From a virus, in the IMG/VR virus record IMGVR_UViG_3300035670_000060, positions 1 through 64,000 of that record: a stretch of 64,000 nt of DNA; one strand, written 5' to 3'. The first letter of the stretch is position 1. The number at the start of each line of letters is the position of its first letter. Of the stretch, positions 1 to 64,000 are shown in pieces. Below the pieces are notes generated by a model, which was not told the origin of the DNA, did no database searches, and saw only the letters and a list, made by a program, of their open reading frames with translations. The position numbers were made by a program, and so were the translations under genes.

Positions 1-51
1 AAAATCTTCATCTAGCAGTAGATGTTTAAGTATCTTGCTTTCGATCCGCAT
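1..51 (-). CDS. gp41: Replicative DNA helicase gp41, N-terminal fragment (runs off the window)
   Basis: ATG at 51 reads [17 protein letters not shown], typical of the gp41 N-terminus; T4 synteny uvsX-(40)-41. Confidence 0.6.
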   Translation of the reverse strand, partial: MRIESKILKHLLLDEDF

Positions 52-331
52 TCTCTTTTTCTTTCTCAATTTGTGATTCAAGAATTGATAATACTACATC
101 ACCCATCATCTTGTCAAAGTCTTTTTTATCCGATTCATTGAGAGTTTTTTCATAATCACCGATTGTATTGTACTCAAAATGAAGTATCGCTTCTTCACCA
201 GTTTCTTCTACATTCATTACGCCAAAATAAAATTTAACACCATCATGTATACCACTAATCAATTCTAAAACTGCGGTATTGGCTACGGTATGATCATAGT
301 CGGTAACTCGATAGTCAACATTAATCTTCAT
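26..331 (-). CDS. Hypothetical protein, possibly gp40-like by position
   Basis: ORF 26..397; likely start is the ATG at 331 overlapping the uvsX end; lies between uvsX and gp41 as T4 gene 40 does. Confidence 0.5.
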
Positions 332-1373
332 GCTCTTCTTCCTCAGGTGGTTGTTCAAATTGGCCATACAAGAATTCTTTCTTGCATACTTCATCAATCA
401 TATCCAGGAGTTCTTTCGTCCAGTATTTTTCAGGGTTGTCATTGATTGATTTACCAAAGACTTTTGTGCCGTCTGGTAATTCATATCGTGTGGATACTTT
501 CTTGATAATGTTATACTTTTCTGCAATGTCAAGAAGCCCGTAGTATCGATCCAACCCTTTGTCATAGGTAATTTTGACTTCCACATCTTTATTCTCCTTA
601 GTCAATCGGCTTTTATACAACCTAGCCTTTACAATGTTACCAATCACTTCAGTTCCATCTTTCTCTTTTTTCTTTGAAAGATATACAATCGTCGATGCGG
701 TATACTTTAGACCAGAACCACCAGACATTTCTTTAGTTGGTACATAAGCACCAACAACATCATACACATGATTTGTTACAATTAATGGTACGTTAATTTT
801 AGCAAGTTTCAAATTCAGTACACGAAATGTAGCCTTAATCAATTGTGATTTAGTCATGTCTCGTGTTTCTTTACCCTCCGAACTATCTTCCATTTCTTTG
901 GTTGAAGATAATTGGCCTTGAGAATCAAGCACCATCATCATCGGTTTACGTTTATCTTTTGATTGCGCTGCATACTTATCAATGATTTGCAATGCGGTAT
1001 GCCTAAACTTTTGAATGGTATCTGGTTCTGATATGACGATTCGTTTGGTATCAATGCCTCTTGATTCCATCATATGTTTTGTAACTGCTGCTTCAGTGTC
1101 AAAGTAAATCACACCACCTTCTGGATTATCATCAAGAAACTGTTTGACTACACCTAAAACAAAGAATGTTTTACCTGTCGCTGATTCACCAGCAAATGCT
1201 GTTACTTTGTTATTAGGTACGCCGCCATATATACTGCCGCTGAGTAGACCATTAAGTGCATAAGACCCGGTGTCGATGCAACCCGTATACTCAGCACTAG
1301 CACCTCCATCAGCAAGAATTTTAGTGTCTTCATCTTTCAACTGCTCCACTAACGTTGTAAAAAAATTACTCAT
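321..1373 (-). CDS. uvsX: RecA-like recombinase UvsX
   Basis: Walker [29 protein letters not shown] motifs. Confidence 0.95.
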
Positions 1374-1375
1374 AA

Positions 1376-2116
1376 CTAATCTCCAAATTTTGTAACATTC
1401 TTTAGTTGATTTTCATCCATTGCTATGGGTTCAATTGTTGTCACACCAGCGTTGGTAATTCTCAATGTGTGATTTGCAGCAATCAATAGCAGAATGGCTA
1501 AAGGATCAAATACACATATTAACATAATAATGATCCACTGTACAGATTTTTCTATCGTATCGAAATCATTCTTATCATATATCAATTCAGCAACATATCG
1601 AATTGCACCAATTTCAGCATTACCTTTATTCTTGGCTTCACGAAGTGGTAAAATCTCTTTCGTTAAGGTTTCAATCTTGTTTTGCGACTCAGTGATCTGT
1701 CTTTCCAATTTTTGGTTGGGTTGAGCATATCCTTCAGATTGCTTGAGTAAAATCGCCAATCGATTTTTTTCGATAGATAATCGTTCGTTAAGGCTATCGA
1801 TTCTGGTAGTGTTCGTAACATAGTCCACACCGGAACCAGAATGAGACTGAGACAAATAGCCAAAAATACCAAGACTAGTAATAATACTGAGAATGATAAC
1901 AGTAGCAGTGAAGTAAATCCGCATAGTAAGGTGAATACTGTGCCAATACCGATAGAGAAAAGACGCAGTGACAAGTTTGCCAATTTCAAGTGAGCCTCCC
2001 ATAATTGCAATTGCGATTGGACTTGCTGTAAAGATTGATATCAATCCTACAATAGAAAAGTATGCTGCAACCGCTGATATACCTACAGCGGTAAAAAATA
2101 GAAGAAGTGTGAACAT
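1376..2116 (-). CDS. Membrane protein with central coiled coil, function unknown
   Basis: Several hydrophobic segments flanking a heptad-rich region; FDPLAILLL motif near the C-terminus. Confidence 0.7.
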
Positions 2117-2514
2117 TATCGTGTCAGTGATAACACACGGTCAATTTGTTCTTGAATTTTTTCTTTTCGATTTGGCCAATAGATATATTCTTTATCAGGA
2201 TTCTTCATGAGATTAACCAACAAAGGCATGATAAGTTTTTCAAGTTCATTTAGTCTACTCTTAACATCATCTTGCATTTGCTTTCGTTCAGCATCAAGCC
2301 CTAATTTACCATCATTGTATAATGATAAAATTTGATCCATCTTCGCTTCAATTCTTGCAACTGTTTCATTTGATGTTGATACAGCTTCACGTATGACTGT
2401 AGTTTCTAAAGTATTTGGATCGGTGATTTGCTTAACTTCACTTTCATCTACTGCACTAAAACCAAAATCTTCCGATGTTCTAATTCCTAGATACTCTTGT
2501 GGTATGGTACTCAT
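2116..2514 (-). CDS. Conserved hypothetical T4-like phage protein
   Basis: DFGFSAVDE and PLLVNLMKNPDKEYIYWPNR motifs; coupled to the gp43B stop. Confidence 0.7.
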   Translation of the reverse strand: MSTIPQEYLGIRTSEDFGFSAVDESEVKQITDPNTLETTVIREAVSTSNETVARIEAKMDQILSLYNDGKLGLDAERKQMQDDVKSRLNELEKLIMPLLVNLMKNPDKEYIYWPNRKEKIQEQIDRVLSLTR

Positions 2515-3596
2515 GCGAAAAAACTCTCCAATGTCGCAACTGGTTCTGTGTTCCAGTTAATAGTTGAAATAACATTACGCAATGGTTCAACAAATGTTTT
2601 ATCAAACTGCGTATCATAATCAATATAAATTTCAAAACCAAATTCTTTGGGAAGTACCGTCGGAATCGACAGCACATTCTCTTGAAATGGATTAGGCGTT
2701 TTCATGTAGCAGAATTTAATCTTTTCACCTTCTTTGATTGTTTGATACTTCTTTGTCAGTTTGTGCTTTTCTAACAAATGATTATAGACAAGTGCGCCAC
2801 GAACATGAATTGGTGTTCCTTTTACATAAAGATCCTTTGCGTCACGATATTTAGTTAGACCAGAAACACCTCTAGGAAATGCAACATCTTCAAATGATAG
2901 TGAATGAAACTCAGTTCTAAAGTTTGCAATGTAGTCTTGCAATTCGGATTCATCACCTTTCATTACAATCTTTAGAGCGTCTTTAATTTTATCACGGCAC
3001 ACAGCGGGCGTTGAAGACTTGACTGCTTCAATACCCAGGATCTTCATTTTTGGTTCAGCAAAGCGAACACCTTCAGAATCGTAGACGTTTAGAATGTAAT
3101 GCTTCTTACCAGTCCAGATACCTTTGTCTGCAATGACTTCACGCTTCATTTGCATTTTCTGGTCAAATGCATTCATATAATTTTTAAGTTCTTCGTATGA
3201 TTTATCTATGAAGGGTTCAATCTTCGCATCACACGCACGATTTAACAAGTCAACAATTTCATTTGTTGATTTATCTGGCCATACTTTTTCAACAAGAGGA
3301 CCAAGATTGAGATATATTGAATCTGTGTCGGCTGCTATGACGTAATCTATACCATTTGTTTTCAACAGTTTATTCATAAACTCGTTAAGTTTATTTTCTA
3401 TCCATCGAATAGACAATTGACCTGATAGCGTAATAGCTTCGGCTTGACGAATATCAAAAAATCGAAAGTATTGATTACCAAGGGCACCGTAAGCGGAGTT
3501 CAGTTGCACTTTTTTCGCTAACTGTAGATTTTTATACTTTGATATATTTTTGATCAGTTCTTCTTTTCGCTTTAGAAGTTGCTCTTTTTCAGACAT
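2511..3596 (-). CDS. gp43: Family B DNA polymerase, C-terminal subunit (gp43B: second fingers helix, palm, thumb)
   Basis: KVQLNSAYG (motif B), ADTDS (motif C), KKHY, C-terminal clamp-binding-like ATLESFFA; likely start ATG 3596 (MSEKEQ). Confidence 0.93.
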   Translation of the reverse strand: MSEKEQLLKRKEELIKNISKYKNLQLAKKVQLNSAYGALGNQYFRFFDIRQAEAITLSGQLSIRWIENKLNEFMNKLLKTNGIDYVIAADTDSIYLNLGPLVEKVWPDKSTNEIVDLLNRACDAKIEPFIDKSYEELKNYMNAFDQKMQMKREVIADKGIWTGKKHYILNVYDSEGVRFAEPKMKILGIEAVKSSTPAVCRDKIKDALKIVMKGDESELQDYIANFRTEFHSLSFEDVAFPRGVSGLTKYRDAKDLYVKGTPIHVRGALVYNHLLEKHKLTKKYQTIKEGEKIKFCYMKTPNPFQENVLSIPTVLPKEFGFEIYIDYDTQFDKTFVEPLRNVISTINWNTEPVATLESFFA

Positions 3597-4101
3597 AATG
3601 GAAGTATGTGCTTGCAATGTATTTTGGTTTAGATGTTGGCTTGAGACCTTCATGTGGCAAAAACCACATTGGAGGAAACACTAGTATATTACCACACTCA
3701 GCATTAAAAGTCAATACTTCATCTTCTGGTAAGTAGAATTTGGTACCAGCTTCATTATCATTTAAGTAAATTAGAAATGAAAGATATCGAGTACAGGTTT
3801 CCATACCGGCAACATCAACATGCAAAGGAAATGAATGTATATTTGGTGTATAACGTTTAATTCTGATACCTTCTATTCTACGTTTTTTTGGTAATAAAGA
3901 AAATTTATCGTAAATAGAACAGTAATGATTTGCTAAGTCTTTACATATACCAATGATATCAGCAGACTCTTTTTCCCAGTGAACAATCTCTAACTGGTCA
4001 AACATATCATAACTTTTATCAAGTTCTTTTTCTGATTCGAACTTATCGATTAGATAGTCACAGAAATACTGTGGTAAAATTTTTTCGTATAACTGAATCA
4101 T
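3589..4101 (-). CDS. 2OG-Fe(II) oxygenase (prolyl-hydroxylase-like fold)
   Basis: HxD (HVD) plus distal H (LPHEG), LIYLND, GTKF, VFPP and KY motifs. Confidence 0.85.
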   Translation of the reverse strand: MIQLYEKILPQYFCDYLIDKFESEKELDKSYDMFDQLEIVHWEKESADIIGICKDLANHYCSIYDKFSLLPKKRRIEGIRIKRYTPNIHSFPLHVDVAGMETCTRYLSFLIYLNDNEAGTKFYLPEDEVLTFNAECGNILVFPPMWFLPHEGLKPTSKPKYIASTYFHYV

Positions 4102-5537
4102 AGAGCATTCAACTTTTCATTTATTAGTTCAAGTTCTTTTTGACATTCAATCATAAGTCTTTTATACTTAGACCTATCATTATACATTGTTTCCATCATT
4201 TCAGGTAAAAAGCCCTGTGCATCTCTTCGAAATAAATGACCGTTTGCAGCCATGCAATGTTCACCATGATAAGTTTTTTCATGATTCAATAAATTATCAA
4301 CAGTTATATTATAATGTTCACCATCAATGATAGTATCTGGGCTGATGTTGTATTGCATAATCAAATGTGGATATAGACTGTTTAAATCAAACGAAACAAC
4401 CCAGTCATACATACCAACAATTGGTTCTTTTACATAACCGCCAGCATACTGTGCGTCTTTACTTGTATTAACCTTTTGTGGTACAACAATCTTTTTATCC
4501 ATCAGATGGTTATGTATCAACGTATCCCACATTCGTACCTGAGTAAATACATCCGTGATATTTACTTTTGCGTCATATGCAAGAGCCAATACCATTTCAA
4601 TTAACTTCATCTTATCTTCAAGTCTATCAACTAATTCAACATCTTTGATGTTGTATTCAATAAACTTTTGATGATTTAATTTATATAACTGATGGAGACT
4701 CTCGTACTCGGAGTAGTCAAGTTTCTTTTCACCAAGTTCAACATTAGCAATATGATCAAGTCTGTACGCTTCTTGTTGCGAATATGTAAATTTCCTGTAC
4801 ATCTCTAAGTAATCAAGCGTAGCAATACCTGTGAGTTCAAATACGGTTTGTGATTTGCCTGAAATGGTTGTAGTTCTTTCACCAATAAGTTTCCATGGTG
4901 AAAGTCTTTTTGCAGTTGCTTCACCAAACAATCGATATATTCTATTGTACAAATATGGTATGTCAAAGAATTGAATATTCCAGCCTGTAATGATATCTGG
5001 TGCAGTCATCTCCCATTCTTCGAGAAAGCGAAGAACCAATGATGATTCGTCTTTACATTTTTGATACCATACATCATCACGACGATTATTAAAATCACCT
5101 AAACCAAATACTTGAATTTTATTATCGCATTTGAACGTAATAGCCGTGATCGGTTCAACAGCATCAGCTGGTTCAGGAAAACCATTCTCTGAGCCAACTT
5201 CAATATCAATGTTTGCAATTTTAATTAGGGATGGATCATAGTCTACTTTACCAGGATAAGTTTCATTGATATAAGCGTAAGCATACTGTGTAGTGCCGTA
5301 AACTTTGAAGTTTTTAACCTCTTCATACTTACTTATAAATTCAGCAGCATCACGCATGGTACCTTGCTTCACAGGTGAAACAAAGTAGCCCTCAATGGTA
5401 CGATAATCAGTTTTGGTTCGTGATGGTATGTAAAGTGTTGGATTGTATTCAATTTTATCTTTGAATCGTTTACCATTCTCATAACCACGAACAAGAATCT
5501 GATTACCGTGTCTTGCAAAGTTTGTATAGAATTTCAT
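4098..5537 (-). CDS. gp43: Family B DNA polymerase, N-terminal subunit (gp43A: exonuclease, motif A, first fingers helix)
   Basis: DIEV (ExoI), GWNIQFFDIPY (ExoII), YNIKDV (ExoIII), SFDLNSLYPH (motif A). Confidence 0.95.
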   Translation of the reverse strand: MKFYTNFARHGNQILVRGYENGKRFKDKIEYNPTLYIPSRTKTDYRTIEGYFVSPVKQGTMRDAAEFISKYEEVKNFKVYGTTQYAYAYINETYPGKVDYDPSLIKIANIDIEVGSENGFPEPADAVEPITAITFKCDNKIQVFGLGDFNNRRDDVWYQKCKDESSLVLRFLEEWEMTAPDIITGWNIQFFDIPYLYNRIYRLFGEATAKRLSPWKLIGERTTTISGKSQTVFELTGIATLDYLEMYRKFTYSQQEAYRLDHIANVELGEKKLDYSEYESLHQLYKLNHQKFIEYNIKDVELVDRLEDKMKLIEMVLALAYDAKVNITDVFTQVRMWDTLIHNHLMDKKIVVPQKVNTSKDAQYAGGYVKEPIVGMYDWVVSFDLNSLYPHLIMQYNISPDTIIDGEHYNITVDNLLNHEKTYHGEHCMAANGHLFRRDAQGFLPEMMETMYNDRSKYKRLMIECQKELELINEKLNAL

Positions 5538-5833
5538 TATGTTATCAATTTACCTTGTGCAACCACTATTCCTGAACCATAAATCTCATTATACTTGTTT
5601 TGGATATCAATTGCAACACTCACATCAAATATAACATGTTGTCGGTTTATTTTTACAATCTTTTGTTCAGAAAAAAACAGCATTGGTTGCATGTTCAATG
5701 CAGGCTTACCAGATTGTGTCATAGCAAGCCCAAGCGTACATGGATTTTCTATCGTATAATGGTTTGCATCTTCACTTGTAATGTCGCCAACAACTTCTTC
5801 ACCCGTTAATAATCTTAGAATTCTGAGGGCCAT
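5537..5833 (-). CDS. Conserved small T4-like phage protein upstream of the polymerase
   Basis: LRLLTGEEVVG...YNEIYGSGIVV; stop/start coupled to gp43A. Confidence 0.7.
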   Translation of the reverse strand: MALRILRLLTGEEVVGDITSEDANHYTIENPCTLGLAMTQSGKPALNMQPMLFFSEQKIVKINRQHVIFDVSVAIDIQNKYNEIYGSGIVVAQGKLIT

Positions 5834-6011
5834 GATGTTTTCCTTCCGTCAAATAAATTTGGTCTTTTACTTTGAGTTTTTTCTTTTTGAGTTCACTGAT
5901 TGCTTCATAATATTTTTGAGGATCCATTTCAAGAATGGATATTGCTTTATCTAATTGTAAATGCTCATTGCGGAGATGCTCAAGGTATTCGTCATATTGC
6001 TGCTGTGTCAT
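5799..6011 (-). CDS. Small coiled-coil protein, DUF465/YdcH-like
   Basis: HLQLDKAI...ELKKKKLKVKDQI pattern. Confidence 0.6.
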   Translation of the reverse strand: MTQQQYDEYLEHLRNEHLQLDKAISILEMDPQKYYEAISELKKKKLKVKDQIYLTEGKHHGPQNSKIING

Positions 6012-6051
6012 ATCAGTCTCCTCTGGTGGTTAATGACAACAGTATGTATAA

Positions 6052-6070
6052 CAAAGGGCCCGAAGGCCCT
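6052..6070 (-). terminator. Rho-independent terminator with UUCG tetraloop
   Basis: Minus strand AGGGCC-TTCG-GGCCCT-TTGTT; C(UUCG)G hairpins are typical of T4-like phages. Confidence 0.75.
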
Positions 6071-6076
6071 CTGAAA

Positions 6077-6196
6077 TCACTTCATCATAATTTCTTTAGC
6101 TTCTTTGATTCTACCATATCTTGTAGCGATTGCTGCTGCTCTTGCTTCACCGATAAGTTCAAGCCAAGATATAAATTTGTGCCAATATTGTTTCAT
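6077..6196 (-). CDS. Small protein, 39 aa (not in ORF track)
   Basis: MKQYWHKFISWLELIGEARAAAIATRYGRIKEAKEIMMK; ATGA overlap with the upstream small ORF, GAGGT RBS, followed by a terminator. Confidence 0.6.
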   Translation of the reverse strand: MKQYWHKFISWLELIGEARAAAIATRYGRIKEAKEIMMK

Positions 6197-6333
6197 AGCA
6201 CACCTCTATGCTTGAGTTGATTTTCTCTGTAAGCAAAGTCTGCTCTATCTACAGATTTAGCTAAGTATGATTCGATATAGTTTCTGGATGCCTTCACAAA
6301 GTAGTCACTGATGATCTTAAAGATTGGTATCAT
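6193..6333 (-). CDS. Small protein, 46 aa, DUF3563-like (not in ORF track)
   Basis: MIPIFKIISDYFVKASRNYIESYLAKSVDRADFAYRENQLKHRGVL; YLAxSxDxxD..R pattern; overlaps the hsp20 end. Confidence 0.55.
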   Translation of the reverse strand: MIPIFKIISDYFVKASRNYIESYLAKSVDRADFAYRENQLKHRGVL

Positions 6334-6805
6334 TTTCACTCAAAAATTGTCTTTTTGAAGTTTTAGATTCACCGTTCTTTACTTCAATCTTGCGAGGCTT
6401 CTTATGCTCAGGAATAATTCTGTCTAGAGCAATTTTCAACATACCGTTAACCATTTCAGCATTATCGATAACAATCTGATCATCAAGTGCAAAAGTGCGT
6501 GTGAATGCACGATTAGCAATTCCCTTGAACAGGAAATTATCTGTATCGTCATGCGTTTTGCCTGATACGATTAGTTTATTATCTTCAAATGTGATTTCAA
6601 CATCGGAAGTGGAGAAACCTGCAATTGCAAGTTCGATAACGTATTTGTTATCGTCTACTTTGCGAATGTTGTATGGAGGATAGTTTGGAATGTTTTTTGT
6701 GATATCATCATGTAATTTTGACAGCCTATTGTAAGTGTCATCAAAGCCGACAAAGAATTTATCGAAGTCTTTAAATGCGGCTGGTAGTTGTGGTACAAAT
6801 GTCAT
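6317..6805 (-). CDS. hsp20: Small heat shock protein (Hsp20/IbpA-like)
   Basis: NYPPYNI, ELAIAGF, GIANRAFTRTF, NGML alpha-crystallin motifs. Confidence 0.95.
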   Translation of the reverse strand: MTFVPQLPAAFKDFDKFFVGFDDTYNRLSKLHDDITKNIPNYPPYNIRKVDDNKYVIELAIAGFSTSDVEITFEDNKLIVSGKTHDDTDNFLFKGIANRAFTRTFALDDQIVIDNAEMVNGMLKIALDRIIPEHKKPRKIEVKNGESKTSKRQFLSENDTNL

Positions 6806-6811
6806 ATCGTT

Positions 6812-6915
6812 CTCCTTTATTAAGCGAGGTTAAAAAATTGCCAACCCATAAGGCGTTGGCACCAGTGGATATTTGAATAGCCTTCACTGGCATGCTATTT
6901 CCCATCCCGATGGGA
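6812..6915 (-). promoter_or_regulatory. Structured hsp20 5' leader: ROSE-like RNA thermometer with upstream hairpins and a pseudoknot
   Basis: CUCGCUU-AAUA-AAGGAG pairs the SD with a bulged G (ROSE U(U/C)GCU motif); further stems at 6840-6860, 6862-6899 and 6900-6915. Confidence 0.7.
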
Positions 6916-6924
6916 TAAAACTAT

Positions 6925-7074
6925 TTAGAAAAATCTTTTAAGAATTTCGTTGGTTTGTTCTTGAATTTGTTTGTGCTGATCAATGATTTTTGCTTCTTGT
7001 TCAACAATTTCAGTTGCTTGATCGAATGCTGTCACTTCATCTGCGCTTGGTAGTTTATTTAAATCGATAGTCAT
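6925..7074 (-). CDS. Small hypothetical protein, 49 aa (not in ORF track)
   Basis: MTIDLNKLPSADEVTAFDQATEIVEQEAKIIDQHKQIQEQTNEILKRFF with AAGGA RBS. Confidence 0.55.
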   Translation of the reverse strand: MTIDLNKLPSADEVTAFDQATEIVEQEAKIIDQHKQIQEQTNEILKRFF

Positions 7075-7095
7075 AGTTCAATCCTTTTTAAAAAA

Positions 7096-7323
7096 TTATT
7101 TAAATGATGCTTTTTTGCGAGATACCAAATAAGTTGTATTGCCTCTCTTATTTGTTCCACGGCTAACAGTGAAACCTTCTTTTCTAATTTCACTCATGCG
7201 AGCACTTAGATTTTTTACACCAAAACGTGCTTCAGCTTGAGGACCAGAAATGGTCCTACCAGTGTCACACAAGTAAGAAATTAAAAGTTCTTTCTGACTC
7301 TTATCAGATTTTGTCATTGCCAT
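7096..7323 (-). CDS. Small winged-helix DNA-binding protein
   Basis: EARFGVKNLSARMSEIRKEGF helix-turn-helix pattern followed by a wing. Confidence 0.65.
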   Translation of the reverse strand: MAMTKSDKSQKELLISYLCDTGRTISGPQAEARFGVKNLSARMSEIRKEGFTVSRGTNKRGNTTYLVSRKKASFK

Positions 7324-7362
7324 ATTTAAATCTCCATCAAAATGAATAACGAATGCTAAAAA

Positions 7363-7620
7363 TTATTTTTTAGCTGCTGGTTCAGCGGGTTTTGCTTCCG
7401 CTGCTTTTTTAGCTTCAGCCTCTGCTTTGCGTTCTTCCGGACGCTTCACTTTTGGCTTTGCTTTCTCGTCAGCCTTAGCGTCTGCTTTAGGAGCATTCGC
7501 TTTTGCTGCTGGAGCCGGTGCTGCTGCAGGTGTCGCCGACGCTGCTGGCGCTTTTGGTGCATCTGCTGCAAAAACTGTAAAAGGGACTGCGAATAATAAA
7601 ACTGCTAATGCTTTCTTCAT
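7363..7620 (-). CDS. Exported Ala/Lys/Pro-rich low-complexity protein
   Basis: Signal peptide MKKALAVLLFAVPFTVFA-AD then APK-rich tail; AAGGAG RBS. Confidence 0.7.
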   Translation of the reverse strand: MKKALAVLLFAVPFTVFAADAPKAPAASATPAAAPAPAAKANAPKADAKADEKAKPKVKRPEERKAEAEAKKAAEAKPAEPAAKK

Positions 7621-7651
7621 TTAAGACTCCTTTTGTTTTGAATAGAGATAC

Positions 7652-7680
7652 AGTATCTCATACTATTTAACGCATGTCAA
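7652..7680 (-). promoter_or_regulatory. Putative sigma70-type promoter, with an overlapping late-like TTAAATA
   Basis: TTGACA-17 nt-GATACT upstream of the 7363..7620 gene. Confidence 0.45.
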
Positions 7681-7699
7681 GACATTTCGTTGACAGGAA

Positions 7700-8104
7700 T
7701 TAAGATATTTTTTTCTTACCTATGTTATACTTAGTAGTAAGTTGCCATTCATCACGTTCTTTATGTGAGATGATTTTGATTTGTGATAATGGTGCTGTGA
7801 TTTCTTTTGCTTGTTCATGCTTTACGATTTCAATAAGACCCCATTCTTCTAAAAGATTTGCTATAGTGTTTCTACGACCCATATCATTATCAGTAAAGTC
7901 GGTAGGTTTACCATCTAATGCAAATAATTCTTTAAAGTGTACCACATAATATTTACCTTTTTTGTGTAGGATATGGCAAGACTGATAAAGCGTTCTATCT
8001 TTTCTGGATGCTACACCAATTCGTGTAAGTGTTTCACGCACTTTAAGAAAATCGTCCTCTTGCTTAAGTCTCACCTCCAATAAATCATCGATGTTAACTG
8101 CCAT
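7700..8104 (-). CDS. regA: Translational repressor RegA
   Basis: DDFLKVRETLTRIGVAS, LYQSCHILHKKGKYYVVHFKELF. Confidence 0.97.
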   Translation of the reverse strand: MAVNIDDLLEVRLKQEDDFLKVRETLTRIGVASRKDRTLYQSCHILHKKGKYYVVHFKELFALDGKPTDFTDNDMGRRNTIANLLEEWGLIEIVKHEQAKEITAPLSQIKIISHKERDEWQLTTKYNIGKKKIS

Positions 8105-8105
8105 T

Positions 8106-8495
8106 TCATTTCTCCTTACTTTTCAAACCACCTTTTTCTAGTTTTAACTTCATCTGGTGAATTTGTTCTTCCGTGAAGAGATTCATTACATCTTTAGCCT
8201 TGGTGTAACTATATCCAAAGTATTGAGAAATCACTTCAACGGTGTCAATTTTTTCACTCTTTAACCATTTGCTATACCGCTTTTTTGGTCTGATGCTATT
8301 TAGTAAATAGAGAAATTGTGCCTTTGATTCTAGGAAATGATACCGATTCATCTCATTAGCATAGAGAATCGTATCAGGAAAGAATGACAGTCCACGATTG
8401 ACAATGAATGGTGCGTATGCTTTTTCGGATGGTTCATCAACAATCAGATTTTCTTTTGTCTGATTGATAGCATTAATAAAGTCAAATGGTGTCAT
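8106..8495 (-). CDS. gp62: Clamp loader small subunit gp62
   Basis: YAPFIVNRGLS, NEMN, YFGYS; synteny with regA. Confidence 0.92.
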   Translation of the reverse strand: MTPFDFINAINQTKENLIVDEPSEKAYAPFIVNRGLSFFPDTILYANEMNRYHFLESKAQFLYLLNSIRPKKRYSKWLKSEKIDTVEVISQYFGYSYTKAKDVMNLFTEEQIHQMKLKLEKGGLKSKEK

Positions 8496-8496
8496 G

Positions 8497-8967
8497 TTAG
8501 TAATTGGATGTGGTATACTTCATCATTTCATTGATAACAGAATCTTGTACTTTATGTATCGGCACCACTGCATCCTGTTCAATAGGCACCAATGCCATCT
8601 CATCAATCCATCCATTGGATCTGGTAACTTTTCTAACTCTGTACTTGAATGTATTTTCAATTCTAAACAACCAGCCACTCCATCTATACTTATACTTCGG
8701 TGCAGGAATTGTAACGTAATAAAATTCATCTACACTTCTACATTTCATCAACTGACTTTTCTTAAATGCAATTGCACCTTCGGTAATAAATGGTGTACCG
8801 ACTTTGACTTCAACTGTCTTATCGTCAGCCATCAAGTCTTTTTCGGAGTCAAAGTTGTCTAATGAAAATTGAACTTTGCGATTCTCAGCAAGATAATTAC
8901 CAACATACTTCTCACCCATCTTGCCAAGAATCTCAATCTTTTGTTCTCTTGTTAGTGGTGCTCTCAT
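8497..8967 (-). CDS. Putative PD-(D/E)xK-fold endonuclease
   Basis: GKMGEKYV...EKDL...VEVK spacing; inserted between gp44 and gp62. Confidence 0.5.
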   Translation of the reverse strand: MRAPLTREQKIEILGKMGEKYVGNYLAENRKVQFSLDNFDSEKDLMADDKTVEVKVGTPFITEGAIAFKKSQLMKCRSVDEFYYVTIPAPKYKYRWSGWLFRIENTFKYRVRKVTRSNGWIDEMALVPIEQDAVVPIHKVQDSVINEMMKYTTSNY

Positions 8968-9905
8968 GATTTAAACTCACAATCAGCCATGACTTGCGTC
9001 AAAAATGCAACCAGATTAATTTCTTGGTCTGCTACAAATGCTGCTTTGTATTGATAGTCAGCAAGATATAAAATCAGTTGCGGTATAGAATTCGGTGTCA
9101 ATGCATCATTAGCACCATCAAAGATTTGTCGAAAGATTGCTTGTGGTTCATTATCTAAATTCTCAACAACCCACTTACGCATACCAGAAAAGTTCTTATC
9201 TTTCAATTGCTTGAATAGATCCTTGATGTTTGCATTTGCTACACTTGTTAGAATGCCTGCATCAATCTTACCTGTGACTGAGTACCGCTGCAATTCATTT
9301 AGCACACGGCGCCAATCAGGAAGATACTTCATGATCATTTCAGCAACAACTGCTTTATCATATTCAACGTTCTCTTTTTTGAGAATGTCTTCAACTCGCT
9401 TGATAAATTGAACAGCTAACTTCTTCTTGTTACCATTGACAATCTTAAAATGAACAACTGAACACCGACTGTGAAGTGGTGTAATGATCCGATTGACATA
9501 ATTACAAGTGAGAATGAAACCACAATTTGAAGAGAATTCTTCCATGAAGTTTCGAAGTGCTGGTTGAGTAGACTGAGGATTCAGATAATCAGCTTCATCA
9601 AGTATAACATACTTCCTACCACCAACAAATGAAATAGTAGATGCATAGTTTTTAATTTCATTGCGAAGTGTATCAATGTTACCATTCATACTACCATTGA
9701 TAATGATATAGTCTGCACCAATTTCATCAAGCATGGCCCTAGCAACGGTTGTTTTGCCAACACCAGGACCACCTGCTAGAATGAGATTCGGTACGTTTTT
9801 GGTATTGACAAACTCTTGAAAGGTTGCTTTCAGATCCGCAGGAAGAATGGTATCTTCAACAGTCTTTGGTCGATACTTCTCGACCCATAAAAAATCTTCA
9901 CGCAT
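8964..9905 (-). CDS. gp44: Clamp loader ATPase subunit gp44
   Basis: WVEKYRP, GPGVGKTT, ILDEAD, SRC motifs. Confidence 0.97.
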   Translation of the reverse strand: MREDFLWVEKYRPKTVEDTILPADLKATFQEFVNTKNVPNLILAGGPGVGKTTVARAMLDEIGADYIIINGSMNGNIDTLRNEIKNYASTISFVGGRKYVILDEADYLNPQSTQPALRNFMEEFSSNCGFILTCNYVNRIITPLHSRCSVVHFKIVNGNKKKLAVQFIKRVEDILKKENVEYDKAVVAEMIMKYLPDWRRVLNELQRYSVTGKIDAGILTSVANANIKDLFKQLKDKNFSGMRKWVVENLDNEPQAIFRQIFDGANDALTPNSIPQLILYLADYQYKAAFVADQEINLVAFLTQVMADCEFKS

Positions 9906-9934
9906 AACTTCTCCATAATAAAAATAACATTATA

Positions 9935-10192
9935 TCACTTCGTGACGGATTCGTAAAGAGTCTCCAAGTCTTGTTGATCCTGTTGTACCTGATTGAAGTT
10001 TTGCTTATGAAAAACTTTAGCCAATCTGCGAGTGTATTTCTTCTTGATTTTGTAATTGTCTTCAACGGTTTGAAGAATATCTTTAATCAAGTCTCGTTCA
10101 GCCTCCATGCGAGTCAGACTGTCCGAGATTTCTTGTAACGCTTGGCGAATTTTTTTCTTGTCTTCTGGTGAAGATGGTACGACTACGCTCAT
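9935..10192 (-). CDS. T4 DsbA-like double-stranded DNA-binding protein
   Basis: Size and helical pattern ALQEISDSL...IKDI...RRLAKVFHKQNF. Confidence 0.6.
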   Translation of the reverse strand: MSVVVPSSPEDKKKIRQALQEISDSLTRMEAERDLIKDILQTVEDNYKIKKKYTRRLAKVFHKQNFNQVQQDQQDLETLYESVTK

Positions 10193-10866
10193 GCTTCATA
10201 CCTCGATCCAGGTTCCATTGCAACCCAATACTCAAGTGTTGGTGAAACAAAATGTGCGATGCCTTTTGAAGATGCACTAACAGCATAATCACTCGGAATC
10301 AATTTGATGTTACCGACACTAAATGTAAATCGGAAGTCTGCTGTAGTCTCACCAACTTCTTGTGAGTATGTATCAGAGCCATCGTTCTTACTATCAACTG
10401 CTGCTAACGTAATCTTAGACCTATCACCAACGATTGCAATGTGAGGCAAACCAAGAATGCCTGCAAGTTTCAATACTTGTATCAATGCATCTTTCTTTAA
10501 TGTGAACTGGACTTCTGCACTTGAAACTTTAATGTCTTTGTCTGGTGCTGCTACAATCATTGATTCATCAGTCAATCGATATACCAATTTAGATGAGTCG
10601 GACTGAATCACTGCACTTCCTGCTGAACCGTCACCAGTCTTCTTGATTGTGATATCAGGTTTGTCTAGTGAACTAACGACAGATAAAAATCGATTCAAAT
10701 CATAGATACAAAATTCATCTACGATTGCATCAGGAATGGTTGCTTTACCTACTACGGCTTTCTGCGCTGAAATTACCCTCAACAAATTGCCTTTGCGGAA
10801 CATCATACCCGTGTTGATTGTCGAAAAGTTTTTCAGAACCTCTAATGTCTTGTCGCTCAATTTCAT
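10189..10866 (-). CDS. gp45: Sliding clamp gp45
   Basis: MKLSDKTLEVLKNFSTIN, FCIYDLNRFL, YWVAME. Confidence 0.95.
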   Translation of the reverse strand: MKLSDKTLEVLKNFSTINTGMMFRKGNLLRVISAQKAVVGKATIPDAIVDEFCIYDLNRFLSVVSSLDKPDITIKKTGDGSAGSAVIQSDSSKLVYRLTDESMIVAAPDKDIKVSSAEVQFTLKKDALIQVLKLAGILGLPHIAIVGDRSKITLAAVDSKNDGSDTYSQEVGETTADFRFTFSVGNIKLIPSDYAVSASSKGIAHFVSPTLEYWVAMEPGSRYEA

Positions 10867-11149
10867 TCTTCACTTCTCCATAAAATTTATCATGTATATA
10901 AACCATCATAATAGCATAATGTATAACTTTAAGCAAGTCTTTTCGATTCCTACCTCCTTTCTTACCATATCGCTGTGCATATTTCATTACATTACCAATA
11001 GTAAAACCTTCACCGTGACCACAGTCAATAATGAACTCAGTCGCCTGAAATTGGTTTTGTGAATAGTGTTCACCGTAGGTCGCTTCGATATAAGTCTCAA
11101 GTTCTTTTAGAATTCGAGGCTCATCATACTTATACGGCAAATTCTTCAT
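10745..11149 (-). CDS. DUF3310-like protein (putative nucleotide-related)
   Basis: HY...GFTIGNVMKYAQRYGKK...DLLKVIHY; 3' end overlaps gp45 by 122 nt. Confidence 0.7.
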   Translation of the reverse strand: MKNLPYKYDEPRILKELETYIEATYGEHYSQNQFQATEFIIDCGHGEGFTIGNVMKYAQRYGKKGGRNRKDLLKVIHYAIMMVYIHDKFYGEVKNEIERQDIRGSEKLFDNQHGYDVPQRQFVEGNFSAESRSR

Positions 11150-11982
11150 CGTTTTGGTGCTGTTTTAGATGCGGTTGGAGATGCGCCGACTGCTGCTAAC
11201 GCTGATAGAGAACCGCCCCATGTATACGAACCAGTGTGTTTTAATTCAAGCCATGGTAACATCCAAACTTTCAATCCAGATTTTCTTGCATACTGACAAA
11301 ACATGTAGTCTTCAGATAGATATCGCTTTGATTCAGGATCTATAACACAATCGAAGAATGCCATAATTTCTCGACTACCATCGAATGCTTTGGTACGTAC
11401 ATGATCTGGTTTGTATGATCGCTCAGGATAATCTTGCGACATTTTTTCAAATACATTTTTTCGAATCAACATGAATCCAGTACCGCCTTCTTTTACTTCA
11501 GCAGGTTCATTCAATGGAATTCGTTCAGTGCCATCCACGGGATTGAATACATAGTCGCCTGTAAAGTTTTCGAGAATGAGAGGATCCTTATCAGCAAAGC
11601 CTTTGTCTACCGCAGACTTTACTTTCTCCCACGATATAGCCTTCTTAGGATATGGTCCGCATACAATATCTTTATCTTCTCCTTCAGAATAGTGAAGCAT
11701 TACCAAAACGTCTTGGGCTGCAAATGTGATATCACTATCAATGAAAAGTAGGTGAGTGTAATCACTACGAATAAATTCGTCGGCTAAGTAATTTCTGGCT
11801 CGTGTGATGAGTGATTCATTGAACATGAAAAACAATTTACATTCAATTTTGTATCGAGTGCATAGTACCATTAAGTCAGCAATAGATTTGGTATAACCTC
11901 CGTAACATTGACCGCCATACATTGGCGTTGCAACGAAAAGTTTTTTGTCTCTCATTTTTTCTAGATCAATCGATATTTCCAT
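11146..11982 (-). CDS. GT-A-fold glycosyltransferase-like protein
   Basis: VATPMYGG, ESLITRARN, FIDSD (DxD), GTGFML, SEDY. Confidence 0.7.
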   Translation of the reverse strand: MEISIDLEKMRDKKLFVATPMYGGQCYGGYTKSIADLMVLCTRYKIECKLFFMFNESLITRARNYLADEFIRSDYTHLLFIDSDITFAAQDVLVMLHYSEGEDKDIVCGPYPKKAISWEKVKSAVDKGFADKDPLILENFTGDYVFNPVDGTERIPLNEPAEVKEGGTGFMLIRKNVFEKMSQDYPERSYKPDHVRTKAFDGSREIMAFFDCVIDPESKRYLSEDYMFCQYARKSGLKVWMLPWLELKHTGSYTWGGSLSALAAVGASPTASKTAPKR

Positions 11983-12020
11983 GATAACTCCATAATAATG
12001 TTATTGTAATATTATATATG

Positions 12021-12050
12021 CAAAAAAGGTGGCTGATTGAATCAGCCACC
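12021..12050 (-). terminator. Rho-independent terminator after the CobS-like gene
   Basis: Minus strand GGTGGCTGATT-CAAT-CAGCCACC-TTTTTT. Confidence 0.8.
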
Positions 12051-12067
12051 GAGAAAAGTTTTAAATT

Positions 12068-13270
12068 TTAGAAAGGCACTTCTTCGGTATGTACTTCTGG
12101 TGTACTTACCACCGGTGAAACATTTACAGGCTCAGGAACCAACTTTGTGTAGAGGTCCATAAATGCAGTCTTGGTTTCAGCATCAAAGCGGTTGATACAG
12201 TATGTAATCGCTTCGGTGCGGTCACCAAAAATCTGGTATGCTTTCGCAATGGACACCAGACGGCGAGTGGAAATCAATTCATCAATTGCACCTTCTTGAA
12301 AAGTCTTCCGAATGATATCAGCCCACTTGACAAGAATCTCCGAAAATTCTTTATCTTGCAAACCAAGACTATCAAATACACGGGTAAGAATCTTACTCTC
12401 AACGGTTGTAGAAGGATACTCCTGTTCAACCGTGATAGGAAACCGCTCAAGGAATGCATCATCAAGAATGGTAGCAGCCATGAACCGACCGGTTTCATCG
12501 CCCTTACCTTTGGTGTTAGCGGTTGCTATCACATTGAAGCCGGGTGCAGGACGAACAGTCTCACCAGTTTTCTTTACGAAAATTGGCTTGCCCTCAAGGA
12601 TACCTTGCAAGCACATAAGTTTATTAGAACCACGGTCAATTTCATCAAGGCAGAGGATTGCACCGGACTTCATGGCCTGGAGCACTGGACCGTCGTACCA
12701 GCGGGTTTCGCCATCAATCAAGCGGAAACCACCAATCAAGTCATCCTCATCCGTCTCCGGTGTGATGTTCACTCGCATAAATTCACGCTTGAGTTTGGCG
12801 CAAACTTGCTCTACCATCATAGTCTTACCGTTGCCGGAGAGACCGGAAACGAACACTGGGTAGAACTGATTGGATGTTACCACCTTCAGCATTTTATCGA
12901 AGAAACCAAAGGGTACGTACAACGGATCCACATTAGGAACCGAGGGGCCTTCATCAATTCGAATGACTTTGGCAATCTTAGCCACTAGTTTTTCTCGCAA
13001 TTCGACCACTGGAGCAACCGCCGGTGAAGCCATCGGAGTCACTGGAGCGGGTTGTTTAATGGCAGTTACGGTAGCAGTCATGTCCACACCGTACTCAGCC
13101 AGAGGGAGCTGGTAGACACCACGGCCAATACGATACTTATCGCCAGAGACCCACACTTGGCGCTTTACGCCTTCGTTCTCCAACTCCAACAATTGTTGCA
13201 TTGTCACGGTATTGCCAAAGCGACTCTGGAGAGTCTTAAGGTACTGGACCTTATCAGCACGGCTAGTCAT
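12068..13270 (-). CDS. cobS: CobS/MoxR-like AAA+ ATPase
   Basis: GLSGNGKT, LDEID, ATANTKG, AFLERF, ISTRRL; cyanophage-type CobS. Confidence 0.88.
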   Translation of the reverse strand: MTSRADKVQYLKTLQSRFGNTVTMQQLLELENEGVKRQVWVSGDKYRIGRGVYQLPLAEYGVDMTATVTAIKQPAPVTPMASPAVAPVVELREKLVAKIAKVIRIDEGPSVPNVDPLYVPFGFFDKMLKVVTSNQFYPVFVSGLSGNGKTMMVEQVCAKLKREFMRVNITPETDEDDLIGGFRLIDGETRWYDGPVLQAMKSGAILCLDEIDRGSNKLMCLQGILEGKPIFVKKTGETVRPAPGFNVIATANTKGKGDETGRFMAATILDDAFLERFPITVEQEYPSTTVESKILTRVFDSLGLQDKEFSEILVKWADIIRKTFQEGAIDELISTRRLVSIAKAYQIFGDRTEAITYCINRFDAETKTAFMDLYTKLVPEPVNVSPVVSTPEVHTEEVPF

Positions 13271-13302
13271 TTCAAAGTTCCTTTCTCAAAGTTCATACTA
13301 TA

Positions 13303-13331
13303 ATCATACACTGGTAGCCAAAAAATGTCAA
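13303..13331 (-). promoter_or_regulatory. Sigma70-type (early) promoter for the CobS-like gene
   Basis: TTGACA-17 nt-TATGAT. Confidence 0.7.
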
Positions 13332-13345
13332 CATATGTTGTATTT

Positions 13346-15520
13346 TTACGACACCCGTTCAATAAACTTCTTGAGCAACACACGGTTGGTCAATCGGTTC
13401 TGGTTCATCTTCAGGAATGCACCACGCAACTTGCGAGCGGTGGCTTTAGTCTCACCAATCAATTCATCCAAATCATCATCATTCACACGGAGACTGCTAC
13501 CACCAGGAATAATGTAGTATTCATCAAAGCCCCAATTATTGACAACGCAAACTTTGTCTTCTTTCCATTTGCGGAACTCACCATCAGCAAAATTGTAATC
13601 ACTATTACGGTCATATCTAAGATCACCAGTCAATTGAACCATCACATTGGTAAAATTTGAACGATAATTGTTCGTAATATAAAAACCAATCAAATTGCAA
13701 CCAGTCTTATTTTTAAGAATCTTTAAAAGTGTAGGTGTAACGGCATTAGCTTTCGCAGGAATTTTATAAGTTTTTTTGGTCTCTTGGTCAATGATAATAC
13801 AGTCCCTATTTGCTGTAGATTGACTCATATGATGTTTAATTCTGCCATTGTCACCGTAGACACGGATCCCTGAACTGTCTTCACCATCAGTAAGAAATAC
13901 GGTGTTCACAATTTGTAGGCGATGTTTTGTACGGAACGCATTGATATACTTCGGAAGAATTATAATGGTAGTATTCAACGGCGTACTACCTAAACCAAGG
14001 GAACGGTCGTTGATAGAAATACCACGATAATATGAAACCGCTGCTAACATATCAGCACATTGTTTCCGATATACACGGTCTGGCATTGTTGAGGAAAGAA
14101 AATTCAGCAACCGAGTATTCTCTAAAGAAATTTCACCAGAAGTGAAGGTTGAAATTTGTTGGTCACTTTTACCATATTCACTTGAGAATGCTACAACCTC
14201 AAATGGCACACCAACCTTCTTACAAAATTGTGTAAGGGTAATCAACTGCTCAACGGTACCTTTGAGATGGTCACCCATTGAACCAGACCAGTCTAACACA
14301 AGAAACAAGCCATGATTCTTACCCTGAGATACATTGGCTACACGACGGAAGATATCGTCATTGAATTTATAAGTATGCAACTTATTGGTATCAAGTTGAC
14401 CAGTTTGAGCAACTGACACACGGCGCAACTCAGCGGCCTTCTTCCGCATTTCAAATTCCTTGACAAGGTACATCAAAGCATTTTTGTTTTTTGCTTCGAA
14501 TTCCTTGAGATACCGCATGTTACTGCCCGGTGCTTCCTCGTAAGCAATACGGTTAATCAATTCTTTCCAGTGGACAAATGGCTCAAATGCTGTAGTCTTA
14601 GGAATCTTGCCAGTTAAAATTTCACCATTGCTTGATGATAGTTTTTTGACTTTGTTCTGGAATGATTCATCCGTTACAGATTTTGGATCATACGAAGTCA
14701 ATGGATTTGACTTAGTATCATTGGTGCTGCTGTCTTTACCAGAAGTGATGTCCGAATTATCTTCATCTTCACCTTCGCCATCATCATTGGGTGAACCACC
14801 ATTACTGTCTTGATCCGTTCCACGCATTTGGTTACCATCGGATGATTCACCATTGCCTTCACTATCATCTTGGAAAGGATCGCCGACTGAATCTGAATCT
14901 TCACCTTCGCCAGGCTCACCGGGCTGAGGCTCTGGTGCTTGTTCCAACTTGTCCTTCATTTCTTGTTGGCAATATTCGTACAACTCTTTAGCCACTTGAT
15001 ATACATCTTCGAAGGTTTCGGTATCAGCAACCTTGTCCACAAAGTATTGCTCTTCAGCATTGAAGTGGACATCGGCTGAAACGCCGAGTTTAAAGTGCAT
15101 GTTGATTCTATCAATCAATAGGAAGCCGTTGATATCTTTACCTTTGATGGAAAAGAAATCACGCTCATTGAGTTCACGGTAGCCGATGCCAAATGATTTA
15201 CGAATACCTGGGTACCGTGTTTTGATTTTACGCTCGATCCGAGCATCCTCTACCACATTGAGGAATGTCTTGAATCCTGGCTTCATGTTGTCCATTACAG
15301 CATCATGCCAACCTTCTTCTGGAGTGTCCAGTGCATGGCCAACTTCGTGGCCGACAAGTAAATCATAGAGTTCGGGCGAAGTATCTTCCCAGAGAGGGAG
15401 AGTGAGCGTCCGAGTCTTGGTATTGAAGGATGCAGTTTCCGCTTTACGGATGTCTATGTTAAGATTCTCCGTGGCCAGAAGTCTGGCCAGCGTGGATTTT
15501 GTGGTTTGTAGATTGTCCAT
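13346..15520 (-). CDS. CobT-like protein: N-terminal HExxH domain, acidic linker, C-terminal VWA domain
   Basis: HEVGH, NVVEDARIE, MIDAS DWSGS, TPL, LTDGE; adjacent to the MoxR-type ATPase. Confidence 0.85.
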   Translation of the reverse strand: MDNLQTTKSTLARLLATENLNIDIRKAETASFNTKTRTLTLPLWEDTSPELYDLLVGHEVGHALDTPEEGWHDAVMDNMKPGFKTFLNVVEDARIERKIKTRYPGIRKSFGIGYRELNERDFFSIKGKDINGFLLIDRINMHFKLGVSADVHFNAEEQYFVDKVADTETFEDVYQVAKELYEYCQQEMKDKLEQAPEPQPGEPGEGEDSDSVGDPFQDDSEGNGESSDGNQMRGTDQDSNGGSPNDDGEGEDEDNSDITSGKDSSTNDTKSNPLTSYDPKSVTDESFQNKVKKLSSSNGEILTGKIPKTTAFEPFVHWKELINRIAYEEAPGSNMRYLKEFEAKNKNALMYLVKEFEMRKKAAELRRVSVAQTGQLDTNKLHTYKFNDDIFRRVANVSQGKNHGLFLVLDWSGSMGDHLKGTVEQLITLTQFCKKVGVPFEVVAFSSEYGKSDQQISTFTSGEISLENTRLLNFLSSTMPDRVYRKQCADMLAAVSYYRGISINDRSLGLGSTPLNTTIIILPKYINAFRTKHRLQIVNTVFLTDGEDSSGIRVYGDNGRIKHHMSQSTANRDCIIIDQETKKTYKIPAKANAVTPTLLKILKNKTGCNLIGFYITNNYRSNFTNVMVQLTGDLRYDRNSDYNFADGEFRKWKEDKVCVVNNWGFDEYYIIPGGSSLRVNDDDLDELIGETKATARKLRGAFLKMNQNRLTNRVLLKKFIERVS

Positions 15521-15544
15521 TTGCTTTCTCTCAGTTACCTATGT

Positions 15545-15573
15545 AGTGTACATGGGTCGAGGTGCAAAGTCAA
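15545..15573 (-). promoter_or_regulatory. Sigma70-type (early) promoter for the CobT-like gene
   Basis: TTGACT-17 nt-TACACT. Confidence 0.6.
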
Positions 15574-16541
15574 GACTGTTGTTTTTCTGCTACAGTGTCA
15601 AGTTGAGTTGACGGTTCTTCCAGGAAAGATTGTAGGTTTGCTTGAGCCGCCAATTTTTCGGCTCGTTCTCTTAATGCTCTTTTTCTACGGGCAGCAATTA
15701 ATTTCGCTTTTACTTCAGGTCTATTTAGTGCTTCTTTGGCTGCTACACTCATTTTTAATCTTGCTTCAGGACTACTAAGTGCTTTTTTCAATGATACACT
15801 CTTTTTTTCTTTTACTTCAGGTCTATTCATTGCTTCACGCTGTTTTTCCCTTACTTCAGGTCTATTTATTCTTTCAAGAAATTTTTTCTTTACTTCAGGT
15901 CTATTATTTACTTCTTTCGACGCAGCACACAATTTCGCTTTTACTTCAGGTCTATTCAGTGCTTCTTTGGCTGCTGCACTCATTTTTAATCTTGCTTCAG
16001 GACTACTAAATGCTTTTTTCAATGATACACTCTTTTTTTCTTTTACTTCAGGTCTATTCATCGCTTCTTTGGCTGCTGTCCTTTTTTTTAATCTTGCTTC
16101 AGGACTACTGAGTGCTTTTTTTAATGCAGCACTTAATTTTGCTTTTACTTCAGGTCTATTCAGTGCTTCTTTGATTGATGCACTTAATTTTGCTTTTACT
16201 TCAGGCCTATTCATTACTTCTTTAGAAGTTGCACTCTTTCTCGCTCTTTCTTCTTCAGAGGCTATATAGCCCCTAACACCATCACCGCCGGCCGTCAAAT
16301 TTCTGAGTATACCTGTATCATTATCAACTCTACCATATTTTTTAATTTGTTCAATTTCTATAGCAAACGCTTCTTCTTCAGTCAAATTTTCAGCATGAAA
16401 AATAATCCTACTTAAGTCTTTAGGCGCTTTGGTTGTTCTATTTTTACTATATGCCCTATCGCCAGTGCCTTTACCCACATAATATGGCGTACCATCTTCT
16501 CTTAAGTACATGTAAACATAGTATTTTCTTTCTTCATCCAT
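15570..16541 (-). CDS. GIY-YIG-family (Seg-like) endonuclease with a C-terminal helical repeat array
   Basis: YYVYMYLREDGTPYYVGKG...R...E...LRN nuclease core, then 11 (NR/SS)PE(V/A) repeat units. Confidence 0.75.
   Translation of the reverse strand: MDEERKYYVYMYLREDGTPYYVGKGTGDRAYSKNRTTKAPKDLSRIIFHAENLTEEEAFAIEIEQIKKYGRVDNDTGILRNLTAGGDGVRGYIASEEERARKSATSKEVMNRPEVKAKLSASIKEALNRPEVKAKLSAALKKALSSPEARLKKRTAAKEAMNRPEVKEKKSVSLKKAFSSPEARLKMSAAAKEALNRPEVKAKLCAASKEVNNRPEVKKKFLERINRPEVREKQREAMNRPEVKEKKSVSLKKALSSPEARLKMSVAAKEALNRPEVKAKLIAARRKRALRERAEKLAAQANLQSFLEEPSTQLDTVAEKQQS
15690..16220 (-). repeat. Coding tandem repeats, mostly 51 nt (17 aa), within the endonuclease
   Basis: Recurrent TTTTACTTCAGGTCTATT and TTGCTTCAGGACTACT on the + strand; near-identical blocks at an offset of 231 nt. 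Confidence 0.9.
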
Positions 16542-16544
16542 AAA

Positions 16545-17459
16545 TTAAACTCCGAAGTTTGTAATCAATTTCATACCGAAATTGTTGACTCCTTTTTGTA
16601 TGTTCACACCAGACTTTAGAATCAACTTGTTTTTCTTGAACGGACCATAGTCAACATAATGATGCCACCGACCGTATCTCCATACAACTCTTGCAACATC
16701 AGGATGCAAGTCAGCAAGCATTTTGGACTTTTTGATGGTACCCTCAGAATTCAAACGACCATCACGCCATTTGCTTTTATCTAAGTCACCTTCAGCATGA
16801 TAAAATTCTGCGGTGTTGCCACCCTTAACTGTTTGTGTTGCTGCTTTGCCTTGGAGAAATGCATTGAACTGAATAGTGCAATCACCATCTTTCAATACAC
16901 GAAGGCAAATATCGGTATCTTCATTATAACGACCACGCCATCTATGCTTACAATCATTTGAAATTAACAGCGTAGAATAGATTCGTGTATTCTTCACATA
17001 CGGTGGATACTTTTGATTCGGTGCAATGAAGAACCGATACTGAAAGCCAGAGATTGGCACATTCTCGAATCGGTCAATGAATTGTTCAGCAGCATAGAAT
17101 ATTGCACCAGACTCCACACGAATTCTTTTGTTTTCATGCAGCCGATAAAAGTCTGCGATATTATCATCAAGGACCCAGTGCTTTTCAGCACCAATAGAAA
17201 TAGAATGATCCCATGCCCAGTTTCTTGCTCGACCAGGTCCATCACCATGATTGCTGAATGGTGCAACTAGAAGGGTTACATAATCACGGATGTTAAAGGT
17301 GTCTAGTGCTTTGTCATAATCTTTTAAGTCTTGTGGCTCAATGACAATGTAGTGTGGCACTTTCATACGTGAAAGTGACTTTGATGTAATCATTGTATCG
17401 GATCTACCCTTTGATACAATATACACTGGATGGTCTGGATTAATCATATTCTTTTCCAT
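16545..17459 (-). CDS. TET/JBP-associated (TAGT, GREB1-like) glycosyltransferase, putative DNA-base glycosyltransferase
   Basis: YIVSKGRS, ARNWAWD, WVLDDNI, YNEDTD, KGGNT motifs. Confidence 0.72.
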   Translation of the reverse strand: MEKNMINPDHPVYIVSKGRSDTMITSKSLSRMKVPHYIVIEPQDLKDYDKALDTFNIRDYVTLLVAPFSNHGDGPGRARNWAWDHSISIGAEKHWVLDDNIADFYRLHENKRIRVESGAIFYAAEQFIDRFENVPISGFQYRFFIAPNQKYPPYVKNTRIYSTLLISNDCKHRWRGRYNEDTDICLRVLKDGDCTIQFNAFLQGKAATQTVKGGNTAEFYHAEGDLDKSKWRDGRLNSEGTIKKSKMLADLHPDVARVVWRYGRWHHYVDYGPFKKNKLILKSGVNIQKGVNNFGMKLITNFGV

Positions 17460-18208
17460 ACTGTAGGCTTGTTATTCCATATGTTACAATTCAATTTCTC
17501 ATATCCACTCATTCTTATGTAGCGATTAAACAACCGACTAATCTTACTTTGATCAACTGTGGTGTTATCATACTCATAAGTTTTATAATGTCCAATAGAC
17601 CATGTATTGAATGCATTTGCTATGATAAAATATTGTGGATGAATTGCGTCTACAATTTCTTGAAAGTGTTTCGTGGGATTTCTGATATGTTCAAAGTATT
17701 CGGAAGCAAAAACAAAATCAACATCATGCTTAATATCATGAACTGATTCAATTAAATTAAAATCATAAGTTTCGCTCATTCGTTCACAAAAGGACCACTG
17801 TTTGGTATTCTTTAGATTGATAGCGTATCCTTTTGCTTGCGGTAGAATTTGCTTCAACGCACATGTACTATAACTCAATCCGCAACCAATGTCAACGAAC
17901 GATTTGGAATCTTTGATGAGTTGGTATGCTGAAGACTTTACAATACGCTTGATATATTCTCTGCTATAAGTTGCATAACAATTGAAGATGTCTACAAAGT
18001 AGTAATCATCATCATATACACGATAAGCATTCTCACCACTCTCAAGTTTATCATACCATTCTTCAGTCAGTCTTTTGAATAGTTCTCCATTCTTCAGTAA
18101 GTTTGCTGCTTCAACTTCGCTAACATCATGAATCGTTTTATATTCTTGAATGAATGATTGAAACAGGTTTTGTTTTTTGGTATTTAAAAAATCTATTCTA
18201 CTATCCAT
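17444..18208 (-). CDS. Class I SAM-dependent methyltransferase
   Basis: FVDIGCG (motif I), FASEYFEHIRNP. Confidence 0.75.
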   Translation of the reverse strand: MDSRIDFLNTKKQNLFQSFIQEYKTIHDVSEVEAANLLKNGELFKRLTEEWYDKLESGENAYRVYDDDYYFVDIFNCYATYSREYIKRIVKSSAYQLIKDSKSFVDIGCGLSYSTCALKQILPQAKGYAINLKNTKQWSFCERMSETYDFNLIESVHDIKHDVDFVFASEYFEHIRNPTKHFQEIVDAIHPQYFIIANAFNTWSIGHYKTYEYDNTTVDQSKISRLFNRYIRMSGYEKLNCNIWNNKPTVWKRI

Positions 18209-18561
18209 CGTAATAACGCATTCTCTGTTCTATCAAGTTTAGGATGCCAAATTGATTTTGTTTTGTCACTCAAATTCTGACCAATTAGCTTTGCAAATTC
18301 TTCGTAATCTTCTTTATTACGAAAGTGGACGTAGATTGTTTTGTATGTAGGATTATCCTCTTGCTTATATTCTGGCATACCTTGCCAGAGTTTCTTCCAT
18401 TCTGCTTCTTCTTCAACTTCTAATAACTTCTTGTCTTCTTCAGTTAGATCCATCATCTCAGTCAAATCTAAAGAACCCGTAGCGGCTTCTTTCACGCCCA
18501 TAAGACTCTCATAGCGTGTAGACTCATCGACTGGTTTGATTTCAACTTTCTTTTTTGCCAT
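18193..18561 (-). CDS. Small conserved protein of the type usually found beside TAGT genes
   Basis: WQGMPEY, IYVHFRNKEDYEEF...IGQ...KSIWHP. Confidence 0.6.
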   Translation of the reverse strand: MAKKKVEIKPVDESTRYESLMGVKEAATGSLDLTEMMDLTEEDKKLLEVEEEAEWKKLWQGMPEYKQEDNPTYKTIYVHFRNKEDYEEFAKLIGQNLSDKTKSIWHPKLDRTENALLRWIVE

Positions 18562-19031
18562 TATTCAATCTCCAATTTTCTTACTGGAATGTTACATTTT
18601 GTGAGAAATTCAATACCATTATTGTTTCGGTACTCTTGATTATAAAATACTTCTAAAATACCACTTTGATAGATAATTTTAGCACAATCTAAACATGGAG
18701 AGCAAGTCACAAATAAAGATGCACCATTTCCACTCTCGGATGAACGTGCTAATTTAGCAATTGCATTTGATTCTGCATGAAGGACTTCTGGTTTAGTTTT
18801 CCATTCATGAGTGAGTTCATTATTAAAAATACCAGGTTCAATTTCTTTTCTATATACAACTAAGTCCTCACAGTCATTAGTCCATCCTGTTGGCATACCA
18901 TTATATCCAATTGATATGATTCTATCATCTTTCACAATCACTGCACCCACTTTTCTTCTTTTTGCATAACTATGTTCTGCAAAAAGTTTAGCAGTCTTCA
19001 TATAGGTGCCTAAGTATTTTTCTTTAATCAT
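18561..19031 (-). CDS. cd: dCMP deaminase
   Basis: KVGAVIV, GYNG, HAESNAI, SPCLDCAK zinc motifs. Confidence 0.93.
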   Translation of the reverse strand: MIKEKYLGTYMKTAKLFAEHSYAKRRKVGAVIVKDDRIISIGYNGMPTGWTNDCEDLVVYRKEIEPGIFNNELTHEWKTKPEVLHAESNAIAKLARSSESGNGASLFVTCSPCLDCAKIIYQSGILEVFYNQEYRNNNGIEFLTKCNIPVRKLEIE

Positions 19032-19542
19032 CTTTTTGGCCTTTAGCCCGTCTTCTCAATATAGTTCTTTTTCTTAATGCCCTATCCGCCTCAAATTTTG
19101 ATGCTGCTTGTGTAAACACTTTACCCTGCATATGATCATATTCATGAAGAACCACTCGACAAGTTATACCCATAAAACGTTTCGTTTCTGTTTCACCATA
19201 TTGATTTGTATAACGAACTCTTACCCATTCAGGTCTTTTGATATTCAGATATAAAAGAGGAAAACTTAAACATCCTTCTTTCAATGATATCATCTTATCT
19301 GATATTGCTACAATCACTGGATTAAATAATGCTGTTGGATTTGTTTCTTCAGATCGTATCACAAAAACACGATAGGGTAATCCGATCTGATTTGCAGACA
19401 AACCTAAACCATCATTTGCTACCATTGTTTCATTTAGATCAAAAGCAAGTTCTACAGGATCACATGGAGGATCAGAGAAATTAAAGTGTTCGCATGGTAC
19501 TCTTAATATAGGCGCAGTTTCTTTCAATAGTTCATATTTCAT
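19024..19542 (-). CDS. def: Peptide deformylase
   Basis: GLGLSANQIG, EGCLS, HEYDH. Confidence 0.95.
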   Translation of the reverse strand: MKYELLKETAPILRVPCEHFNFSDPPCDPVELAFDLNETMVANDGLGLSANQIGLPYRVFVIRSEETNPTALFNPVIVAISDKMISLKEGCLSFPLLYLNIKRPEWVRVRYTNQYGETETKRFMGITCRVVLHEYDHMQGKVFTQAASKFEADRALRKRTILRRRAKGQKDD

Positions 19543-21251
19543 TTTGCAATCCTTGAAAAATTATTTACCTTTTCAAATTTTATCACGTTATCAAATCTAT
19601 CTTGGAGAGCATCACCTTTATGACTGATAACAAATAGATTGCTATCATCCAACATTGCAAGAATTTTCATTAAGTCTTCTGTACCATTTGCATCTAACGA
19701 TGAATCAAAAATCTCATCAAGTATCAGTAGATTGGTATTTGCTGAGTTTTTCAGTTTTGCAACTGCTCTCCATGTCAGCATCAACGCCATATCTATACGC
19801 TGTTTTTCACCTTCACTAAATGACGCATAACTAAAATCATCACGATGTCTAGACTTAATTGTTTCTTTAAAAGATTCGTCAAGCGTAAAGTTCACAAAGA
19901 AATCCATCGCTTGAAGATTCTTATTGACTAACTTGTTAATGATTGGTATATATTGTTTTACGATTCTTGTTTTGATACCACCATCCTTGAGTAAAGATGT
20001 AGCAGCATCATAATACGATTTTTGTGTGTTCAGTTCCGTATGTCTTACTTGAAAATCTTTCAATTGCTCTTCAACCAAATTCAATTTTTCTTTTTGTTCA
20101 TTCAAGTCTGTCTTAGAATTCTTTACGGATTCTAATTCACGATTCAAAGAATCGAGAACACTCTTTGCTGCAAATGCTTTTATTTGCCATTTAGAGATTG
20201 CAGTATTGTTATTTGCAATCGCACTTGCTATGCCCTCATACAAATTTATTTTATGTTTGAGTGCTAACGACTCCTCTTCAAGCGTTCTTATTGCGGTGTT
20301 GACTTCTTCATGCTTAGATGTTTTATCTGATATAACTTTTTGCTTGAATGATTCTGTGATTGTCTGCTTGCATGTCGGACATGTTTCAGTGTTATGATAG
20401 AATGCAATGTCATTGCAAATTTTATCACTTGTTTTTGTCAAGTTAACTTTGATTGTTTGCTGCTTCTCCAACTTCTTTTGTGATGATGCTAAATCAACAA
20501 TTTCTTGTGTTAATAATTCATTTTCAGCAGCAAGCGTTCCATGATTAGTTTTACATTCAGCAATTTCATTTGTTGTGTTTGCGATATGACTTTCAAGTGC
20601 TTTGATTTTATCAGCACTATTTCGTTCTAATGTTTGTATCAAAGCAACAATGCTCTGCATACGTTCGGTATGTATAGCAACATCGCTTTTGATTTGTGTC
20701 ATTGCATCTTTCAATGATTGGACTTTATCTTTAAGTACCGTATTCATTTTTGAAAAGATTTGAATGTCCAATAAATCTTCAATGATTTGTCTACGGTCTG
20801 CTGCACTCAATTGCATAAATGGTGTAAATGATGCGCTACCCAAAACGACAATCTGCGTGAAAGACTTATGATTAAGTTTGAGAATGTTTTTCTCTAAATG
20901 GTCTTGATAATCTTTTGCAGATGCGTTTTGAGTAACCAATTCATAGTTACAATAAACTTCAAAGATTCCTGGCTTCAAACCACGAATGACTTTATAGAAT
21001 TTGGTACCAATCATAAATTCAATTTCTACAACACAATCACGTTGATTGATGCTGTTCAACAATTGTGGCTTGTTGATATTGCGAAACGGTTTACCAAATA
21101 GACCAAAGCACAAAGCATCAAGCATGGTAGACTTGCCTGATCCATTTGCGCCAATGATAAGTGTGTTTGGTGAATCACATAGATTCAACTCAGTAAAATA
21201 ATTACCAGTTGATATGAAATTCTTCCATCTAAGTTTTTTAAAAGTTATCAT
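19539..21251 (-). CDS. gp46: Recombination nuclease ATPase subunit gp46 (Rad50/SbcC-like)
   Basis: GANGSGKST, CPTC hook, FSEGEK, LDE, ISH. Confidence 0.96.
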   Translation of the reverse strand: MITFKKLRWKNFISTGNYFTELNLCDSPNTLIIGANGSGKSTMLDALCFGLFGKPFRNINKPQLLNSINQRDCVVEIEFMIGTKFYKVIRGLKPGIFEVYCNYELVTQNASAKDYQDHLEKNILKLNHKSFTQIVVLGSASFTPFMQLSAADRRQIIEDLLDIQIFSKMNTVLKDKVQSLKDAMTQIKSDVAIHTERMQSIVALIQTLERNSADKIKALESHIANTTNEIAECKTNHGTLAAENELLTQEIVDLASSQKKLEKQQTIKVNLTKTSDKICNDIAFYHNTETCPTCKQTITESFKQKVISDKTSKHEEVNTAIRTLEEESLALKHKINLYEGIASAIANNNTAISKWQIKAFAAKSVLDSLNRELESVKNSKTDLNEQKEKLNLVEEQLKDFQVRHTELNTQKSYYDAATSLLKDGGIKTRIVKQYIPIINKLVNKNLQAMDFFVNFTLDESFKETIKSRHRDDFSYASFSEGEKQRIDMALMLTWRAVAKLKNSANTNLLILDEIFDSSLDANGTEDLMKILAMLDDSNLFVISHKGDALQDRFDNVIKFEKVNNFSRIAK

Positions 21252-22339
21252 GCATTTGATTCAGTTTCAAGTGACAATGCTTCAACATAAAGTTCTTGCA
21301 TCAGGTTCTTCAATCTATTTGGTGCAACATTCAATTCTTGACCATCAATGTATTTGGAAAGAATTGTCATGGTGTCTTCCGCTTGATTGATTATATCATC
21401 ATTTGACTCTACTTGTGAAGTAAAATCTTCTACAATTTGTAAGTCTGCTGGTTCAGTTTTCATAATTGCATTGACAACATTATCAAAAAGATTTTGGTCA
21501 GTCTTATTCACAGCTATAAGTTTCACATAAGTGTCCTTGTACAAACCATTCGCTTTCATGGTATACTGAAGATTGCCTAAGAATCCATTCTCACCATAAT
21601 CTTTGGTATCATCATAATTTACTTTGTAAAACATACGATATGGATTCTCAATGAATTCAACAACATACGTGTCGGTATCCAAAATGGCAATGTATTTCTG
21701 ATCACGGTAATCATTCCAATATAGTTCATAGGGTGTACCAAGATATGTCACATTGTTTCTTTGCGAAAACGTATGAAAGTGCCCACTGTATACGCTATGA
21801 TAATTAGAAAGAATTTGGTCATTTAATCCCTCATGATGTGGCGCCACATTTTTTATCATAGCATAACCTGATAACTCAAAATGCCCACAGCACACATACG
21901 ATTTACTTTCGTTGATAAAATTCATAACGTCAGATTGATTCTCTTTACATATCCATGGTATAAGATCCATATTCCATTGTTCAATGGTTGTTGGATCTTT
22001 TACTACAGTGATATTGGAATAGTCTGAAAGTAATAATTCTGGTGAATTGACTGATACACTTTCTTTCCAAAATATATCATGGTTACCTAGAAGCGTGTGC
22101 ATGTCAATATCATTATCGTACATAGGCTGAAAGAAATATTTTCTAGCCTCTGTCAATGTTTGAAAATTGATATACTTTCTTCTATCAAACAAATCACCTA
22201 ATTGGATGATTTTTTTGACACCAAGTTCGTTTAGTTTAGGAAAAAAGAATTCGCTATAAAACTTTTCATAATAATTATGGAATACTTTGCTGTCGTTTCT
22301 TACACCAAAATGAGTATCACCGAGTAGACATACTTTCAT
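21248..22339 (-). CDS. gp47: Recombination nuclease subunit gp47 (Mre11/SbcD-like)
   Basis: GDTHFG, GDLFD, GNHD, SGHFH. Confidence 0.96.
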   Translation of the reverse strand: MKVCLLGDTHFGVRNDSKVFHNYYEKFYSEFFFPKLNELGVKKIIQLGDLFDRRKYINFQTLTEARKYFFQPMYDNDIDMHTLLGNHDIFWKESVSVNSPELLLSDYSNITVVKDPTTIEQWNMDLIPWICKENQSDVMNFINESKSYVCCGHFELSGYAMIKNVAPHHEGLNDQILSNYHSVYSGHFHTFSQRNNVTYLGTPYELYWNDYRDQKYIAILDTDTYVVEFIENPYRMFYKVNYDDTKDYGENGFLGNLQYTMKANGLYKDTYVKLIAVNKTDQNLFDNVVNAIMKTEPADLQIVEDFTSQVESNDDIINQAEDTMTILSKYIDGQELNVAPNRLKNLMQELYVEALSLETESNA

Positions 22340-22499
22340 AACGTTTTTTCAACTTTGCACTGGTTAAATGTTTGTCGATTGTATCACGAATGTTCTTTAA
22401 ATGCAACATCGCCTGTTCTTTTAAATCACTTGGCGATTTCTTGTTGTCTATAATTCTAATCCAGTGTTCAACTTGCACTGGTAATGGCGTTTGCATCAT
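22317..22499 (-). CDS. Small hypothetical protein
   Basis: Likely start MMQTPL at 22499 after GGAGG; bridges gp55 and gp47 with overlaps. Confidence 0.55.
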   Translation of the reverse strand: MMQTPLPVQVEHWIRIIDNKKSPSDLKEQAMLHLKNIRDTIDKHLTSAKLKKRYESMSTR

Positions 22500-23046
22500 C
22501 GTCCTCCATAAACTCTTCAAGTTTGCTCTTACGCTTGCGAACTTTTCTTCGTTTGTTATCTTCAAATGTGTTAATAAAATCTCTAATGAATTCTTCGCTA
22601 TAACTATCATGAAGAATACCATTAAGATGCCCAGCTACTAAATCTTCACCATTATTTTCAATCAGTGAATTGATGACTTCGTTTTCCATTGACTTGTACT
22701 TAACATACAACTGCTTCTTTTCTTTTTGAATTCTTCGAAGAAAAGCATAGTAGATAATTTGTGTAAAGTATGCAAATGGATTGCTTGATTTTTCTGGATC
22801 AAAATTATCAATGTAAAGAAGGCAGTTTTCTACACCATCAGAAATCATATCGTCTTTAAATGTATAATTTGCAAAATTTGGTTTTCGTGCAAGATGTGAT
22901 GCAATCTTGAAAATGCACTCACCAATATATTCTGGTACCCTTGGTCTTTGTTTACCATTTTCTTTTGCTTCAATCACATTCAGTCTGAATGCTTTCATCT
23001 GCTCTAAAAATTTTTCGTTATTTACATAATGTGCTTTAGCCATCAA
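22468..23046 (-). CDS. gp55: Late-transcription sigma factor gp55
   Basis: HYVNN, YIGEC, NPFAYFTQIIYYAFLRRIQKEKKQ. Confidence 0.96.
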   Translation of the reverse strand: MMAKAHYVNNEKFLEQMKAFRLNVIEAKENGKQRPRVPEYIGECIFKIASHLARKPNFANYTFKDDMISDGVENCLLYIDNFDPEKSSNPFAYFTQIIYYAFLRRIQKEKKQLYVKYKSMENEVINSLIENNGEDLVAGHLNGILHDSYSEEFIRDFINTFEDNKRRKVRKRKSKLEEFMEDDDANAITSAS

Positions 23047-23058
23047 TACTCCTTTATC

Positions 23059-23087
23059 TTGACAAAATCATCTACCATTGTTATAAT
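23059..23087 (+). promoter_or_regulatory. Consensus sigma70 promoter in antisense orientation
   Basis: TTGACA-17 nt-TATAAT on the + strand with no + strand ORF downstream. Confidence 0.6.
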
Positions 23088-23099
23088 GGCTGTGTTAGT

Positions 23100-23474
23100 T
23101 TAATGAAGAGTTCTATTGATATTAGATAGCATAGATTCATCTATATCATCAATCTCTATCGATTCATCCTCTTCTTTATTCTTCTTCATGTTTAAATATT
23201 TTTGATATGCTTCGTAGTATGAAACTCTGATATCTTGTCCAACAGGACCCATAGATACAATAGTAAATTTATTAAAATGTATAGGACTATCGTAATCTAA
23301 AAATACATCCCACTTCATCATGCCAATACTAAATCCATTGCCACCACGTGATGGCATAGGTACAATTTTTAATGGAAAGTTTACAACTATAGTTGAAGAA
23401 GATTCTTCAATGACTTCAGCAAGTAAATCGTCTGATGTTGTAAGTTTAATTAATCTGACGTTTTCTAATAACAT
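23100..23474 (-). CDS. Conserved hypothetical protein between uvsW and gp55
   Basis: LIKLTTSDDLLAEV N-terminus resembles the 5537..5833 protein; usual position in marine and freshwater T4-like phages. Confidence 0.65.
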   Translation of the reverse strand: MLLENVRLIKLTTSDDLLAEVIEESSSTIVVNFPLKIVPMPSRGGNGFSIGMMKWDVFLDYDSPIHFNKFTIVSMGPVGQDIRVSYYEAYQKYLNMKKNKEEDESIEIDDIDESMLSNINRTLH

Positions 23475-23475
23475 C

Positions 23476-24930
23476 TTAGTCCTTTAAATTGATTGTATAT
23501 ATTTTATAATCAAACTTTTCATCATTATAAATTTTCATTCTCTCTTTAAAATGTTGAAGTGTAAAATTACTTTTACTTTTATAACTAATATCATCGGCTA
23601 TATCATATAATACAGCATTCTCTTTATTCTCACCAAGTCTCAAGCCACGACCAATTGATTGAAGTGTTCTAATTTTACTTTTACTGGGTGATGCAAAAAT
23701 AATGTTATGTAAATTACGAATATTAATACCAGTAGAAAATGTACCATAAGATGCTACGATAATTGCATTGGTTTGATTTTCTGTTAATTGACGAATGTGT
23801 TCTCTATCATCAACGTTTACATCACCATAAACAAAAGAAACTTCTCTATTTTTTACAAAAGATTGGATCATATCAAAAAGAACTTTACCATGCTTTTCAA
23901 CTAATTGAAATAAAACAAGAGTGTTACCTTTGAGACTTGCTGCAAGATTTCTTATGAACCTGTTTCTTTCATGGTTTGAAACCAAATAATCTATTTCTTC
24001 TTGATACTTATAACTTTTGCATTGTCTGGATTTTTCTTCACTGTGTTTCAATATCAACGCTTTAATAGAAAACTTAGCAAGTCTACCAGTATCAATGAGT
24101 TCTTTTGTTGTTGTAACTGAAAATTGTTTACCAAATAATCCTTCAAGAACTAACTTATGTGTCTGAGTGCCGTCAAGTGTGCCTGTCAATCCAAAACGAT
24201 ACTTGCATTGTGTCATTTTAGATAACAATGTCGTAAGTGACTTTGCTTTGAACTGGTGTGCTTCGTCGCCAATGACAACCGAAAATTGATTAAACCATTC
24301 TTTAGGCAGTGTGTAGATACTTTGCCAAGTGGAGATTACAATTTGTTTGTCTGTTGCTTTATCAGCGCCAGCCATAATTTGATGTATGTATTTATCGCTA
24401 GCAATTCCGTAGTCTAACATGTCTTTTGCTAACTGTGCGACAAGAGATATTGTTGGTACGATGATAAGCGTTCTTTCGTTGTACCATCGTGTCAGCAAAT
24501 AGATAATGAGTGACTTGCCTGATGCTGTCGGTGAAACCAATAACGCTCTTCGCTTTCTCACGCACCTAATAAATGAGTTTAATTGATAGTCACGGACTTC
24601 GAATGGTATTTGAAGCATTGATATAAAATCTGTCGCTTCTTTTACTGAAAATTCATCATCAACATTTAAATTGTCGTGAATTTCTATTTTATATTCTCTT
24701 TCTGTCGCAAATTTTTGAACATAATCTATCAAGCCACCATAGAGTGTATGATCTTGCGTATTGAATAGTCGAATCTTACCATCCCAAATTTTATTTCGAA
24801 ATGCTGGCATAAATTTGTAACCAGGCACATAGAAAGTGAAATACTCGGACAACTCCGCTGCCATAGACCTTTCACATTCTATCTTAACATAGACTTCGTT
24901 ATAATGTTTAATGATTAGTTTATTGTGCAT
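23476..24930 (-). CDS. uvsW: SF2 helicase UvsW
   Basis: SPTASGKS, DEAH, GLTGT, QSIGRGLR. Confidence 0.96.
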   Translation of the reverse strand: MHNKLIIKHYNEVYVKIECERSMAAELSEYFTFYVPGYKFMPAFRNKIWDGKIRLFNTQDHTLYGGLIDYVQKFATEREYKIEIHDNLNVDDEFSVKEATDFISMLQIPFEVRDYQLNSFIRCVRKRRALLVSPTASGKSLIIYLLTRWYNERTLIIVPTISLVAQLAKDMLDYGIASDKYIHQIMAGADKATDKQIVISTWQSIYTLPKEWFNQFSVVIGDEAHQFKAKSLTTLLSKMTQCKYRFGLTGTLDGTQTHKLVLEGLFGKQFSVTTTKELIDTGRLAKFSIKALILKHSEEKSRQCKSYKYQEEIDYLVSNHERNRFIRNLAASLKGNTLVLFQLVEKHGKVLFDMIQSFVKNREVSFVYGDVNVDDREHIRQLTENQTNAIIVASYGTFSTGINIRNLHNIIFASPSKSKIRTLQSIGRGLRLGENKENAVLYDIADDISYKSKSNFTLQHFKERMKIYNDEKFDYKIYTINLKD

Positions 24931-24957
24931 TATAATGTTTAATGATTAGTTTATTGT
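24899..24957. repeat. 28-bp exact tandem duplication (31-nt period) at the uvsY/uvsW junction
   Basis: TTATAATGTTTAATGATTAGTTTATTGT at 24899-24926 and 24930-24957. Confidence 0.9.
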
Positions 24958-25388
24958 ACACCTTGCGTAAATTTCTTCCATTCTATAGCATTTTTAATTT
25001 GAAAATTTCTTTGATTGAGATTCTTCACAATCTCTTCAAGTAGTTGCATTTTTTCTTTTTGGTTCGCAATCTTTACATGATGTTTGATGATGTCTTTGTC
25101 TGATTCAATGTACATTTCAATCTCATGCTTTAATAGTCTTTTTTGAAATGGCATCCATTCCAATTCATCTAGTTCATCTTGCGACATTCTACCATTATAA
25201 TATTCATGTTTTTTCAATGATATATCTTTGATTTCAAACTCATATGCTTTGAGTTTGCGTCTTTCTTCAAAGTAAATCTTCATGTATTTACTATGTAGTT
25301 GTGGTATTTTAATTGATTCTTCACCGAGTTCAGTTGAATCAATTTCCGCATCTTTGCGCCATTCTTCAAGTATTTGATCAAGTGTCAT
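24951..25388 (-). CDS. uvsY: Recombination mediator UvsY
   Basis: WRKDAEID, IPQLHSKY, RNFQIKNAIEW; start MTLDQ at 25388 after GAGG. Confidence 0.92.
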   Translation of the reverse strand: MTLDQILEEWRKDAEIDSTELGEESIKIPQLHSKYMKIYFEERRKLKAYEFEIKDISLKKHEYYNGRMSQDELDELEWMPFQKRLLKHEIEMYIESDKDIIKHHVKIANQKEKMQLLEEIVKNLNQRNFQIKNAIEWKKFTQGVQ

Positions 25389-25441
25389 GTATACCTCATC
25401 ACAAAATATAATGACCATTATATCATATTATATTTTATATA

Positions 25442-25978
25442 TCAAGCATCATCTATGGTATAATATGTGTATCCAAAAGTTACGGATGTTGTATTGAATT
25501 CTTGACCAGAATCAATTGATGTAAAGTTGATTTCACCAATCTCTACAGGAAACAAATCATAAAAACTTATTTTCTTATTAGGATTATTTGCATTTGTTTT
25601 AATGATGAGTGTCGCATCTGAAGTGATACTATTATTTTTTCCTGGTGTTTTTGTTAATGTTCCAATTTTATCTTTTGTAACTGGATTACCTAATTGCGTT
25701 ATCCAATAATAAATTTCAGTCCATGCTTCCATATTCTCATCAACGATAAAATTTGCAGATAATTGACCAAAAACAAGTTGATTACCCGGTAAGGGTGTAA
25801 GTACAAAGGGATTGTTTACTGATGGATTCAATAATGTTATGCCAGGCAAATTAATTTGTTGAACAAAAAATGTGAGATTAGGCAATCTTTTGATAACAAA
25901 TTCATATTTGTTATTTGAAAGAAAACTTTTGTTTGTTGGTTCAAATGAAAATTCTGCCACTGTATTCTCCTGTTTCAC
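25442..25978 (-). CDS. gp3: Tail completion / sheath stabiliser gp3
   Basis: FLSNNKYEF, FFVQQINLPG, FIVDENM, DATL, FP; downstream of gp23. Confidence 0.85.
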   Translation of the reverse strand: MKQENTVAEFSFEPTNKSFLSNNKYEFVIKRLPNLTFFVQQINLPGITLLNPSVNNPFVLTPLPGNQLVFGQLSANFIVDENMEAWTEIYYWITQLGNPVTKDKIGTLTKTPGKNNSITSDATLIIKTNANNPNKKISFYDLFPVEIGEINFTSIDSGQEFNTTSVTFGYTYYTIDDA

Positions 25979-25986
25979 TATTTATA
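25979..25986 (-). promoter_or_regulatory. T4-type late promoter TATAAATA
   Basis: Exact TATAAATA directly upstream of gp3. Confidence 0.7.
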
Positions 25987-25991
25987 GTAAC

Positions 25992-26017
25992 AAAAAAGGG
26001 GATCTTGCGATCCCCTT
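25992..26017 (-). terminator. Rho-independent terminator after gp23
   Basis: Minus strand GGGGATC-GCAA-GATCCCC-TTTTTT. Confidence 0.85.
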
Positions 26018-26046
26018 CAAGCCCGATATACTTCGGTTCAATAAAA

Positions 26047-27381
26047 TTACATTAAATTCTGGATTGCAAAACGACGGTAGTAAATATTTTTCTTGCTGAA
26101 AGAAATATCACCGTCAGCGTTTGATGTGGCAAATGGGTTTGCTACCATACCATAACGTGTTTTGAAACCGATTTTTGGTTGGAATGTATCTTGACCAACT
26201 GCACGAACCATCTGTAGTGGCACATATGGGCAGTAGAACAAACCAGCATCAAATGCTGAAGTGCCTTTGTAGCCCATTGTAGCATAGTGTACACCACTTG
26301 ATGCTGCAAAATAAGGATCAATATAAACTTTGATACGACCATTTAGAACACCTGCAAATGTGTTACCTGTGTCATCAACTTGTAGGTTATTTGACAATGC
26401 TGGTGTATAATCTAGAACACCTGCCATCTGAAGTGCTGATGCAACGTCTGATGAACAAATCATGATGTTACCTTTACCACGACGAGTAGCTTTTGCAATT
26501 GCATTTGCTTCACGCTCTAGTTGGAACATCAAACCTTTGAATTTTTCAACTGACCAACGACCATTAGCGTCAACGTCTAAGTCAAATCTACCTGCAACTG
26601 CAACGTTTTCTTGTGCGCCAACTGTTGCTGAAATGTTAATTTGACGAACAACTTCACGATTGATTTCAGCAAGAATTTCTGTTGAAAGAATGTTAGCAAG
26701 TTCTTGCTCTGCATCAAGACCATGAACTGCTTTAAGATCCTGTGCAAGTTCCATTGTGTATTCTGCTTTAAGAGCACGACTCTTAGCAACAACGGAAATC
26801 TTTTCAATGCTGAATGCCATTTCTTGGAATGCATTGTTTGATGCATCGCCAAGTGCTTCAGCCTGTGCTGTTGTCATACCTGTACCAACTGTATAGTTAC
26901 TTGACGTAGCAAGAGCTGGTGTAGCACCGCTTTGCTCTACACCAAATTCACCGTCTCTGTTTGTAGCAGAGAATGTTGTATTTGCTTCGTTAAACAATGC
27001 TTCAGTACCGCCTTGTGTGCTATAACGTGAACGCATTGCAAAAATTAGACCAGTTGGACCTGTCATTGGCTGAACACCACAAATATCATAAGCGATAAGA
27101 TTTGGTGCTGCACGACGAATCAAACTGATAAGAACTGGATCGTAAATATCGATTGCGCCATCACCAGCTGTAGAAGATGATGCTCCCATAGCATTTGTTG
27201 GTGCTGTTTCTAGCAAAGACTGTGGATTGCGATATCCTGCTGAACCATTTGTGCGTGAATCGATTTCCTGATTCTCTAAAAGTTGTGCTGTAACTGCACG
27301 ACGATGTGGATCTTTAATTGTTCCAAGATCAGGGTGGTCTAAAACTGGTGCCCATTTTTTAACTAGGGAATCAATATTCAT
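26047..27381 (-). CDS. gp23: Major capsid protein gp23
   Basis: GVQPMTGPTGLIFAMRSRY, SRALKAEYTMELAQDLKAVHGLDAE, FQPKIGFKTRYG. Confidence 0.98.
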   Translation of the reverse strand: MNIDSLVKKWAPVLDHPDLGTIKDPHRRAVTAQLLENQEIDSRTNGSAGYRNPQSLLETAPTNAMGASSSTAGDGAIDIYDPVLISLIRRAAPNLIAYDICGVQPMTGPTGLIFAMRSRYSTQGGTEALFNEANTTFSATNRDGEFGVEQSGATPALATSSNYTVGTGMTTAQAEALGDASNNAFQEMAFSIEKISVVAKSRALKAEYTMELAQDLKAVHGLDAEQELANILSTEILAEINREVVRQINISATVGAQENVAVAGRFDLDVDANGRWSVEKFKGLMFQLEREANAIAKATRRGKGNIMICSSDVASALQMAGVLDYTPALSNNLQVDDTGNTFAGVLNGRIKVYIDPYFAASSGVHYATMGYKGTSAFDAGLFYCPYVPLQMVRAVGQDTFQPKIGFKTRYGMVANPFATSNADGDISFSKKNIYYRRFAIQNLM

Positions 27382-27423
27382 TTCTATCTCCTTAATTGAA
27401 TGAGTATTCTTTAACTCTTTTAT

Positions 27424-27431
27424 TATTTATA
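27424..27431 (-). promoter_or_regulatory. T4-type late promoter TATAAATA
   Basis: Exact motif upstream of gp23. Confidence 0.8.
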
Positions 27432-27436
27432 AAAAA

Positions 27437-28204
27437 TTATTTTCTGAGAATCCGTGAGATGCTATTCACATAATGCTGCATCTGTGGGCTGTATGATTCA
27501 TCAAGCGATTCACTTGATTCTTCCATAGAAGTTTTTGTTTCAGGTTCTGTTGCTGATTCAAAGTATTTTTTTCTAACCAAAAGAAGTTTTTCTTTGTAGT
27601 CTTCTTCTGATACGAATTCAATATTTTCTGATAGTGATTCTAATTTAGCTTGCTGTATTTCTGTAAGTCCTTCTGAGACTTCAGACGCAATCAAAGCCAT
27701 TTTGAAACTACTAATTTCAGCACGAAGTGAAACATTATCTGCTACAGCATTATTTAATTCTTCTTCAATTGTTTCAATTCTTGTAGCAAATTCTTCTATT
27801 ACATCAACTTTATCCTCAGGAATGTCAACATAATGTTCTGCAAAAAGATTCTTTAGCCCTAGCATAAAATCTTCTACCAATTCAGCCTTAAGACCTTTTT
27901 CAATTGCAATTTTATTATCTTCCACCCACTCAGCAACAACATAGTCTAAATATTCATCAATTTTAGATACCATGCCGTCGTTGAATTCTTGTTTTGCTTC
28001 TTCGAGTTTTGTTTCAAATTCTTCTTGAAGTTGTGCTTGATGTTCTTCTACTTTAGCAAGAACGGCTGCTTCAAAAATTGCTTTTGCTTTTGTTTTAAAT
28101 TCTTCTGAAAGTTCTTCGCCAGAAAAAATTGCAGACACTTCAGCGTCTACATCTTTCTTTAACTGAGAATCATCTTCAGTGATTTCTTTTTTCTCAACAC
28201 CCAT
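27437..28204 (-). CDS. gp22: Prohead core scaffold gp22
   Basis: LSEEFKTKAKAIFEAAV, YLDYVVAEW, acidic coiled coil; start at 28204 after AGGAG. Confidence 0.92.
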   Translation of the reverse strand: MGVEKKEITEDDSQLKKDVDAEVSAIFSGEELSEEFKTKAKAIFEAAVLAKVEEHQAQLQEEFETKLEEAKQEFNDGMVSKIDEYLDYVVAEWVEDNKIAIEKGLKAELVEDFMLGLKNLFAEHYVDIPEDKVDVIEEFATRIETIEEELNNAVADNVSLRAEISSFKMALIASEVSEGLTEIQQAKLESLSENIEFVSEEDYKEKLLLVRKKYFESATEPETKTSMEESSESLDESYSPQMQHYVNSISRILRK

Positions 28205-28246
28205 GGGTCTCTCCTTTGCGTATATTGAATAAATCAATTTGTAATA

Positions 28247-28254
28247 TATTTATA
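28247..28254 (-). promoter_or_regulatory. T4-type late promoter TATAAATA
   Basis: Exact motif upstream of gp22. Confidence 0.75.
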
Positions 28255-28258
28255 AAAA

Positions 28259-28906
28259 TCATAGTTTTGAAATAAAGTCTTCAAATACACGCATTTGTGT
28301 TGTCTCTAAGTCTTTTTTAGAGGCTTTAACAATCTGCTTTTTATAATTGTCAACTTGCATTTCCTTAATAATTCCATTATCCCACACCCATTCTTTGCCT
28401 TCCATAATGCCACGAACGAATGCGTCTGGTGCTGATGGATCTGCTACAATATCTGCTGCTGTTGCTAACCAAAAATCATCTTGTACTTCCATGACACCGT
28501 TCTTTTCTTTAAGTGATCCCATGCCTCTTGACGATACACCTAAACAAGCACCCTCTGCCATAAGTTTACTTACAATATTTCCATATGGTGTGTCCATAAT
28601 TTTTGCTCTACCAATGTAGTCTGTACCTTCTTTTCGGAGACTTTTTGTCATGTGCGATACACGCTCAAGATTAATTGTTGGTCCTGATGGATGTCCTAAT
28701 TCACCATATGCTCTATTTTTATCAATGTACTCTGTTACATAACGGTTTACTTCACGTTCCATCACACTCATTGGATAAACTCTACCATTTCTATTCTTCT
28801 TTTCTGCTTGTAAAAAAGGTCCTTCAATGAAAAACTCTTTTTTGCCACTCTCGGTATCTTCTTTGATAATATTGATTTGTTCGGTAACTTCTGTTATAAG
28901 TTTCAT
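28259..28906 (-). CDS. gp21: Prohead protease gp21
   Basis: NRNGRVYP, GELGHP, GVSSRGMGS, DIVADPSAPDAFV. Confidence 0.97.
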   Translation of the reverse strand: MKLITEVTEQINIIKEDTESGKKEFFIEGPFLQAEKKNRNGRVYPMSVMEREVNRYVTEYIDKNRAYGELGHPSGPTINLERVSHMTKSLRKEGTDYIGRAKIMDTPYGNIVSKLMAEGACLGVSSRGMGSLKEKNGVMEVQDDFWLATAADIVADPSAPDAFVRGIMEGKEWVWDNGIIKEMQVDNYKKQIVKASKKDLETTQMRVFEDFISKL

Positions 28907-29172
28907 TTTAGCCCTGACCTTTTTCTAACTCTCATTGAAAGATTTCTCTTTCTCAGAATTTGTCTAAGTAATGGTTTTCTTTTTCTTGCAGCCTTAATTT
29001 GAGCATAATGTCTACGCATTCTTTCTTGCTGAGACATTTTTATCAATTTACCACTCTGAACACGATATCCTGGACGTAATGATATCATTCGTCTTCGCTG
29101 AACCTTTTGATTACGTACTCTATTTGTTCGAGCGGTAGTGCCTTCTTCTAAAAATTCTTTAAATCGCATCAT
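28903..29172 (-). CDS. Basic prohead core protein (gp68-like)
   Basis: Very Arg/Lys-rich; immediately upstream of gp21. Confidence 0.6.
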   Translation of the reverse strand: MMRFKEFLEEGTTARTNRVRNQKVQRRRMISLRPGYRVQSGKLIKMSQQERMRRHYAQIKAARKRKPLLRQILRKRNLSMRVRKRSGLK

Positions 29173-29175
29173 ATA

Positions 29176-29637
29176 TCAAGGAGAAATACCGTCATCTGTT
29201 GTTTCACGACTTGAATATCCAGCAACTTTCTTACCCTCAATAATTAAGGTGTAACCTGCACTTGCTGTGAAACCATTGGTTGTTAAAAGTATATCACCAT
29301 TTGCTGCTGGTGCGTTATTGATAAGTGGACATTGACCACTTGATACCAAATCCCAGTAACCACTACCAGACAATGTTGTAATCAGTGTATTTGTAGAACC
29401 TCTCCAGAGTAAATTTACTCTTGGTGTGTATGTAGGACTAGAGCCTGCACTTACATTCCAGAATAATTTTGTAATGGTTAATCGTTGACTTGTGCCGTCA
29501 CCAGTAGATGCAACAAGATTATTAGCACTAACTTTTACAACGTTAGTTTCACCAGTTGCGTCTGATATGTTTGTAAGTTTTACAGCCCATCGATTAGCAT
29601 TATCAACAAGCGTTTGTGATGTTACTGTATCAGCCAT
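29176..29637 (-). CDS. Conserved virion-region protein
   Basis: MADTVTSQTL...KLTNISDATGETNVVKV...GDILLTT, a pattern common in aquatic phages. Confidence 0.65.
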   Translation of the reverse strand: MADTVTSQTLVDNANRWAVKLTNISDATGETNVVKVSANNLVASTGDGTSQRLTITKLFWNVSAGSSPTYTPRVNLLWRGSTNTLITTLSGSGYWDLVSSGQCPLINNAPAANGDILLTTNGFTASAGYTLIIEGKKVAGYSSRETTDDGISP

Positions 29638-29995
29638 TTGATTCTTCCAAATTATTAATGAAGTCTAAAAGCACATCTGGATTTTCTTCCAATTGAATCA
29701 TGAAAATTTCACGATTTTCTTCATTCAATTCGTTATAAAGATTGAATAAAGCGTCTACATTCGCTTGCTCTTTCATTTTGCCTTTAATTGTTTTATATGC
29801 TTTTGCGGCTGATTCTGGTTTATCACGCACCATTGCTGTTGCAACTGCATATGGTCCACCTTTATATTTGTCGCCGACACCTTTCTTTTCAAACTCTTTA
29901 CCGATGGTATGTGCCATCTTCGTTTGTTGTTTAGTGAAGTCAGCCTCATCAATTTTAGCTTCTTCTTTTATTAAAAAACTTTTAAAGGTTTTCAT
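29630..29995 (-). CDS. Putative internal head protein
   Basis: N-terminal MKTFKSFLIKE resembles the T4 capsid-targeting sequence; lies in the prohead gene cluster. Confidence 0.55.
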   Translation of the reverse strand: MKTFKSFLIKEEAKIDEADFTKQQTKMAHTIGKEFEKKGVGDKYKGGPYAVATAMVRDKPESAAKAYKTIKGKMKEQANVDALFNLYNELNEENREIFMIQLEENPDVLLDFINNLEESNG

Positions 29996-30194
29996 CTACA
30001 TTTTCCTCGTCTGTTGAAGTGTCAGCAGTTTCTTGTTCTTCTTCAGGATCAACAAGTAATTTAGATCCTATTTCCATTTTCTTAAGATATAGAGCATCTT
30101 GTATTTTATCTTGTAACGCTGCAAGAATTGATGACTTAAAGTCTGCTGCTTGCGATTGCGTTGCAAATTCTATAGCACTTTTGATGTGTTCCAT
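29982..30194 (-). CDS. Prohead core protein (gp67-like)
   Basis: Small, acidic C-terminus; first gene of the prohead cluster after a late promoter. Confidence 0.55.
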   Translation of the reverse strand: MEHIKSAIEFATQSQAADFKSSILAALQDKIQDALYLKKMEIGSKLLVDPEEEQETADTSTDEENVDENL

Positions 30195-30212
30195 AATATT
30201 CTCCTATTTCTT

Positions 30213-30220
30213 TATTTATA
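30213..30220 (-). promoter_or_regulatory. T4-type late promoter TATAAATA
   Basis: Exact motif upstream of the gp67-like gene. Confidence 0.75.
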
Positions 30221-30235
30221 AAATTAAATATAATT

Positions 30236-30700
30236 TTAATTCAATGTTGGCCAAACAATGTTGAATGGATCTTCTTGATTTGTAATATCTCTCAATGCTT
30301 GTGCGTATGTATCTAAATTTAGAATGTTATCAGTAGGAGTTAATCCTAAACGAACTTGACTGTGATATCTGAGAAATCTCCAATCTAATTGATTTAAATA
30401 ATTATCCCTACCTTTTCTAATTAATTGCCATTGTGACTCTATTGTCGGTTCAACTGGCGTATCATTCATTTTTAATTGTTGTTCTAATTCTACTATTTTC
30501 CATTCATTATTTTCAGAAATGAAAGTCTGTGTGCTTGGAGAAAAGGAAGAAGAATTTTGTATTAAAACATAACCAGCAGAAATCAATTCTTCTTCAGTAT
30601 ATGTTTCACGATCTGTTCGTGTTAGCCCATTTTCTAATCTAATTCTATTTGGAATTTGATCTTTATGGATAGGGTAATTATTTTTATAAGAATAATACAT
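30236..30700 (-). CDS. Phage tail-fibre assembly chaperone-like protein
   Basis: C-terminal WQLIRKGRD...LDW...YAQALRDIT-Q-DPFNIVWP. Confidence 0.75.
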   Translation of the reverse strand: MYYSYKNNYPIHKDQIPNRIRLENGLTRTDRETYTEEELISAGYVLIQNSSSFSPSTQTFISENNEWKIVELEQQLKMNDTPVEPTIESQWQLIRKGRDNYLNQLDWRFLRYHSQVRLGLTPTDNILNLDTYAQALRDITNQEDPFNIVWPTLN

Positions 30701-30720
30701 TTTTTTTCCTTAATATATTT

Positions 30721-31452
30721 TTAATATCCTGTTCCGCTGAAGTAATAACCTGTATAAACCGTCCAAGCCGTACCTGTTGCATCTCCTATTAATACATAAC
30801 TCTGATTTTGTGAAAGAGTAAATGTAGTATAGTACGCCGAAGTAGATGCTATACCTACTTGTCCAGCAAGTCGGGCATGTGTGCCTACTAATATTTCTAC
30901 AGCTGGTACGTTACCTGTAAGAGTTTGATTGAAAAAAGTTGCTTCCCAAACTATATTGGGGCTTCCTGGAGTACCGCTAGTACTAGCGGTACCTTCAAAT
31001 CTGAATCTTGAAAAATCTACACCTTCAAATCTAGAAACTCGTTGATACGAATTATCGGCTGCTCCTATATGAATTTTATTGAATCCTGGGTTGGATCCAG
31101 ATAAACCACTATATGCGCTTGAACCGCTTCCAAAAGTTATATAGCTATTTGAGCCTATATATGCTGTGGTATAGTTTGTACTAGTAATAGTAAATGTTGG
31201 TATAGTTCCAGAAACAAAACTGTCATCTACTGAACCGTCCTGTAATCCAGTCCATCCACTAGGAGGATATGCTCCTCCATTAGCACCAAAAACCGGCGCT
31301 TTTGTACCTGCGGTTAATGTATAACCAGTAACTACAATTGGCCAATTACTACTCTTTTTCCAATTAAAAGCATCAAATGTGTCAAACACACCAGAAGCGG
31401 ATGATGTTGTAACTGTTCTCAAAGATCCTATAATCCCAGAATTTCTTTTCAT
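30721..31452 (-). CDS. Putative virion structural / receptor-binding protein
   Basis: MKRNSGIIG...ASGVF N-terminal adaptor-like motif; G/S/T-rich beta domain. Confidence 0.6.
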   Translation of the reverse strand: MKRNSGIIGSLRTVTTSSASGVFDTFDAFNWKKSSNWPIVVTGYTLTAGTKAPVFGANGGAYPPSGWTGLQDGSVDDSFVSGTIPTFTITSTNYTTAYIGSNSYITFGSGSSAYSGLSGSNPGFNKIHIGAADNSYQRVSRFEGVDFSRFRFEGTASTSGTPGSPNIVWEATFFNQTLTGNVPAVEILVGTHARLAGQVGIASTSAYYTTFTLSQNQSYVLIGDATGTAWTVYTGYYFSGTGY

Positions 31453-31459
31453 AAGATAT

Positions 31460-31630
31460 TTACCATTTCTTTAATGGGCATTCTGCATATTCAAATTTCC
31501 ATTTTAAAGGCATAACGCATCCACATTCAGTACATACATTTAATTTGTAACTGTTACAAGTTTCACATGTATTTTTTCTATCTTCAATTTTAGACTCATC
31601 TTTTAATAATTTTAAATTTGTTAATAACAT
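31460..31630 (-). CDS. Small Cys-rich protein, 56 aa (not in ORF track)
   Basis: MLLTN...CETC...CTECGC...CPLKKW; TAATG coupling to the upstream gene. Confidence 0.65.
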   Translation of the reverse strand: MLLTNLKLLKDESKIEDRKNTCETCNSYKLNVCTECGCVMPLKWKFEYAECPLKKW

Positions 31631-32649
31631 TATAATTTTTCCACTAAAATGCTGCCGTGAGTTGTTGTATTATAAATTGCTGTAGATGTAATTAAAGTTC
31701 CATAACTTGTATTAATATATGATGCTCCACCACCTCCAGCACCTAATGATGTACATGAACAAGTTGCTAATCCACCACCACCTCCTCCAGAGAAACCTCC
31801 ACCACCTCCACCCATATACTGGGAAGTGCCTCCACCGCCTCCAAATCCACCATCAGCAATCTGGCCCAGCCCTCCTATAAATCCTGCAGTATAAGTATTT
31901 CCACCATTTGTAGTACCCGACGCTGATGCTCCGCTAGTAATAATACCAGCACCACCACCACCGCCAGGAACACATCCTGCTGCATAAATTCCACCACCAT
32001 TACCTCCCGTTCCGCCAGTTCCACCAGGTGCACCGCCTGCTGCACCATTATTACCATTATTAGTTGTTGTAGCATTGTGATCGCCGCCAGACACAGTATA
32101 AGAACCTCCACCTCCACCACCTGCGACTAATAAAAATCCAAGGGCTATGCTTCCAAAATAAGAACCTCCACCGCCACCACCCGTTTGATAACCACATGGA
32201 TTTGCAGTTGCATTTCCTTGTTGACCTACAACAAAAATATAAACTTCACTTTTGGTTAAAGAAAACGTTGCTTGCATGTATGCACCAGCACCAGTACCAG
32301 AAAATCCAGTACCACCTTTTGCACCGATAGCAGTAATTCTATAAGTAGCGGTTTCAGGTACGGTCCACTCTTGATATCCTTGTGTTACAACATTAAAATA
32401 TGCGGTATTGTTTATCCACGGATATGTAACAGCATTATAGAATGCTAAACAATTTGCTAGTGTTGGACCAGTTCTACCTGTTATATTAGCATTACTAAAA
32501 GTGAATGACGTAAATGAGTAAAGTGGTCCGGTAGGTGATATTGCAGGATAATATCTAGATGTGTCCAAATCAATGATTCTACTAGAATTAAAGTTTACTG
32601 TAGAATCATCTCCAATATAACTGCTATATCTGTAATAATTAAAAGTCAT
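31630..32649 (-). CDS. Glycine-rich domain protein (ALK/LTK-like polyglycine type), probably virion-associated
   Basis: WTVPETATYRITAIGAKGG, VVGQQG, many GGGGG runs, GGGGASY. Confidence 0.75.
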   Translation of the reverse strand: MTFNYYRYSSYIGDDSTVNFNSSRIIDLDTSRYYPAISPTGPLYSFTSFTFSNANITGRTGPTLANCLAFYNAVTYPWINNTAYFNVVTQGYQEWTVPETATYRITAIGAKGGTGFSGTGAGAYMQATFSLTKSEVYIFVVGQQGNATANPCGYQTGGGGGGSYFGSIALGFLLVAGGGGGGSYTVSGGDHNATTTNNGNNGAAGGAPGGTGGTGGNGGGIYAAGCVPGGGGGAGIITSGASASGTTNGGNTYTAGFIGGLGQIADGGFGGGGGTSQYMGGGGGGFSGGGGGGLATCSCTSLGAGGGGASYINTSYGTLITSTAIYNTTTHGSILVEKL

Positions 32650-32650
32650 A

Positions 32651-33013
32651 TTAACTTATTTCTTCGTAACTCACGATACCATGTAAATCACTTACTGCAC
32701 TCGCAATGAGTCTTATACTGTCATTTTCTTCAAGGTAGATAGAAGTATCTTTTGATATAACGACTAGTGTCGCATCAGCAGGAACAGTTACAGTATATGC
32801 GAGATAGAATATTGTAGTTTGATTTTTATAAAGTTCAACGGTGACATCAGCGTTATTAGCACCATCACGATTTGCAATAATCAAAGAGTTTATTTTAAAT
32901 ATTTTGCCGCTAGCCGCACTATTACTTACAATTGCTGATGCAGTAGTTCCAATATCTAATCCAGCTACTTTACCACGAATGTCTGAAACATTAACAATAT
33001 TTGGATTTGCCAT
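32651..33013 (-). CDS. Conserved small virion protein
   Basis: MANPNIVNVS...VPADATLVVISKDTSIYLEE...SYEEIS; follows the fibre ending in IAMAMIFG. Confidence 0.7.
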   Translation of the reverse strand: MANPNIVNVSDIRGKVAGLDIGTTASAIVSNSAASGKIFKINSLIIANRDGANNADVTVELYKNQTTIFYLAYTVTVPADATLVVISKDTSIYLEENDSIRLIASAVSDLHGIVSYEEIS

Positions 33014-33027
33014 TTATGTATCCTTTT

Positions 33028-36000
33028 TTAACCAAAAATCATTGCCATTGCAATGCTCTTACCTGTAGTTATGCCACCACCACCACCGCCAGATAACAGT
33101 GAACCGTTAACATATATTCCTGTGTCGTTTACGCAAATTCTTTGACATGTTCCAGCATAAATTGCTACAATGTTTTGTAGTCCGGAAGTTCCTGCCCAGT
33201 TTCCAATAATTGTATTATTAGATCCTGTCGTGACCGAAAATCCTGCATCTGAACCAAAGAAATTATTATGAATGCCAGTGGTGTTAGAGTAACCAGCATA
33301 ATTACCAATGAAAATATTACAACTACCAGTGGTGTTAGAGAAACCAGCACGATTACCAGCAAAGAAGTTATGACTGCCAGCGGTGTTATTTAAACCAGCA
33401 AATCGACCTAAGAAATTATTGTTAGAGCCAGTGGTGTTACAGCAACCAGCACTGTTACCAAAAAAGTTATTATGACATCCAGTGGTGTTAGAGAAACCAG
33501 CACGATTACCAAAGAAATTATTATAACAGCCAGTGGTGTTGCAGTGACCAGCAAAAACACCAATGAAATTATTATTACTGCCAGTGGTGTTGTTGTAACC
33601 AGCAAAACCACCAATGAAATTATTACAACTGCCAGTGGTGTTAGCACGACCAGCAGTTGCACCGAAGAAATTATTATAACTGCCAGTGGTGTTAAAGTAA
33701 CCAGCACCGTTACCAAAGAAATTATTAGAAAAGCCAGTGGTATTGCCATAACCAGCACTTGAACCAATGAAATTATTAAAATATCCAGTGGTGTTAGCAG
33801 CACCAGCAGCATTACCAATGAAATTATTGTTAGAGCCAGTGGTGTTACAGCAACCAGCATTGTTACCAATGAAATTATTATGACATCCAGTGGTGTTAGA
33901 GAAACCAGCACGATTACCAAAGAAATTATTATAACAGCCAGTGGTGTTAGAGCAACCAGCATAATGGCCAAAAAAAGTATTATGACTGCCAGTGGTGTTA
34001 AAGTAACCAGCACTACGACCAAAGAAGTTATTATATGCACCAGTTGTGTTACAACGACCAGTATAGCGACCAAAGAAAGTATTAGCGAAAGCAGTTGTGT
34101 TTGCCGCACCAGCACCAAATCCGAAAAAGTTATTATAACGACCAGTGGTGTTATTACGACCAGCAAATTGACCAATGAAATTATTATGACTGCCAGTGAT
34201 GTTAAAGTGACCAGCACAGAAACCAGCAAAGAAGTTATAAGTACCAGTGGTGTTACACAAACCAGCACATGCACCAATAAAAGTATTATGACTGCCAGTG
34301 GTGTTAAAGCGACCAGCACACAAACCTGCAAAGAAGTTATTACTACCAGTGCTATTGGCTAAACCAGCACTGTTACCGAAGAAATTGTTATAACAGCCAG
34401 AATTCGAATAACCAGCAAAATGACCAAACATATTATTATTACAACCAGTAATGCTAAGAAAACCAGCATAGCGACCAAAGACATTATTATGACAGCCAGT
34501 GGTGTTACTGCGACCAGCTTGATTACCAAAAAAGTTATTATAACAACCAGTGGTGTTAAGACGACCAGCAGCTAGACCAAAGAAATTATTAAAACTGCCA
34601 GTGGTGTTACTGCAACCAGCACTTTGACCAAAGAAATTATTACTAGAGCCAGTGGTGTTACGAAAACCACTATTACATCCTAAAAAATTATTAAAAGTGC
34701 CTGTGGTGTTAGCAAAACCTGAAGAAAAACCTGCAAAGAAGTTATGACATCCAGTGGTGTTACAGTAACCAGCATTGTTACCAAAGAAATTATTATTAGC
34801 GCCAGTGGTGTTATAGTAACCAGCACGATTACCAATGAAAACATTATTATTGCCAGTGGTGTTAGAGTAACCAGCATAAACACCAATGAAAACATTATGG
34901 CAGCCAGTGGTATTACAGTAACCAGCATTTAGACCAAAGAAATTATTATAACAGCCAGTGGTCATATAGCGACCAGCAGATGAACCAAAGACATTATTAT
35001 ACCTGCCAGTGGTGTTATTACATCCACTGGTGACACCAAAGAAATTATTGTTACTGCCAGTGGTGTTACATAGACCAGCACCACGACCAAAGAAATTATT
35101 AAAAGTGCCAGTGGTATTGTTGCGACCAGCATTGCAACCAAAGAAATTATTATTACTGCCAGTGGTGTTACATAGACCAGCAAATAAACCAAAGAAATTA
35201 TTAAAACAGCCAGTGGTGTTACTGCGACCAGCACATGAACCAAAGAAATTATTACTACAGCCAGTGGTGTTACATAGACCAGCAAACAAACCAAAGAAAT
35301 TATTATTACTGCCAGAGGTATTGCTATAACCTGCACATAAACCAAAGAAAATATTAGAACTGCCAAGCGTGTTAGACCTTCCCGCTTGATTACCTATAAA
35401 AATATTATTGGAGACGGTGGTATTGGAATAACCAGCACAATTACCAGCAAAGAAGTTATGACTTCCCGTAGAATTACTATAGCCTGTACGATTGCCTATG
35501 AAAATATTATTACTACCGATTGTATTATTATAGCCTGTATTGAAACCAAAAAAATTATTATCATTTCCAGATGTATTGTATCGACCCGTTTCAGCGCCAA
35601 TAAAATTGTTATTGATACCTGTGGTATTATTTCCGCCGGCCCAAGCACCAATAAAATTGTTACAATTACCCGTCGTATTGTAATAGCCAGCAAGAGGACC
35701 AAAGAAATTATTATAAGTGCCTGTGGTATTACATGTTCCAGCAAAATATCCAAAAAAATTATTACAGCCGCCAGTTGTATTACTACTACCAGCATCACGA
35801 CCAAAGAAATTATTATAACCACCAGTGGTATTGCAGGCACCAGTACATTGACCAGCAAAGAAGTTACCACTGCCAGTGGTGTTTTTGAAACCAGCACTGT
35901 TACCAAAGAAGTTATTATGAGATCCTGTGGTGTTATAGGAACCAACTTGGTAACCAATGAAATTATTGTGACAGCCAGTGGTGTTACAGTAACCAGCATT

Positions 36001-39000
36001 TATACCAAAGAAATTATTATAACGACCATTGGTGTTATATTTTCCTGCTGATCGTCCAAAGAAATTATTATAACGGCCAGTGGTGTTACGGTAACCAGCA
36101 TAATAACCAAAGAAATTATTATTCTGGCCAGTGGTGTTAAATGAACCAGCACCACAACCAAAGAAATTATTATAACGACCAGTGGTATTACAGCGACCAG
36201 CATTTAGACCAAAAAAGTTATTCCAACCGCCAGTTGTGTTACTGTAACCAGCGCATTGACCAATGAAAACATTATGGCAGCCAGTGGTATTACAGTAACC
36301 AGCATAATAACCAAAGAAATTATTATAAGCGCCAGTGGTGTTCTTGTAACCAGCAAATAAACCAAAGAAATTATTACTACGGCCAGTGGTGTTATAGTAA
36401 CCACTACCTTTACCAATGAAATTATTATGATTGCCAGTGGTGTTACTGTAACCAGCACTACAACCAAAGAAATTATTATAAGCGCCACCAATATTACAGA
36501 AACCTGCTTGACGACCAATGAAGTTATTATGTCTAGCATAAGTTCCATGTCGTCCACTATTAATACCAATGTAAATATTACCACATCCAATGGTATTACA
36601 ACAACCAGATAAAGAACCAATAAAAATATTTTCAGAAGCGGTGTTAATGCGACCAGCACACAAACCTAAGAAAATATTATAGCCGCCAGTCGTGTTACAG
36701 ACACCAGCATTTTGACCAATGAAAATATTATGATTACCAGTGGTGTTACAGACACCAGCACATTGACCAGCAAAGAAGTTATTTGTTCCGGTACCACCGA
36801 TTCCACTTATGCAACTTACTATATTATTTGATCCACATACATTAAATACTGACGATCCACCTCCTATACCTGTCAAAGATGATCCATCACCAAAAAATTT
36901 TGTAGCGGTTATGTTATTGGCAGTAAAAGATCCTGAAGCATCTCTAGCAACAATCGTTGAAGCACCATTAGCTGATGCTGCACTAGTTCTAGCGTTTGCT
37001 AAAGTACCTGAAGATATATTAGATGCATTTGTGGTATCTGTTGTCGCTGATGCTGCTAATCCTGAAACTGCACTTGAACTAATTGCAATGTTTACGTTTG
37101 CTACACTCGTCGCTCTACCGTATGTATCAACAACAATTCGTGGTACAGATGATGCTGATCCATAAGTGTTTGCACTGACACCTGATGTTGGAAGTCTTGC
37201 AGCATTTAAAGTACCTGAGGATATGTTTGATGCATTTGTTGTATCAGTTGTAGCTGACGATGCTAAACCAGAAACTGCACCTGAACTAATGGCAATGTTT
37301 ACGTTTGCTACACTTGTTGCTCTACCGTATGTGTCAACGACAACCTGAGGTACTGCTGATGCTGAACCATAAGTACCTGCTGTTGCACCTGATGTTGGAA
37401 GTCTTGCGGCATTTAAAGTTCCGGAAGATATGTTGGATGCATTTAGTGTTGTTAATGATGCGCCACTACCAGAGAATCCTGTACTTGCAGTAATTGTATT
37501 TGCTGTTAAGTTTGCAATTCTAAATTGTGTATTTGATGTATCAATGTTTGTGTTTGTTCCAGGCTCAATAGGATAATTTTCAAAAAACTTCCATATACCG
37601 TCTGAAGCATCCCTAAACAAGCCAGCATGTACATTTGCACTATCCGAAAGTCTTCGATAATGTCCAATAAAACCAATATCAACTGCATCGGTTAGATTAT
37701 CTTTTCCTAATTGAATAATGTTATCTTCAATCACAAGATTATTTGCAGTTACGGAAATAACGTTACCTGTGAATGATACGTTTCCTGTTACAGTTAAATC
37801 TTGAAGAGTTACATTACCTGCTGAAAATGCTCCTGACGCATCTCTCAAAACAATTGTTGATGCCGTATTAGATGCCGTAGCAGTTGTTCTAGCGTTTGCT
37901 AAAGTACCTGAGGATATATTAGATGCATTTGTGGTATCTGTTGTAGCTGATGATGCTAAGCCTGAAACAGCACCAGATGAAATTGCAATTGAGACATTGG
38001 CTACACTCGTCGCTCTACCATATGTATCAACAACAATTTGTGGTACTGCTGATGCTGAACCATAAGTACCTGCTGTTGCACCTGATGTTGGAAGTCTTGC
38101 AGCATTTAAAGTTCCGGAAGATATGTTGGATGCATTTAGTGTTGTTAATAATGCGCCATTACCAGAAATAGTTGTTGATGTTATAACGTTTGCTGTAAAA
38201 GATCCTGAAGCATCTCTAGCAACAATGGTAGAAGCACCATTAGCTGATGCTGCACTAGTTCTAGCGTTTGCTAAAGTTCCGGAAGATATGTTGGATGCAT
38301 TTGTTGTATCAGTCGTCGCTGATGATGCTAAGCCTGAAACAGCACCAGATGAAATTGCGATTGAGACATTGGCTACACTTGTCGCTCTACCATATGTGTC
38401 CACAACAATTTGTGGTACAGATGACGATGATCCATAAGTGTTTGCACTGACACCTGATGTTGGAAGTCTTGCGGCATTTAAAGTTCCACTTGAAATATTA
38501 GATGCATTTGTTGTATCAGTCGTCGCTGATGTTGCTAAACCAGAAACTGCATTTGAACTAATTGCAATTGAGACATTGGCTACACTTGTCGCTCTACCAT
38601 ATGTATCAACAACAATTTGTGGTACTGCTGATGCTGAACCATAAGTACCTGCTGTTGCACCTGATGTTGGAAGTCTTGCAGCATTTAAAGTTCCGGAAGA
38701 TATATTAGATGCATTTGTTGTATCAGTCGTCGCTGATGTTGCTAAACCAGAAACTGCATTTGAACTAATTGCAATTGAGACATTGGCTACACTTGTCGCT
38801 CTACCTTTAGTGTCCACAACAATTTGTGGTACTGCTGATGCTGAACCATAAGTACCTGCTGTTGCACCTGATGTCGCTAATCTATCAGCACTCAATGTAC
38901 CTGAAGATACATTAGAAGCATTTATATTTGTAAGAGTTGAGGCATTTATATTTGTTAATGCTGATCCATCACCACTAAATGTTGTAGCTGTAATAACGTT

Positions 39001-39393
39001 CGCTGAAAATGATCCAGCACCATCTCTGAGCACAATAGTAGAAGCGCCGTTCGCTGAAGATGCTGTTGTTCTTGCGTTTGCTAAAGTTCCGGAAGATATA
39101 TTAGATGCATTTGTTGTATCAGTAGTCGCCGATGTTGCTAAACCAGAAACTGCATTTGAACTAATAGCAATGTTTACGTTTGCTACACTTGTTGCTCTAC
39201 CTTTAGTGTCCACAACAATTTGTGGTACTGCTGATGCTGAACCATAAGTACCTGCTGTTGCACCTGATGTCGCTAATCTATCAGCACTCAATGTACCTGA
39301 AGATACATTAGAAGCATTTATGTTGGTTAAGGTATTACCAGAACCAACAAAATGTAAAGCCGAAACGGCTTCTTTGACTTTAAAATTTGCCAT
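33028..39393 (-). CDS. Giant repeat-rich fibre protein (2121 aa)
   Basis: Seven 69-aa repeats and four NGASTIVxRD-type modules, then about 70 17-aa NTTG..NNFFG..AG repeats. Confidence 0.8.
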   Translation of the reverse strand: MANFKVKEAVSALHFVGSGNTLTNINASNVSSGTLSADRLATSGATAGTYGSASAVPQIVVDTKGRATSVANVNIAISSNAVSGLATSATTDTTNASNISSGTLANARTTASSANGASTIVLRDGAGSFSANVITATTFSGDGSALTNINASTLTNINASNVSSGTLSADRLATSGATAGTYGSASAVPQIVVDTKGRATSVANVSIAISSNAVSGLATSATTDTTNASNISSGTLNAARLPTSGATAGTYGSASAVPQIVVDTYGRATSVANVSIAISSNAVSGLATSATTDTTNASNISSGTLNAARLPTSGVSANTYGSSSSVPQIVVDTYGRATSVANVSIAISSGAVSGLASSATTDTTNASNISSGTLANARTSAASANGASTIVARDASGSFTANVITSTTISGNGALLTTLNASNISSGTLNAARLPTSGATAGTYGSASAVPQIVVDTYGRATSVANVSIAISSGAVSGLASSATTDTTNASNISSGTLANARTTATASNTASTIVLRDASGAFSAGNVTLQDLTVTGNVSFTGNVISVTANNLVIEDNIIQLGKDNLTDAVDIGFIGHYRRLSDSANVHAGLFRDASDGIWKFFENYPIEPGTNTNIDTSNTQFRIANLTANTITASTGFSGSGASLTTLNASNISSGTLNAARLPTSGATAGTYGSASAVPQVVVDTYGRATSVANVNIAISSGAVSGLASSATTDTTNASNISSGTLNAARLPTSGVSANTYGSASSVPRIVVDTYGRATSVANVNIAISSSAVSGLAASATTDTTNASNISSGTLANARTSAASANGASTIVARDASGSFTANNITATKFFGDGSSLTGIGGGSSVFNVCGSNNIVSCISGIGGTGTNNFFAGQCAGVCNTTGNHNIFIGQNAGVCNTTGGYNIFLGLCAGRINTASENIFIGSLSGCCNTIGCGNIYIGINSGRHGTYARHNNFIGRQAGFCNIGGAYNNFFGCSAGYSNTTGNHNNFIGKGSGYYNTTGRSNNFFGLFAGYKNTTGAYNNFFGYYAGYCNTTGCHNVFIGQCAGYSNTTGGWNNFFGLNAGRCNTTGRYNNFFGCGAGSFNTTGQNNNFFGYYAGYRNTTGRYNNFFGRSAGKYNTNGRYNNFFGINAGYCNTTGCHNNFIGYQVGSYNTTGSHNNFFGNSAGFKNTTGSGNFFAGQCTGACNTTGGYNNFFGRDAGSSNTTGGCNNFFGYFAGTCNTTGTYNNFFGPLAGYYNTTGNCNNFIGAWAGGNNTTGINNNFIGAETGRYNTSGNDNNFFGFNTGYNNTIGSNNIFIGNRTGYSNSTGSHNFFAGNCAGYSNTTVSNNIFIGNQAGRSNTLGSSNIFFGLCAGYSNTSGSNNNFFGLFAGLCNTTGCSNNFFGSCAGRSNTTGCFNNFFGLFAGLCNTTGSNNNFFGCNAGRNNTTGTFNNFFGRGAGLCNTTGSNNNFFGVTSGCNNTTGRYNNVFGSSAGRYMTTGCYNNFFGLNAGYCNTTGCHNVFIGVYAGYSNTTGNNNVFIGNRAGYYNTTGANNNFFGNNAGYCNTTGCHNFFAGFSSGFANTTGTFNNFLGCNSGFRNTTGSSNNFFGQSAGCSNTTGSFNNFFGLAAGRLNTTGCYNNFFGNQAGRSNTTGCHNNVFGRYAGFLSITGCNNNMFGHFAGYSNSGCYNNFFGNSAGLANSTGSNNFFAGLCAGRFNTTGSHNTFIGACAGLCNTTGTYNFFAGFCAGHFNITGSHNNFIGQFAGRNNTTGRYNNFFGFGAGAANTTAFANTFFGRYTGRCNTTGAYNNFFGRSAGYFNTTGSHNTFFGHYAGCSNTTGCYNNFFGNRAGFSNTTGCHNNFIGNNAGCCNTTGSNNNFIGNAAGAANTTGYFNNFIGSSAGYGNTTGFSNNFFGNGAGYFNTTGSYNNFFGATAGRANTTGSCNNFIGGFAGYNNTTGSNNNFIGVFAGHCNTTGCYNNFFGNRAGFSNTTGCHNNFFGNSAGCCNTTGSNNNFLGRFAGLNNTAGSHNFFAGNRAGFSNTTGSCNIFIGNYAGYSNTTGIHNNFFGSDAGFSVTTGSNNTIIGNWAGTSGLQNIVAIYAGTCQRICVNDTGIYVNGSLLSGGGGGGITTGKSIAMAMIFG
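33200..36790 (-). repeat. Array of about 70 51-nt coding repeats (GxxAGxxNTTGxxNNFF)
   Basis: CCAGTGGTGTT and CCAAAGAAATTATT recur every 51 nt on the + strand. Confidence 0.95.
37000..39330 (-). repeat. Seven 207-nt (69-aa) coding repeats
   Basis: Unit NASNISSGTLNAARLPTSGATAGTYGSASAVPQIVVDTYGRATSVANVSIAISSNAVSGLATSATTDTT. Confidence 0.9.
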
Positions 39394-39435
39394 TACCTCG
39401 TCCCATTAGTTATAAACTCAGAGGTCTATATTGTG

Positions 39436-41760
39436 TTACACTGTGCTGTAATTTGTTCCTACTAGTTTCACTGTGATAGTTGCATTAGTTCCTTGAGCAA
39501 AAAGTCTTAGATTTCCGGAACTAATGTTTGCAGTGAAGATTACTAAATCATCATTTACATTAGTCGATACGATACCATATTCTGATATATATACGTTTGT
39601 ATCATCATGTACAACATGAATTTTTCCAGTTGAAAAATATGGTGTGCCTGTTGTAGTTTTTATATGGTATGTATATTCTGCCGTTCGATATGTAGCAATC
39701 GCAAAACTATCAACAATTGTTGCTGATCCTGTTGTTATGCCAGATGTAGATGATTCTAAAGAACCTGCACCTGTAAATACAATATTATCACCAGATTTGC
39801 TTACTGTGACTGTTCCAGCGCCAACAAAGTTTACATTACTCGTTGCACCACTTGTCAATGCTGTTAGTGTAAGATTTGCACCAGATGTCGCTGTTGTAGT
39901 TGATATAGAATATGTATCATATTCAACCGGAATAGGTACATTATAATAATTAGTACCATTATTTGTAAAGTTCCAACGATCACTAGATTCGTTCCATAAA
40001 AATTTAACGTTTGTTGATGTGCCACGCTCAACTTCAATACCTGCGTCTTGTGACGGAGAACCAGTCTCATCACTGTTCAACAATAAAACGCTGTCACCAA
40101 TGTCAACTTGATTTGAATTAACCGTTGTAGTTGTACCATTAACAGTTAGATTTCCTGTAATAACAGTATTACCGTCAACACTCAGATCATTGACTGTTAC
40201 ATTACCCGCTGAAAATGCTCCAGCAGCATCTCTAAGAACTATCGTTGAAGCGCCGTTTGCTGAAGCAGCGGTTGTTCTAGCGTTATCTAATGTGCCTGTT
40301 GATATATTTGATGCGTCTAGATTTGTTAACGCTGCGCCGTTGCCAGAGAATGTGGTAGCCGTTATAGCGTTTGCAGCAAAAGATCCTGAACCATCTCTTG
40401 CGACAATTGTGGATGCACCGTTAGCGGATGCGGCTGATGTTCTAGCGTTTGCTAAAGTTCCTGTTGAAATATTTGATGCATCTAAATTTGTTAATGCTGC
40501 ACCATTACCTACATGAGTTCCTGATAATGTTGTACTCGTTATAACATTTGCTGCGAATGAACCAGAAGCATCCCTAGCAACGATGGTAGAAGCACCATTT
40601 GCTGATGCTGCTGTTGTTCTAGCGTTATCTAATGTGCCTGTTGATACGTTAGATGCATTTAAATCTGTAAGTGCTGCTCCGTTACCTGAAAACGTTGTCG
40701 CTGTTATAGCATTTGCAGCAAAAGATCCTGAACCATCTCTTGCAACAATAGTCGAAGCACCATTTGCTGATGCTGCTGTTGTTCTTGCGTTATCTAATGT
40801 TCCAGTTGCTACGTTAGATGCATTTAAATTTGTTAATGCTGAACCATTACCAGAAATTGTTGTTGATGTTATAGCATTAGCTGTGAATGATCCTGATGCA
40901 TCTCTTGCGACAATTGTTGAAGCGCCGTTTGCTGAAGCGGCGGTTGTTCTAGCATTGTCCAGTGTGCCAGTTGATACATTTGACGCATTTAAATCTGTAA
41001 GTGCTGCACCATTACCAGAAATTGTTGTTGATGTTATAGCATTAGCTGTAAATGAACCAGAAGCATCTCTAGCAACAATCGTTGAAGCGCCGTTTGCTGA
41101 AGCAGCAGTTGTTCTATCATTTGATAAAGTTCCTGATGTTACGTTTGATGCATTTAAATTTGTAAGAGTTAACCCATTACCTATAATATAAGTTGCTATA
41201 ACATTTCCTGATATCGTTAAGTCAGCATCAGACGTTGTTAAAGTTGTACCACCAATTTTTAAGGAACTGCCTGAAAGATATAAATCTCTGAATCTATGTG
41301 TGTCATCACCTAGATCGTAAGTTACATTAGCATCTGGTAAAATATGACCTGATACAGTAAGGCCGTTCAAAATTCCTACTTGAGTAATATTTGATTGTGT
41401 TGTTGTAATTAATGTACCAGTAATTTGATTTGCGCTAAAATTTCCAGCCGCATCTCTTGCAACAATCGTTGAAGCACCATTTGCTGAAGCTGCCGTTGTT
41501 CTAGCGTTTGCCAAAGTACCTGATGATATATTGGACGCATTTAAATCTGTAAGTGCTGAGCCATTACCAGATATTGTTGTTGATGTTATAGCGTTTGCGC
41601 TAAAACTACCAGAAGCATCTCTAAGAACAATGGTAGAAGCGCCGTTCGCTGAGGCCGCGGTTGTTTTATCATTTGTTATTGTCGAACCTATCCAGTATCC
41701 AGCTGAATTAACAACATCTACGCTGTTAACCTTGATACCACTTTTGACCTTAAATGTCAT
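39436..41760 (-). CDS. Repeat-rich fibre protein (774 aa)
   Basis: Eight ANGASTIVxRD modules with a 55-aa period; YDLG...RFRDLYLSG; GNLTVNGTTTTVNS and AGIEVERG motifs. Confidence 0.8.
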   Translation of the reverse strand: MTFKVKSGIKVNSVDVVNSAGYWIGSTITNDKTTAASANGASTIVLRDASGSFSANAITSTTISGNGSALTDLNASNISSGTLANARTTAASANGASTIVARDAAGNFSANQITGTLITTTQSNITQVGILNGLTVSGHILPDANVTYDLGDDTHRFRDLYLSGSSLKIGGTTLTTSDADLTISGNVIATYIIGNGLTLTNLNASNVTSGTLSNDRTTAASANGASTIVARDASGSFTANAITSTTISGNGAALTDLNASNVSTGTLDNARTTAASANGASTIVARDASGSFTANAITSTTISGNGSALTNLNASNVATGTLDNARTTAASANGASTIVARDGSGSFAANAITATTFSGNGAALTDLNASNVSTGTLDNARTTAASANGASTIVARDASGSFAANVITSTTLSGTHVGNGAALTNLDASNISTGTLANARTSAASANGASTIVARDGSGSFAANAITATTFSGNGAALTNLDASNISTGTLDNARTTAASANGASTIVLRDAAGAFSAGNVTVNDLSVDGNTVITGNLTVNGTTTTVNSNQVDIGDSVLLLNSDETGSPSQDAGIEVERGTSTNVKFLWNESSDRWNFTNNGTNYYNVPIPVEYDTYSISTTTATSGANLTLTALTSGATSNVNFVGAGTVTVSKSGDNIVFTGAGSLESSTSGITTGSATIVDSFAIATYRTAEYTYHIKTTTGTPYFSTGKIHVVHDDTNVYISEYGIVSTNVNDDLVIFTANISSGNLRLFAQGTNATITVKLVGTNYSTV

Positions 41761-41792
41761 AATTTTCTCCTACCTTTGATTAGGTTTTTTAT

Positions 41793-41800
41793 TATTTATA
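41793..41800 (-). promoter_or_regulatory. T4-type late promoter TATAAATA
   Basis: Exact motif upstream of the 774-aa fibre gene. Confidence 0.7.
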
Positions 41801-42917
41801 ATAATCTTCTAAACTTGAACGTATAAAGCACTGCTCCGGAAGTGTTGATAGTGCCAGATATTTGAAGTTTCAAATCATCACTATCAGATGTTTCGGTGCG
41901 TTGAACTCTTAAGAATAGAACACCAGAACCTGGACCTCGCCCTGCACGATGCAAAACGATTTCATCAAAGATTGTTGAATCTGTATCCGAAGAAAACCAT
42001 GACATAAGTCCAGAGTAATATTCGTTATAATGTTCTCCACCAACTAAGTTGTCGTTTGCAAAAACTTGAACAACATATGTTCCAGTCGGTAAAGATGTTG
42101 ATTTAATAGCTGTGTCTTGCCAGGAATCAGTAATTTGTAAACTCACGCTTGTTTCATAATATTGATCAATATTTGTTCCTTGTGTCATTACAAGGCCGCT
42201 ATGCTGAACTGTATTAAAAGTTACATCAGATGTAACTTTTAACGGTTGACTCAATCTCACTTGACTTGTATTTCCACTAGGAATTACATTTAAACCGTCA
42301 TCAATATTGAATTGAATTTTGCCTACGTTTGATATTGTATTTGAAGTGGCGCTCGTATTATTGACATTTTCAACTTCAATTTTTAAATCTAATGTTTCGC
42401 CAGGAACTAAATTTATACCAGTGTCTAAAAGCGATTCTACATAGTTATAGTCTATAATACCGCCTGTTGTATTGCTTGTAAAAATATTACCATTACTTGT
42501 TACAATAAGTGCAGTAGGATTAGGATTAGATATAGTTGAGTTAGGAACAATTCCTATAACTCCGCTATTTGAATTTGTTGAAAATGTTGAACCGCCGAGA
42601 TTTATTGTATTACCACTTAAAAATAAATCTTTAAATCTGTAAGAACTGGAACCAATGTTATAAACTGAATCAACTGTCGGTATAATATTACCCGACATAT
42701 TTAAATCTGTAACATTAATTGTATTTGCTGTAAGTACATCTACATTAGCTGTTGTAAATGTTACATTCGCTGAAACACCTACTGTAATACCACCAACTGT
42801 ACTTCCATCACCAATAAAAACTGTTTTAGTGTCGGTTGAATAGATGAGTTCGCCTTCAGCCGGAGTTATCGACAATCTTTCAGCATTCGTTCCTCTTCTA
42901 AGTTTAAGACCAGACAT
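41796..42917 (-). CDS. Fibre protein with Mtd-like N-terminal domain
   Basis: LKLRRGT...PAEGELIYSTDTKTVFIGDGSTVGG; YNIGSSSYRFKDLFLSG. Confidence 0.7.
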   Translation of the reverse strand: MSGLKLRRGTNAERLSITPAEGELIYSTDTKTVFIGDGSTVGGITVGVSANVTFTTANVDVLTANTINVTDLNMSGNIIPTVDSVYNIGSSSYRFKDLFLSGNTINLGGSTFSTNSNSGVIGIVPNSTISNPNPTALIVTSNGNIFTSNTTGGIIDYNYVESLLDTGINLVPGETLDLKIEVENVNNTSATSNTISNVGKIQFNIDDGLNVIPSGNTSQVRLSQPLKVTSDVTFNTVQHSGLVMTQGTNIDQYYETSVSLQITDSWQDTAIKSTSLPTGTYVVQVFANDNLVGGEHYNEYYSGLMSWFSSDTDSTIFDEIVLHRAGRGPGSGVLFLRVQRTETSDSDDLKLQISGTINTSGAVLYTFKFRRLL

Positions 42918-42925
42918 ATATATCC

Positions 42926-45379
42926 TTATACAAAAGAACCAAAATCAACTGTAAGACCGGCTGTAGGTGAAGTAAAAGATCCAAAATCAAGTTCAATGAT
43001 TGCGTTATTGGAAGGTGTTATGCTATTTATCGAATCAAATCTTATTGATTGATTTATACTATTCGCTGTAATTGTTATACCAGTACCAGCTAAAAAATTT
43101 ACTGTGTCTAAACCAACAGCAGTCAATCCTGGATTTGAATTTACATTCCAATATTTAAATGAAGTAATTGTATTTGCGTAATCATAAGCTGCTTGTGCTA
43201 AACTGTTTGCAGTGTTTGCTGTATCATATATGCTATTTGCATCAGTTCTTAGCAAATATTGTGGATGATCATCGTCCGTAAGGCCCGTAAGTAAACCATG
43301 ATCACTCAAAGTTGCTGGTAAAGTTGTTATAGAATTAAAACTTCTTAAATCCCAAACAGAAACTAATCTTGCATTGACGCTGTTTATATAACTTGTTTTG
43401 CATTCGTAAACAAGTTTGTATAACGGACGCATTTCAACAACAGGAAATCCCGTAAGAATCAAATCTGAGAATTGAATTCCTTCAGCATCACCTATGTTAG
43501 ACCTTTGATCTTGACCAATAATACCTATAACAGGATAATTGATGTTGTTTGTTGCAACAATAAAAGTTACACCAAATTTATTGTTATCAATGTCTACGGT
43601 AGACCATGTACCACCGCTGAATTGATTATATTGTGGTCTTGCAGATCCTTGTTTAATTGGAAAGTTAGTTGGTGTATCAATCACCCAAGCATCATTGCTT
43701 AAATAAAACATTGGAATTCTTGCGGGGCCTTGCAAGTCTTGTTCCCATGTATTTGCTGTCGGTGTGTTTGAATGCGTGATATCAACTTGCAAATCTTCAT
43801 CAAAAAACGTACCATCCTGAATATCAATTTGAAGGTGTGTATCAAGAGAACCATCGCCATTAACTATATAATTTGTAGCACCAAAACCATTTGCAATCGC
43901 TGCACCTCTTGTACGATGCAAATATTCGTGCGTCTGCCAATCTAAAGTAATGCCGTGACGTTCATCTGCAACAAACGGCGCTGTTTGTGTATTTTGATTC
44001 CAATACACATAAGCAACCATACAATCATCATCCCAATCAAAAAATGTTGTTCTATATTGAAGAACACCACTAGGATCAAAATAAATGTAATAAAGACCTG
44101 TTGTATTTGGTATAGTGACGGATCTGCTATTTGTAATCTGTCTTTTGATACCTTTAGTGTAAATGTAATATGATGCACTAACTGGTGATATAGTAAATGT
44201 CCTTGATACATCATTAAATGATATAGCGGAATCTGTTCTTTCAACAATTCCCATTGGCTCTTTTGTATCAGCAAAAATTGCATTGATTGTATCAAGGAAT
44301 GGTGAAGAAATTGTTAGTGTGTCAGTGCTCGCATCAGTAGTAATAACAATATTATTGCCAGCAGCAATAGTTAATGTATCAGTATTTGAATCAGCAACTA
44401 TATCATCTTGTCCTGTTACTGATATTGTTTTAAATAAAATAATTGTATTAGCATAATCATATGCCGCTTGAGCTAAAGAATTTGCGTTGTTGGCTTGGTC
44501 ATATGCTGAATTTGATGTATTCCAAATTTGATATACTGTAGTATTAACTGCATATCCAGTTAAATCAACATCAAATGTTAAAGAGTCTGCTACCGTGTCT
44601 GTTGTTATAATTAAATTATTACCAGATACAACACTCAATGTAGCGTTTGTAGAATTCGCTGTAACTAAATCGGTATTGTTTACTAAAACATTTCTAAAAG
44701 CTGGACCACCTTCTCCTGTGCCAGTTTGTTGTATAAAAGTAAATTTTTTAGTTGCGTTGTTATAAGAAAGAACATAACCTTCTTGAATACTATCACGGTC
44801 AACATCATCTAGCCAACGAAAATTAACTTCACCACCACCAGAACTACCGCCTACAATATTTTTAGATATTATAGCATTGACTTTATTTTTGTATTGAACA
44901 ACATCTTTGAGAACTAATGATTTAAAGTTTTTAAAATCTTTTTCAAATTCTTTGGTATCAGCATCTCTGCCAGAATCACCTTTATCACCTTTTTCGCCTT
45001 TATCTCCCTTTTCACCTTTTGGACCTTGAATTCCAGGAAGACCTTTGTCTCCTTTAGGACCACGTGAACCTGTCTCACCTTTCTTACCTTGCGGACCCTG
45101 GATACCTTGAGGACCTTGCTCGCCAGTATCACCTTTTTCACCAGAAAATCCACGTGGACCAATTTCGCCTCTATCACCTTTTAAAACACGAACGAGTCCT
45201 TCCTGATCAGTAGGATCTTTTATTGCACCTGATTCAACAATTGTTTTTGCGTATTCTTCTAAAGATTCTAGTCGTTTTAAAAGTTTATCAACTTCTTTTT
45301 TTGTATATGCTATAGAAGTTGCTATAGATAACGCTTCATCAATTGCTTTTACATGAAGATTACTTTTCTCCTCGCTCAT
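42926..45379 (-). CDS. Collagen-like (Gly-X-Y) fibre protein
   Basis: About 24 Gly-X-Y triplets, [30 protein letters not shown]; overlaps the portal gene end. Confidence 0.75.
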
Positions 45380-47018
45380 TTCTTGTCTCTTCTGTTAATG
45401 TATCAAAAAATCTAGTCATAGATTTTGCTAAATCTTTTTGGTCACTATCATCAAATTTTCTAGATTCTAGATTTTCTTTTTTTACACTCACAACGACTTC
45501 TTGAGGAGGTGGCGGTGAAGGTGGTGGAGGTTGAACTGGCTCCATCGGTTCATCTTCCATATTTGCTTTATCTTCTTCCATTTCTTTGTCCATATCTTTG
45601 ATTTCATCTTCAGATTGACGAAGAATGTTCTTACGAATATAAGCAACGGAAAAATATTTACCTACATACGGATCAATTTCACCGAGCAGTCCAAGTCTAT
45701 CTTTCATAATTTCAGATTGTTTCAGTTCTACAAAATAAGAATCAGAAATGAAATCATAATTGATTTCTTCTTTGAGTTGAAGCCATTCTGCCCTTGTGCA
45801 TATACCCTTAAGAAGTAATTGTGTTTCTAAAAGTTTATCAAATAAATGTGTAAAACGCAAGCGCAGTCTTGAAACAAATTTTGAAAACTTGATTTCATCT
45901 CTAGAGATTTCACTTGCACGACCTAAAGAGAAACCTTGATCCGATTCTAATCTTGAAATTGGTACGTTCAATGATTTATAAAGTTTCTTTTGAAAGTATA
46001 GAACGTCTTCAATCTCACCTAGATTTTGACCAGCAGGAAGCGTTGTAATTTCTGTACCTTTACCACCTTCTCTACGTGGCAACCAGAAATCTTCAAGCAT
46101 TGTTTGAAATCTTCTATCATCACGAATTTCACCAGTTTGTGCATCATAGACAAGTTTGTTCTTGTATTTTTGCATAATCTCACGGAGATATTGCTCTGCT
46201 TTTATTTTAGGTAAATTACCGACATCGATATAAAAAATTCTTCGTTCAGGTGCTCTTGAGATTCTGTAAATGACTGTAGCATCTTCAAGCATTCTTAACT
46301 GATTCAGTGGCTTGATTGCCTTATGTAGATGTGATATAACAACTTTACCATCTTTATCAAACTGACCGCAATGAACATAGCAAATGGAATCTGCTGCTAT
46401 CTTAAGACCTTGTGCACCATCTTTTGCAAAACCTTTGTCTGAAAAAATATAATACTCATTTGGTTTAGTATAAATTTGTGCAATACCAGTTGTATCTTTC
46501 TTCTTTACTGACTCACGGACTTTGCGAATCTTTCTTGGATCAATGTAACGAATCTCACGAAGACCTGAGCGTGGAGATTTTTCATCAATAATCATGTGAT
46601 AGTATAATCGTCCATCAATGTACCAGCGTCGAAAAATGTCATAGCCCATATTATTGAAATCAAGAAGTTTCATAATGTGTGTATATTCATCACGAATTTT
46701 CTTTTTGATTGATTCTGGCTGTTTAAGTTCGTCCAGTACAATTTCAACAGGATACTTATGTTCTTCGTATACAATCGCTTCGTTAACTATATCATCAATC
46801 GCTAAATCACACTCTGGCTGCATAGCCATTTCACGATACTTATTGATGAGTTCAGAGTCGGAACGTATTTGACCTTCTAAGTCAACATATGTACCATAGA
46901 TTCCGCCTGCTGATATTGCAACAGCACCATCATCTTCCGCTTTAGGCACAAATGATTGTACTTGTGATTGTTCTGGCTCATCTTTTCCAATTTTAAAACC
47001 AAATAAACGAATTGCCAT
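45360..47018 (-). CDS. gp20: Portal vertex protein gp20
   Basis: [41 protein letters not shown]. Confidence 0.98.
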
Positions 47019-47038
47019 TTAAGTCTCTCTTTAAAATG

Positions 47039-47060
47039 AAAAGGGGCGTAATAGCCCCTC
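47039..47060 (-). terminator. Rho-independent terminator after the tail tube genes
   Basis: Minus strand AGGGGC-TATTAC-GCCCCT-TTT. Confidence 0.7.
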
Positions 47061-47114
47061 TTGTGAATAACTATTACGCAACTATTTATTCGTTGCGAAA
47101 AGTTTCTTATAACA

Positions 47115-47711
47115 TCATACCGATGCCGCTGAATTTACTTCAGTTTCATCTGAAATTGAACCATTACTTACAGCCGTCAATGAATGATACTGGAATGTAA
47201 CTGTAAATTCAGAAATTGTATCAGATGAATCATAAGATAAATCAATAGCGCCAATATCCGTAGGAAAACATTCAAATAATTGATATGATCTGGAAACTGT
47301 ATTATCTTGTTTTAAATGATCAACTCTTAAATCAACCATATAATCAAAACCAGATGATCCTGTTGGTCTAATTGCTTCATTATCATAGTTATTTAATTTG
47401 ATGTAGCTTACCCATTGATTGAATAATCCTCTAAGTGTATGAGCATCGTCAGAAATAAATGTTGCTGTCCAGTCTGCAAACGTTCTATCTCCAGGAACTT
47501 TAATTCTTCTACCACCACGATAAGGAACTTCAATAACACCTAATGTGAATGCTGGTATCGCTGCTGATTTACATAGATATTTTGCTCTATTGGCCGCTGA
47601 TATAATATTTACACCAACACTTGAAGGCCATAAAAAAGTAATTTCAAATAGATTTGGTCTAGCACCAATTCCTAACTGTTCTTTTAAATTTGAAATCGTC
47701 GATAGTGCCAT
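47115..47711 (-). CDS. gp19: Tail tube protein gp19, paralogue 2
   Basis: GARPNLF, PGDRTFADW, FPTDIGAIDLSYD, EFTVTFQY. Confidence 0.9.
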   Translation of the reverse strand: MALSTISNLKEQLGIGARPNLFEITFLWPSSVGVNIISAANRAKYLCKSAAIPAFTLGVIEVPYRGGRRIKVPGDRTFADWTATFISDDAHTLRGLFNQWVSYIKLNNYDNEAIRPTGSSGFDYMVDLRVDHLKQDNTVSRSYQLFECFPTDIGAIDLSYDSSDTISEFTVTFQYHSLTAVSNGSISDETEVNSAASV

Positions 47712-47726
47712 TTTATTTTCCTTTTA

Positions 47727-48284
47727 TTATAAATTTATATTAGCTTCATCGCCTACGAGATAATAATCGTAAGACCAAGTAACTGTAAATTCTTCGACGG
47801 TATCTGTTGTATCAAAAGACAGATCAATAGATGATATATCGCTGGGCCAACAATTAATTAATTTATACTCAGCATTTGGCCCAACAGAATTACCATCGGC
47901 ATCTAATTGAAATATTTCAACGGTGCCTGAAACGAGAGTTCCTGTTCCAACTGTTCTATTGCCCACAGAAGGTAAATTGTAATTAGTTTTGGATATTGTT
48001 GATTGCCATTCCTCAAATCTTGATCGAATGTAAAAATTTTCGTCATTGAGTACCGTTGTTGTCCACTCAGCAAACTGTCTATCACCACCCATTTTTAATC
48101 TTCTACCACCTACCGTTGCAACTTCAATTAATCCAACGGTTGCTGATGGTAGAGATGCTGAACGGCAAACATATTCAAATCCAGTAAAAGTGAACGCTGC
48201 TGGTGGATTAACTTTGACAAGAAACAGGTTCGGACGTGAACCTGCTCCTAATGCCTCCCTAAACGCTTGAATTGTAAATGCCAT
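47727..48284 (-). CDS. gp19: Tail tube protein gp19, paralogue 1
   Basis: GSRPNLF, GDRQFAEWTTTVLND, WPSDISSIDLSFD, EEFTVTWSY. Confidence 0.9.
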   Translation of the reverse strand: MAFTIQAFREALGAGSRPNLFLVKVNPPAAFTFTGFEYVCRSASLPSATVGLIEVATVGGRRLKMGGDRQFAEWTTTVLNDENFYIRSRFEEWQSTISKTNYNLPSVGNRTVGTGTLVSGTVEIFQLDADGNSVGPNAEYKLINCWPSDISSIDLSFDTTDTVEEFTVTWSYDYYLVGDEANINL

Positions 48285-48311
48285 ATTGTTTCTCCTTTAC
48301 TCTATTTCTAT

Positions 48312-50201
48312 TTAAGCGCCAATTTCAGCGAAAGCGGCTGCACCTCTAACAGAAACAAAGTTCAATTGAATGAAGTTGACTGATCCAATTGGTTGTACAA
48401 AGATATCAGCAACAAATCCATTTGAATTTACAATGTCTTCAGTGTTATTTGTTTCATTACATATAACTCTGAAATCAACAATACCACGTCTTGCTTGAAC
48501 ACTTCTTAGATATGGTGTTACAAGATTAACAAACGTTGATCTTGTTGTTGCATCATTTTGATCGAATAGAATACTTTCAGCAGTAGCAGTAATTGTTTTC
48601 TGAAGTTCAATAAACAATTTACGAACGTTAATTCGATTGAGTGATTGATTCTTTGTAATAAATGTTTTGTCACCATATAAAACTGTGCCACGACCAACTT
48701 TATTGAGTACAGCATTTACTGAGATTTTATATAGCGCATCTCTATCTGTTGGGCTTGGATTGTAAGCAAGTTTTACAACATTTGAAATAACGCCATTTGT
48801 TGTTCCTGCTGGTGAAAGCCAAGGATCTCTTGTACCATCGTTACGTGCAATAACTCCAGCAATATCTGGATTTAATGGAACATAAACGTATGTATCGTTA
48901 TATCTATCGTATTGATATTTCCAGCCTGTATCAGCAAAGCCGTATGTAGAACGTGTGATTCCACCAAACCATGTTTCAAGATTTGCAAGTGGACTTGGCA
49001 CGTTTACAACATATGATTTTGGTGGTGAGAACGTAACGATAGCATCTTTTCTGATTTCAGCAATGTCTGAAATTAAAGAATTAATAACGGTATTTGATGA
49101 CTGACCAGCAATTATAACGCTAACTTCAACAGATTCTTTACTTTCGAATTTATCGTAGCCTGAAAGTCTTTCTGTGTCGCCAATGTCTGTGCCATCTGCA
49201 CCGCCACTTAAACTAAAATTGATTGTATTTGAATTTCTACCAAATGCACCTGCATTGATAAGTGAAGTGCCCCATGCAGTAGCAGAATCAGGATTTGTAT
49301 TTGTTGAATCATGCCCTACCCAGTAAATATACTGTGAACGTGCGTTAATTACATCTTTATAATAATTTGTACCGCCGTCTGGTGAACGTGCATCAACACC
49401 TTTTGAAAGACCTTCGTATTTTTCTAAAACAAGACCAATTGTTCCTGTGATTGCAGCATCTTCATCAACAACTGCTACGTGAAGTTCATCATACAATGCA
49501 TTTGCTGAGGCTGCACTAGCTGAAGTACCTGGTGCTGCTGCGAATTCATCGTAATATTCCCAACGACGTTTTCCTGTTACGCCTGTTAATGTCACAGGAT
49601 ACGCTGAAGTGAGCGTGAAATGTGTAGTATTAGTAATCGAAGCAACTTTAATTGAACGACCTTCACATACGAAATAGTCTCCAACTCTCATTTCAGTGTT
49701 TGCTGCTGAACTTGTTCCTACAACTAAAGTGGATGCTGCTGTAGTGGCATAAGTTCCAGAAAGGTCGCTTTGCCAAGCATTTGCTGATGAACATACGGAA
49801 ACTTTAAGTGAATTGCCTAATGCGCCTGGATACTTAGCAATCCATAATCCATTATTAAATGATGTCGTATTATTATAATCGTCAATATTTTCAACAAGCG
49901 TGGCTGAGCCAGTAGACACTGCATTAAATGCTGTAGTGGTATTCGCTGCTCTAACTACATAGAGATTTCCAGTATAATTTAGAAAGTTACCGGCACAAAG
50001 AAAATCAACGATACAGTTTGAATTTGGCTTACCAAATTTTGTTGCCAATTCATTTTCACTTGTAATTTGAGTGACTTCGTTCACTGGACCCCAACGGAAT
50101 TGTCCCGTAAAGGCACCAGCAACAGTACCAGTAGATGGCGCTACGGAAGTAAAGTCTCTTTCAGTAACCTTTACTCCAGGTGAAACTAGACTGATTGCCA
50201 T
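48312..50201 (-). CDS. gp18: Tail sheath protein gp18
   Basis: SPGVKVTERD, FRWGPV, WKYQYDRYND, PWLSPAG, RINVRKLF. Confidence 0.96.
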   Translation of the reverse strand: MAISLVSPGVKVTERDFTSVAPSTGTVAGAFTGQFRWGPVNEVTQITSENELATKFGKPNSNCIVDFLCAGNFLNYTGNLYVVRAANTTTAFNAVSTGSATLVENIDDYNNTTSFNNGLWIAKYPGALGNSLKVSVCSSANAWQSDLSGTYATTAASTLVVGTSSAANTEMRVGDYFVCEGRSIKVASITNTTHFTLTSAYPVTLTGVTGKRRWEYYDEFAAAPGTSASAASANALYDELHVAVVDEDAAITGTIGLVLEKYEGLSKGVDARSPDGGTNYYKDVINARSQYIYWVGHDSTNTNPDSATAWGTSLINAGAFGRNSNTINFSLSGGADGTDIGDTERLSGYDKFESKESVEVSVIIAGQSSNTVINSLISDIAEIRKDAIVTFSPPKSYVVNVPSPLANLETWFGGITRSTYGFADTGWKYQYDRYNDTYVYVPLNPDIAGVIARNDGTRDPWLSPAGTTNGVISNVVKLAYNPSPTDRDALYKISVNAVLNKVGRGTVLYGDKTFITKNQSLNRINVRKLFIELQKTITATAESILFDQNDATTRSTFVNLVTPYLRSVQARRGIVDFRVICNETNNTEDIVNSNGFVADIFVQPIGSVNFIQLNFVSVRGAAAFAEIGA

Positions 50202-50250
50202 TTATATTCTCCTTGTTATAATGATATTCAATCTTGCGATTTGTTTATTT

Positions 50251-50258
50251 TATTTATA
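50251..50258 (-). promoter_or_regulatory. T4-type late promoter TATAAATA
   Basis: Exact motif upstream of gp18, flanked by a TTGCG...CGCAA inverted repeat. Confidence 0.8.
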
Positions 50259-50270
50259 AAAAACGCAATT

Positions 50271-51914
50271 TTATAATCTGAAGAAGTCTTTTTCTCGCCT
50301 TTCCAAGTCTCTATCTATTTCCCAAAGTTGACCGGAACCATCAACAATTCTATCTTCATCGTGGCCATCATTAATAATTCCAAATGGAGTGACTTCATCC
50401 TCGATTGCTTTCATTCTTTGTTCGTACAATTCTTTTCTTATATTGGTATTTGTTAGTTCTTTAAAATATGGATTGGTTGTAAGCCAAGAAAAGAGCACCA
50501 GTGGCATGACTAAATCATCATGATAGCCTTCGTCTGCACTGTAACTATTTTTTCGTTCAATAAATGTTGAAATTTCCGCAATGGTATCCGCATCTTGAAT
50601 CAGCATTTTCTTGCCTTCAACAAGCGATTTAAAATTCATACAGCCAATCCGTTTGACTTTTTTATCTGTATTCACGCCCAATTGTGTCTTACCACCACCA
50701 AATCCACCCGAAACAACTTGACCCTGTGGTGTTCGATTGACGAATATAATGTTCTCATATTCATATTCACTATGTAGAATTTCTGCTACTTGCTCTGAAG
50801 TGTTGGTTTCAATGAGTACCCAAGCACTGTTATATTCTTTAGCAACTTTATAAATCATAGAAGGGTATAATAGTGGACTGATTGTATTGTCTCTGAATTT
50901 ACCAACTTGACGATAAGGCATTTCAGTTACATCAAGCACTGTAAATGCTGAATAGTCTCCACCGACACCTTTTGCAACATCGGCAACCAACACATAAGAA
51001 TGATCACGTTCTACTTTATCATAAACATCTAAACCATCTTTACTGTAAATTGGACTACCTGCTGACATCTGTGCTATAGAATCTGCATCAATTAATGTCA
51101 GACTTGATCCTAAGAATGCACAAAGAATCTCTTGGTTAAACTTAAGATTACCCAACTGTCTACGCTGTTCTTCAGCCCATTTCTCATCACGCCCAGGTAT
51201 CTTCCAGTATGGTATAAACAATGGTACAAAATCGTTTCTCTTCTTTTCAGCATCGTTCCAGAATTTCCAGAAGTGGTTGTATCCAAGAGGTGTAGAAGAT
51301 AGTAGAATTTTGGTTGTAGAACCAGCAGAAATGGTTGGTGAAACTGCTGTAAAGAATTCTTCTGCTATATTATTTGGTATAATTGCTGTTTCGTCAACAT
51401 ACAATAAATTAACAGACTTACCACGAATACCCTGGCGACTTGTTGCTGCTGTGAAAACAATCGATCCATTTTCAAGTGCAATGTCACCTTTGTTCCATGT
51501 CTTGACGCCTTGCTGCAACCATTGCGGAAGGTGTTCGTACATAAGTTGATAACGTGATAAAACTTCTCTTGCTGCTGTTGCTTTGTTTGCAAGGATTGCT
51601 ACAGTTTTGCTGCCCTGAAAAAGTGTGTACCAAAGAATATATGCAGCCGAAGTTGTAGTCTTTCCTTGCTGCCGTGGCTCCATCAGAATGACTTTCCGGT
51701 TGTTATGGATTATATCCAGTTTTTCTTTCTGACAATCGTAAAGATTGAACGGCTGCAAACCATAATCTAATGTTACAATTTTACAATATTTTTCAATAAA
51801 GTAAATGTAATCCTCTGAACACTTAATATATTCTTCGATGTTCTCTTTTGTAAACGGTACTGAAACACCCGCTGCTTTGAGGAGCGGATTTCCTAAATAA
51901 ATTTTCTTAGCCAT
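50271..51914 (-). CDS. gp17: Terminase large subunit gp17
   Basis: RQQGKTT, LYVDE, SSTPLG, ADVAKG, HDDLVM. Confidence 0.97.
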   Translation of the reverse strand: MAKKIYLGNPLLKAAGVSVPFTKENIEEYIKCSEDYIYFIEKYCKIVTLDYGLQPFNLYDCQKEKLDIIHNNRKVILMEPRQQGKTTTSAAYILWYTLFQGSKTVAILANKATAAREVLSRYQLMYEHLPQWLQQGVKTWNKGDIALENGSIVFTAATSRQGIRGKSVNLLYVDETAIIPNNIAEEFFTAVSPTISAGSTTKILLSSTPLGYNHFWKFWNDAEKKRNDFVPLFIPYWKIPGRDEKWAEEQRRQLGNLKFNQEILCAFLGSSLTLIDADSIAQMSAGSPIYSKDGLDVYDKVERDHSYVLVADVAKGVGGDYSAFTVLDVTEMPYRQVGKFRDNTISPLLYPSMIYKVAKEYNSAWVLIETNTSEQVAEILHSEYEYENIIFVNRTPQGQVVSGGFGGGKTQLGVNTDKKVKRIGCMNFKSLVEGKKMLIQDADTIAEISTFIERKNSYSADEGYHDDLVMPLVLFSWLTTNPYFKELTNTNIRKELYEQRMKAIEDEVTPFGIINDGHDEDRIVDGSGQLWEIDRDLERREKDFFRL

Positions 51915-52314
51915 TACCTTTGAGCAATTTCTGTAACTCTGCTGTACTACCTACAAATAAAGCGTTGGTTACATGACTTGGTTGCTTGTCTTCTTCTTTG
52001 TGTTTGATTTCTTTGACTTTCTTAGAAAGTTCTAATAAATCTTTATTTGTTTCTGCTAATGTTTTGATAAGTTGACCGACAACTTCAAATGCTCTTGGAG
52101 ATTCTACGTCTTTGGCCAAATAAAGAGCATCTTCCATAGCCTCTTTACCACGTTCAATAAAATGGCGAAGATTGTCCCGAGCATATTCAAAATCATCGTC
52201 AATAGAATCATTCTGTTTTTCCATAATAGATGCGACAGGATATTCTTTAGGGCTATTTTCAATATAAGGTATATCCAATGCATCGCTTAATTTTTTGTCT
52301 ACGGGAGTTTTCAT
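51907..52314 (-). CDS. gp16: Terminase small subunit gp16
   Basis: DFEYARDNL, PRAFEV, NALFVGSTAELQK. Confidence 0.93.
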   Translation of the reverse strand: MKTPVDKKLSDALDIPYIENSPKEYPVASIMEKQNDSIDDDFEYARDNLRHFIERGKEAMEDALYLAKDVESPRAFEVVGQLIKTLAETNKDLLELSKKVKEIKHKEEDKQPSHVTNALFVGSTAELQKLLKGNG

Positions 52315-53057
52315 GGTGTTGTCAATGTTGTTGAAAATCCAAAATCGGAGTTTGAAACTATGGATGTTGTACTTACGAGTGCTGGTTCTGTTACGCTTTT
52401 TGAATCATTCTTAATGTTAATTGTAGCATTACCGATATATCTATTTGTTGTAACTGGTCCAAATAAGTATCCTTTTACGACAAATGATAAGTCCCAACTA
52501 ATGATTCTGCGAGAATCAAAATCTCCTTCGTATGTATCTTCGGAAGAAATTGATAAAAGTTCTATAGGAATGTCCATATTCAGCGACAGACTTGGCAAAA
52601 CTTTCATCGTAACAGTGAAATCTGGTGCAAAAAATGGTATAATTTTTTCTATAATTTGCGTTCCGTCTTCAGCATTTCTTACCAACGCACTCAGTGTAAA
52701 ATTCATATCGTAAGGAACTGGAGAATATACGCTTGTAAAGTTTATTGCATCAGGATTTAAATTCTTTTTTATCTTAAATCCGGTGTTTAATTTTCTTGCT
52801 GGAGCATAAGTTATACCGTTCATTTCAAATCCTAATCGTGGAAGTTGTGTGCTAAATTGTTCTCTTCCGATTTGAGGATCAGTTGTAACTCTACGAATAA
52901 ATTTTTGTTTTGGTCCATATTCTATAGGAACATTCACGTTTTGTATGACGCTCCCATTTGAATCATATCGCTCAACTTGAATTTCATTGAAGATATTTCC
53001 AAACATTATAATATATCGACGTAGCGTGCCGTGATAGAAATCATGACCGAATATCAT
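52311..53057 (-). CDS. gp15: Tail sheath stabiliser / terminator gp15
   Basis: FYHGTLRRYIIMFGNIFN, VPIEYGPKQK, LPRLGFE, QIIEKIIPFF. Confidence 0.93.
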   Translation of the reverse strand: MIFGHDFYHGTLRRYIIMFGNIFNEIQVERYDSNGSVIQNVNVPIEYGPKQKFIRRVTTDPQIGREQFSTQLPRLGFEMNGITYAPARKLNTGFKIKKNLNPDAINFTSVYSPVPYDMNFTLSALVRNAEDGTQIIEKIIPFFAPDFTVTMKVLPSLSLNMDIPIELLSISSEDTYEGDFDSRRIISWDLSFVVKGYLFGPVTTNRYIGNATINIKNDSKSVTEPALVSTTSIVSNSDFGFSTTLTTP

Positions 53058-53903
53058 TTACCACTCCTTAGTTGAAGCAAATGGATTCGCTTCGCTAAAA
53101 TCTAAAATGTCATCATCATTAATTTGTGATGTAATGAAATCATTATCTGCTGTATTTGCTCTATTTTCAAAGAAATATCCTTCTAGTAGAATACTACTTA
53201 AATCTTGATGGACTAATTTATATCCATCTTCCATTAACAATTCATCAAGGACATTTGTAGCGAGACTGTAGGAGTCTTCGATTTCGTCAATGTCTGAAAC
53301 GTCAGTATCAATAACTTCTGCTGAGTAATCAAATCTATCACATCGTAATTCGTATGTATATGTTTTACCTAATTGAAAAAAGTATTCATTATCTTCACAA
53401 AATTTAATTTCATACATTGATTTTACCAAAGGCAACCAAATTAAGTCACCCTCTCTTGGTCTGTAGATACCTGAATAATCGTAATCTGAGTTTTTTCTGC
53501 CATCTATCTGTGATAGTTCTTCATCTTGAAACAGCAATTCATTACCATCTTCAAGCAAAAGATTGTAATTATATTCCGTCATGAGGCATGGTTTCATTGC
53601 CTGTTGAAATCTTTTTTGCGGCAATGAAAATGTAATTTGTTCATCGACTTGCAAACCAAACTTTGATATGAAATCCAATTGACCTTGAAAGCCGTCAAAT
53701 GTTTTAATATACATTTCAAGTTCTATAGCATCATCAAAATACATTGAACCATCTTCGCCATAAAGTTTGTCAAGATTGACATGTGTTCTTGGTAAATAAT
53801 AAGCTGGTACACCATAAATCTTTATAGCTTCAATAATCAAATCTTCATAAACATTTTGTTCAGTGGATGTTGAATATTGATTGAAGTGCCTATTTCGTGC
53901 CAT
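53058..53903 (-). CDS. gp14: Neck protein gp14
   Basis: EAIKIYG, YLPR, SKFGLQ, RPREGDLI, DFSEANPF. Confidence 0.93.
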   Translation of the reverse strand: MARNRHFNQYSTSTEQNVYEDLIIEAIKIYGVPAYYLPRTHVNLDKLYGEDGSMYFDDAIELEMYIKTFDGFQGQLDFISKFGLQVDEQITFSLPQKRFQQAMKPCLMTEYNYNLLLEDGNELLFQDEELSQIDGRKNSDYDYSGIYRPREGDLIWLPLVKSMYEIKFCEDNEYFFQLGKTYTYELRCDRFDYSAEVIDTDVSDIDEIEDSYSLATNVLDELLMEDGYKLVHQDLSSILLEGYFFENRANTADNDFITSQINDDDILDFSEANPFASTKEW

Positions 53904-53905
53904 GA

Positions 53906-54649
53906 TTATCCAATCATATCAGATACAGGTAATGAATATGAAGATATCATCTCAGCTTCTAATGCTGTTATTTCATCTGTTGCTTCATCCCAAATTTTTT
54001 GACCGTTGAATGTCAGACCACCCGGCATTTGGAGACCTTCAAACTTTTTTAAATTTTCGCCCCACTGTTTTTTAATTTGTGCTGTTGCATATCGTTGAAG
54101 CCATCTGTCACCCCATACATCTGAGTATGTATCAGGATCCACTTTCTGGTATGCTTCAATAATAATATATTCGCCAGTCACAACTTTTGCTGACCAATCC
54201 ATATCGATATAAAGTCTGTTTACATGGCGATTATATCTGAGACTTTGGCGCCCAACAAAAAGTTCTTCAGCAAGCGCAACATTCTGAAGTGCCATGTAGT
54301 ATGGTGCGAAAGGTCCATAATTGAATGCAAACAGATCGTTCAGTGCGATTTGATATCGAATGTTGAACAGATTGTTTGAAGAATAAGAGTCACCAATATC
54401 AAATATATTAATGATACCAATGACTGCTTCTGGAATGGTTATGTATTTGTTTGTCTTGTCTTCAGCAGTGACTGGATGTGCTAAATAAACTTTCTGTGTA
54501 CCATCAAAATGATAATCGTGATAATACGCTAATGCTTCGTCAATTCTATCTTCAACTTGTTCATCCGCTACATTAATTTCAAGTACAGGTTTCCCTAACT
54601 TACGTAAGCAATATTCTTTAAATTCATCTCTACTGGTAGGTTTAGCCAT
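53906..54649 (-). CDS. gp13: Neck protein gp13
   Basis: YCLRKLGKPVLEINV, YHFDG, KKQWGENLKKF, PGG. Confidence 0.94.
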   Translation of the reverse strand: MAKPTSRDEFKEYCLRKLGKPVLEINVADEQVEDRIDEALAYYHDYHFDGTQKVYLAHPVTAEDKTNKYITIPEAVIGIINIFDIGDSYSSNNLFNIRYQIALNDLFAFNYGPFAPYYMALQNVALAEELFVGRQSLRYNRHVNRLYIDMDWSAKVVTGEYIIIEAYQKVDPDTYSDVWGDRWLQRYATAQIKKQWGENLKKFEGLQMPGGLTFNGQKIWDEATDEITALEAEMISSYSLPVSDMIG

Positions 54650-54675
54650 GGCATTTTCCTTTAATGCGACATGAC

Positions 54676-54683
54676 TATTTATA
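54676..54683 (-). promoter_or_regulatory. T4-type late promoter TATAAATA
   Basis: Exact motif upstream of gp13. Confidence 0.75.
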
Positions 54684-54685
54684 AT

Positions 54686-54898
54686 TTAACAGATTAGTGC
54701 TTTGCCATCAATCAATAGTAAATTGCCTTTGCATGCCAGATTCCATTTTTTTACACCATGCTCGTAAGTACATTCGTCATACACGGGCACGTTGATTTCT
54801 AAACTTTTAGCTAAGACTTCTTCGCCATTTTCAAAAATTCTCCAGAAAAAATCAGTGTCGCCGTGCTGTGTATTAAATCGAATATGGTATTGCTTCAT
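54686..54898 (-). CDS. Small conserved hypothetical protein
   Basis: YHIRFN...WRIFENG...KWNLACKG; ATGA overlap with the upstream kinase fusion. Confidence 0.65.
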   Translation of the reverse strand: MKQYHIRFNTQHGDTDFFWRIFENGEEVLAKSLEINVPVYDECTYEHGVKKWNLACKGNLLLIDGKALIC

Positions 54899-55731
54899 TC
54901 AATTCCCATTTCTTTTCGAATTTTGGTTGCTGAAATAGCATGTATCGTATCATCGAAAACTTCTTGTTCAATCTTGTAGCCGACATCTCTACCGTATGTG
55001 ATGTTTACAATGTTTGGAACAATCAAAATTTCATACTGACCTTGATAGAGTGGATCTAAGTCTCTTCGAATATAGTTTTTAACTTCTTCAATTGCAAATG
55101 GATTACTTCCATTCCAACCCTGACAATCACGAATCATGATACATACTTGACCAGTTTTTGCTAACGCTCTTTCAAATAACGCACGATGACCTTTGTGCCA
55201 TGGTTGCCAACGACCTAACATCTGCACAGTTTCTTTGCGCCAATCAAAAGTTGGTCTTCTTTTACGACTTAAAATTGCTTCACCTACATACTGCACCCAC
55301 TTTTCAGCATTCTTTTCGTTGATTCTAAAATCATAGATTTCTGGTGGCACAAATGCTTTGTTCGTATCTTCATAACGACCAGCATCAATCGTATCCATCC
55401 AGATTGTCCAGTCTGCTTTAAAGTTGTGACGCATTTCAGCAAGTGGTGCTACAAAATCACAAATGACATATTCGCCAGTGCATCGCATTGCAAATTCTGC
55501 CATCCTCAACGACTGCCGAATGCGACCTTCTTTTGAAAAGTCCCAATCATTGAATCGCTTTCGAATGTCATCAGCATTGAACCAATCAACTCGTGCGTTC
55601 ATTCGAGGATATGGAGCGTCACTAAGTGTGTTTAAAGGACGCTCTCCGTGAATCTCAAGATAAGTCTTTAATCGTTCTGCAAAATATGTTTTACCTGAGC
55701 CAGGCAAACCCATAATCAATATTTTTTCCAT
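54895..55731 (-). CDS. APS-kinase-like P-loop domain fused to an HxGH nucleotidyltransferase (putative minimal PAPS synthase)
   Basis: GLPGSGKT, NADDIR, DFSKEGRIRQ, CDFVAP (CysC-like); GRWQPWHKGH, YGRD, ISATKIR (HxGH nucleotidyltransferase). Confidence 0.75.
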   Translation of the reverse strand: MEKILIMGLPGSGKTYFAERLKTYLEIHGERPLNTLSDAPYPRMNARVDWFNADDIRKRFNDWDFSKEGRIRQSLRMAEFAMRCTGEYVICDFVAPLAEMRHNFKADWTIWMDTIDAGRYEDTNKAFVPPEIYDFRINEKNAEKWVQYVGEAILSRKRRPTFDWRKETVQMLGRWQPWHKGHRALFERALAKTGQVCIMIRDCQGWNGSNPFAIEEVKNYIRRDLDPLYQGQYEILIVPNIVNITYGRDVGYKIEQEVFDDTIHAISATKIRKEMGIE

Positions 55732-55748
55732 TATATAAAACTCCAAAA

Positions 55749-55994
55749 TTATTGAGCGATTGCTGCACTTCCCTGAGTGATTGCGTTATGCAAATCAGAA
55801 ATGTCTTCGCCAGATCCGGACACATCTGGATTTCCAACTACTAGTTTAAGATGCTCAACATTTCGATCAATGTTTCCACGAAGTTCGTCAGAAAGTGTTG
55901 CGCCTGCTGCAATCTTTGCTAAAGAATCTTCAATGACCCAAACGCTATCTCTTGCTGCTCGAATTGTATATAGAACTTCTGGTGTTGCTGGCAT
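55749..55994 (-). CDS. Hypothetical protein
   Basis: 81-aa ORF with GGAGG RBS; RNVEHLKL motif. Confidence 0.65.
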   Translation of the reverse strand: MPATPEVLYTIRAARDSVWVIEDSLAKIAAGATLSDELRGNIDRNVEHLKLVVGNPDVSGSGEDISDLHNAITQGSAAIAQ

Positions 55995-55995
55995 A

Positions 55996-56946
55996 TTAGC
56001 CTCCTATGAGTTTAGTATCTTCGGTTTCTGTTGGTGCATCCGATTCGGATGTTGGTTCTTCAAAATTTGCGTCAATCTCTTGTAGATTTCTCCAAAATGC
56101 TGTATTTTCACATCGCTTTAAAATTTCTTCTGAAAGAACTTCTTTAGGATCGACTGACGCTCTATTTATTGTACTACGAACTTCATGCATGTCTGCAAGC
56201 CCATAAACTTCAGCATCTTTTTCTTTATGTATGTTTTCAATTTTGCTAAAGTCATGTGCGAAATATTCTTCACCAAGAAATTCATAAATCTTTCGCATTG
56301 TATCATCTGGATTCTCAAGCAAATCGTTATATTCAATGAAGTGAAGATTTTTCTGTCTACCTTCCATTAGTGCTTGTTGAATGCCAAAATAGCTTTGGCC
56401 AAGAATTCCATTTGGACTAGCTAAGAACGTACATCGATTATCATCGTTTAAAGGCGTGTTTGTTTTGATAAGCATTTCATCAATGAAATTAATCTTACCT
56501 TCACCGCCGTATGGATTTCTGCGTTGCATTGTAATAAATGATGTAAGAATTTCTTCAATGTCACGAACTGGGCATAAAACTTTTGGTTCAATTCCAAAAT
56601 ATCCAGGAATGTAATGTAGTCGATTCACCCATGACCGATTCTTGTCAATGATGACAGGCTTATCTACGTCAGAATAATAATTATCCATGACACTAGAAAT
56701 AATTTTTGCAGCTTGTGGTAACTTAGGAAAAGCCATAAAAAGTTCATCGTTTGAAAAAGAATTTTCAAGCGTGAGCATTGTAGGTACCACAGGAGAACTT
56801 GGACCAGAATAGACTCTTGGATTTTGATTTAGAATCGATGATAGAAGTGTACTTCCTGATCTTGGAAGCCCAGACATAAAGTAGTATGTCTTCATTGACG
56901 CTCTCATCATTTCTTCTCTTATAATTTCTTTAATCATTTCTTTCAT
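55996..56946 (-). CDS. PAPS-dependent sulfotransferase
   Basis: 5'-PSB motif SGLPRSGSTLL, DKNRSW, VRD...ILTSF (3'-PB), IEYNDL. Confidence 0.88.
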   Translation of the reverse strand: MKEMIKEIIREEMMRASMKTYYFMSGLPRSGSTLLSSILNQNPRVYSGPSSPVVPTMLTLENSFSNDELFMAFPKLPQAAKIISSVMDNYYSDVDKPVIIDKNRSWVNRLHYIPGYFGIEPKVLCPVRDIEEILTSFITMQRRNPYGGEGKINFIDEMLIKTNTPLNDDNRCTFLASPNGILGQSYFGIQQALMEGRQKNLHFIEYNDLLENPDDTMRKIYEFLGEEYFAHDFSKIENIHKEKDAEVYGLADMHEVRSTINRASVDPKEVLSEEILKRCENTAFWRNLQEIDANFEEPTSESDAPTETEDTKLIGG

Positions 56947-56957
56947 TGTTCATCACC

Positions 56958-57860
56958 TCATTGTTGATTGTTTACAGATTCTATAATTTTATTTATATCA
57001 AATAATTTAACGTCATCTGTATAAGGATATTCAATTTCATTTCCGTTGAAGTCAAAGTCAAATAAGTAACTGCCAGGAAGTTTGAAGTTATATGGCACAT
57101 CGGTACAAATATTATCATGCATATCATAACCAAAAACTTTAGGGCTTGTACCATTCCATAAAACAGTGGATTTCTTTCTAAGTGCTGCTGCTGCATGTTG
57201 CAACGAAGAGTCTATAAGAATTCTCTTTTTGCTATGTAAAAGAATACTAAAAAATTCCATTAGACTGAGTGCTTGTTGCTGCGTAGCAAAAACATGTTCA
57301 GCGCCTTCAAGTTTTGGTGAGTTCATCTTGGTAACTTGGTAAATATGATAGTCTTTTTTGTAATAGTCTATCAATTCTTGTGCTAATTCTGGCGGCATGT
57401 CTCTTGTCCATGAATAAGGCTTAGCATCTGTTGTCATTGGACCGCCACTTGTATGTATAACCATGATAGGCTTTTTTCTCAACCAAAATTTTCTTGAAAG
57501 ATCCCATTGAAGTTTATTAAACTTTACCTCTGGGCGCTCATTGTCGAATTTTAATTGATGCATTTCGCACCAATTTTCAATCAGTCGTTTCCGTTTATGT
57601 ATATGATTTGTCGTATAGTATGGTTCGTGATGAAAAATCAGAGAATCTTTATCTTGAATGTATTCTTGGTAGAAATATTGTGTGCCACCTAACAGAAAAA
57701 CTCTGTCAACAAAAGAAAGATTAATAAAAATATCAGGATATGCACATACGACAATGAGTTTTCTGTCAGGAAAATTGTTTTTAATTGCTTTTGCAACAGC
57801 GGTTGCTGCTACGTGTTTTCCAATACCGCCTTGAAGATGAAAAATACTATATTTCTTCAT
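56958..57860 (-). CDS. GT-B-fold glycosyltransferase (GT9-like)
   Basis: GGIGKHV N-terminus, IDSSLQHAAAAL, VLWNGTSP..FGY. Confidence 0.7.
   Translation of the reverse strand: MKKYSIFHLQGGIGKHVAATAVAKAIKNNFPDRKLIVVCAYPDIFINLSFVDRVFLLGGTQYFYQEYIQDKDSLIFHHEPYYTTNHIHKRKRLIENWCEMHQLKFDNERPEVKFNKLQWDLSRKFWLRKKPIMVIHTSGGPMTTDAKPYSWTRDMPPELAQELIDYYKKDYHIYQVTKMNSPKLEGAEHVFATQQQALSLMEFFSILLHSKKRILIDSSLQHAAAALRKKSTVLWNGTSPKVFGYDMHDNICTDVPYNFKLPGSYLFDFDFNGNEIEYPYTDDVKLFDINKIIESVNNQQ
56990..56997 (-). promoter_or_regulatory. Putative T4-type late promoter TATAAATA ahead of the sulfotransferase
   Basis: Exact motif 44 nt upstream of the sulfotransferase start, inside the 3' end of the GT gene. Confidence 0.5.
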
Positions 57861-57861
57861 A

Positions 57862-58590
57862 TTATAACCTTTCTTTTGTTGCTTTCACGATGTCCCACGT
57901 TCTCGCATTTTTGATATGATGAAAATGATATGCATTACTTGCGTCTAAAGCTAGTCTTTTAGTTATGTCATAATTTTTATGCTCTGAAACAAGCGTTTTT
58001 GATATCTCACCTTTGATCCTATTCGTCTTGAATATGTATATATGTTCGTTGTTCTGCGTCAGATATTCATCACCGAACCAGATTTGATATAGTCTTGGTA
58101 TCACCTTATACGAAGTTCGCTTTATAAACATACATACACCAAATGCATATCCTTGACCACCTATAGGTTGAGTTTTATCATGTTTGAGTTTGAACAATTC
58201 ATCTTCACCTTCATGAACACCAACTGTATAATTATCTGGTGTGTTTTTTAAATGAACGCCTACAACATCAATCTCTTTAAAATCTACTGCTGAGAAATCA
58301 CGAAATACACTCGATTCAACTTCTATGTCATCATTGATAATGGAAAGAACATTCGCTTTTGATCTATAGTAACCTTCATTCCACGAAGGATTTACGTAGT
58401 TGTTTTTACCATAACAAATGATATGCAACTTAGATGAATTCAATTCGTCAACTCTTTTTGGTCGATTTGCTTTGTCATTGTCAATCAAAAAGATATTTCC
58501 AATATACTCGCATTCAATGTAGGTGTCAAGTGCGGATAGAAAATTTTTAGACTTCCACATTGTAGGAATTACAACGTCAATTGTATTCAT
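57862..58590 (-). CDS. GT2-like glycosyltransferase
   Basis: VVIPTMW, LIDN, NPSWN, INDD, WFGD. Confidence 0.75.
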   Translation of the reverse strand: MNTIDVVIPTMWKSKNFLSALDTYIECEYIGNIFLIDNDKANRPKRVDELNSSKLHIICYGKNNYVNPSWNEGYYRSKANVLSIINDDIEVESSVFRDFSAVDFKEIDVVGVHLKNTPDNYTVGVHEGEDELFKLKHDKTQPIGGQGYAFGVCMFIKRTSYKVIPRLYQIWFGDEYLTQNNEHIYIFKTNRIKGEISKTLVSEHKNYDITKRLALDASNAYHFHHIKNARTWDIVKATKERL

Positions 58591-59249
58591 AAATCTTCTA
58601 TGTTATAATTTTTCATTGTCGATTCAAAATTACCTTTATACATCTTATTGCCTAAATGGTAAACTGTATGATTCGGTTTGATCCAGATTTTGTAACCGAG
58701 TTCTCGAATCTTATTTGAAAGTGTAATATCTTCACCAACAAAAGCTCCGTTTATGTATGTAAATTCACATATGTTTTTTAATTTCTTACTACGAAAATCT
58801 AATTCAACATTAGAGATCCATAAATCTTTAATGACTTTTTTGGAAAGTTTTAGAAAGCCTGTTCCTACACGAGATGCTGTCAGATAACCATCTTTCGGAT
58901 CTCTCTTGACCACACTGTTAAAATAAACGTTATACTGTATATTTGTATCACCTTTATTTACAACTGGTATAGCGATGACATCTTTTGGTGAAGAAAGAAT
59001 TTCAATCAATGCTTTCTCATCCCACATTTCATCATCGTCAATGAATACCATTGCATCATAATTTTCTTTGTATGCTAAATTAAAGAGTTCATTTCTGGCC
59101 ATTGGAAGAATACTTTCATTGGCCAGAAACACTACATTGATTGACAAATCGTGTTTCAATCCTAACTTAATAGATTCACATAAACTATGAACGAAATATG
59201 CGTCTACTTTTTGATCTAAACATGGTGTAGCAATTAATATACGTTTCAT
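58587..59249 (-). CDS. GT-A-fold glycosyltransferase-like protein (same family as 11146..11982)
   Basis: IATP, ESILPMARN, FIDDD, GTGF, GED. Confidence 0.7.
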   Translation of the reverse strand: MKRILIATPCLDQKVDAYFVHSLCESIKLGLKHDLSINVVFLANESILPMARNELFNLAYKENYDAMVFIDDDEMWDEKALIEILSSPKDVIAIPVVNKGDTNIQYNVYFNSVVKRDPKDGYLTASRVGTGFLKLSKKVIKDLWISNVELDFRSKKLKNICEFTYINGAFVGEDITLSNKIRELGYKIWIKPNHTVYHLGNKMYKGNFESTMKNYNIEDL

Positions 59250-59284
59250 AACATACCTTTTCTTTCATCATTGTTCACACAGCC

Positions 59285-59313
59285 ATTGTATATATTGTCA
59301 CATAAAATGTCAA
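59285..59313 (-). promoter_or_regulatory. Sigma70-type promoter for the glycosyltransferase/sulfation cluster
   Basis: TTGACA-17 nt-TACAAT. Confidence 0.65.
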
Positions 59314-62300
59314 GTAACTCTTTTCTCTAGTGCTTCAAGTCTACTCTTAAGTGCATCTATTTCATTCGACATCTCATTAATTGTATTGACAAGAACTGGT
59401 ATCAAATGATCATTTGTCATTTGAAGTTTTTCCGGCATCTCTTTACTTACGATGACAGGATTGTCACCTTCAGCCTCTAGAATGTTTTGTGCGCTGAAAC
59501 CATATCGTTTTCTGGTATCCGTAATTTCACCAGTGTCTCGATTTTTAAATGAGAATTCAATTGGTGTAATCTTTCGAAGAAAATCTCTACCGTGTGGAAC
59601 AGGTCCGAAGATTGTTTTGTCACGAACATCTGAAACAGTAGTCCAACCAATTTGAATTTGAGCGCAAGTATGTGCATTATTGCCCATGATGATGCGATTT
59701 GATTCAGTTGTGATATTAGCTAGACCAATTGTTCCAACAGCAGCATTGCATCCAAAGAAAAGATTGTTGCTGCCAGTGGTGTTACAGTAACCAGCACATT
59801 GACCAGCAAAGATGTTATTATTGCCAGTGGTGTTAGCAGCACCAGCAGCATTACCAATGAAATTATTGTTAGAGCCAGTGGTGTTATTTAAACCAGCACT
59901 TTGACCAAAGAAATTATTACTACAGCCAGTGGTATTGCCATAACCAGCACTTGAACCAATGAAATTATTAAAACCGCCAGTGGTATTGTAGCGACCAGCA
60001 CTTGCACCAAAGAAATTATTACTAGTGCCAGTGGTGTTGTTTAGACCAGCACTTGCACCAAAGAAATTATTACTAGTGCCAGTGGTGTTACTGCAACCAG
60101 CATTCACACCAATGAAATTATTGTAACTGCCAGTGGTGTTCTTGTAACCAGCACGATTACCAATGAAATTGTTATGTCCGCCAGTTGTGTTATAGTAACC
60201 AGCACGATTACCAAAAAAATTATTTTGGCTGCCAGTGGTATTATAGTAGCCAGTTTGCCTACCAAAGAAATTATTATAATTGCCTGTGGTATTATAGAAA
60301 CCTGCTAATGGACCAAAGAAATTGTTACAATTACCTGTTGTGTTACAGTAACCAGCACATGCACCAAAGAAATTATTAAAAAATCCAGTGGTATTATTGT
60401 TACCAGCCACGTAACCCATAAAATTATTATAAGCGCCTGTGGTGGTATTGCGACCAGCACATAAACCAGCGAAGAAGTTGTAACAGGCATCGTTACAGTA
60501 ACCAGCTGCTAAACCAATAAAAATATTACCAATGCCTGTGACGTTAAAGCGACCTGCATCTTTTCCAAAGAAAGTATTATTGCTACCAGTTGTATTTTTA
60601 CAACCAGCAAGATTACCAATGAAAGTGTTATAACTGCCATTAGTATTACAGAGACCAGCACATTGACCAATGAAAGTATTGCCACTGCCAGTGGTATTGC
60701 CATAACCAGATACAAGACCAAAGAAATTATTATGACATCCAGTGGTGTTGCTGGAACCAGCTTGATTACCAAAGAAATTATTACAACTGCCAGTGGTATT
60801 AGTTATGCCAGCAGCATTACCAAAGAAATTATTATGACAGCCACTGCTATTGCCGCGACCAGCATATCGACCAAAGAAATTATTAAAACAGCCAGTAGTA
60901 TTGTAGCGACCAGCACAACAACCAATGAAATTATTATAACTGCCAGTGGTATTGTAGCGACCAGCACAAAAACCAATAAAATTATTACTAGTGCCAGTGG
61001 TGTTAGAGAAACCAGCACATTGACCAAAGAAATTATTATTACAGCCAGTGGTATTGGAGCGACCAGCACTTGGACCAAAGAAATTATTATTGCTGCCAGT
61101 GGTGTTACAGAAACCAGCCCATCTACCAAAGAAATTATTAAAACAGCCAGTGGTGTTATTGCGACCAGCACATAGACCAAAGAAATTATTATAGCTGCCT
61201 GTTGTGTTAACCAAACCAGCACTATTACCAATGAAATTATTATTGCTACCCGTCGTGTTACAGTAGCCAGCCGACTCACCAAAGAAATTATTATGACTGC
61301 CTGTTGTGTTAAAGCGTCCGGTATAATAACCAAAGAAATTATTATTGCTGCCTGTTGTGTTCAAACAACCAGCACTTCCACCAAAGAAATTATTCTTCCA
61401 GCCTGTTGTGTTACATAAACCAGCACAACGACCAAAGAAATTATTATAGCTGCCTGCTGTGTTAAAGTAACCAGCACTTAGACCAAAGAAATTATTACAG
61501 CCGCCTGTTGTGTTACAGAAACCAGCACTTTGACCAAAGAAATTATTATTACAGCCAGTGGTGTTACTGTAACCAGCAGCGCAACCAAAGAAATTATTGT
61601 GATTGCCAATTGTATTGGAAAAACCAGCACTTTGACCAAAAAAGTTATTCCAAGCACCACTGATATTACACATACCAGCACAAAGACCAGCAAAGAAGTT
61701 ACAACCGCCAATGATATTGTAGCGACCAGCATTTAAACCGATAAAAGTATTATGACAGCCTGTTGTATTACAGAAACCTGCACATCGATTAATAAAGGTA
61801 TTATATTTGCCATTGGTATTAAAACGACCAGCATCACGACCAAGGAAAATATTATCATTACCATCGATATTAGCGTAACCAGCACATTGACCAGCAAAGA
61901 AGTTATAACTGCCAGTGATGTTACAGTAACCAGCAGCGCAACCAAAGAAATTATTATTACATCCAGTGGTATTATTAATACCAGCAAAATGACCAAAGAA
62001 ATTATTAAATCTAGCAGTGGTGGTAGAACGACCTGCTTGATTACCAATGAAAGTATTACCAAATCCAGTGGTATTAGCGTAACCAGCATAGTAACCAATG
62101 AAATTATTAGAACCACCAGTGGTGTTACAGTAACCAGCACATGTACCAGCAAAGAAGTTATGACAGCCAGTGGTATTACTGTAACCAGCAAGATAACCAA
62201 AGAAATTATTCATACTGCCAGTGGTGTTACTGTAACCAGCACATAAACCTGCGAAAAAGTTATGACTACCAGTGGTGTTACATAAACCAGCACATGCACC

Positions 62301-63839
62301 AATAAAAGTATTATGACTGCCAGTGGTGTTAAAGCGACCAGCGCATAAACCTGCGAAAAAGTTATAGCTACCGTAGTTATTGGCTAAACCAGCACTGTTA
62401 CCGAAGAAATTATTGTGACTGCCAGCATTCAAATAACCAGCAAAATGACCAAAGCTATTATTATTACAACCAGTAATGCTAAGAAAACCAGCATAGCGAC
62501 CAAGGTAATTATTATGACTGCCAGTGGTATTGGAGCGACCAGCTTGATTACCAAAAAAGTTATTATAACAACCAGTGGTGTTAAGACGACCAGCAGCTAG
62601 ACCAAAGAAATTATTAAAACTGCCAGTGGTGTTATTGCAACCAGCACTTTGACCAAAGAAATTATTACCAGCGCCAGTGGTGTTACGAAAACCACTATTA
62701 CATCCTAAAAAGTTATTAAAACTGCCAGTGGTGGTGGCAAAACCTGAAGAAAAACCTGCGAAGAAGTTATGACATCCAGTGGTGTTACAGAAACCAGCAC
62801 ATTGACCGAAGAAAATATTACCAGCGCCAGTGGTGTTATTGTAACCAGCATATTGACCAATGAAAATATTAAAACATCCTGTGGTGTTGTAGCGACCAGC
62901 ACAGGAACCAGCAAAGAAGTTGTGACTACCAGTGCTATTGGCATAACCAGTATAACAACCAAAGAAATTATTATGAGATCCTGTGGTGTTATTGAGACCA
63001 GCAGCAAGACCTAAAAAATTATTCCAACTACCTGTAGTGTTATTTCTACCTGAATTATTACCAATGTAATTATTATTACAGCCTGTAGTATTGTTACGAC
63101 CTGTATATTTTCCAATAAAATTATTGTTAGATGCTGTTTCATTATATAATCCAGCACCTTTACCAAAGAAATTATTGTAAGAACCTGTGCTATTATACTT
63201 ACCAGCTTCATGACCAAAGAAATTGTTATAACATCCGCTACTATTACATCGTCCAGCATTTAAACCAAAAATATTATTAAAACATCCTGTAGTGTTAATA
63301 CAACCAGCATTTTGACCTAAGAAAATGTTCCAACTACCAGCTAAGTTGCATCGGCCAGCAGATTCACCTAAAAAGATATTACTGACGCCAGTGGTGTTAC
63401 AAAAACCAGCTCGTGATCCTGCAAAAAAGTTGCTGCTTCCTCCACCAAAATTACATGACATGCCACTTATTATATTGCAATTACCTTTAGTTACAAATGC
63501 ACTTGTAGTTTTTTCTGTATACCATGCACCACCTGATGCAAAAATTCGTGTGCCTTGTTCTCTATACAATATAATAGATGCTCTACCGTCATCGATAGTT
63601 TCAGCACCTTGCGGATCAATAGTTAAATTAAACGCTACGTTATTGAAAATTTTAAATGACATTCCCTCGGAACTTGCTGCTGGAGGTAAATTGATCGTCC
63701 CCGCTGCTGTTCCGTTATAAACAATGATGTCATTATTATCTTCAGGAGATACCGTATATGCACTCGCAGTGATATTTTTGGTAAGTTCTCTATAAGGAAC
63801 TTGACTGTTGAGTGCCGATATCTGATAAGGTCTTGCCAT
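59310..63839 (-). CDS. Repeat-rich fibre protein with C-terminal intramolecular chaperone (peptidase S74-like), 1509 aa
   Basis: About 72 17-aa NTTG repeats; SDVRDK...YGFSAQ...LIPVLVNTINE plus terminal coiled coil. Confidence 0.85.
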   Translation of the reverse strand: MARPYQISALNSQVPYRELTKNITASAYTVSPEDNNDIIVYNGTAAGTINLPPAASSEGMSFKIFNNVAFNLTIDPQGAETIDDGRASIILYREQGTRIFASGGAWYTEKTTSAFVTKGNCNIISGMSCNFGGGSSNFFAGSRAGFCNTTGVSNIFLGESAGRCNLAGSWNIFLGQNAGCINTTGCFNNIFGLNAGRCNSSGCYNNFFGHEAGKYNSTGSYNNFFGKGAGLYNETASNNNFIGKYTGRNNTTGCNNNYIGNNSGRNNTTGSWNNFLGLAAGLNNTTGSHNNFFGCYTGYANSTGSHNFFAGSCAGRYNTTGCFNIFIGQYAGYNNTTGAGNIFFGQCAGFCNTTGCHNFFAGFSSGFATTTGSFNNFLGCNSGFRNTTGAGNNFFGQSAGCNNTTGSFNNFFGLAAGRLNTTGCYNNFFGNQAGRSNTTGSHNNYLGRYAGFLSITGCNNNSFGHFAGYLNAGSHNNFFGNSAGLANNYGSYNFFAGLCAGRFNTTGSHNTFIGACAGLCNTTGSHNFFAGLCAGYSNTTGSMNNFFGYLAGYSNTTGCHNFFAGTCAGYCNTTGGSNNFIGYYAGYANTTGFGNTFIGNQAGRSTTTARFNNFFGHFAGINNTTGCNNNFFGCAAGYCNITGSYNFFAGQCAGYANIDGNDNIFLGRDAGRFNTNGKYNTFINRCAGFCNTTGCHNTFIGLNAGRYNIIGGCNFFAGLCAGMCNISGAWNNFFGQSAGFSNTIGNHNNFFGCAAGYSNTTGCNNNFFGQSAGFCNTTGGCNNFFGLSAGYFNTAGSYNNFFGRCAGLCNTTGWKNNFFGGSAGCLNTTGSNNNFFGYYTGRFNTTGSHNNFFGESAGYCNTTGSNNNFIGNSAGLVNTTGSYNNFFGLCAGRNNTTGCFNNFFGRWAGFCNTTGSNNNFFGPSAGRSNTTGCNNNFFGQCAGFSNTTGTSNNFIGFCAGRYNTTGSYNNFIGCCAGRYNTTGCFNNFFGRYAGRGNSSGCHNNFFGNAAGITNTTGSCNNFFGNQAGSSNTTGCHNNFFGLVSGYGNTTGSGNTFIGQCAGLCNTNGSYNTFIGNLAGCKNTTGSNNTFFGKDAGRFNVTGIGNIFIGLAAGYCNDACYNFFAGLCAGRNTTTGAYNNFMGYVAGNNNTTGFFNNFFGACAGYCNTTGNCNNFFGPLAGFYNTTGNYNNFFGRQTGYYNTTGSQNNFFGNRAGYYNTTGGHNNFIGNRAGYKNTTGSYNNFIGVNAGCSNTTGTSNNFFGASAGLNNTTGTSNNFFGASAGRYNTTGGFNNFIGSSAGYGNTTGCSNNFFGQSAGLNNTTGSNNNFIGNAAGAANTTGNNNIFAGQCAGYCNTTGSNNLFFGCNAAVGTIGLANITTESNRIIMGNNAHTCAQIQIGWTTVSDVRDKTIFGPVPHGRDFLRKITPIEFSFKNRDTGEITDTRKRYGFSAQNILEAEGDNPVIVSKEMPEKLQMTNDHLIPVLVNTINEMSNEIDALKSRLEALEKRVT
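59750..63430 (-). repeat. Array of about 72 51-nt coding repeats (GxxAGxxNTTGxxNNFF)
   Basis: Same 51-nt unit as 33200-36790. Confidence 0.95.
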
Positions 63840-63841
63840 TT

Positions 63842-64000
63842 TTAGTAGTCTCCGCCTATTGCGTCTATTGCGATTGCGATATTTGTGCCGCCAGCAGCGA
63901 CAGTAGTTCCCGCATAAATTCTATAAGTTGCAGGTAAATTCAATCCACCTAATGGAAGTAACAATGGGTATGTAGTCATTCCTGCTGTCGCTAAAGCTGC
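63842..64000 (-). CDS. C-terminal fragment of a probable virion protein
   Basis: Open frame from the window edge ending ...GLNLPATYRIYAG...AIDAIGGDY*. Confidence 0.6.
   Translation of the reverse strand, partial: AALATAGMTTYPLLLPLGGLNLPATYRIYAGTTVAAGGTNIAIAIDAIGGDY

Follow-up and report, generated by a model that had tools for sequence, protein, structure and literature searches.

Bifunctional PAPS synthases include metazoan PAPSS1/2 and the Sat-CysC fusions of Aquifex and fungi. The NodPQ/NodH and RaxPQ/RaxST loci encode a sulfotransferase alongside dedicated sulfate-activating enzymes, which are of the canonical CysD/CysN/CysC type. In mycobacteriophages, glycosyltransferases whose genes stand among or next to those for structural proteins of lytic phages reportedly glycosylate capsid and tail proteins, a precedent for phage-encoded virion glycosylation (Freeman et al. 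2023, cited in PMC12582341; PMC11256854). In bacteria, the cytoplasmic autotransporter heptosyltransferases (BAHT) AAH and TibC decorate the adjoining long beta-helix proteins AIDA-I and TibA many times (PMC4358343). The host recognition cluster of pelagimyophages has already been described, and its glycosyltransferases were ascribed to host O-chain modification (Zaragoza-Solas et al. 2020, PMC7029224). The main text of that paper contains 0 occurrences of sulfotransferases and describes neither a GT9-like/sulfotransferase core nor a PAPS-supply enzyme.

We analyzed a stretch of 64,000 nucleotides (the window), which corresponds to positions 1-64,000 of the IMG/VR record IMGVR_UViG_3300035670_000060. 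Its source is an uncultured marine T4-like phage of the pelagimyophage-like type, with a TerL ~51% identical to those of pelagimyophage Mosig and OM43 phage Melnitz. In such a phage, the region examined here makes up the downstream end of the hypervariable host recognition cluster, as seen from the synteny and variable content over the related loci L006-L022 and L192-L267 and from an island that ends at the neck genes. As shown in Table 1, seven tightly coupled minus-strand genes occupy positions 54686-59249, with intergenic gaps of -4 to +11 nt. The cassette is flanked by the gene for a 1509-aa fibre on one side and by the neck gene gp13 on the other, and the successive gaps from fibre to gp13 were 60, -4, 1, 11, 1, 2, -4, and 36 nt. 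These gaps and flanking genes agreed with the description, in an earlier note on this DNA, of a coupled unit adjoining a fibre gene, and the minus-strand ORFs lay exactly where that note had placed them. No transmembrane segment was found in any cassette enzyme, and the 70-aa ORF had no match in L006-L022.

Table 1. Features of the cassette, its flanks, and the second fibre gene in the window
Feature	Position	Strand	Remarks
Second giant fibre, 2121 aa	33028..39393	-	NTTG repeat as in the 1509-aa fibre, plus N-terminal NAS/NIS/NVS repeats
Neck / head-tail adaptor gp13	53906..54649	-	followed by gp14 and gp15; all three confirmed
TATAAATA, late-promoter candidate	54676..54683	-	27 nt before gp13
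70-aa ORF	54686..54898	-	last cassette gene, before gp13
KinNT, 283 aa	54895..55746	-	APS-kinase-like domain fused to NadM/NMNAT-like nucleotidyltransferase; likely start ATG at 55734
Acidic 81-aa ORF, conserved	55749..55994	-	3' of the sulfotransferase gene in most relatives
PAPS-type sulfotransferase, 316 aa	55996..56946	-	PF13469; 5'-PSB motif GLPRSGST
Distant GT9-like glycosyltransferase, 300 aa	56958..57860	-	cassette core gene
TATAAATA, T4-type late-promoter candidate	56990..56997	-	44 nt 5' of the sulfotransferase start
GT2-like glycosyltransferase, 242 aa	57862..58590	-	homologues carry PF00535
GT-A-fold glycosyltransferase, 220 aa	58587..59249	-	predicted fold; invariant DDD at 71-73
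Sigma70-like promoter candidate	59285..59313	-	TTGACA, 17 nt, TACAAT; within the 60 nt that separate the fibre and GT-A genes
1509-aa fibre	59310..63839	-	~73 repeats of 16-17 aa, NNFFGxxAGxxNTTG type

Pfam, fold, and homologue evidence bore out the enzyme identities proposed earlier for the cassette. The 220-aa protein had no Pfam match; its AlphaFold model (pLDDT 90.3) adopted a GT-A glycosyltransferase fold, which Foldseek matched to STIV A197, ColGalT1, LH3, SpsA, ppGalNAc-Ts, and Mnn9 at E values of 2e-9 to 1e-5, and its invariant D71, D72, and D73 supply a DxD motif. For the GT9-like family, PF01075 (GT9) was the top family for 9/9 members, all below the Pfam threshold (best E 6e-4); the window protein itself scored 14.3 bits against a cut-off of 22. 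PF01075 was also found in 45% of the members of the neighbouring Atlas clusters. Searches of the PDB with the GT9-like protein, as a single sequence and as a profile at E up to 10, returned no chain, TibC and WaaC included.

Next, we compared 80 viral loci that were fetched through the GT9-like protein; the loci counted are not phylogenetically independent. The sulfotransferase gene was present in 75 of the 77 loci with enough downstream DNA. The GT9-like and sulfotransferase genes are thus a near-invariant core, and the other cassette genes are swappable accessories; in relatives, the additional genes at this place encode methyltransferases, GT25, GT11, sugar-nucleotide epimerases and dehydrogenases, and a radical-SAM enzyme. 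The core pair occurs in hundreds of marine viral contigs, with 540 relatives in one scan; if the reading proposed below holds, the trait would be common and no curiosity. An ORF of at least 600 aa lay upstream of the cassette in 44/48 loci, so that the core nearly always comes after a giant fibre gene, and the cassette was found beside several fibre types. As to whether the cluster accompanies NTTG-repeat fibres, a check proposed in the earlier note, an NTTG-rich ORF lay within 8 kb in 36/48 loci, and in L254 and L255 the core pair was flanked by two of them, whereas 12/48 loci had none within 8 kb and NTTG fibres also occurred in phages without the enzymes (Venkman, CRP-1, and P-SSM2). The pelagiphage HTVC111P, a podovirus, carries a GT9-like homologue (28% identity, E 6e-18; gp52/gp53 pair), whose gene begins at the stop codon of the preceding gene, which encodes an NTTG/S74 tail fibre.

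The 1509-aa fibre contains 4.7% Cys and ends in a Peptidase_S74 self-cleaving chaperone (residues 1403-1456). We counted 51 NTT and 50 NTTG in it, and 77 sequons compared to 45 expected from its composition. The 2121-aa fibre holds 53 NTT, 12 NAS, 9 NIS, and 7 NVS, so that the repeats reported in the earlier note for both fibres were recovered. However, the argument drawn there from N-X-S/T sequons to fibre glycosylation is not supported. A phage-database search found no GT9-like homologue in Venkman, CRP-1, or P-SSM2, and the annotations around the fibre genes of Venkman and CRP-1 list no glycosyltransferase. Because such repeats occur in the fibres of phages without cassette enzymes, the NTTG motif is mainly structural, a reading that the same note had allowed for. 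The loci that carry the cassette without an NTTG-rich ORF nearby tell against the sequon argument as well. Moreover, no cassette enzyme matched HMW1C-type N-glycosyltransferases (GT41) in Pfam or NCBIfam at E up to 10, consistent with the previous remark that none was recognisably HMW1C-like. The 220-aa model, for its part, has a GT-A fold.

The cassette very likely builds a sulfated sugar chain. The GT-A, GT2-like, and GT9-like proteins would act as soluble cytoplasmic enzymes that assemble a short glycan, which the sulfotransferase would then sulfate, with PAPS provided by KinNT; the small half of KinNT would make APS and its kinase half would phosphorylate it. The likeliest acceptor would be the giant beta-solenoid fibre whose gene lies directly upstream; its modification would take place in the cytoplasm, ahead of assembly, in the manner of AAH/TibC on AIDA-I/TibA, and the product would be a sulfated glycoprotein fibre. 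By analogy with HTVC111P, where the GT9-like gene directly follows an NTTG fibre gene, fibres are a plausible acceptor. Gene content, folds, synteny, and co-occurrence were observed, and from them we infer the activities and the acceptor. Taken whole, a sulfated glycan with a KinNT-made donor and the giant fibre as acceptor is the best explanation we can offer, and we consider the chances of its being right about even.

A serious if unlikely alternative is that, in the infected cell, the cassette alters the envelope of the host (LPS core, O-chain, or capsule), perhaps to block superinfection by competing phages or to change the surface of the lysing cell. The fibres would then adjoin the cassette for no other reason than that genes concerned with the surface all collect in the host recognition cluster. 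The published account of the glycosyltransferases in the pelagimyophage cluster takes this view (PMC7029224). GT9, GT25, and GT11 are classic LPS families, and the variety of fibre types beside the cassette is in keeping with envelope modification, as is the position of the kinase/small-domain gene pair of SAR11/SAR86, which adjoins MlaA/MlaC and phospholipid genes. The sigma70-type site that had been noted before the GT-A gene proved real, matching 11/12 consensus positions, and L006, L007, and L008 have full-consensus counterparts at this position; these promoters would fit early, host-directed expression. Over all promoter-like sites, 42 were found and 43 were expected, so there was no excess over chance.

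Against envelope modification, neither the window cassette nor those extra genes of its relatives that were scanned yielded a priming transferase, a flippase, a polymerase, or any membrane protein. The phage seems to be strictly lytic, the cassette is embedded in the structural module, and a late-promoter candidate precedes the sulfotransferase gene. At this position, TATAAATA or CATAAATA was present in 11/15 relatives; the conservation of TATAAATA there may reflect coding constraint, since the site falls within the 3' end of the GT9-like coding sequence. In the window, all eight copies of TATAAATA were on the coding strand, and 7/8 stood 1-50 nt before a start codon. Furthermore, the nearest Atlas clusters of the GT9-like family were 100% viral, and the family is therefore unlike a recent host LPS gene. 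The sole glycosyltransferase of HTVC111P, whose genome is 31 kb, is coupled to a tail fibre gene.

The sulfotransferase matched Sulfotransfer_3 (PF13469) at 8e-15 with 56.1 bits (cut-off 27), and it scored 50.8 bits in the search of its own genome. Residues P28, R29, G31, S32, T33, R128, and S136 were invariant in 11 sequences. We take the GLPRSGST residues to be the 5'-phosphosulfate-binding loop and R128 and S136 to be the 3'-PB Arg/Ser. The closest solved structures to the phage sulfotransferase profile were TPST1 (1.5e-9) and TPST2 (3e-7), both of them members of PF13469, which would suit a protein-tyrosine sulfotransferase acting on a virion or host protein, with the glycosyltransferases acting independently. 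We regard this as improbable. The likeness to TPSTs lies mainly in the PAPS-binding parts: the best stretch of the alignment covered only profile positions 21-92, on the 5'-PSB side, and a second, weak one lay near 190-226. The fibres have almost no acidic residues near Tyr, and the 81-aa ORF family has no conserved Tyr. Pairing with the GT9-like gene is near-constant among the loci counted above, which fits sugar sulfation.

KinNT consists of a trimmed kinase domain (approximately residues 1-160) and an HxGH nucleotidyltransferase half of 115 aa. It matched APS_kinase (PF01583) with 28.7 bits (cut-off 21.1), and the best 38 listed Foldseek matches of the kinase domain were without exception APS kinases, on their own or as domains of PAPS synthases. 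VIA-align Z reached 16-18.6 with APS kinases (rmsd ~2 A), compared to 14.9 with the next family and 10.5 with NR kinase. Aligned to canonical CysC, the domain keeps the P-loop, and the residues that match the DGDxxR Arg and the Phe/Ser/Arg of LGFSxxDR are conserved; in the window protein DGD is NAD and ISP is VAP. Compared to the CysC half of P0461, the lid segment KGLYKKAR...FTGI lacks ~19 residues and R(F/Y)xDTN stands instead. The small domain carries the motifs GRWQPWHKGH and ISATKIR, the NadM signature, and its profile found only NMNATs in the PDB (2qjt, 2.3e-9; 1f9a, 7.6e-8). However, it measures ~115 aa against 168-181 for NMNATs, its alignments end near position 70-82, and it lacks their C-terminal, NMN-binding half; against NCBIfam NMNAT models it reached 26-30 bits, with cut-offs of 127-397. 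KinNT had no Pfam or NCBIfam match to a Sat-type sulfurylase (PF01747), the small-domain profile gave no signal for it, and PF01747 was not found in the phage record.

P0461 joins a small-domain orthologue (44% identity) to a complete canonical CysC (PF01583, 5.7e-63). Of 80 viral loci retrieved with the small domain as sole query, 27 had a sulfotransferase gene within 8 kb, often overlapping that of the small domain, and in a SAR11 genome a kinase gene and a small-domain gene are followed by one. Neither PF01747 nor CysD was found in five SAR11/SAR86 genomes carrying the gene pair, and the controls were positive. The APS-kinase fold, the CysC fusion, the sulfotransferase neighbours, and these genomes lend comparative support to the earlier idea that the phage makes its own sulfate donor. 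KinNT was present in only 27/71 loci fetched through the GT9-like protein and absent from a cassette-bearing 236-kb genome rated 100% complete. It also occurs in Sanovirus phages, which were missing among the sulfotransferase search matches. That KinNT is an enzyme of NAD salvage or another NAD-related reaction (NR kinase plus NMN adenylyltransferase, a reversed NadR) unrelated to sulfation is very improbable: the NadM signature, the NMNAT-only PDB matches, and one inspected Sanovirus phage, where KinNT adjoins a NADAR-domain gene and no sulfotransferase is annotated around it, would suit such a role, whereas the kinase Z values, the missing NMNAT half, the fusion to CysC, and the sulfotransferase neighbours in phages and SAR11 argue against it.

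KinNT is thus a strong but unproven candidate for a PAPS synthase of minimal size. The kinase half likely converts APS to PAPS, and the NMNAT-derived half would most probably make APS from ATP and sulfate, as the genomic context suggests, so that the phage would not have to rely on a host without known ATP sulfurylases. We further propose, as a rather doubtful combination, that the virus-specific GT9-like enzyme decorates the fibre repeatedly in the cytoplasm, that the sulfotransferase sulfates this sugar, that the small half of KinNT is an unrecognised kind of ATP sulfurylase, and that the gene pair fills the missing sulfate-activation step in SAR11/SAR86. In the literature searched, we found no description of sulfated glycans on phage particles. 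If the reading is true, sulfated fibres would alter both the attachment of abundant ocean phages to cells, mucus, or particles and their recognition, and KinNT, whose two parts SAR11 and SAR86 bacteria also have, may offer a new way of activating sulfate.

Compared with known systems, the locus shares different parts with each. The mycobacteriophage system reportedly concerns another host group, other enzyme families, and other targets, and sulfation is not reported for it. Likeness to BAHT systems is one of layout only, namely a GT9-like gene beside a repetitive fibre, as seen in the window, in the related loci with a long upstream ORF, and in HTVC111P. In contrast to TibC, ~406 aa long, the GT9-like enzyme has 300 aa and shows no detectable sequence similarity to it, and a sulfation step is not known in the AAH/TibC system. 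KinNT resembles PAPSS1/2 in joining an APS kinase to an HxGH-superfamily adenylyltransferase, with the kinase first, and human PAPSS1 (1x6v) aligned to both halves of the KinNT model (253 residues, rmsd 18.9). Unlike in PAPSS, the transferase half of KinNT is a 115-aa domain of NadM-type NMNAT descent instead of Sat, and the lid is shorter. Like the pelagimyophage cluster, the locus is a hypervariable island in the structural module of a T4-like marine myophage that ends at the neck genes and in which genes for giant fibres stand among those for glycosyltransferases and sugar-nucleotide enzymes (PMC7029224). New relative to that published cluster are the GT9-like/sulfotransferase core, its linkage to giant fibres, and KinNT as a candidate for PAPS supply.

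The window comes from a 113.6-kb IMG/VR virus record whose completeness is rated 63%. T4-type portal, sheath, terminase, gp13, gp14 and gp15 genes are present, and the terminase shares ~51% identity with its counterparts in OM43 phage Melnitz and pelagimyophage Mosig and ~48% with those in cyanomyophages; we therefore place the phage among uncultured marine T4-like myophages, near the pelagimyophages. An earlier note had proposed that the genes between the 1509-aa fibre and the neck gene gp13 build a sulfated glycan with their own supply of PAPS. This proposal is well supported by comparison and, by experiment, unproven. The gene positions it gave were right: every gene is on the minus strand, and the tight run was confirmed, with 60 nt between the fibre gene and seven genes spaced −4, 1, 11, 1, 2 and −4 nt, and 36 nt before gp13. 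No membrane-spanning segment was found in any of the seven cassette proteins, and a DNA-level comparison of the cassette with cultured phages gave no match.

Positions of features in the window and in the fetched loci named
Feature	Position	Strand	Remarks
1509-aa fibre	59310-63839	-	~73 repeats of 16-17 residues, 50 NTTG, 4.7% Cys, C-terminal Peptidase_S74
2121-aa fibre	33028-39393	-	same repeat as 1509-aa fibre, plus N-terminal NAS, NIS and NVS repeats
316-aa sulfotransferase	55996-56946	-	PF13469
TATAAATA sites	25979, 27424, 28247, 30213, 41793, 50251, 54676, 56990	coding strand 8/8, other strand 0	T4-type late-promoter-like motif
Thr-rich fibre-like protein	L007:4532-7567		adjoins cassette
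Thr-rich fibre-like protein	L008:762-4313		adjoins cassette
Thr-rich fibre-like protein	L011:1-2196		adjoins cassette
HTVC111P gp50	L028:225-632		annotated toxin-activating lysine-acyltransferase
SAR11 operon	L126:5974-7725		single-cell genome
Phage Bhz60 KinNT homologue	L004 15492-16232

The 220-aa protein matched no Pfam family; its structural model (pLDDT 90.3) resembles GT-A glycosyltransferases, DDD is invariant, and PF00535 or Anp1 is found in its Atlas neighbour clusters. Many homologues of the 242-aa protein at 50–55% identity have PF00535. For the 300-aa protein, PF01075 was the best family in 9/9 members, each time below threshold; this family occurs in 45% of the members of its Atlas neighbour clusters, and some homologues are named heptosyltransferase by JGI. 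No PDB sequence matched the 300-aa protein, and single-sequence and profile searches of PDB sequences with all three glycosyltransferases were uninformative. The glycosyltransferase run read earlier was thus borne out, as GT-A by model, as GT2-like through the PF00535 homologues, and, judged by sequence, as an apparently only distantly GT9-like 300-aa protein. The same holds for the PAPS-dependent sulfotransferase, since the 316-aa protein is a clear family member in which both PAPS-binding motifs are conserved.

The sulfotransferases of the marine myophages (the window and the relatives fetched via this protein) have in common a 17-residue N-terminal extension beginning MKEMIKEIIREEM and an acidic C-terminal tail with the last residues KLIG(G); the homologues of cyanophages S-SKS1 and S-SRM01 have neither. 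The extension contains I-x-E motifs resembling T4 prohead-protease sites, so the enzyme might conceivably be packaged or processed. Separately, the 81-aa ORF was considered as a RaxX-like Tyr-sulfated peptide, and this was dropped because the ORF has no conserved Tyr.

PAPS would be supplied by KinNT, the 283-aa fusion of an APS-kinase-like half and a small NMNAT-like half (model pLDDT 92). The top 38 Foldseek matches listed for the kinase half were all APS kinases or APS-kinase domains of PAPS synthases, and VIA-align Z was 16–18.6 for APS kinases, 14.9 for gluconate kinase and 10.5 for NR kinase. Conserved residues align to the substrate-binding Arg, Phe and Arg of CysC; the lid is ~19 residues shorter and NAD stands in place of DGD. 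We consider it likely that this half is, as predicted, an APS kinase. A dephospho-CoA kinase or NR kinase was rejected on a Z of just 10.5–11.4. An HldE-like sugar kinase/adenylyltransferase feeding the GT9-like enzyme, raised because relatives have cytidylyltransferase-cupin genes adjoining KinNT, was likewise dropped, since the fold is that of APS kinases and the gene follows the occurrence of sulfotransferases rather than that of GT9.

The small half (115 aa) has a NadM-type signature, falls outside the Sat family and matches NMNATs only, across its first ~70 positions. An orthologue of this domain (P0461, 44% identity) is fused to a complete canonical CysC. Among the 80 viral loci fetched with the small domain alone, 27 have a sulfotransferase within 8 kb, often overlapping; these adjoin RCC1-repeat and S74 fibre genes and further glycosyltransferases. 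Similar pairs (45–60% identity) are common across SAR11 and SAR86 genomes, mostly as two genes that overlap, and a sulfotransferase directly follows the pair in one SAR11 locus inspected. PF01747 and CysD were absent from five SAR11/SAR86 genomes of unstated completeness that have the pair; controls were detected. On balance, we lean slightly towards the prediction that the small half is an ATP sulfurylase of a new kind.

Two observations are counter-evidence to this reading of KinNT. Sanovirus phages, ~56-kb siphophages of Xylella, Xanthomonas and Stenotrophomonas, have full-length homologues (~38% identity) and were not among the sulfotransferase search matches; in Stenotrophomonas phage Bhz60, the one inspected, the homologue adjoins genes for a NADAR-domain protein and a DNA methyltransferase, and the annotation shows no sulfotransferase close by. 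Moreover, one genome of 236 kb, with completeness rated at 100%, carries the cassette but lacks KinNT and any APS kinase.

Further contexts were observed. In the SAR11 operon of the table, APS-kinase-like, small nucleotidyltransferase and PF00685-like sulfotransferase genes overlap and adjoin mlaA and mlaC, and in a SAR86 locus (L122) the pair adjoins phosphatidylserine decarboxylase and CDP-alcohol phosphatidyltransferase; such neighbours are a hint that these bacteria make a sulfated envelope lipid or glycan. In other phage lineages (L048, L034, L040), a sulfotransferase/KinNT pair lies amid RCC1-repeat beta-propeller proteins, an S74 fibre, an LtfC-like protein, GT25 and DXD glycosyltransferases. 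Some of these sulfotransferases have ~570–620 aa, and the one in L040 has a TPR-like C-terminal region.

The 17 viral contigs fetched via the sulfotransferase (L006–L022) showed one order: fibre, GT-A, GT2, (methyltransferase), GT9-like, sulfotransferase, 81-aa ORF, (cytidylyltransferase-cupin), KinNT, gp13. Compared with window positions 52311–59249, identity was 62–82% for cassette proteins and just 28–48% for gp13 and gp14, which suggests that the cassette is exchanged between phage lineages or is far more constrained than the neck genes. Extra genes in relatives encode GT25, a DXD glycosyltransferase-FkbM methyltransferase fusion, two epimerases, UDP-glucose dehydrogenase, GT11, methyltransferases, a radical-SAM protein and a 2OG oxygenase. 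Scanning with the GT9-like family gave 540 viral contigs, and cassette genes were counted in the best 80, which are not independent samples. The sulfotransferase was found in 75/77 loci, GT2 in 51/68, GT-A in 46/64 and KinNT in 27/71; thus, the GT9-like/sulfotransferase pair is the invariant core. An upstream ORF of at least 600 aa was present in 44/48 loci, and in L254 and L255 NTTG-rich ORFs flank the pair on both sides. The pair almost always adjoins a giant fibre gene, mostly of the NTTG type. On the co-occurrence of cluster and NTTG fibres raised earlier, an NTTG-rich ORF lay within 8 kb in 36/48 loci of these best 80; three relatives (L007, L008, L011) have a Thr-rich neighbour instead. 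These alternative solenoid-like proteins contain 18–23% Thr, have a common hydrophobic tail (GGKFFLFF or NKFLLFFV) and matched no Pfam family.

The fibres contain more N-x-S/T sites than composition predicts (77 vs 45 in the 1509-aa fibre, 101 vs 75 in the 2121-aa fibre) because NTT belongs to the repeat unit. NTTG-type repeats also occur in tail fibres of Venkman, CRP-1, CRP-7, P-SSM2 and P-SSM5, cultured phages in which the GT9-like search found no match; the annotations next to the Venkman and CRP-1 fibres include no glycosyltransferase. Thus, the motif is in the first place structural, and its role as a glycosylation sequon, as proposed earlier, is unsupported. Both giant fibres are also unusually Cys-rich, with Cys at variable repeat positions.

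Expression signals are compatible with both early and late timing and do not decide the acceptor. A sigma70-like site (11/12) lies upstream of the GT-A gene, with full-consensus sites at the equivalent position in L006, L007 and L008; the total of promoter-like sites in the window is at chance level. The TATAAATA total is also at chance level, and its placement looks like that of T4-type late promoters, with 7/8 sites 1–50 nt upstream of a start codon, including one 27 nt upstream of gp13. The site 44 nt upstream of the sulfotransferase start is a candidate that may not be a promoter; it also codes for a conserved D-I-N-K, and coding constraint may account for its conservation.

We give the fibre close to an even chance of being the acceptor. 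In the phage collection, GT9-like homologues were found only in HTVC111P, HTVC112P and AG-345-L05, all three with NTTG-type fibres. In HTVC111P, a 31.6-kb podovirus, the start of the homologue (E 6e-18) coincides with the stop codon of the NTTG/S74 tail fibre gene, and the 10.5-kb stretch inspected has no second annotated glycosyltransferase. This layout recalls the autotransporter heptosyltransferases AAH/TibC with their repetitive beta-helix substrates (PMC4358343), a resemblance of layout, not membership; by analogy, we take it as the strongest case for an acceptor role of the fibre. In pelagiphage HTVC111P, gp50 immediately precedes the genes for the tail protein and the tail fibre, and its product may likewise modify proteins.

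Modification of the host envelope instead is less likely; it agrees with the published reading, as host O-chain modification, of the pelagimyophage 'host recognition cluster', a hypervariable island up to the neck genes that is rich in fibres and glycosyltransferases (PMC7029224). Direct protein-tyrosine sulfation, by an enzyme whose closest solved structures are TPST1 and TPST2 with the likeness mostly in cofactor-binding parts, is improbable. The main text of PMC7029224 does not mention sulfotransferases, and our search of the literature on phage sulfotransferases or PAPS found nothing concerning this system. The cassette region and its relatives match the host recognition cluster; the region is a variant of this already known phage island type, and one enzyme type within it may be new.

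Follow-up and report, generated by a model that had tools for sequence, protein, structure and literature searches.

A putative minimal PAPS synthase in a T4-like phage and its nucleotidyltransferase relatives in SAR11

The described systems closest to the protein analysed here are animal PAPSS1/2 and the bacterial Sat–CysC fusions (for example Aquifex aeolicus, 2gks), in which an APS kinase is combined with an adenylyl-transferring HxxH-type domain. Their sulfurylase is of the Sat type (PF01747, accompanied by a PUA-like domain), and the complete proteins comprise roughly 550–630 aa. A comparable pairing of a CysC-like kinase with a nucleotidyltransferase is found in Campylobacter jejuni, where Cj1415/Cj1416 (CDP-amidate kinase and cytidylyltransferase) yield a 3'-phosphorylated donor for the decoration of surface glycans. 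In sulfur oxidisers, the place upstream of aprMBA in the operon is occupied by sat. SAR11 are among the most abundant bacteria of the ocean. They possess APS reductase mostly without ATP sulfurylase (PMC10356861, PMC3448164): the latter is missing from most SAR11 (PMC10356861), and sat was present in only one of seven isolates (PMC3448164). This combination leaves an unexplained step in the SAR11 route from sulfite to sulfate and in any supply of PAPS. We found no description of an alternative ATP sulfurylase or of a phage PAPS synthase in the literature searched.

We analysed a window of 64,000 nucleotides (positions 1 to 64,000 of IMG/VR record IMGVR_UViG_3300035670_000060, a T4-like phage). 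A first-pass annotation had reported an ORF of about 278 aa at 54895–55731, which we confirm (54895..55731, 278 aa plus stop; P0001); it lies on the minus strand, a detail that had been omitted. The ORF begins with an ATG at 55731 and ends with a stop codon at 54895–54897. A TTG at 55746, five codons 5' of the ATG, is an alternative start, but the ATG is favoured because homologues start with M-[EQ]-K-I-L. Relatives of the protein form more than 8000 clusters at 90% identity, with 2101 representatives at 50% identity (E ≤ 0.001), and the AlphaFold model has a mean pLDDT of 90.3; by these cluster counts and this model confidence, the ORF is a real gene far beyond chance. Its best PHROG match is phrog_10255 ('kinase', 4.4e-48), and the protein atlas offers only the generic name 'cytidyltransferase'. 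Every motif quoted in the earlier annotation is present in the translation.

The protein consists of an APS-kinase-like domain followed by a nucleotidyltransferase (NT) domain, which is the order found in PAPSS. Since the NT domain is linked repeatedly to APS (see below), the protein is probably a compact PAPS synthase. Its architecture and its sulfotransferase cassette fit the bifunctional PAPS synthase class, with which it would share the two-step conversion of ATP and sulfate to PAPS and a homologous kinase domain; both activities are inferred. In contrast to PAPSS1/2 and Sat–CysC, the window protein totals only 278 aa and carries a NadM-like transferase of 115 aa without a PF01747 match. 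The initial proposal of an APS kinase joined to a stripped-down ATP sulfurylase that feeds the neighbouring sulfotransferase is supported by independent comparative-genomic lines, namely fusion to CysC, the phage cassette, the position at aprMBA and the rarity of Sat, without having been shown biochemically. We assign a probability of about 0.7 to the reading that this is a minimal PAPS synthase relying on an analogue of ATP sulfurylase outside the Sat family and feeding the adjacent sulfotransferase, for which there is no biochemical evidence.

The N-terminal half (residues 1 to ~157; 55261..55731, minus strand) is APS-kinase-like, and the CysC-like kinase proposed for this end of the protein is upheld by Pfam, by profile searches of the PDB and by fold. 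PF01583 matches with 28.7 bits against a gathering threshold of 21.1, covering only profile positions 5–93 of 152. With the family profile, the top 17 PDB matches are APS kinases (E 1e-16 to 5.5e-12), and the top Foldseek matches of the kinase domain are likewise all APS kinases (TM by target 0.55–0.73). The domain shares with CysC the fold and the P-loop, DxxR, FS...R and [FI][VI]xP core motifs; the motifs of this half are GLPGSGKT (residues 8–15; 55687–55710, minus strand), which satisfies the P-loop pattern GxxGxGK[ST], NADDIR (51–56), DFSKEGR (64–70) and DFVAP (92–96). Among 30 diverse members, G8, G13, K14, D54, R57, F65, R70 and T123 are invariant in this half.

There are also clear differences from CysC. 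The domain has ~155 aa, whereas CysC has ~175–200, and it contains an insertion at residues 27–47 that is modelled with lower confidence. The PF01583 match does not extend past position ~90 of 152, which leaves the canonical lid region unmatched; neither the lid nor the C-terminal region of CysC is covered by the profile and PDB alignments, which stop near residue 90–105. In place of the CysC motifs LDGDNxR and LGFSxxDRxENxRR, the window protein has FNADDIR and DFSKEGRIRQSLR. The first Asp of DGD is Asn here and either N or D across the family, and some family members carry a near-canonical DLGFSxEDRxEQARR, which is close to the CysC motif of a reverse-order fusion, P0216. Phosphorylation of the 3'-OH of APS by this domain is inferred from, and supported by, homology.

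The C-terminal half (residues 160–278; 54898..55254, minus strand) is a minimal HxGH nucleotidyltransferase domain, recognised by a weak PF01467 match, NadM profiles and fold, and is our proposed ATP sulfurylase analogue. It spans ~115 aa (115–130 aa are quoted for this domain type) and is modelled with a pLDDT of 92. The nucleotide-binding HxGH signature is GRWQPWHKGH (residues 173–182; 55186..55215, minus strand), in which alignments of 30 to 35 diverse members show no variation at G173, R174, Q176, H179 and H182; R201, G247, R248, G251 and R272 complete the set of residues invariant in this half among the 30 members. The C-terminal signature, ISATKIR (residues 266–272; 54916..54936, minus strand), has I, S, A, T and R invariant in an alignment of NT domains only, and HxGH and ISxTxxR are both invariant in relatives 32–61% identical to the window C-domain. 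In YGRD (residues 246–249; 54985..54996, minus strand), there is little or no variation at Y, G and R; the D varies (SAR11 copies have YGRG), and only G-R is therefore a family feature. Of the Sat-like motifs invoked previously, HxGH and ISATKIR are present, and the resemblance to GRD is conserved only in part.

The closest relatives of the NT domain in both sequence and fold are NadM NMNATs (MJ0541, 1f9a; Francisella NadM–Nudix, 2qjt), with which it shares GRxQPxHxGH and ISxTxIR. The NadM motifs GRFQPFHxGH and ISGTxIR are satisfied by GRWQPWHKGH and ISATKIR. NadM NMNAT profiles (TIGR01527 / PRK01153) match at 1e-6 to 1e-7 but stay far short of the family cut-offs (26.5 versus 181.2 and 28.4 versus 127). 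An NT profile finds 1f9a, the Methanocaldococcus jannaschii enzyme, in the PDB at 2.2e-11, but the alignment covers residues 5–69 and 110–137 only; relative to NadM, the NT domain lacks ~25 residues of the middle segment and has no counterpart of the last ~30 residues. The missing middle segment may form the NMN pocket of NadM, a point on which no argument here rests. Unlike NadM, the NT domain has no Nudix or NAD context (PF04095, Nampt, was not found in the phage record) and is linked to APS kinase, APS reductase and sulfotransferases. The caveat raised at the outset, that the motif resembles NadM, was right for the sequence, but the genomic context disfavours an NMNAT.

Similarity to Sat is confined to the level of the superfamily. 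Sat from Thermus thermophilus (1v47) has the same superfamily fold, and the order of its HxxH and ISGTxIR-like motifs is matched by the NT domain, but there is no significant sequence similarity. PF01747 has no match in the 278-aa protein at E ≤ 0.01, no Sat catalytic domain is among the PDB profile matches to E = 10, and Sat entries are matched through their kinase domains only. HMMER pairs ISATKIR with ISGTEIR of NadM and, insignificantly, with its Aquifex Sat counterpart. At the Sat motif QxRNPxHxxH, the NT domain has HxGH but, like NadM (RxQP), RWQP instead of RNP. The PUA-like N-terminal domain and the ~200-aa catalytic domain of Sat are missing, since the NT domain has only ~115 aa, about half the size of that catalytic domain, and is preceded by the kinase. 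The suggested comparison of predicted structures gave both Sat and NadM as superfamily matches: in the VIA fold comparison, PPAT and NMNAT score Z 10.1, and 1v47 scores Z 8.7 with an rmsd of 3.5 over 116 of 119 residues. As 1v47 lies ~1.4 Z below the top matches, this indicates superfamily-level similarity only, and Sat is absent from the Foldseek match list for the C-domain. We conclude that assignment of the C-terminal domain to the Sat family, as first suggested, cannot be maintained, the nearest relatives being NadM NMNAT and PPAT, and that the modelled fold cannot decide the substrate.

The NT domain is joined to, or adjoins, APS-kinase-like domains in thousands of proteins. P0216 shows the opposite order, with an NT domain 47% identical to ours coupled to a full-length canonical CysC (PF01583, 5.7e-63); the cluster has seven members, drawn from JGI, ENA, Tara, NCBI and Logan. 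Used as query for a viral scan, P0216 returned only kinase-then-NT or split forms, and separate kinase/NT gene pairs occur as well. Two further candidates, P0237 and P0258, in which NT is fused to a partial chorismate synthase or DHQS_C, were rejected as probable chimeras or miscalls because only parts of the profiles were matched.

In the phage, the gene proposed to consume PAPS encodes a 316-aa sulfotransferase (55996..56946, minus strand; PF13469 8e-15, PF00685 1.5e-11, phrog_27463 1.5e-79). It is separated from the kinase-NT gene by an 81-aa ORF (55749..55994, minus strand) that has no Pfam or PHROG match and a homologue in only 1 of 80 related loci. Further upstream lie three closely packed genes of 300, 242 and 220 aa (56958..59249, minus strand; gaps of −4 to 11 nt), which match phrog_8954 and phrog_1574 (unknown function) and have no Pfam match. 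In 10 of 17 loci picked by the sulfotransferase alone, the kinase-NT gene lies 0.3–1.1 kb downstream of it. Among 80 control contigs from related phages, picked via a neighbouring structural gene, 12 have both sulfotransferase and NT, none the sulfotransferase only, two NT only and 66 neither (p = 1.5e-12). The kinase-NT gene and the neighbouring sulfotransferase thus co-vary as a cassette in related phages. PF13469 is above cut-off in 25 of 80 NT-bearing records.

The two genes are not always coupled: a complete 236-kb phage has the sulfotransferase and lacks the kinase-NT gene, and a complete 383-kb phage has the kinase-NT gene without a PF13469 match. Sano-like and DLP_6 phages have no annotated sulfotransferase near the kinase-NT gene; in the Sano-like phages, this gene adjoins a COG3236/GTP cyclohydrolase II-like gene. 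The co-occurrence statistics given here for phages and below for SAR11 are not corrected for shared ancestry.

In SAR11, a stand-alone NT gene stands first in a same-strand array, followed by genes for a 264-aa membrane protein, AprB, AprA, a 116-aa protein and a TauE sulfite exporter; this is the place taken by sat in sulfur oxidisers. In 24 of the SAR11 genomes sampled, NT and aprA share a strand, and NT is located upstream at a distance of no more than 4 kb. Among 121 sampled genomes, 59 have both AprA and NT, one AprA only, 12 NT only and 49 neither (p = 4e-21), so that 59 of 60 AprA-positive genomes carry NT. The domain exists here as an independent, conserved single-copy gene, often without the kinase, which was not found in five genomes with NT upstream of aprA. 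Sat is present in 5 of the 121 genomes and in none of five SAR11 genomes examined closely, which also contain no real CysD or CysH; four of these five have sulfotransferase matches, and all five have CoaE and CoaD-, NadD- and RibF-sized PF01467 matches. Contrary to expectation, Sat and NT showed no anti-correlation, NT being present in four of the five Sat-positive genomes; together with the 12 NT-positive genomes without AprA, this means that there is no clean displacement pattern.

Most SAR11 appear to be without ATP sulfurylase, and the stand-alone NT domain may fill this role. We lean, with reserve, towards the wider view that in the NadM-like NT domain a third kind of ATP sulfurylase has gone unrecognised: the 'missing' enzyme upstream of aprMBA that completes AMP-dependent sulfite oxidation in SAR11 and, with the kinase, provides PAPS independently of Sat and CysDN in SAR11, SAR86 and many aquatic phages, the fusion serving the phages as an auxiliary gene within a mobile cassette for sulfation. 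SAR11 kinase-NT pairs lie mostly in a core context without an adjacent sulfotransferase. A sulfotransferase-like gene directly after NT at one locus (L176) is not common to other SAR11 loci and was ruled out as part of a conserved operon. Some SAR11 NT genes have CoA-related neighbours (enoyl-CoA hydratase, CoA-binding protein).

The C-domain could instead adenylylate NMN or another phosphate ester, the fusion then serving NAD, CoA or FAD-type cofactors, for example as a NadR-like combination of NR kinase and NMNAT in permuted order, or as an analogue of PPAT plus dephospho-CoA kinase. The kinship with NadM in sequence and with PPAT and NMNAT in fold agrees with this, as do the CoA-related neighbours in SAR11 and the COG3236/GTP cyclohydrolase II-like neighbour in Sano-like phages. 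We nevertheless regard it as very unlikely: the scores are far from the NadM cut-offs (28 versus 127, 26.5 versus 181), ~25 residues of the middle segment and the C-terminal part of NadM are missing, the kinase half is APS-kinase-like and matches NR kinase only at the P-loop (E 0.0028), SAR11 already have CoaE and CoaD-, NadD- and RibF-sized genes, Nampt was not found in the phage record, and the canonical CysC fusion, the aprMBA position and the sulfotransferase cassette would be left unexplained. It is hardly credible that the C-domain merely binds nucleotides or regulates a stand-alone kinase without catalysing a reaction of its own, since its catalytic signatures are invariant across relatives of 32–61% identity and NT also exists as a conserved single-copy gene without a kinase. 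The domain is, however, very small, and degenerate partners have a precedent in the sulfate-activation pathway, as fungal ATP sulfurylases possess an APS-kinase-like domain that is regulatory and non-catalytic.

There are two other possibilities. The kinase-NT pair might make a PAPS-like donor without sulfate, comparable to the 3'-phospho-CDP-amidate of the Campylobacter O-methyl-phosphoramidate pathway, and the 'sulfotransferase' would then move that group. Such chemistry is indicated in SAR11 by a look-alike of Cj1415/Cj1416 at locus L239, which encodes a CysC-like kinase, a PPDK-like (glutamine-kinase-like) kinase, a GATase/C26 (amidase-like) protein, CTP_transf_3, a methyltransferase and two sulfotransferase-like proteins, a layout that matches Cj1415–Cj1418. 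However, the window cassette and related phage loci have no glutamine kinase or amidase match, the L239 nucleotidyltransferase belongs to a different family (CTP_transf_3), the kinase of P0216 is by score a genuine CysC (PF01583, 212 bits versus 104 for the L239 kinase) and the aprMBA linkage points to APS itself; we therefore consider this quite unlikely. Alternatively, the C-domain might act on APS without being a forward ATP sulfurylase, either as an APS:phosphate adenylyltransferase (ADP sulfurylase) or in the APS-consuming direction only, and the phage kinase would then need APS made by the host. In favour of this, among the cellular links the one to AprBA is strongest; APS is consumed there, in many cases with no kinase present, and the forward sulfurylase reaction is thermodynamically unfavourable. 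Yet ATP sulfurylase is freely reversible and pyrophosphate is the leaving group or the acceptor in HxGH enzymes, repeated APS kinase fusions in both orders are expected for forward PAPS flux, and SAR11 genomes without Sat or CysDN still have sulfotransferase matches, which makes this unlikely too.

If the protein is a PAPS synthase, its C-terminal HxGH domain would transfer the adenylyl group of ATP to sulfate, yielding APS and pyrophosphate. By inference, His179 and His182 would sit at the α-phosphate and Arg174 and Arg272 would hold the leaving pyrophosphate, with the family-specific Arg248 and the near-invariant Arg201 as candidates for binding the small anion. The kinase domain would then use a second ATP to phosphorylate the 3'-OH of APS, a step supported by homology, and the two-domain fusion may pull the unfavourable first step forward. 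Judging from gene context, the PAPS would be used by the sulfotransferase two genes upstream, in a cassette beside a repeat fibre gene. The phage would in this way provide the sulfate donor itself, a capacity of importance in hosts that make little or no PAPS. For SAR11, we propose that the separate NT gene acts as ATP sulfurylase with AprBA (sulfite and AMP to APS, then to sulfate and ATP) and that NT together with the small kinase may provide PAPS.

Were these assignments true, they would amount to the smallest known ATP sulfurylase and PAPS synthase and to the recruitment of an NMNAT-like scaffold to an inorganic anion. They would offer a very small and very widespread candidate enzyme, testable by a simple assay, for the unexplained sulfur step of SAR11, and a function for thousands of genes labelled 'kinase', 'cytidyltransferase' or 'adenylylsulfate kinase'. 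Aquatic myoviruses would also be seen to carry a self-contained cassette for sulfate activation and sulfotransfer beside their fibre genes.

The fibre gene at the head of the window cassette (59310..63839, minus strand) lies 60 nt from the next gene and encodes a repeat protein of 1509 aa, which we mention, speculatively, as a possible target of glycosylation and sulfation; its sequence has 50 NTTG motifs as well as 77 N-x-S/T sequons.

The open reading frame that the first-pass annotation had proposed at 54895–55731 is a genuine gene; it lies on the minus strand with its ATG at 55731 and encodes a protein of 278 aa (P0001), in which every motif quoted for it was found. P0001 combines an N-terminal APS-kinase-like domain (kinase) with a small C-terminal nucleotidyltransferase domain (NT). 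Its family is very large and comprises over 8000 clusters (90% identity) or 2101 representatives (50% identity). When 30 diverse members are aligned, 18 residues are invariant, spread over both halves of the protein, and the AlphaFold model of P0001 is confident (mean pLDDT 90.3). Public names of family members are generic only, and we found no description of the kinase–NT family as an ATP sulfurylase in the searchable literature.

The kinase half (residues 1 to about 157) scores above the cut-off of the Pfam APS_kinase model. With a family profile, the top 17 solved structures are APS kinases (E = 1e-16 to 5.5e-12), and the top Foldseek matches are likewise APS kinases only. The conserved core consists of the P-loop, DxxR, FS...R and [FI][VI]xP; some family members carry DLGFSxEDRxEQARR, which is close to the CysC motif of the homologue P0216. 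This half is short and gives no match to the canonical lid region of APS kinase.

The NT domain (residues about 160–278) is an HxGH nucleotidyltransferase whose nearest known sequence relatives are NMN adenylyltransferases of the NadM type (1f9a at 2.2e-11). Nevertheless, it fails the tests for NadM membership: NCBIfam NadM models match at 1e-6 to 1e-7, with scores far under their cut-offs. Compared with NadM, NT lacks about 25 middle residues and the C-terminal part; at the aligned positions, NadM has no counterpart of invariant R248 and near-invariant R201 of NT. NT does not belong to the Sat family either: neither a Pfam search nor a profile comparison with solved structures gives a Sat (PF01747) signal. 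In a model of the NT domain by itself (pLDDT 92), the fold resembles PPAT and NMNAT (Z 10.1) and the catalytic domain of Thermus ATP sulfurylase (Z 8.7, with 116 of 119 residues aligned); NT therefore belongs to the superfamily that includes Sat, and the fold leaves its substrate undecided.

P0216 (311 aa), from a cluster of 7 members with several independent sources, has an N-terminal NT domain in front of a full-length canonical CysC (5.7e-63 with PF01583) that shows the motifs GLSGSGKTT, LDGDNLR and LGFSPEDRTENIRR. In one phage (L143) and in SAR11, kinase and NT are separate, overlapping genes, and in Omnitrophota the order is reversed, with NT before kinase. A further variant, the 395-aa metagenome protein P0160, is a kinase–NT fusion that bears a DUF4118 membrane domain at the N-terminus and points to membrane anchoring in some bacteria.

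The virus record that holds the window is 113.6 kb long, about 63% complete and has 36.5% G+C. Flanked by T4-like structural genes, the kinase–NT gene is part of a minus-strand run in which neighbouring genes are −4 to 17 nt apart; the order is 1509-aa repeat fibre (59310–63839), three small genes (56958–59249; 300, 242 and 220 aa), sulfotransferase (316 aa, 55996–56946), 81-aa ORF, kinase–NT, 70-aa ORF (54686–54898) and structural genes. The fibre-like protein, whose gene heads this tightly packed run, consists of dozens of short repeats (NNFFG...AG...NTTG); NTTG occurs 50 times in it and the N-x-S/T sequon 77 times. This protein might be the glycosylated and sulfated target. The three small genes have no Pfam match, and their PHROG matches are solely to families of unknown function (phrog_8954, phrog_1574). 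The 70-aa ORF, which overlaps the stop of the kinase–NT gene by 4 nt, matches no family; its homologues occur in 13 of 80 related viral loci, in most of these directly downstream of kinase–NT.

A relative of the window sulfotransferase lies within 10 kb in 24 of the 80 viral loci found with the kinase–NT family, and PF13469 exceeds its cut-off in 25 of these records. Conversely, 10 of 17 loci picked solely by sulfotransferase have the kinase–NT gene 0.3–1.1 kb downstream. Among 80 control contigs selected through a neighbouring structural gene, 12 have both genes, none sulfotransferase alone, 2 NT alone and 66 neither (p = 1.5e-12, uncorrected for relatedness). The two genes are not always coupled. 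In cultured Sano-like siphoviruses (Xylella phage Bacata, L001 5559–6735, and its relatives Sano, Salvo and Bhz60), kinase–NT overlaps a COG3236/GTP cyclohydrolase II-like gene, and no annotated sulfotransferase is found near it; these phages may have a different role for kinase–NT or an unrecognised consumer. In a 22-kb contig labelled as a Synechococcus sp. CPC35 MAG (L169, NYUU01000002.1), kinase–NT adjoins a homologue of the window structural gene 53906–54649; the contig probably stems from a phage and was binned with a cyanobacterial MAG.

Chromosomal family members, mostly two adjacent genes, occur in SAR86, in soil Alphaproteobacteria and in many genomes of Pelagibacteraceae, from single cells as well as isolates. 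Other lineages have the fused gene amid genes for glycan synthesis (GT2, GT4, UDP-glucose dehydrogenase, epimerases, CMP-sugar cytidylyltransferase). In two SAR11 loci (L223, L224), a stand-alone NT gene opens a same-strand array that continues with a 264-aa protein (four or more membrane segments predicted), AprB, AprA, a 116-aa gene and finally a TauE/SafE sulfite exporter; there is no kinase within 10 kb. Of 121 genomes sampled at family level, 71 have NT, 60 have AprA and 5 have Sat; NT accompanies AprA in 59 of 60 (table 59/1/12/49, p = 4e-21, uncorrected), and in 24 AprA genomes it is upstream of aprA, on the same strand and at most 4 kb away. In five genomes with NT in this position, a search with a single SAR11 kinase did not find the family kinase. 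ATP sulfurylase is absent from most SAR11 despite AprAB (PMC10356861), and sat was found in one of seven isolates (PMC3448164). Five SAR11 genomes studied closely are without Sat and without convincing CysD or CysH; each has one NT copy, and four have sulfotransferase matches.

The 116-aa gene (L223:13592–13942; also L214, L194, L219, L222 and L224) is conserved, always directly follows aprA in the apr cluster of SAR11 and has no family match. At L225:8853–10373, the TenA-like, NT and TauE flanks are as in L223/L224 and the aprM-aprB-aprA-116aa block is missing; the APS reductase genes beside NT seem to show a clean presence/absence polymorphism. In some SAR11 single-cell genomes (L185:10424–12712, L202, L186), about 2.4 kb separate kinase and NT; in L185, the intervening gene encodes a 762-aa autotransporter.

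Domain identities at superfamily and family level, conservation of catalytic signatures and genomic associations are direct observations. We consider P0001 to be a PAPS synthase with a probability of roughly 0.7, on a wholly computational basis. Animal PAPSS has the same kinase-then-transferase order, but for P0001 the function is inferred. NT would move the AMP of ATP onto sulfate, yielding APS and PPi, and this presumably reversible reaction could run backward with AprBA. The kinase would convert APS to PAPS for consumption by the adjacent sulfotransferase, and the unfavourable first step may be pulled by the fusion or, in split forms, by translational coupling. It is speculation that R248 and R201 bind the small anion.

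The sequence neighbours of NT are consistent with an NMNAT-type or cofactor role. We regard this as improbable, since it accounts neither for the fusion to CysC nor for the place of NT in the apr operon nor for the sulfotransferase cassette, and SAR11 already has the relevant cofactor genes: the five genomes contain CoaE together with CoaD-, NadD- and RibF-sized PF01467 genes. It is a real possibility in principle that kinase and NT make a PAPS-like donor without sulfate, as a SAR11 cluster (L239, G083:C6:22000-39000, about 3970–12116) resembles Campylobacter O-methyl-phosphoramidate genes and has a CysC-like kinase and sulfotransferase-like genes. However, its nucleotidyltransferase is a different one, and its PPDK-type and GATase/C26 genes are absent from the window cassette. 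Another APS-handling activity of NT, that of an ADP sulfurylase, cannot be excluded.

The L239 cluster itself encodes a PPDK_N/PEP-utiliser protein (778 aa), a GATase/peptidase C26 protein (200 aa), the CysC-like kinase (169 aa), a CTP_transf_3 protein (226 aa), a methyltransferase and two sulfotransferase-like proteins, which might be group transferases.
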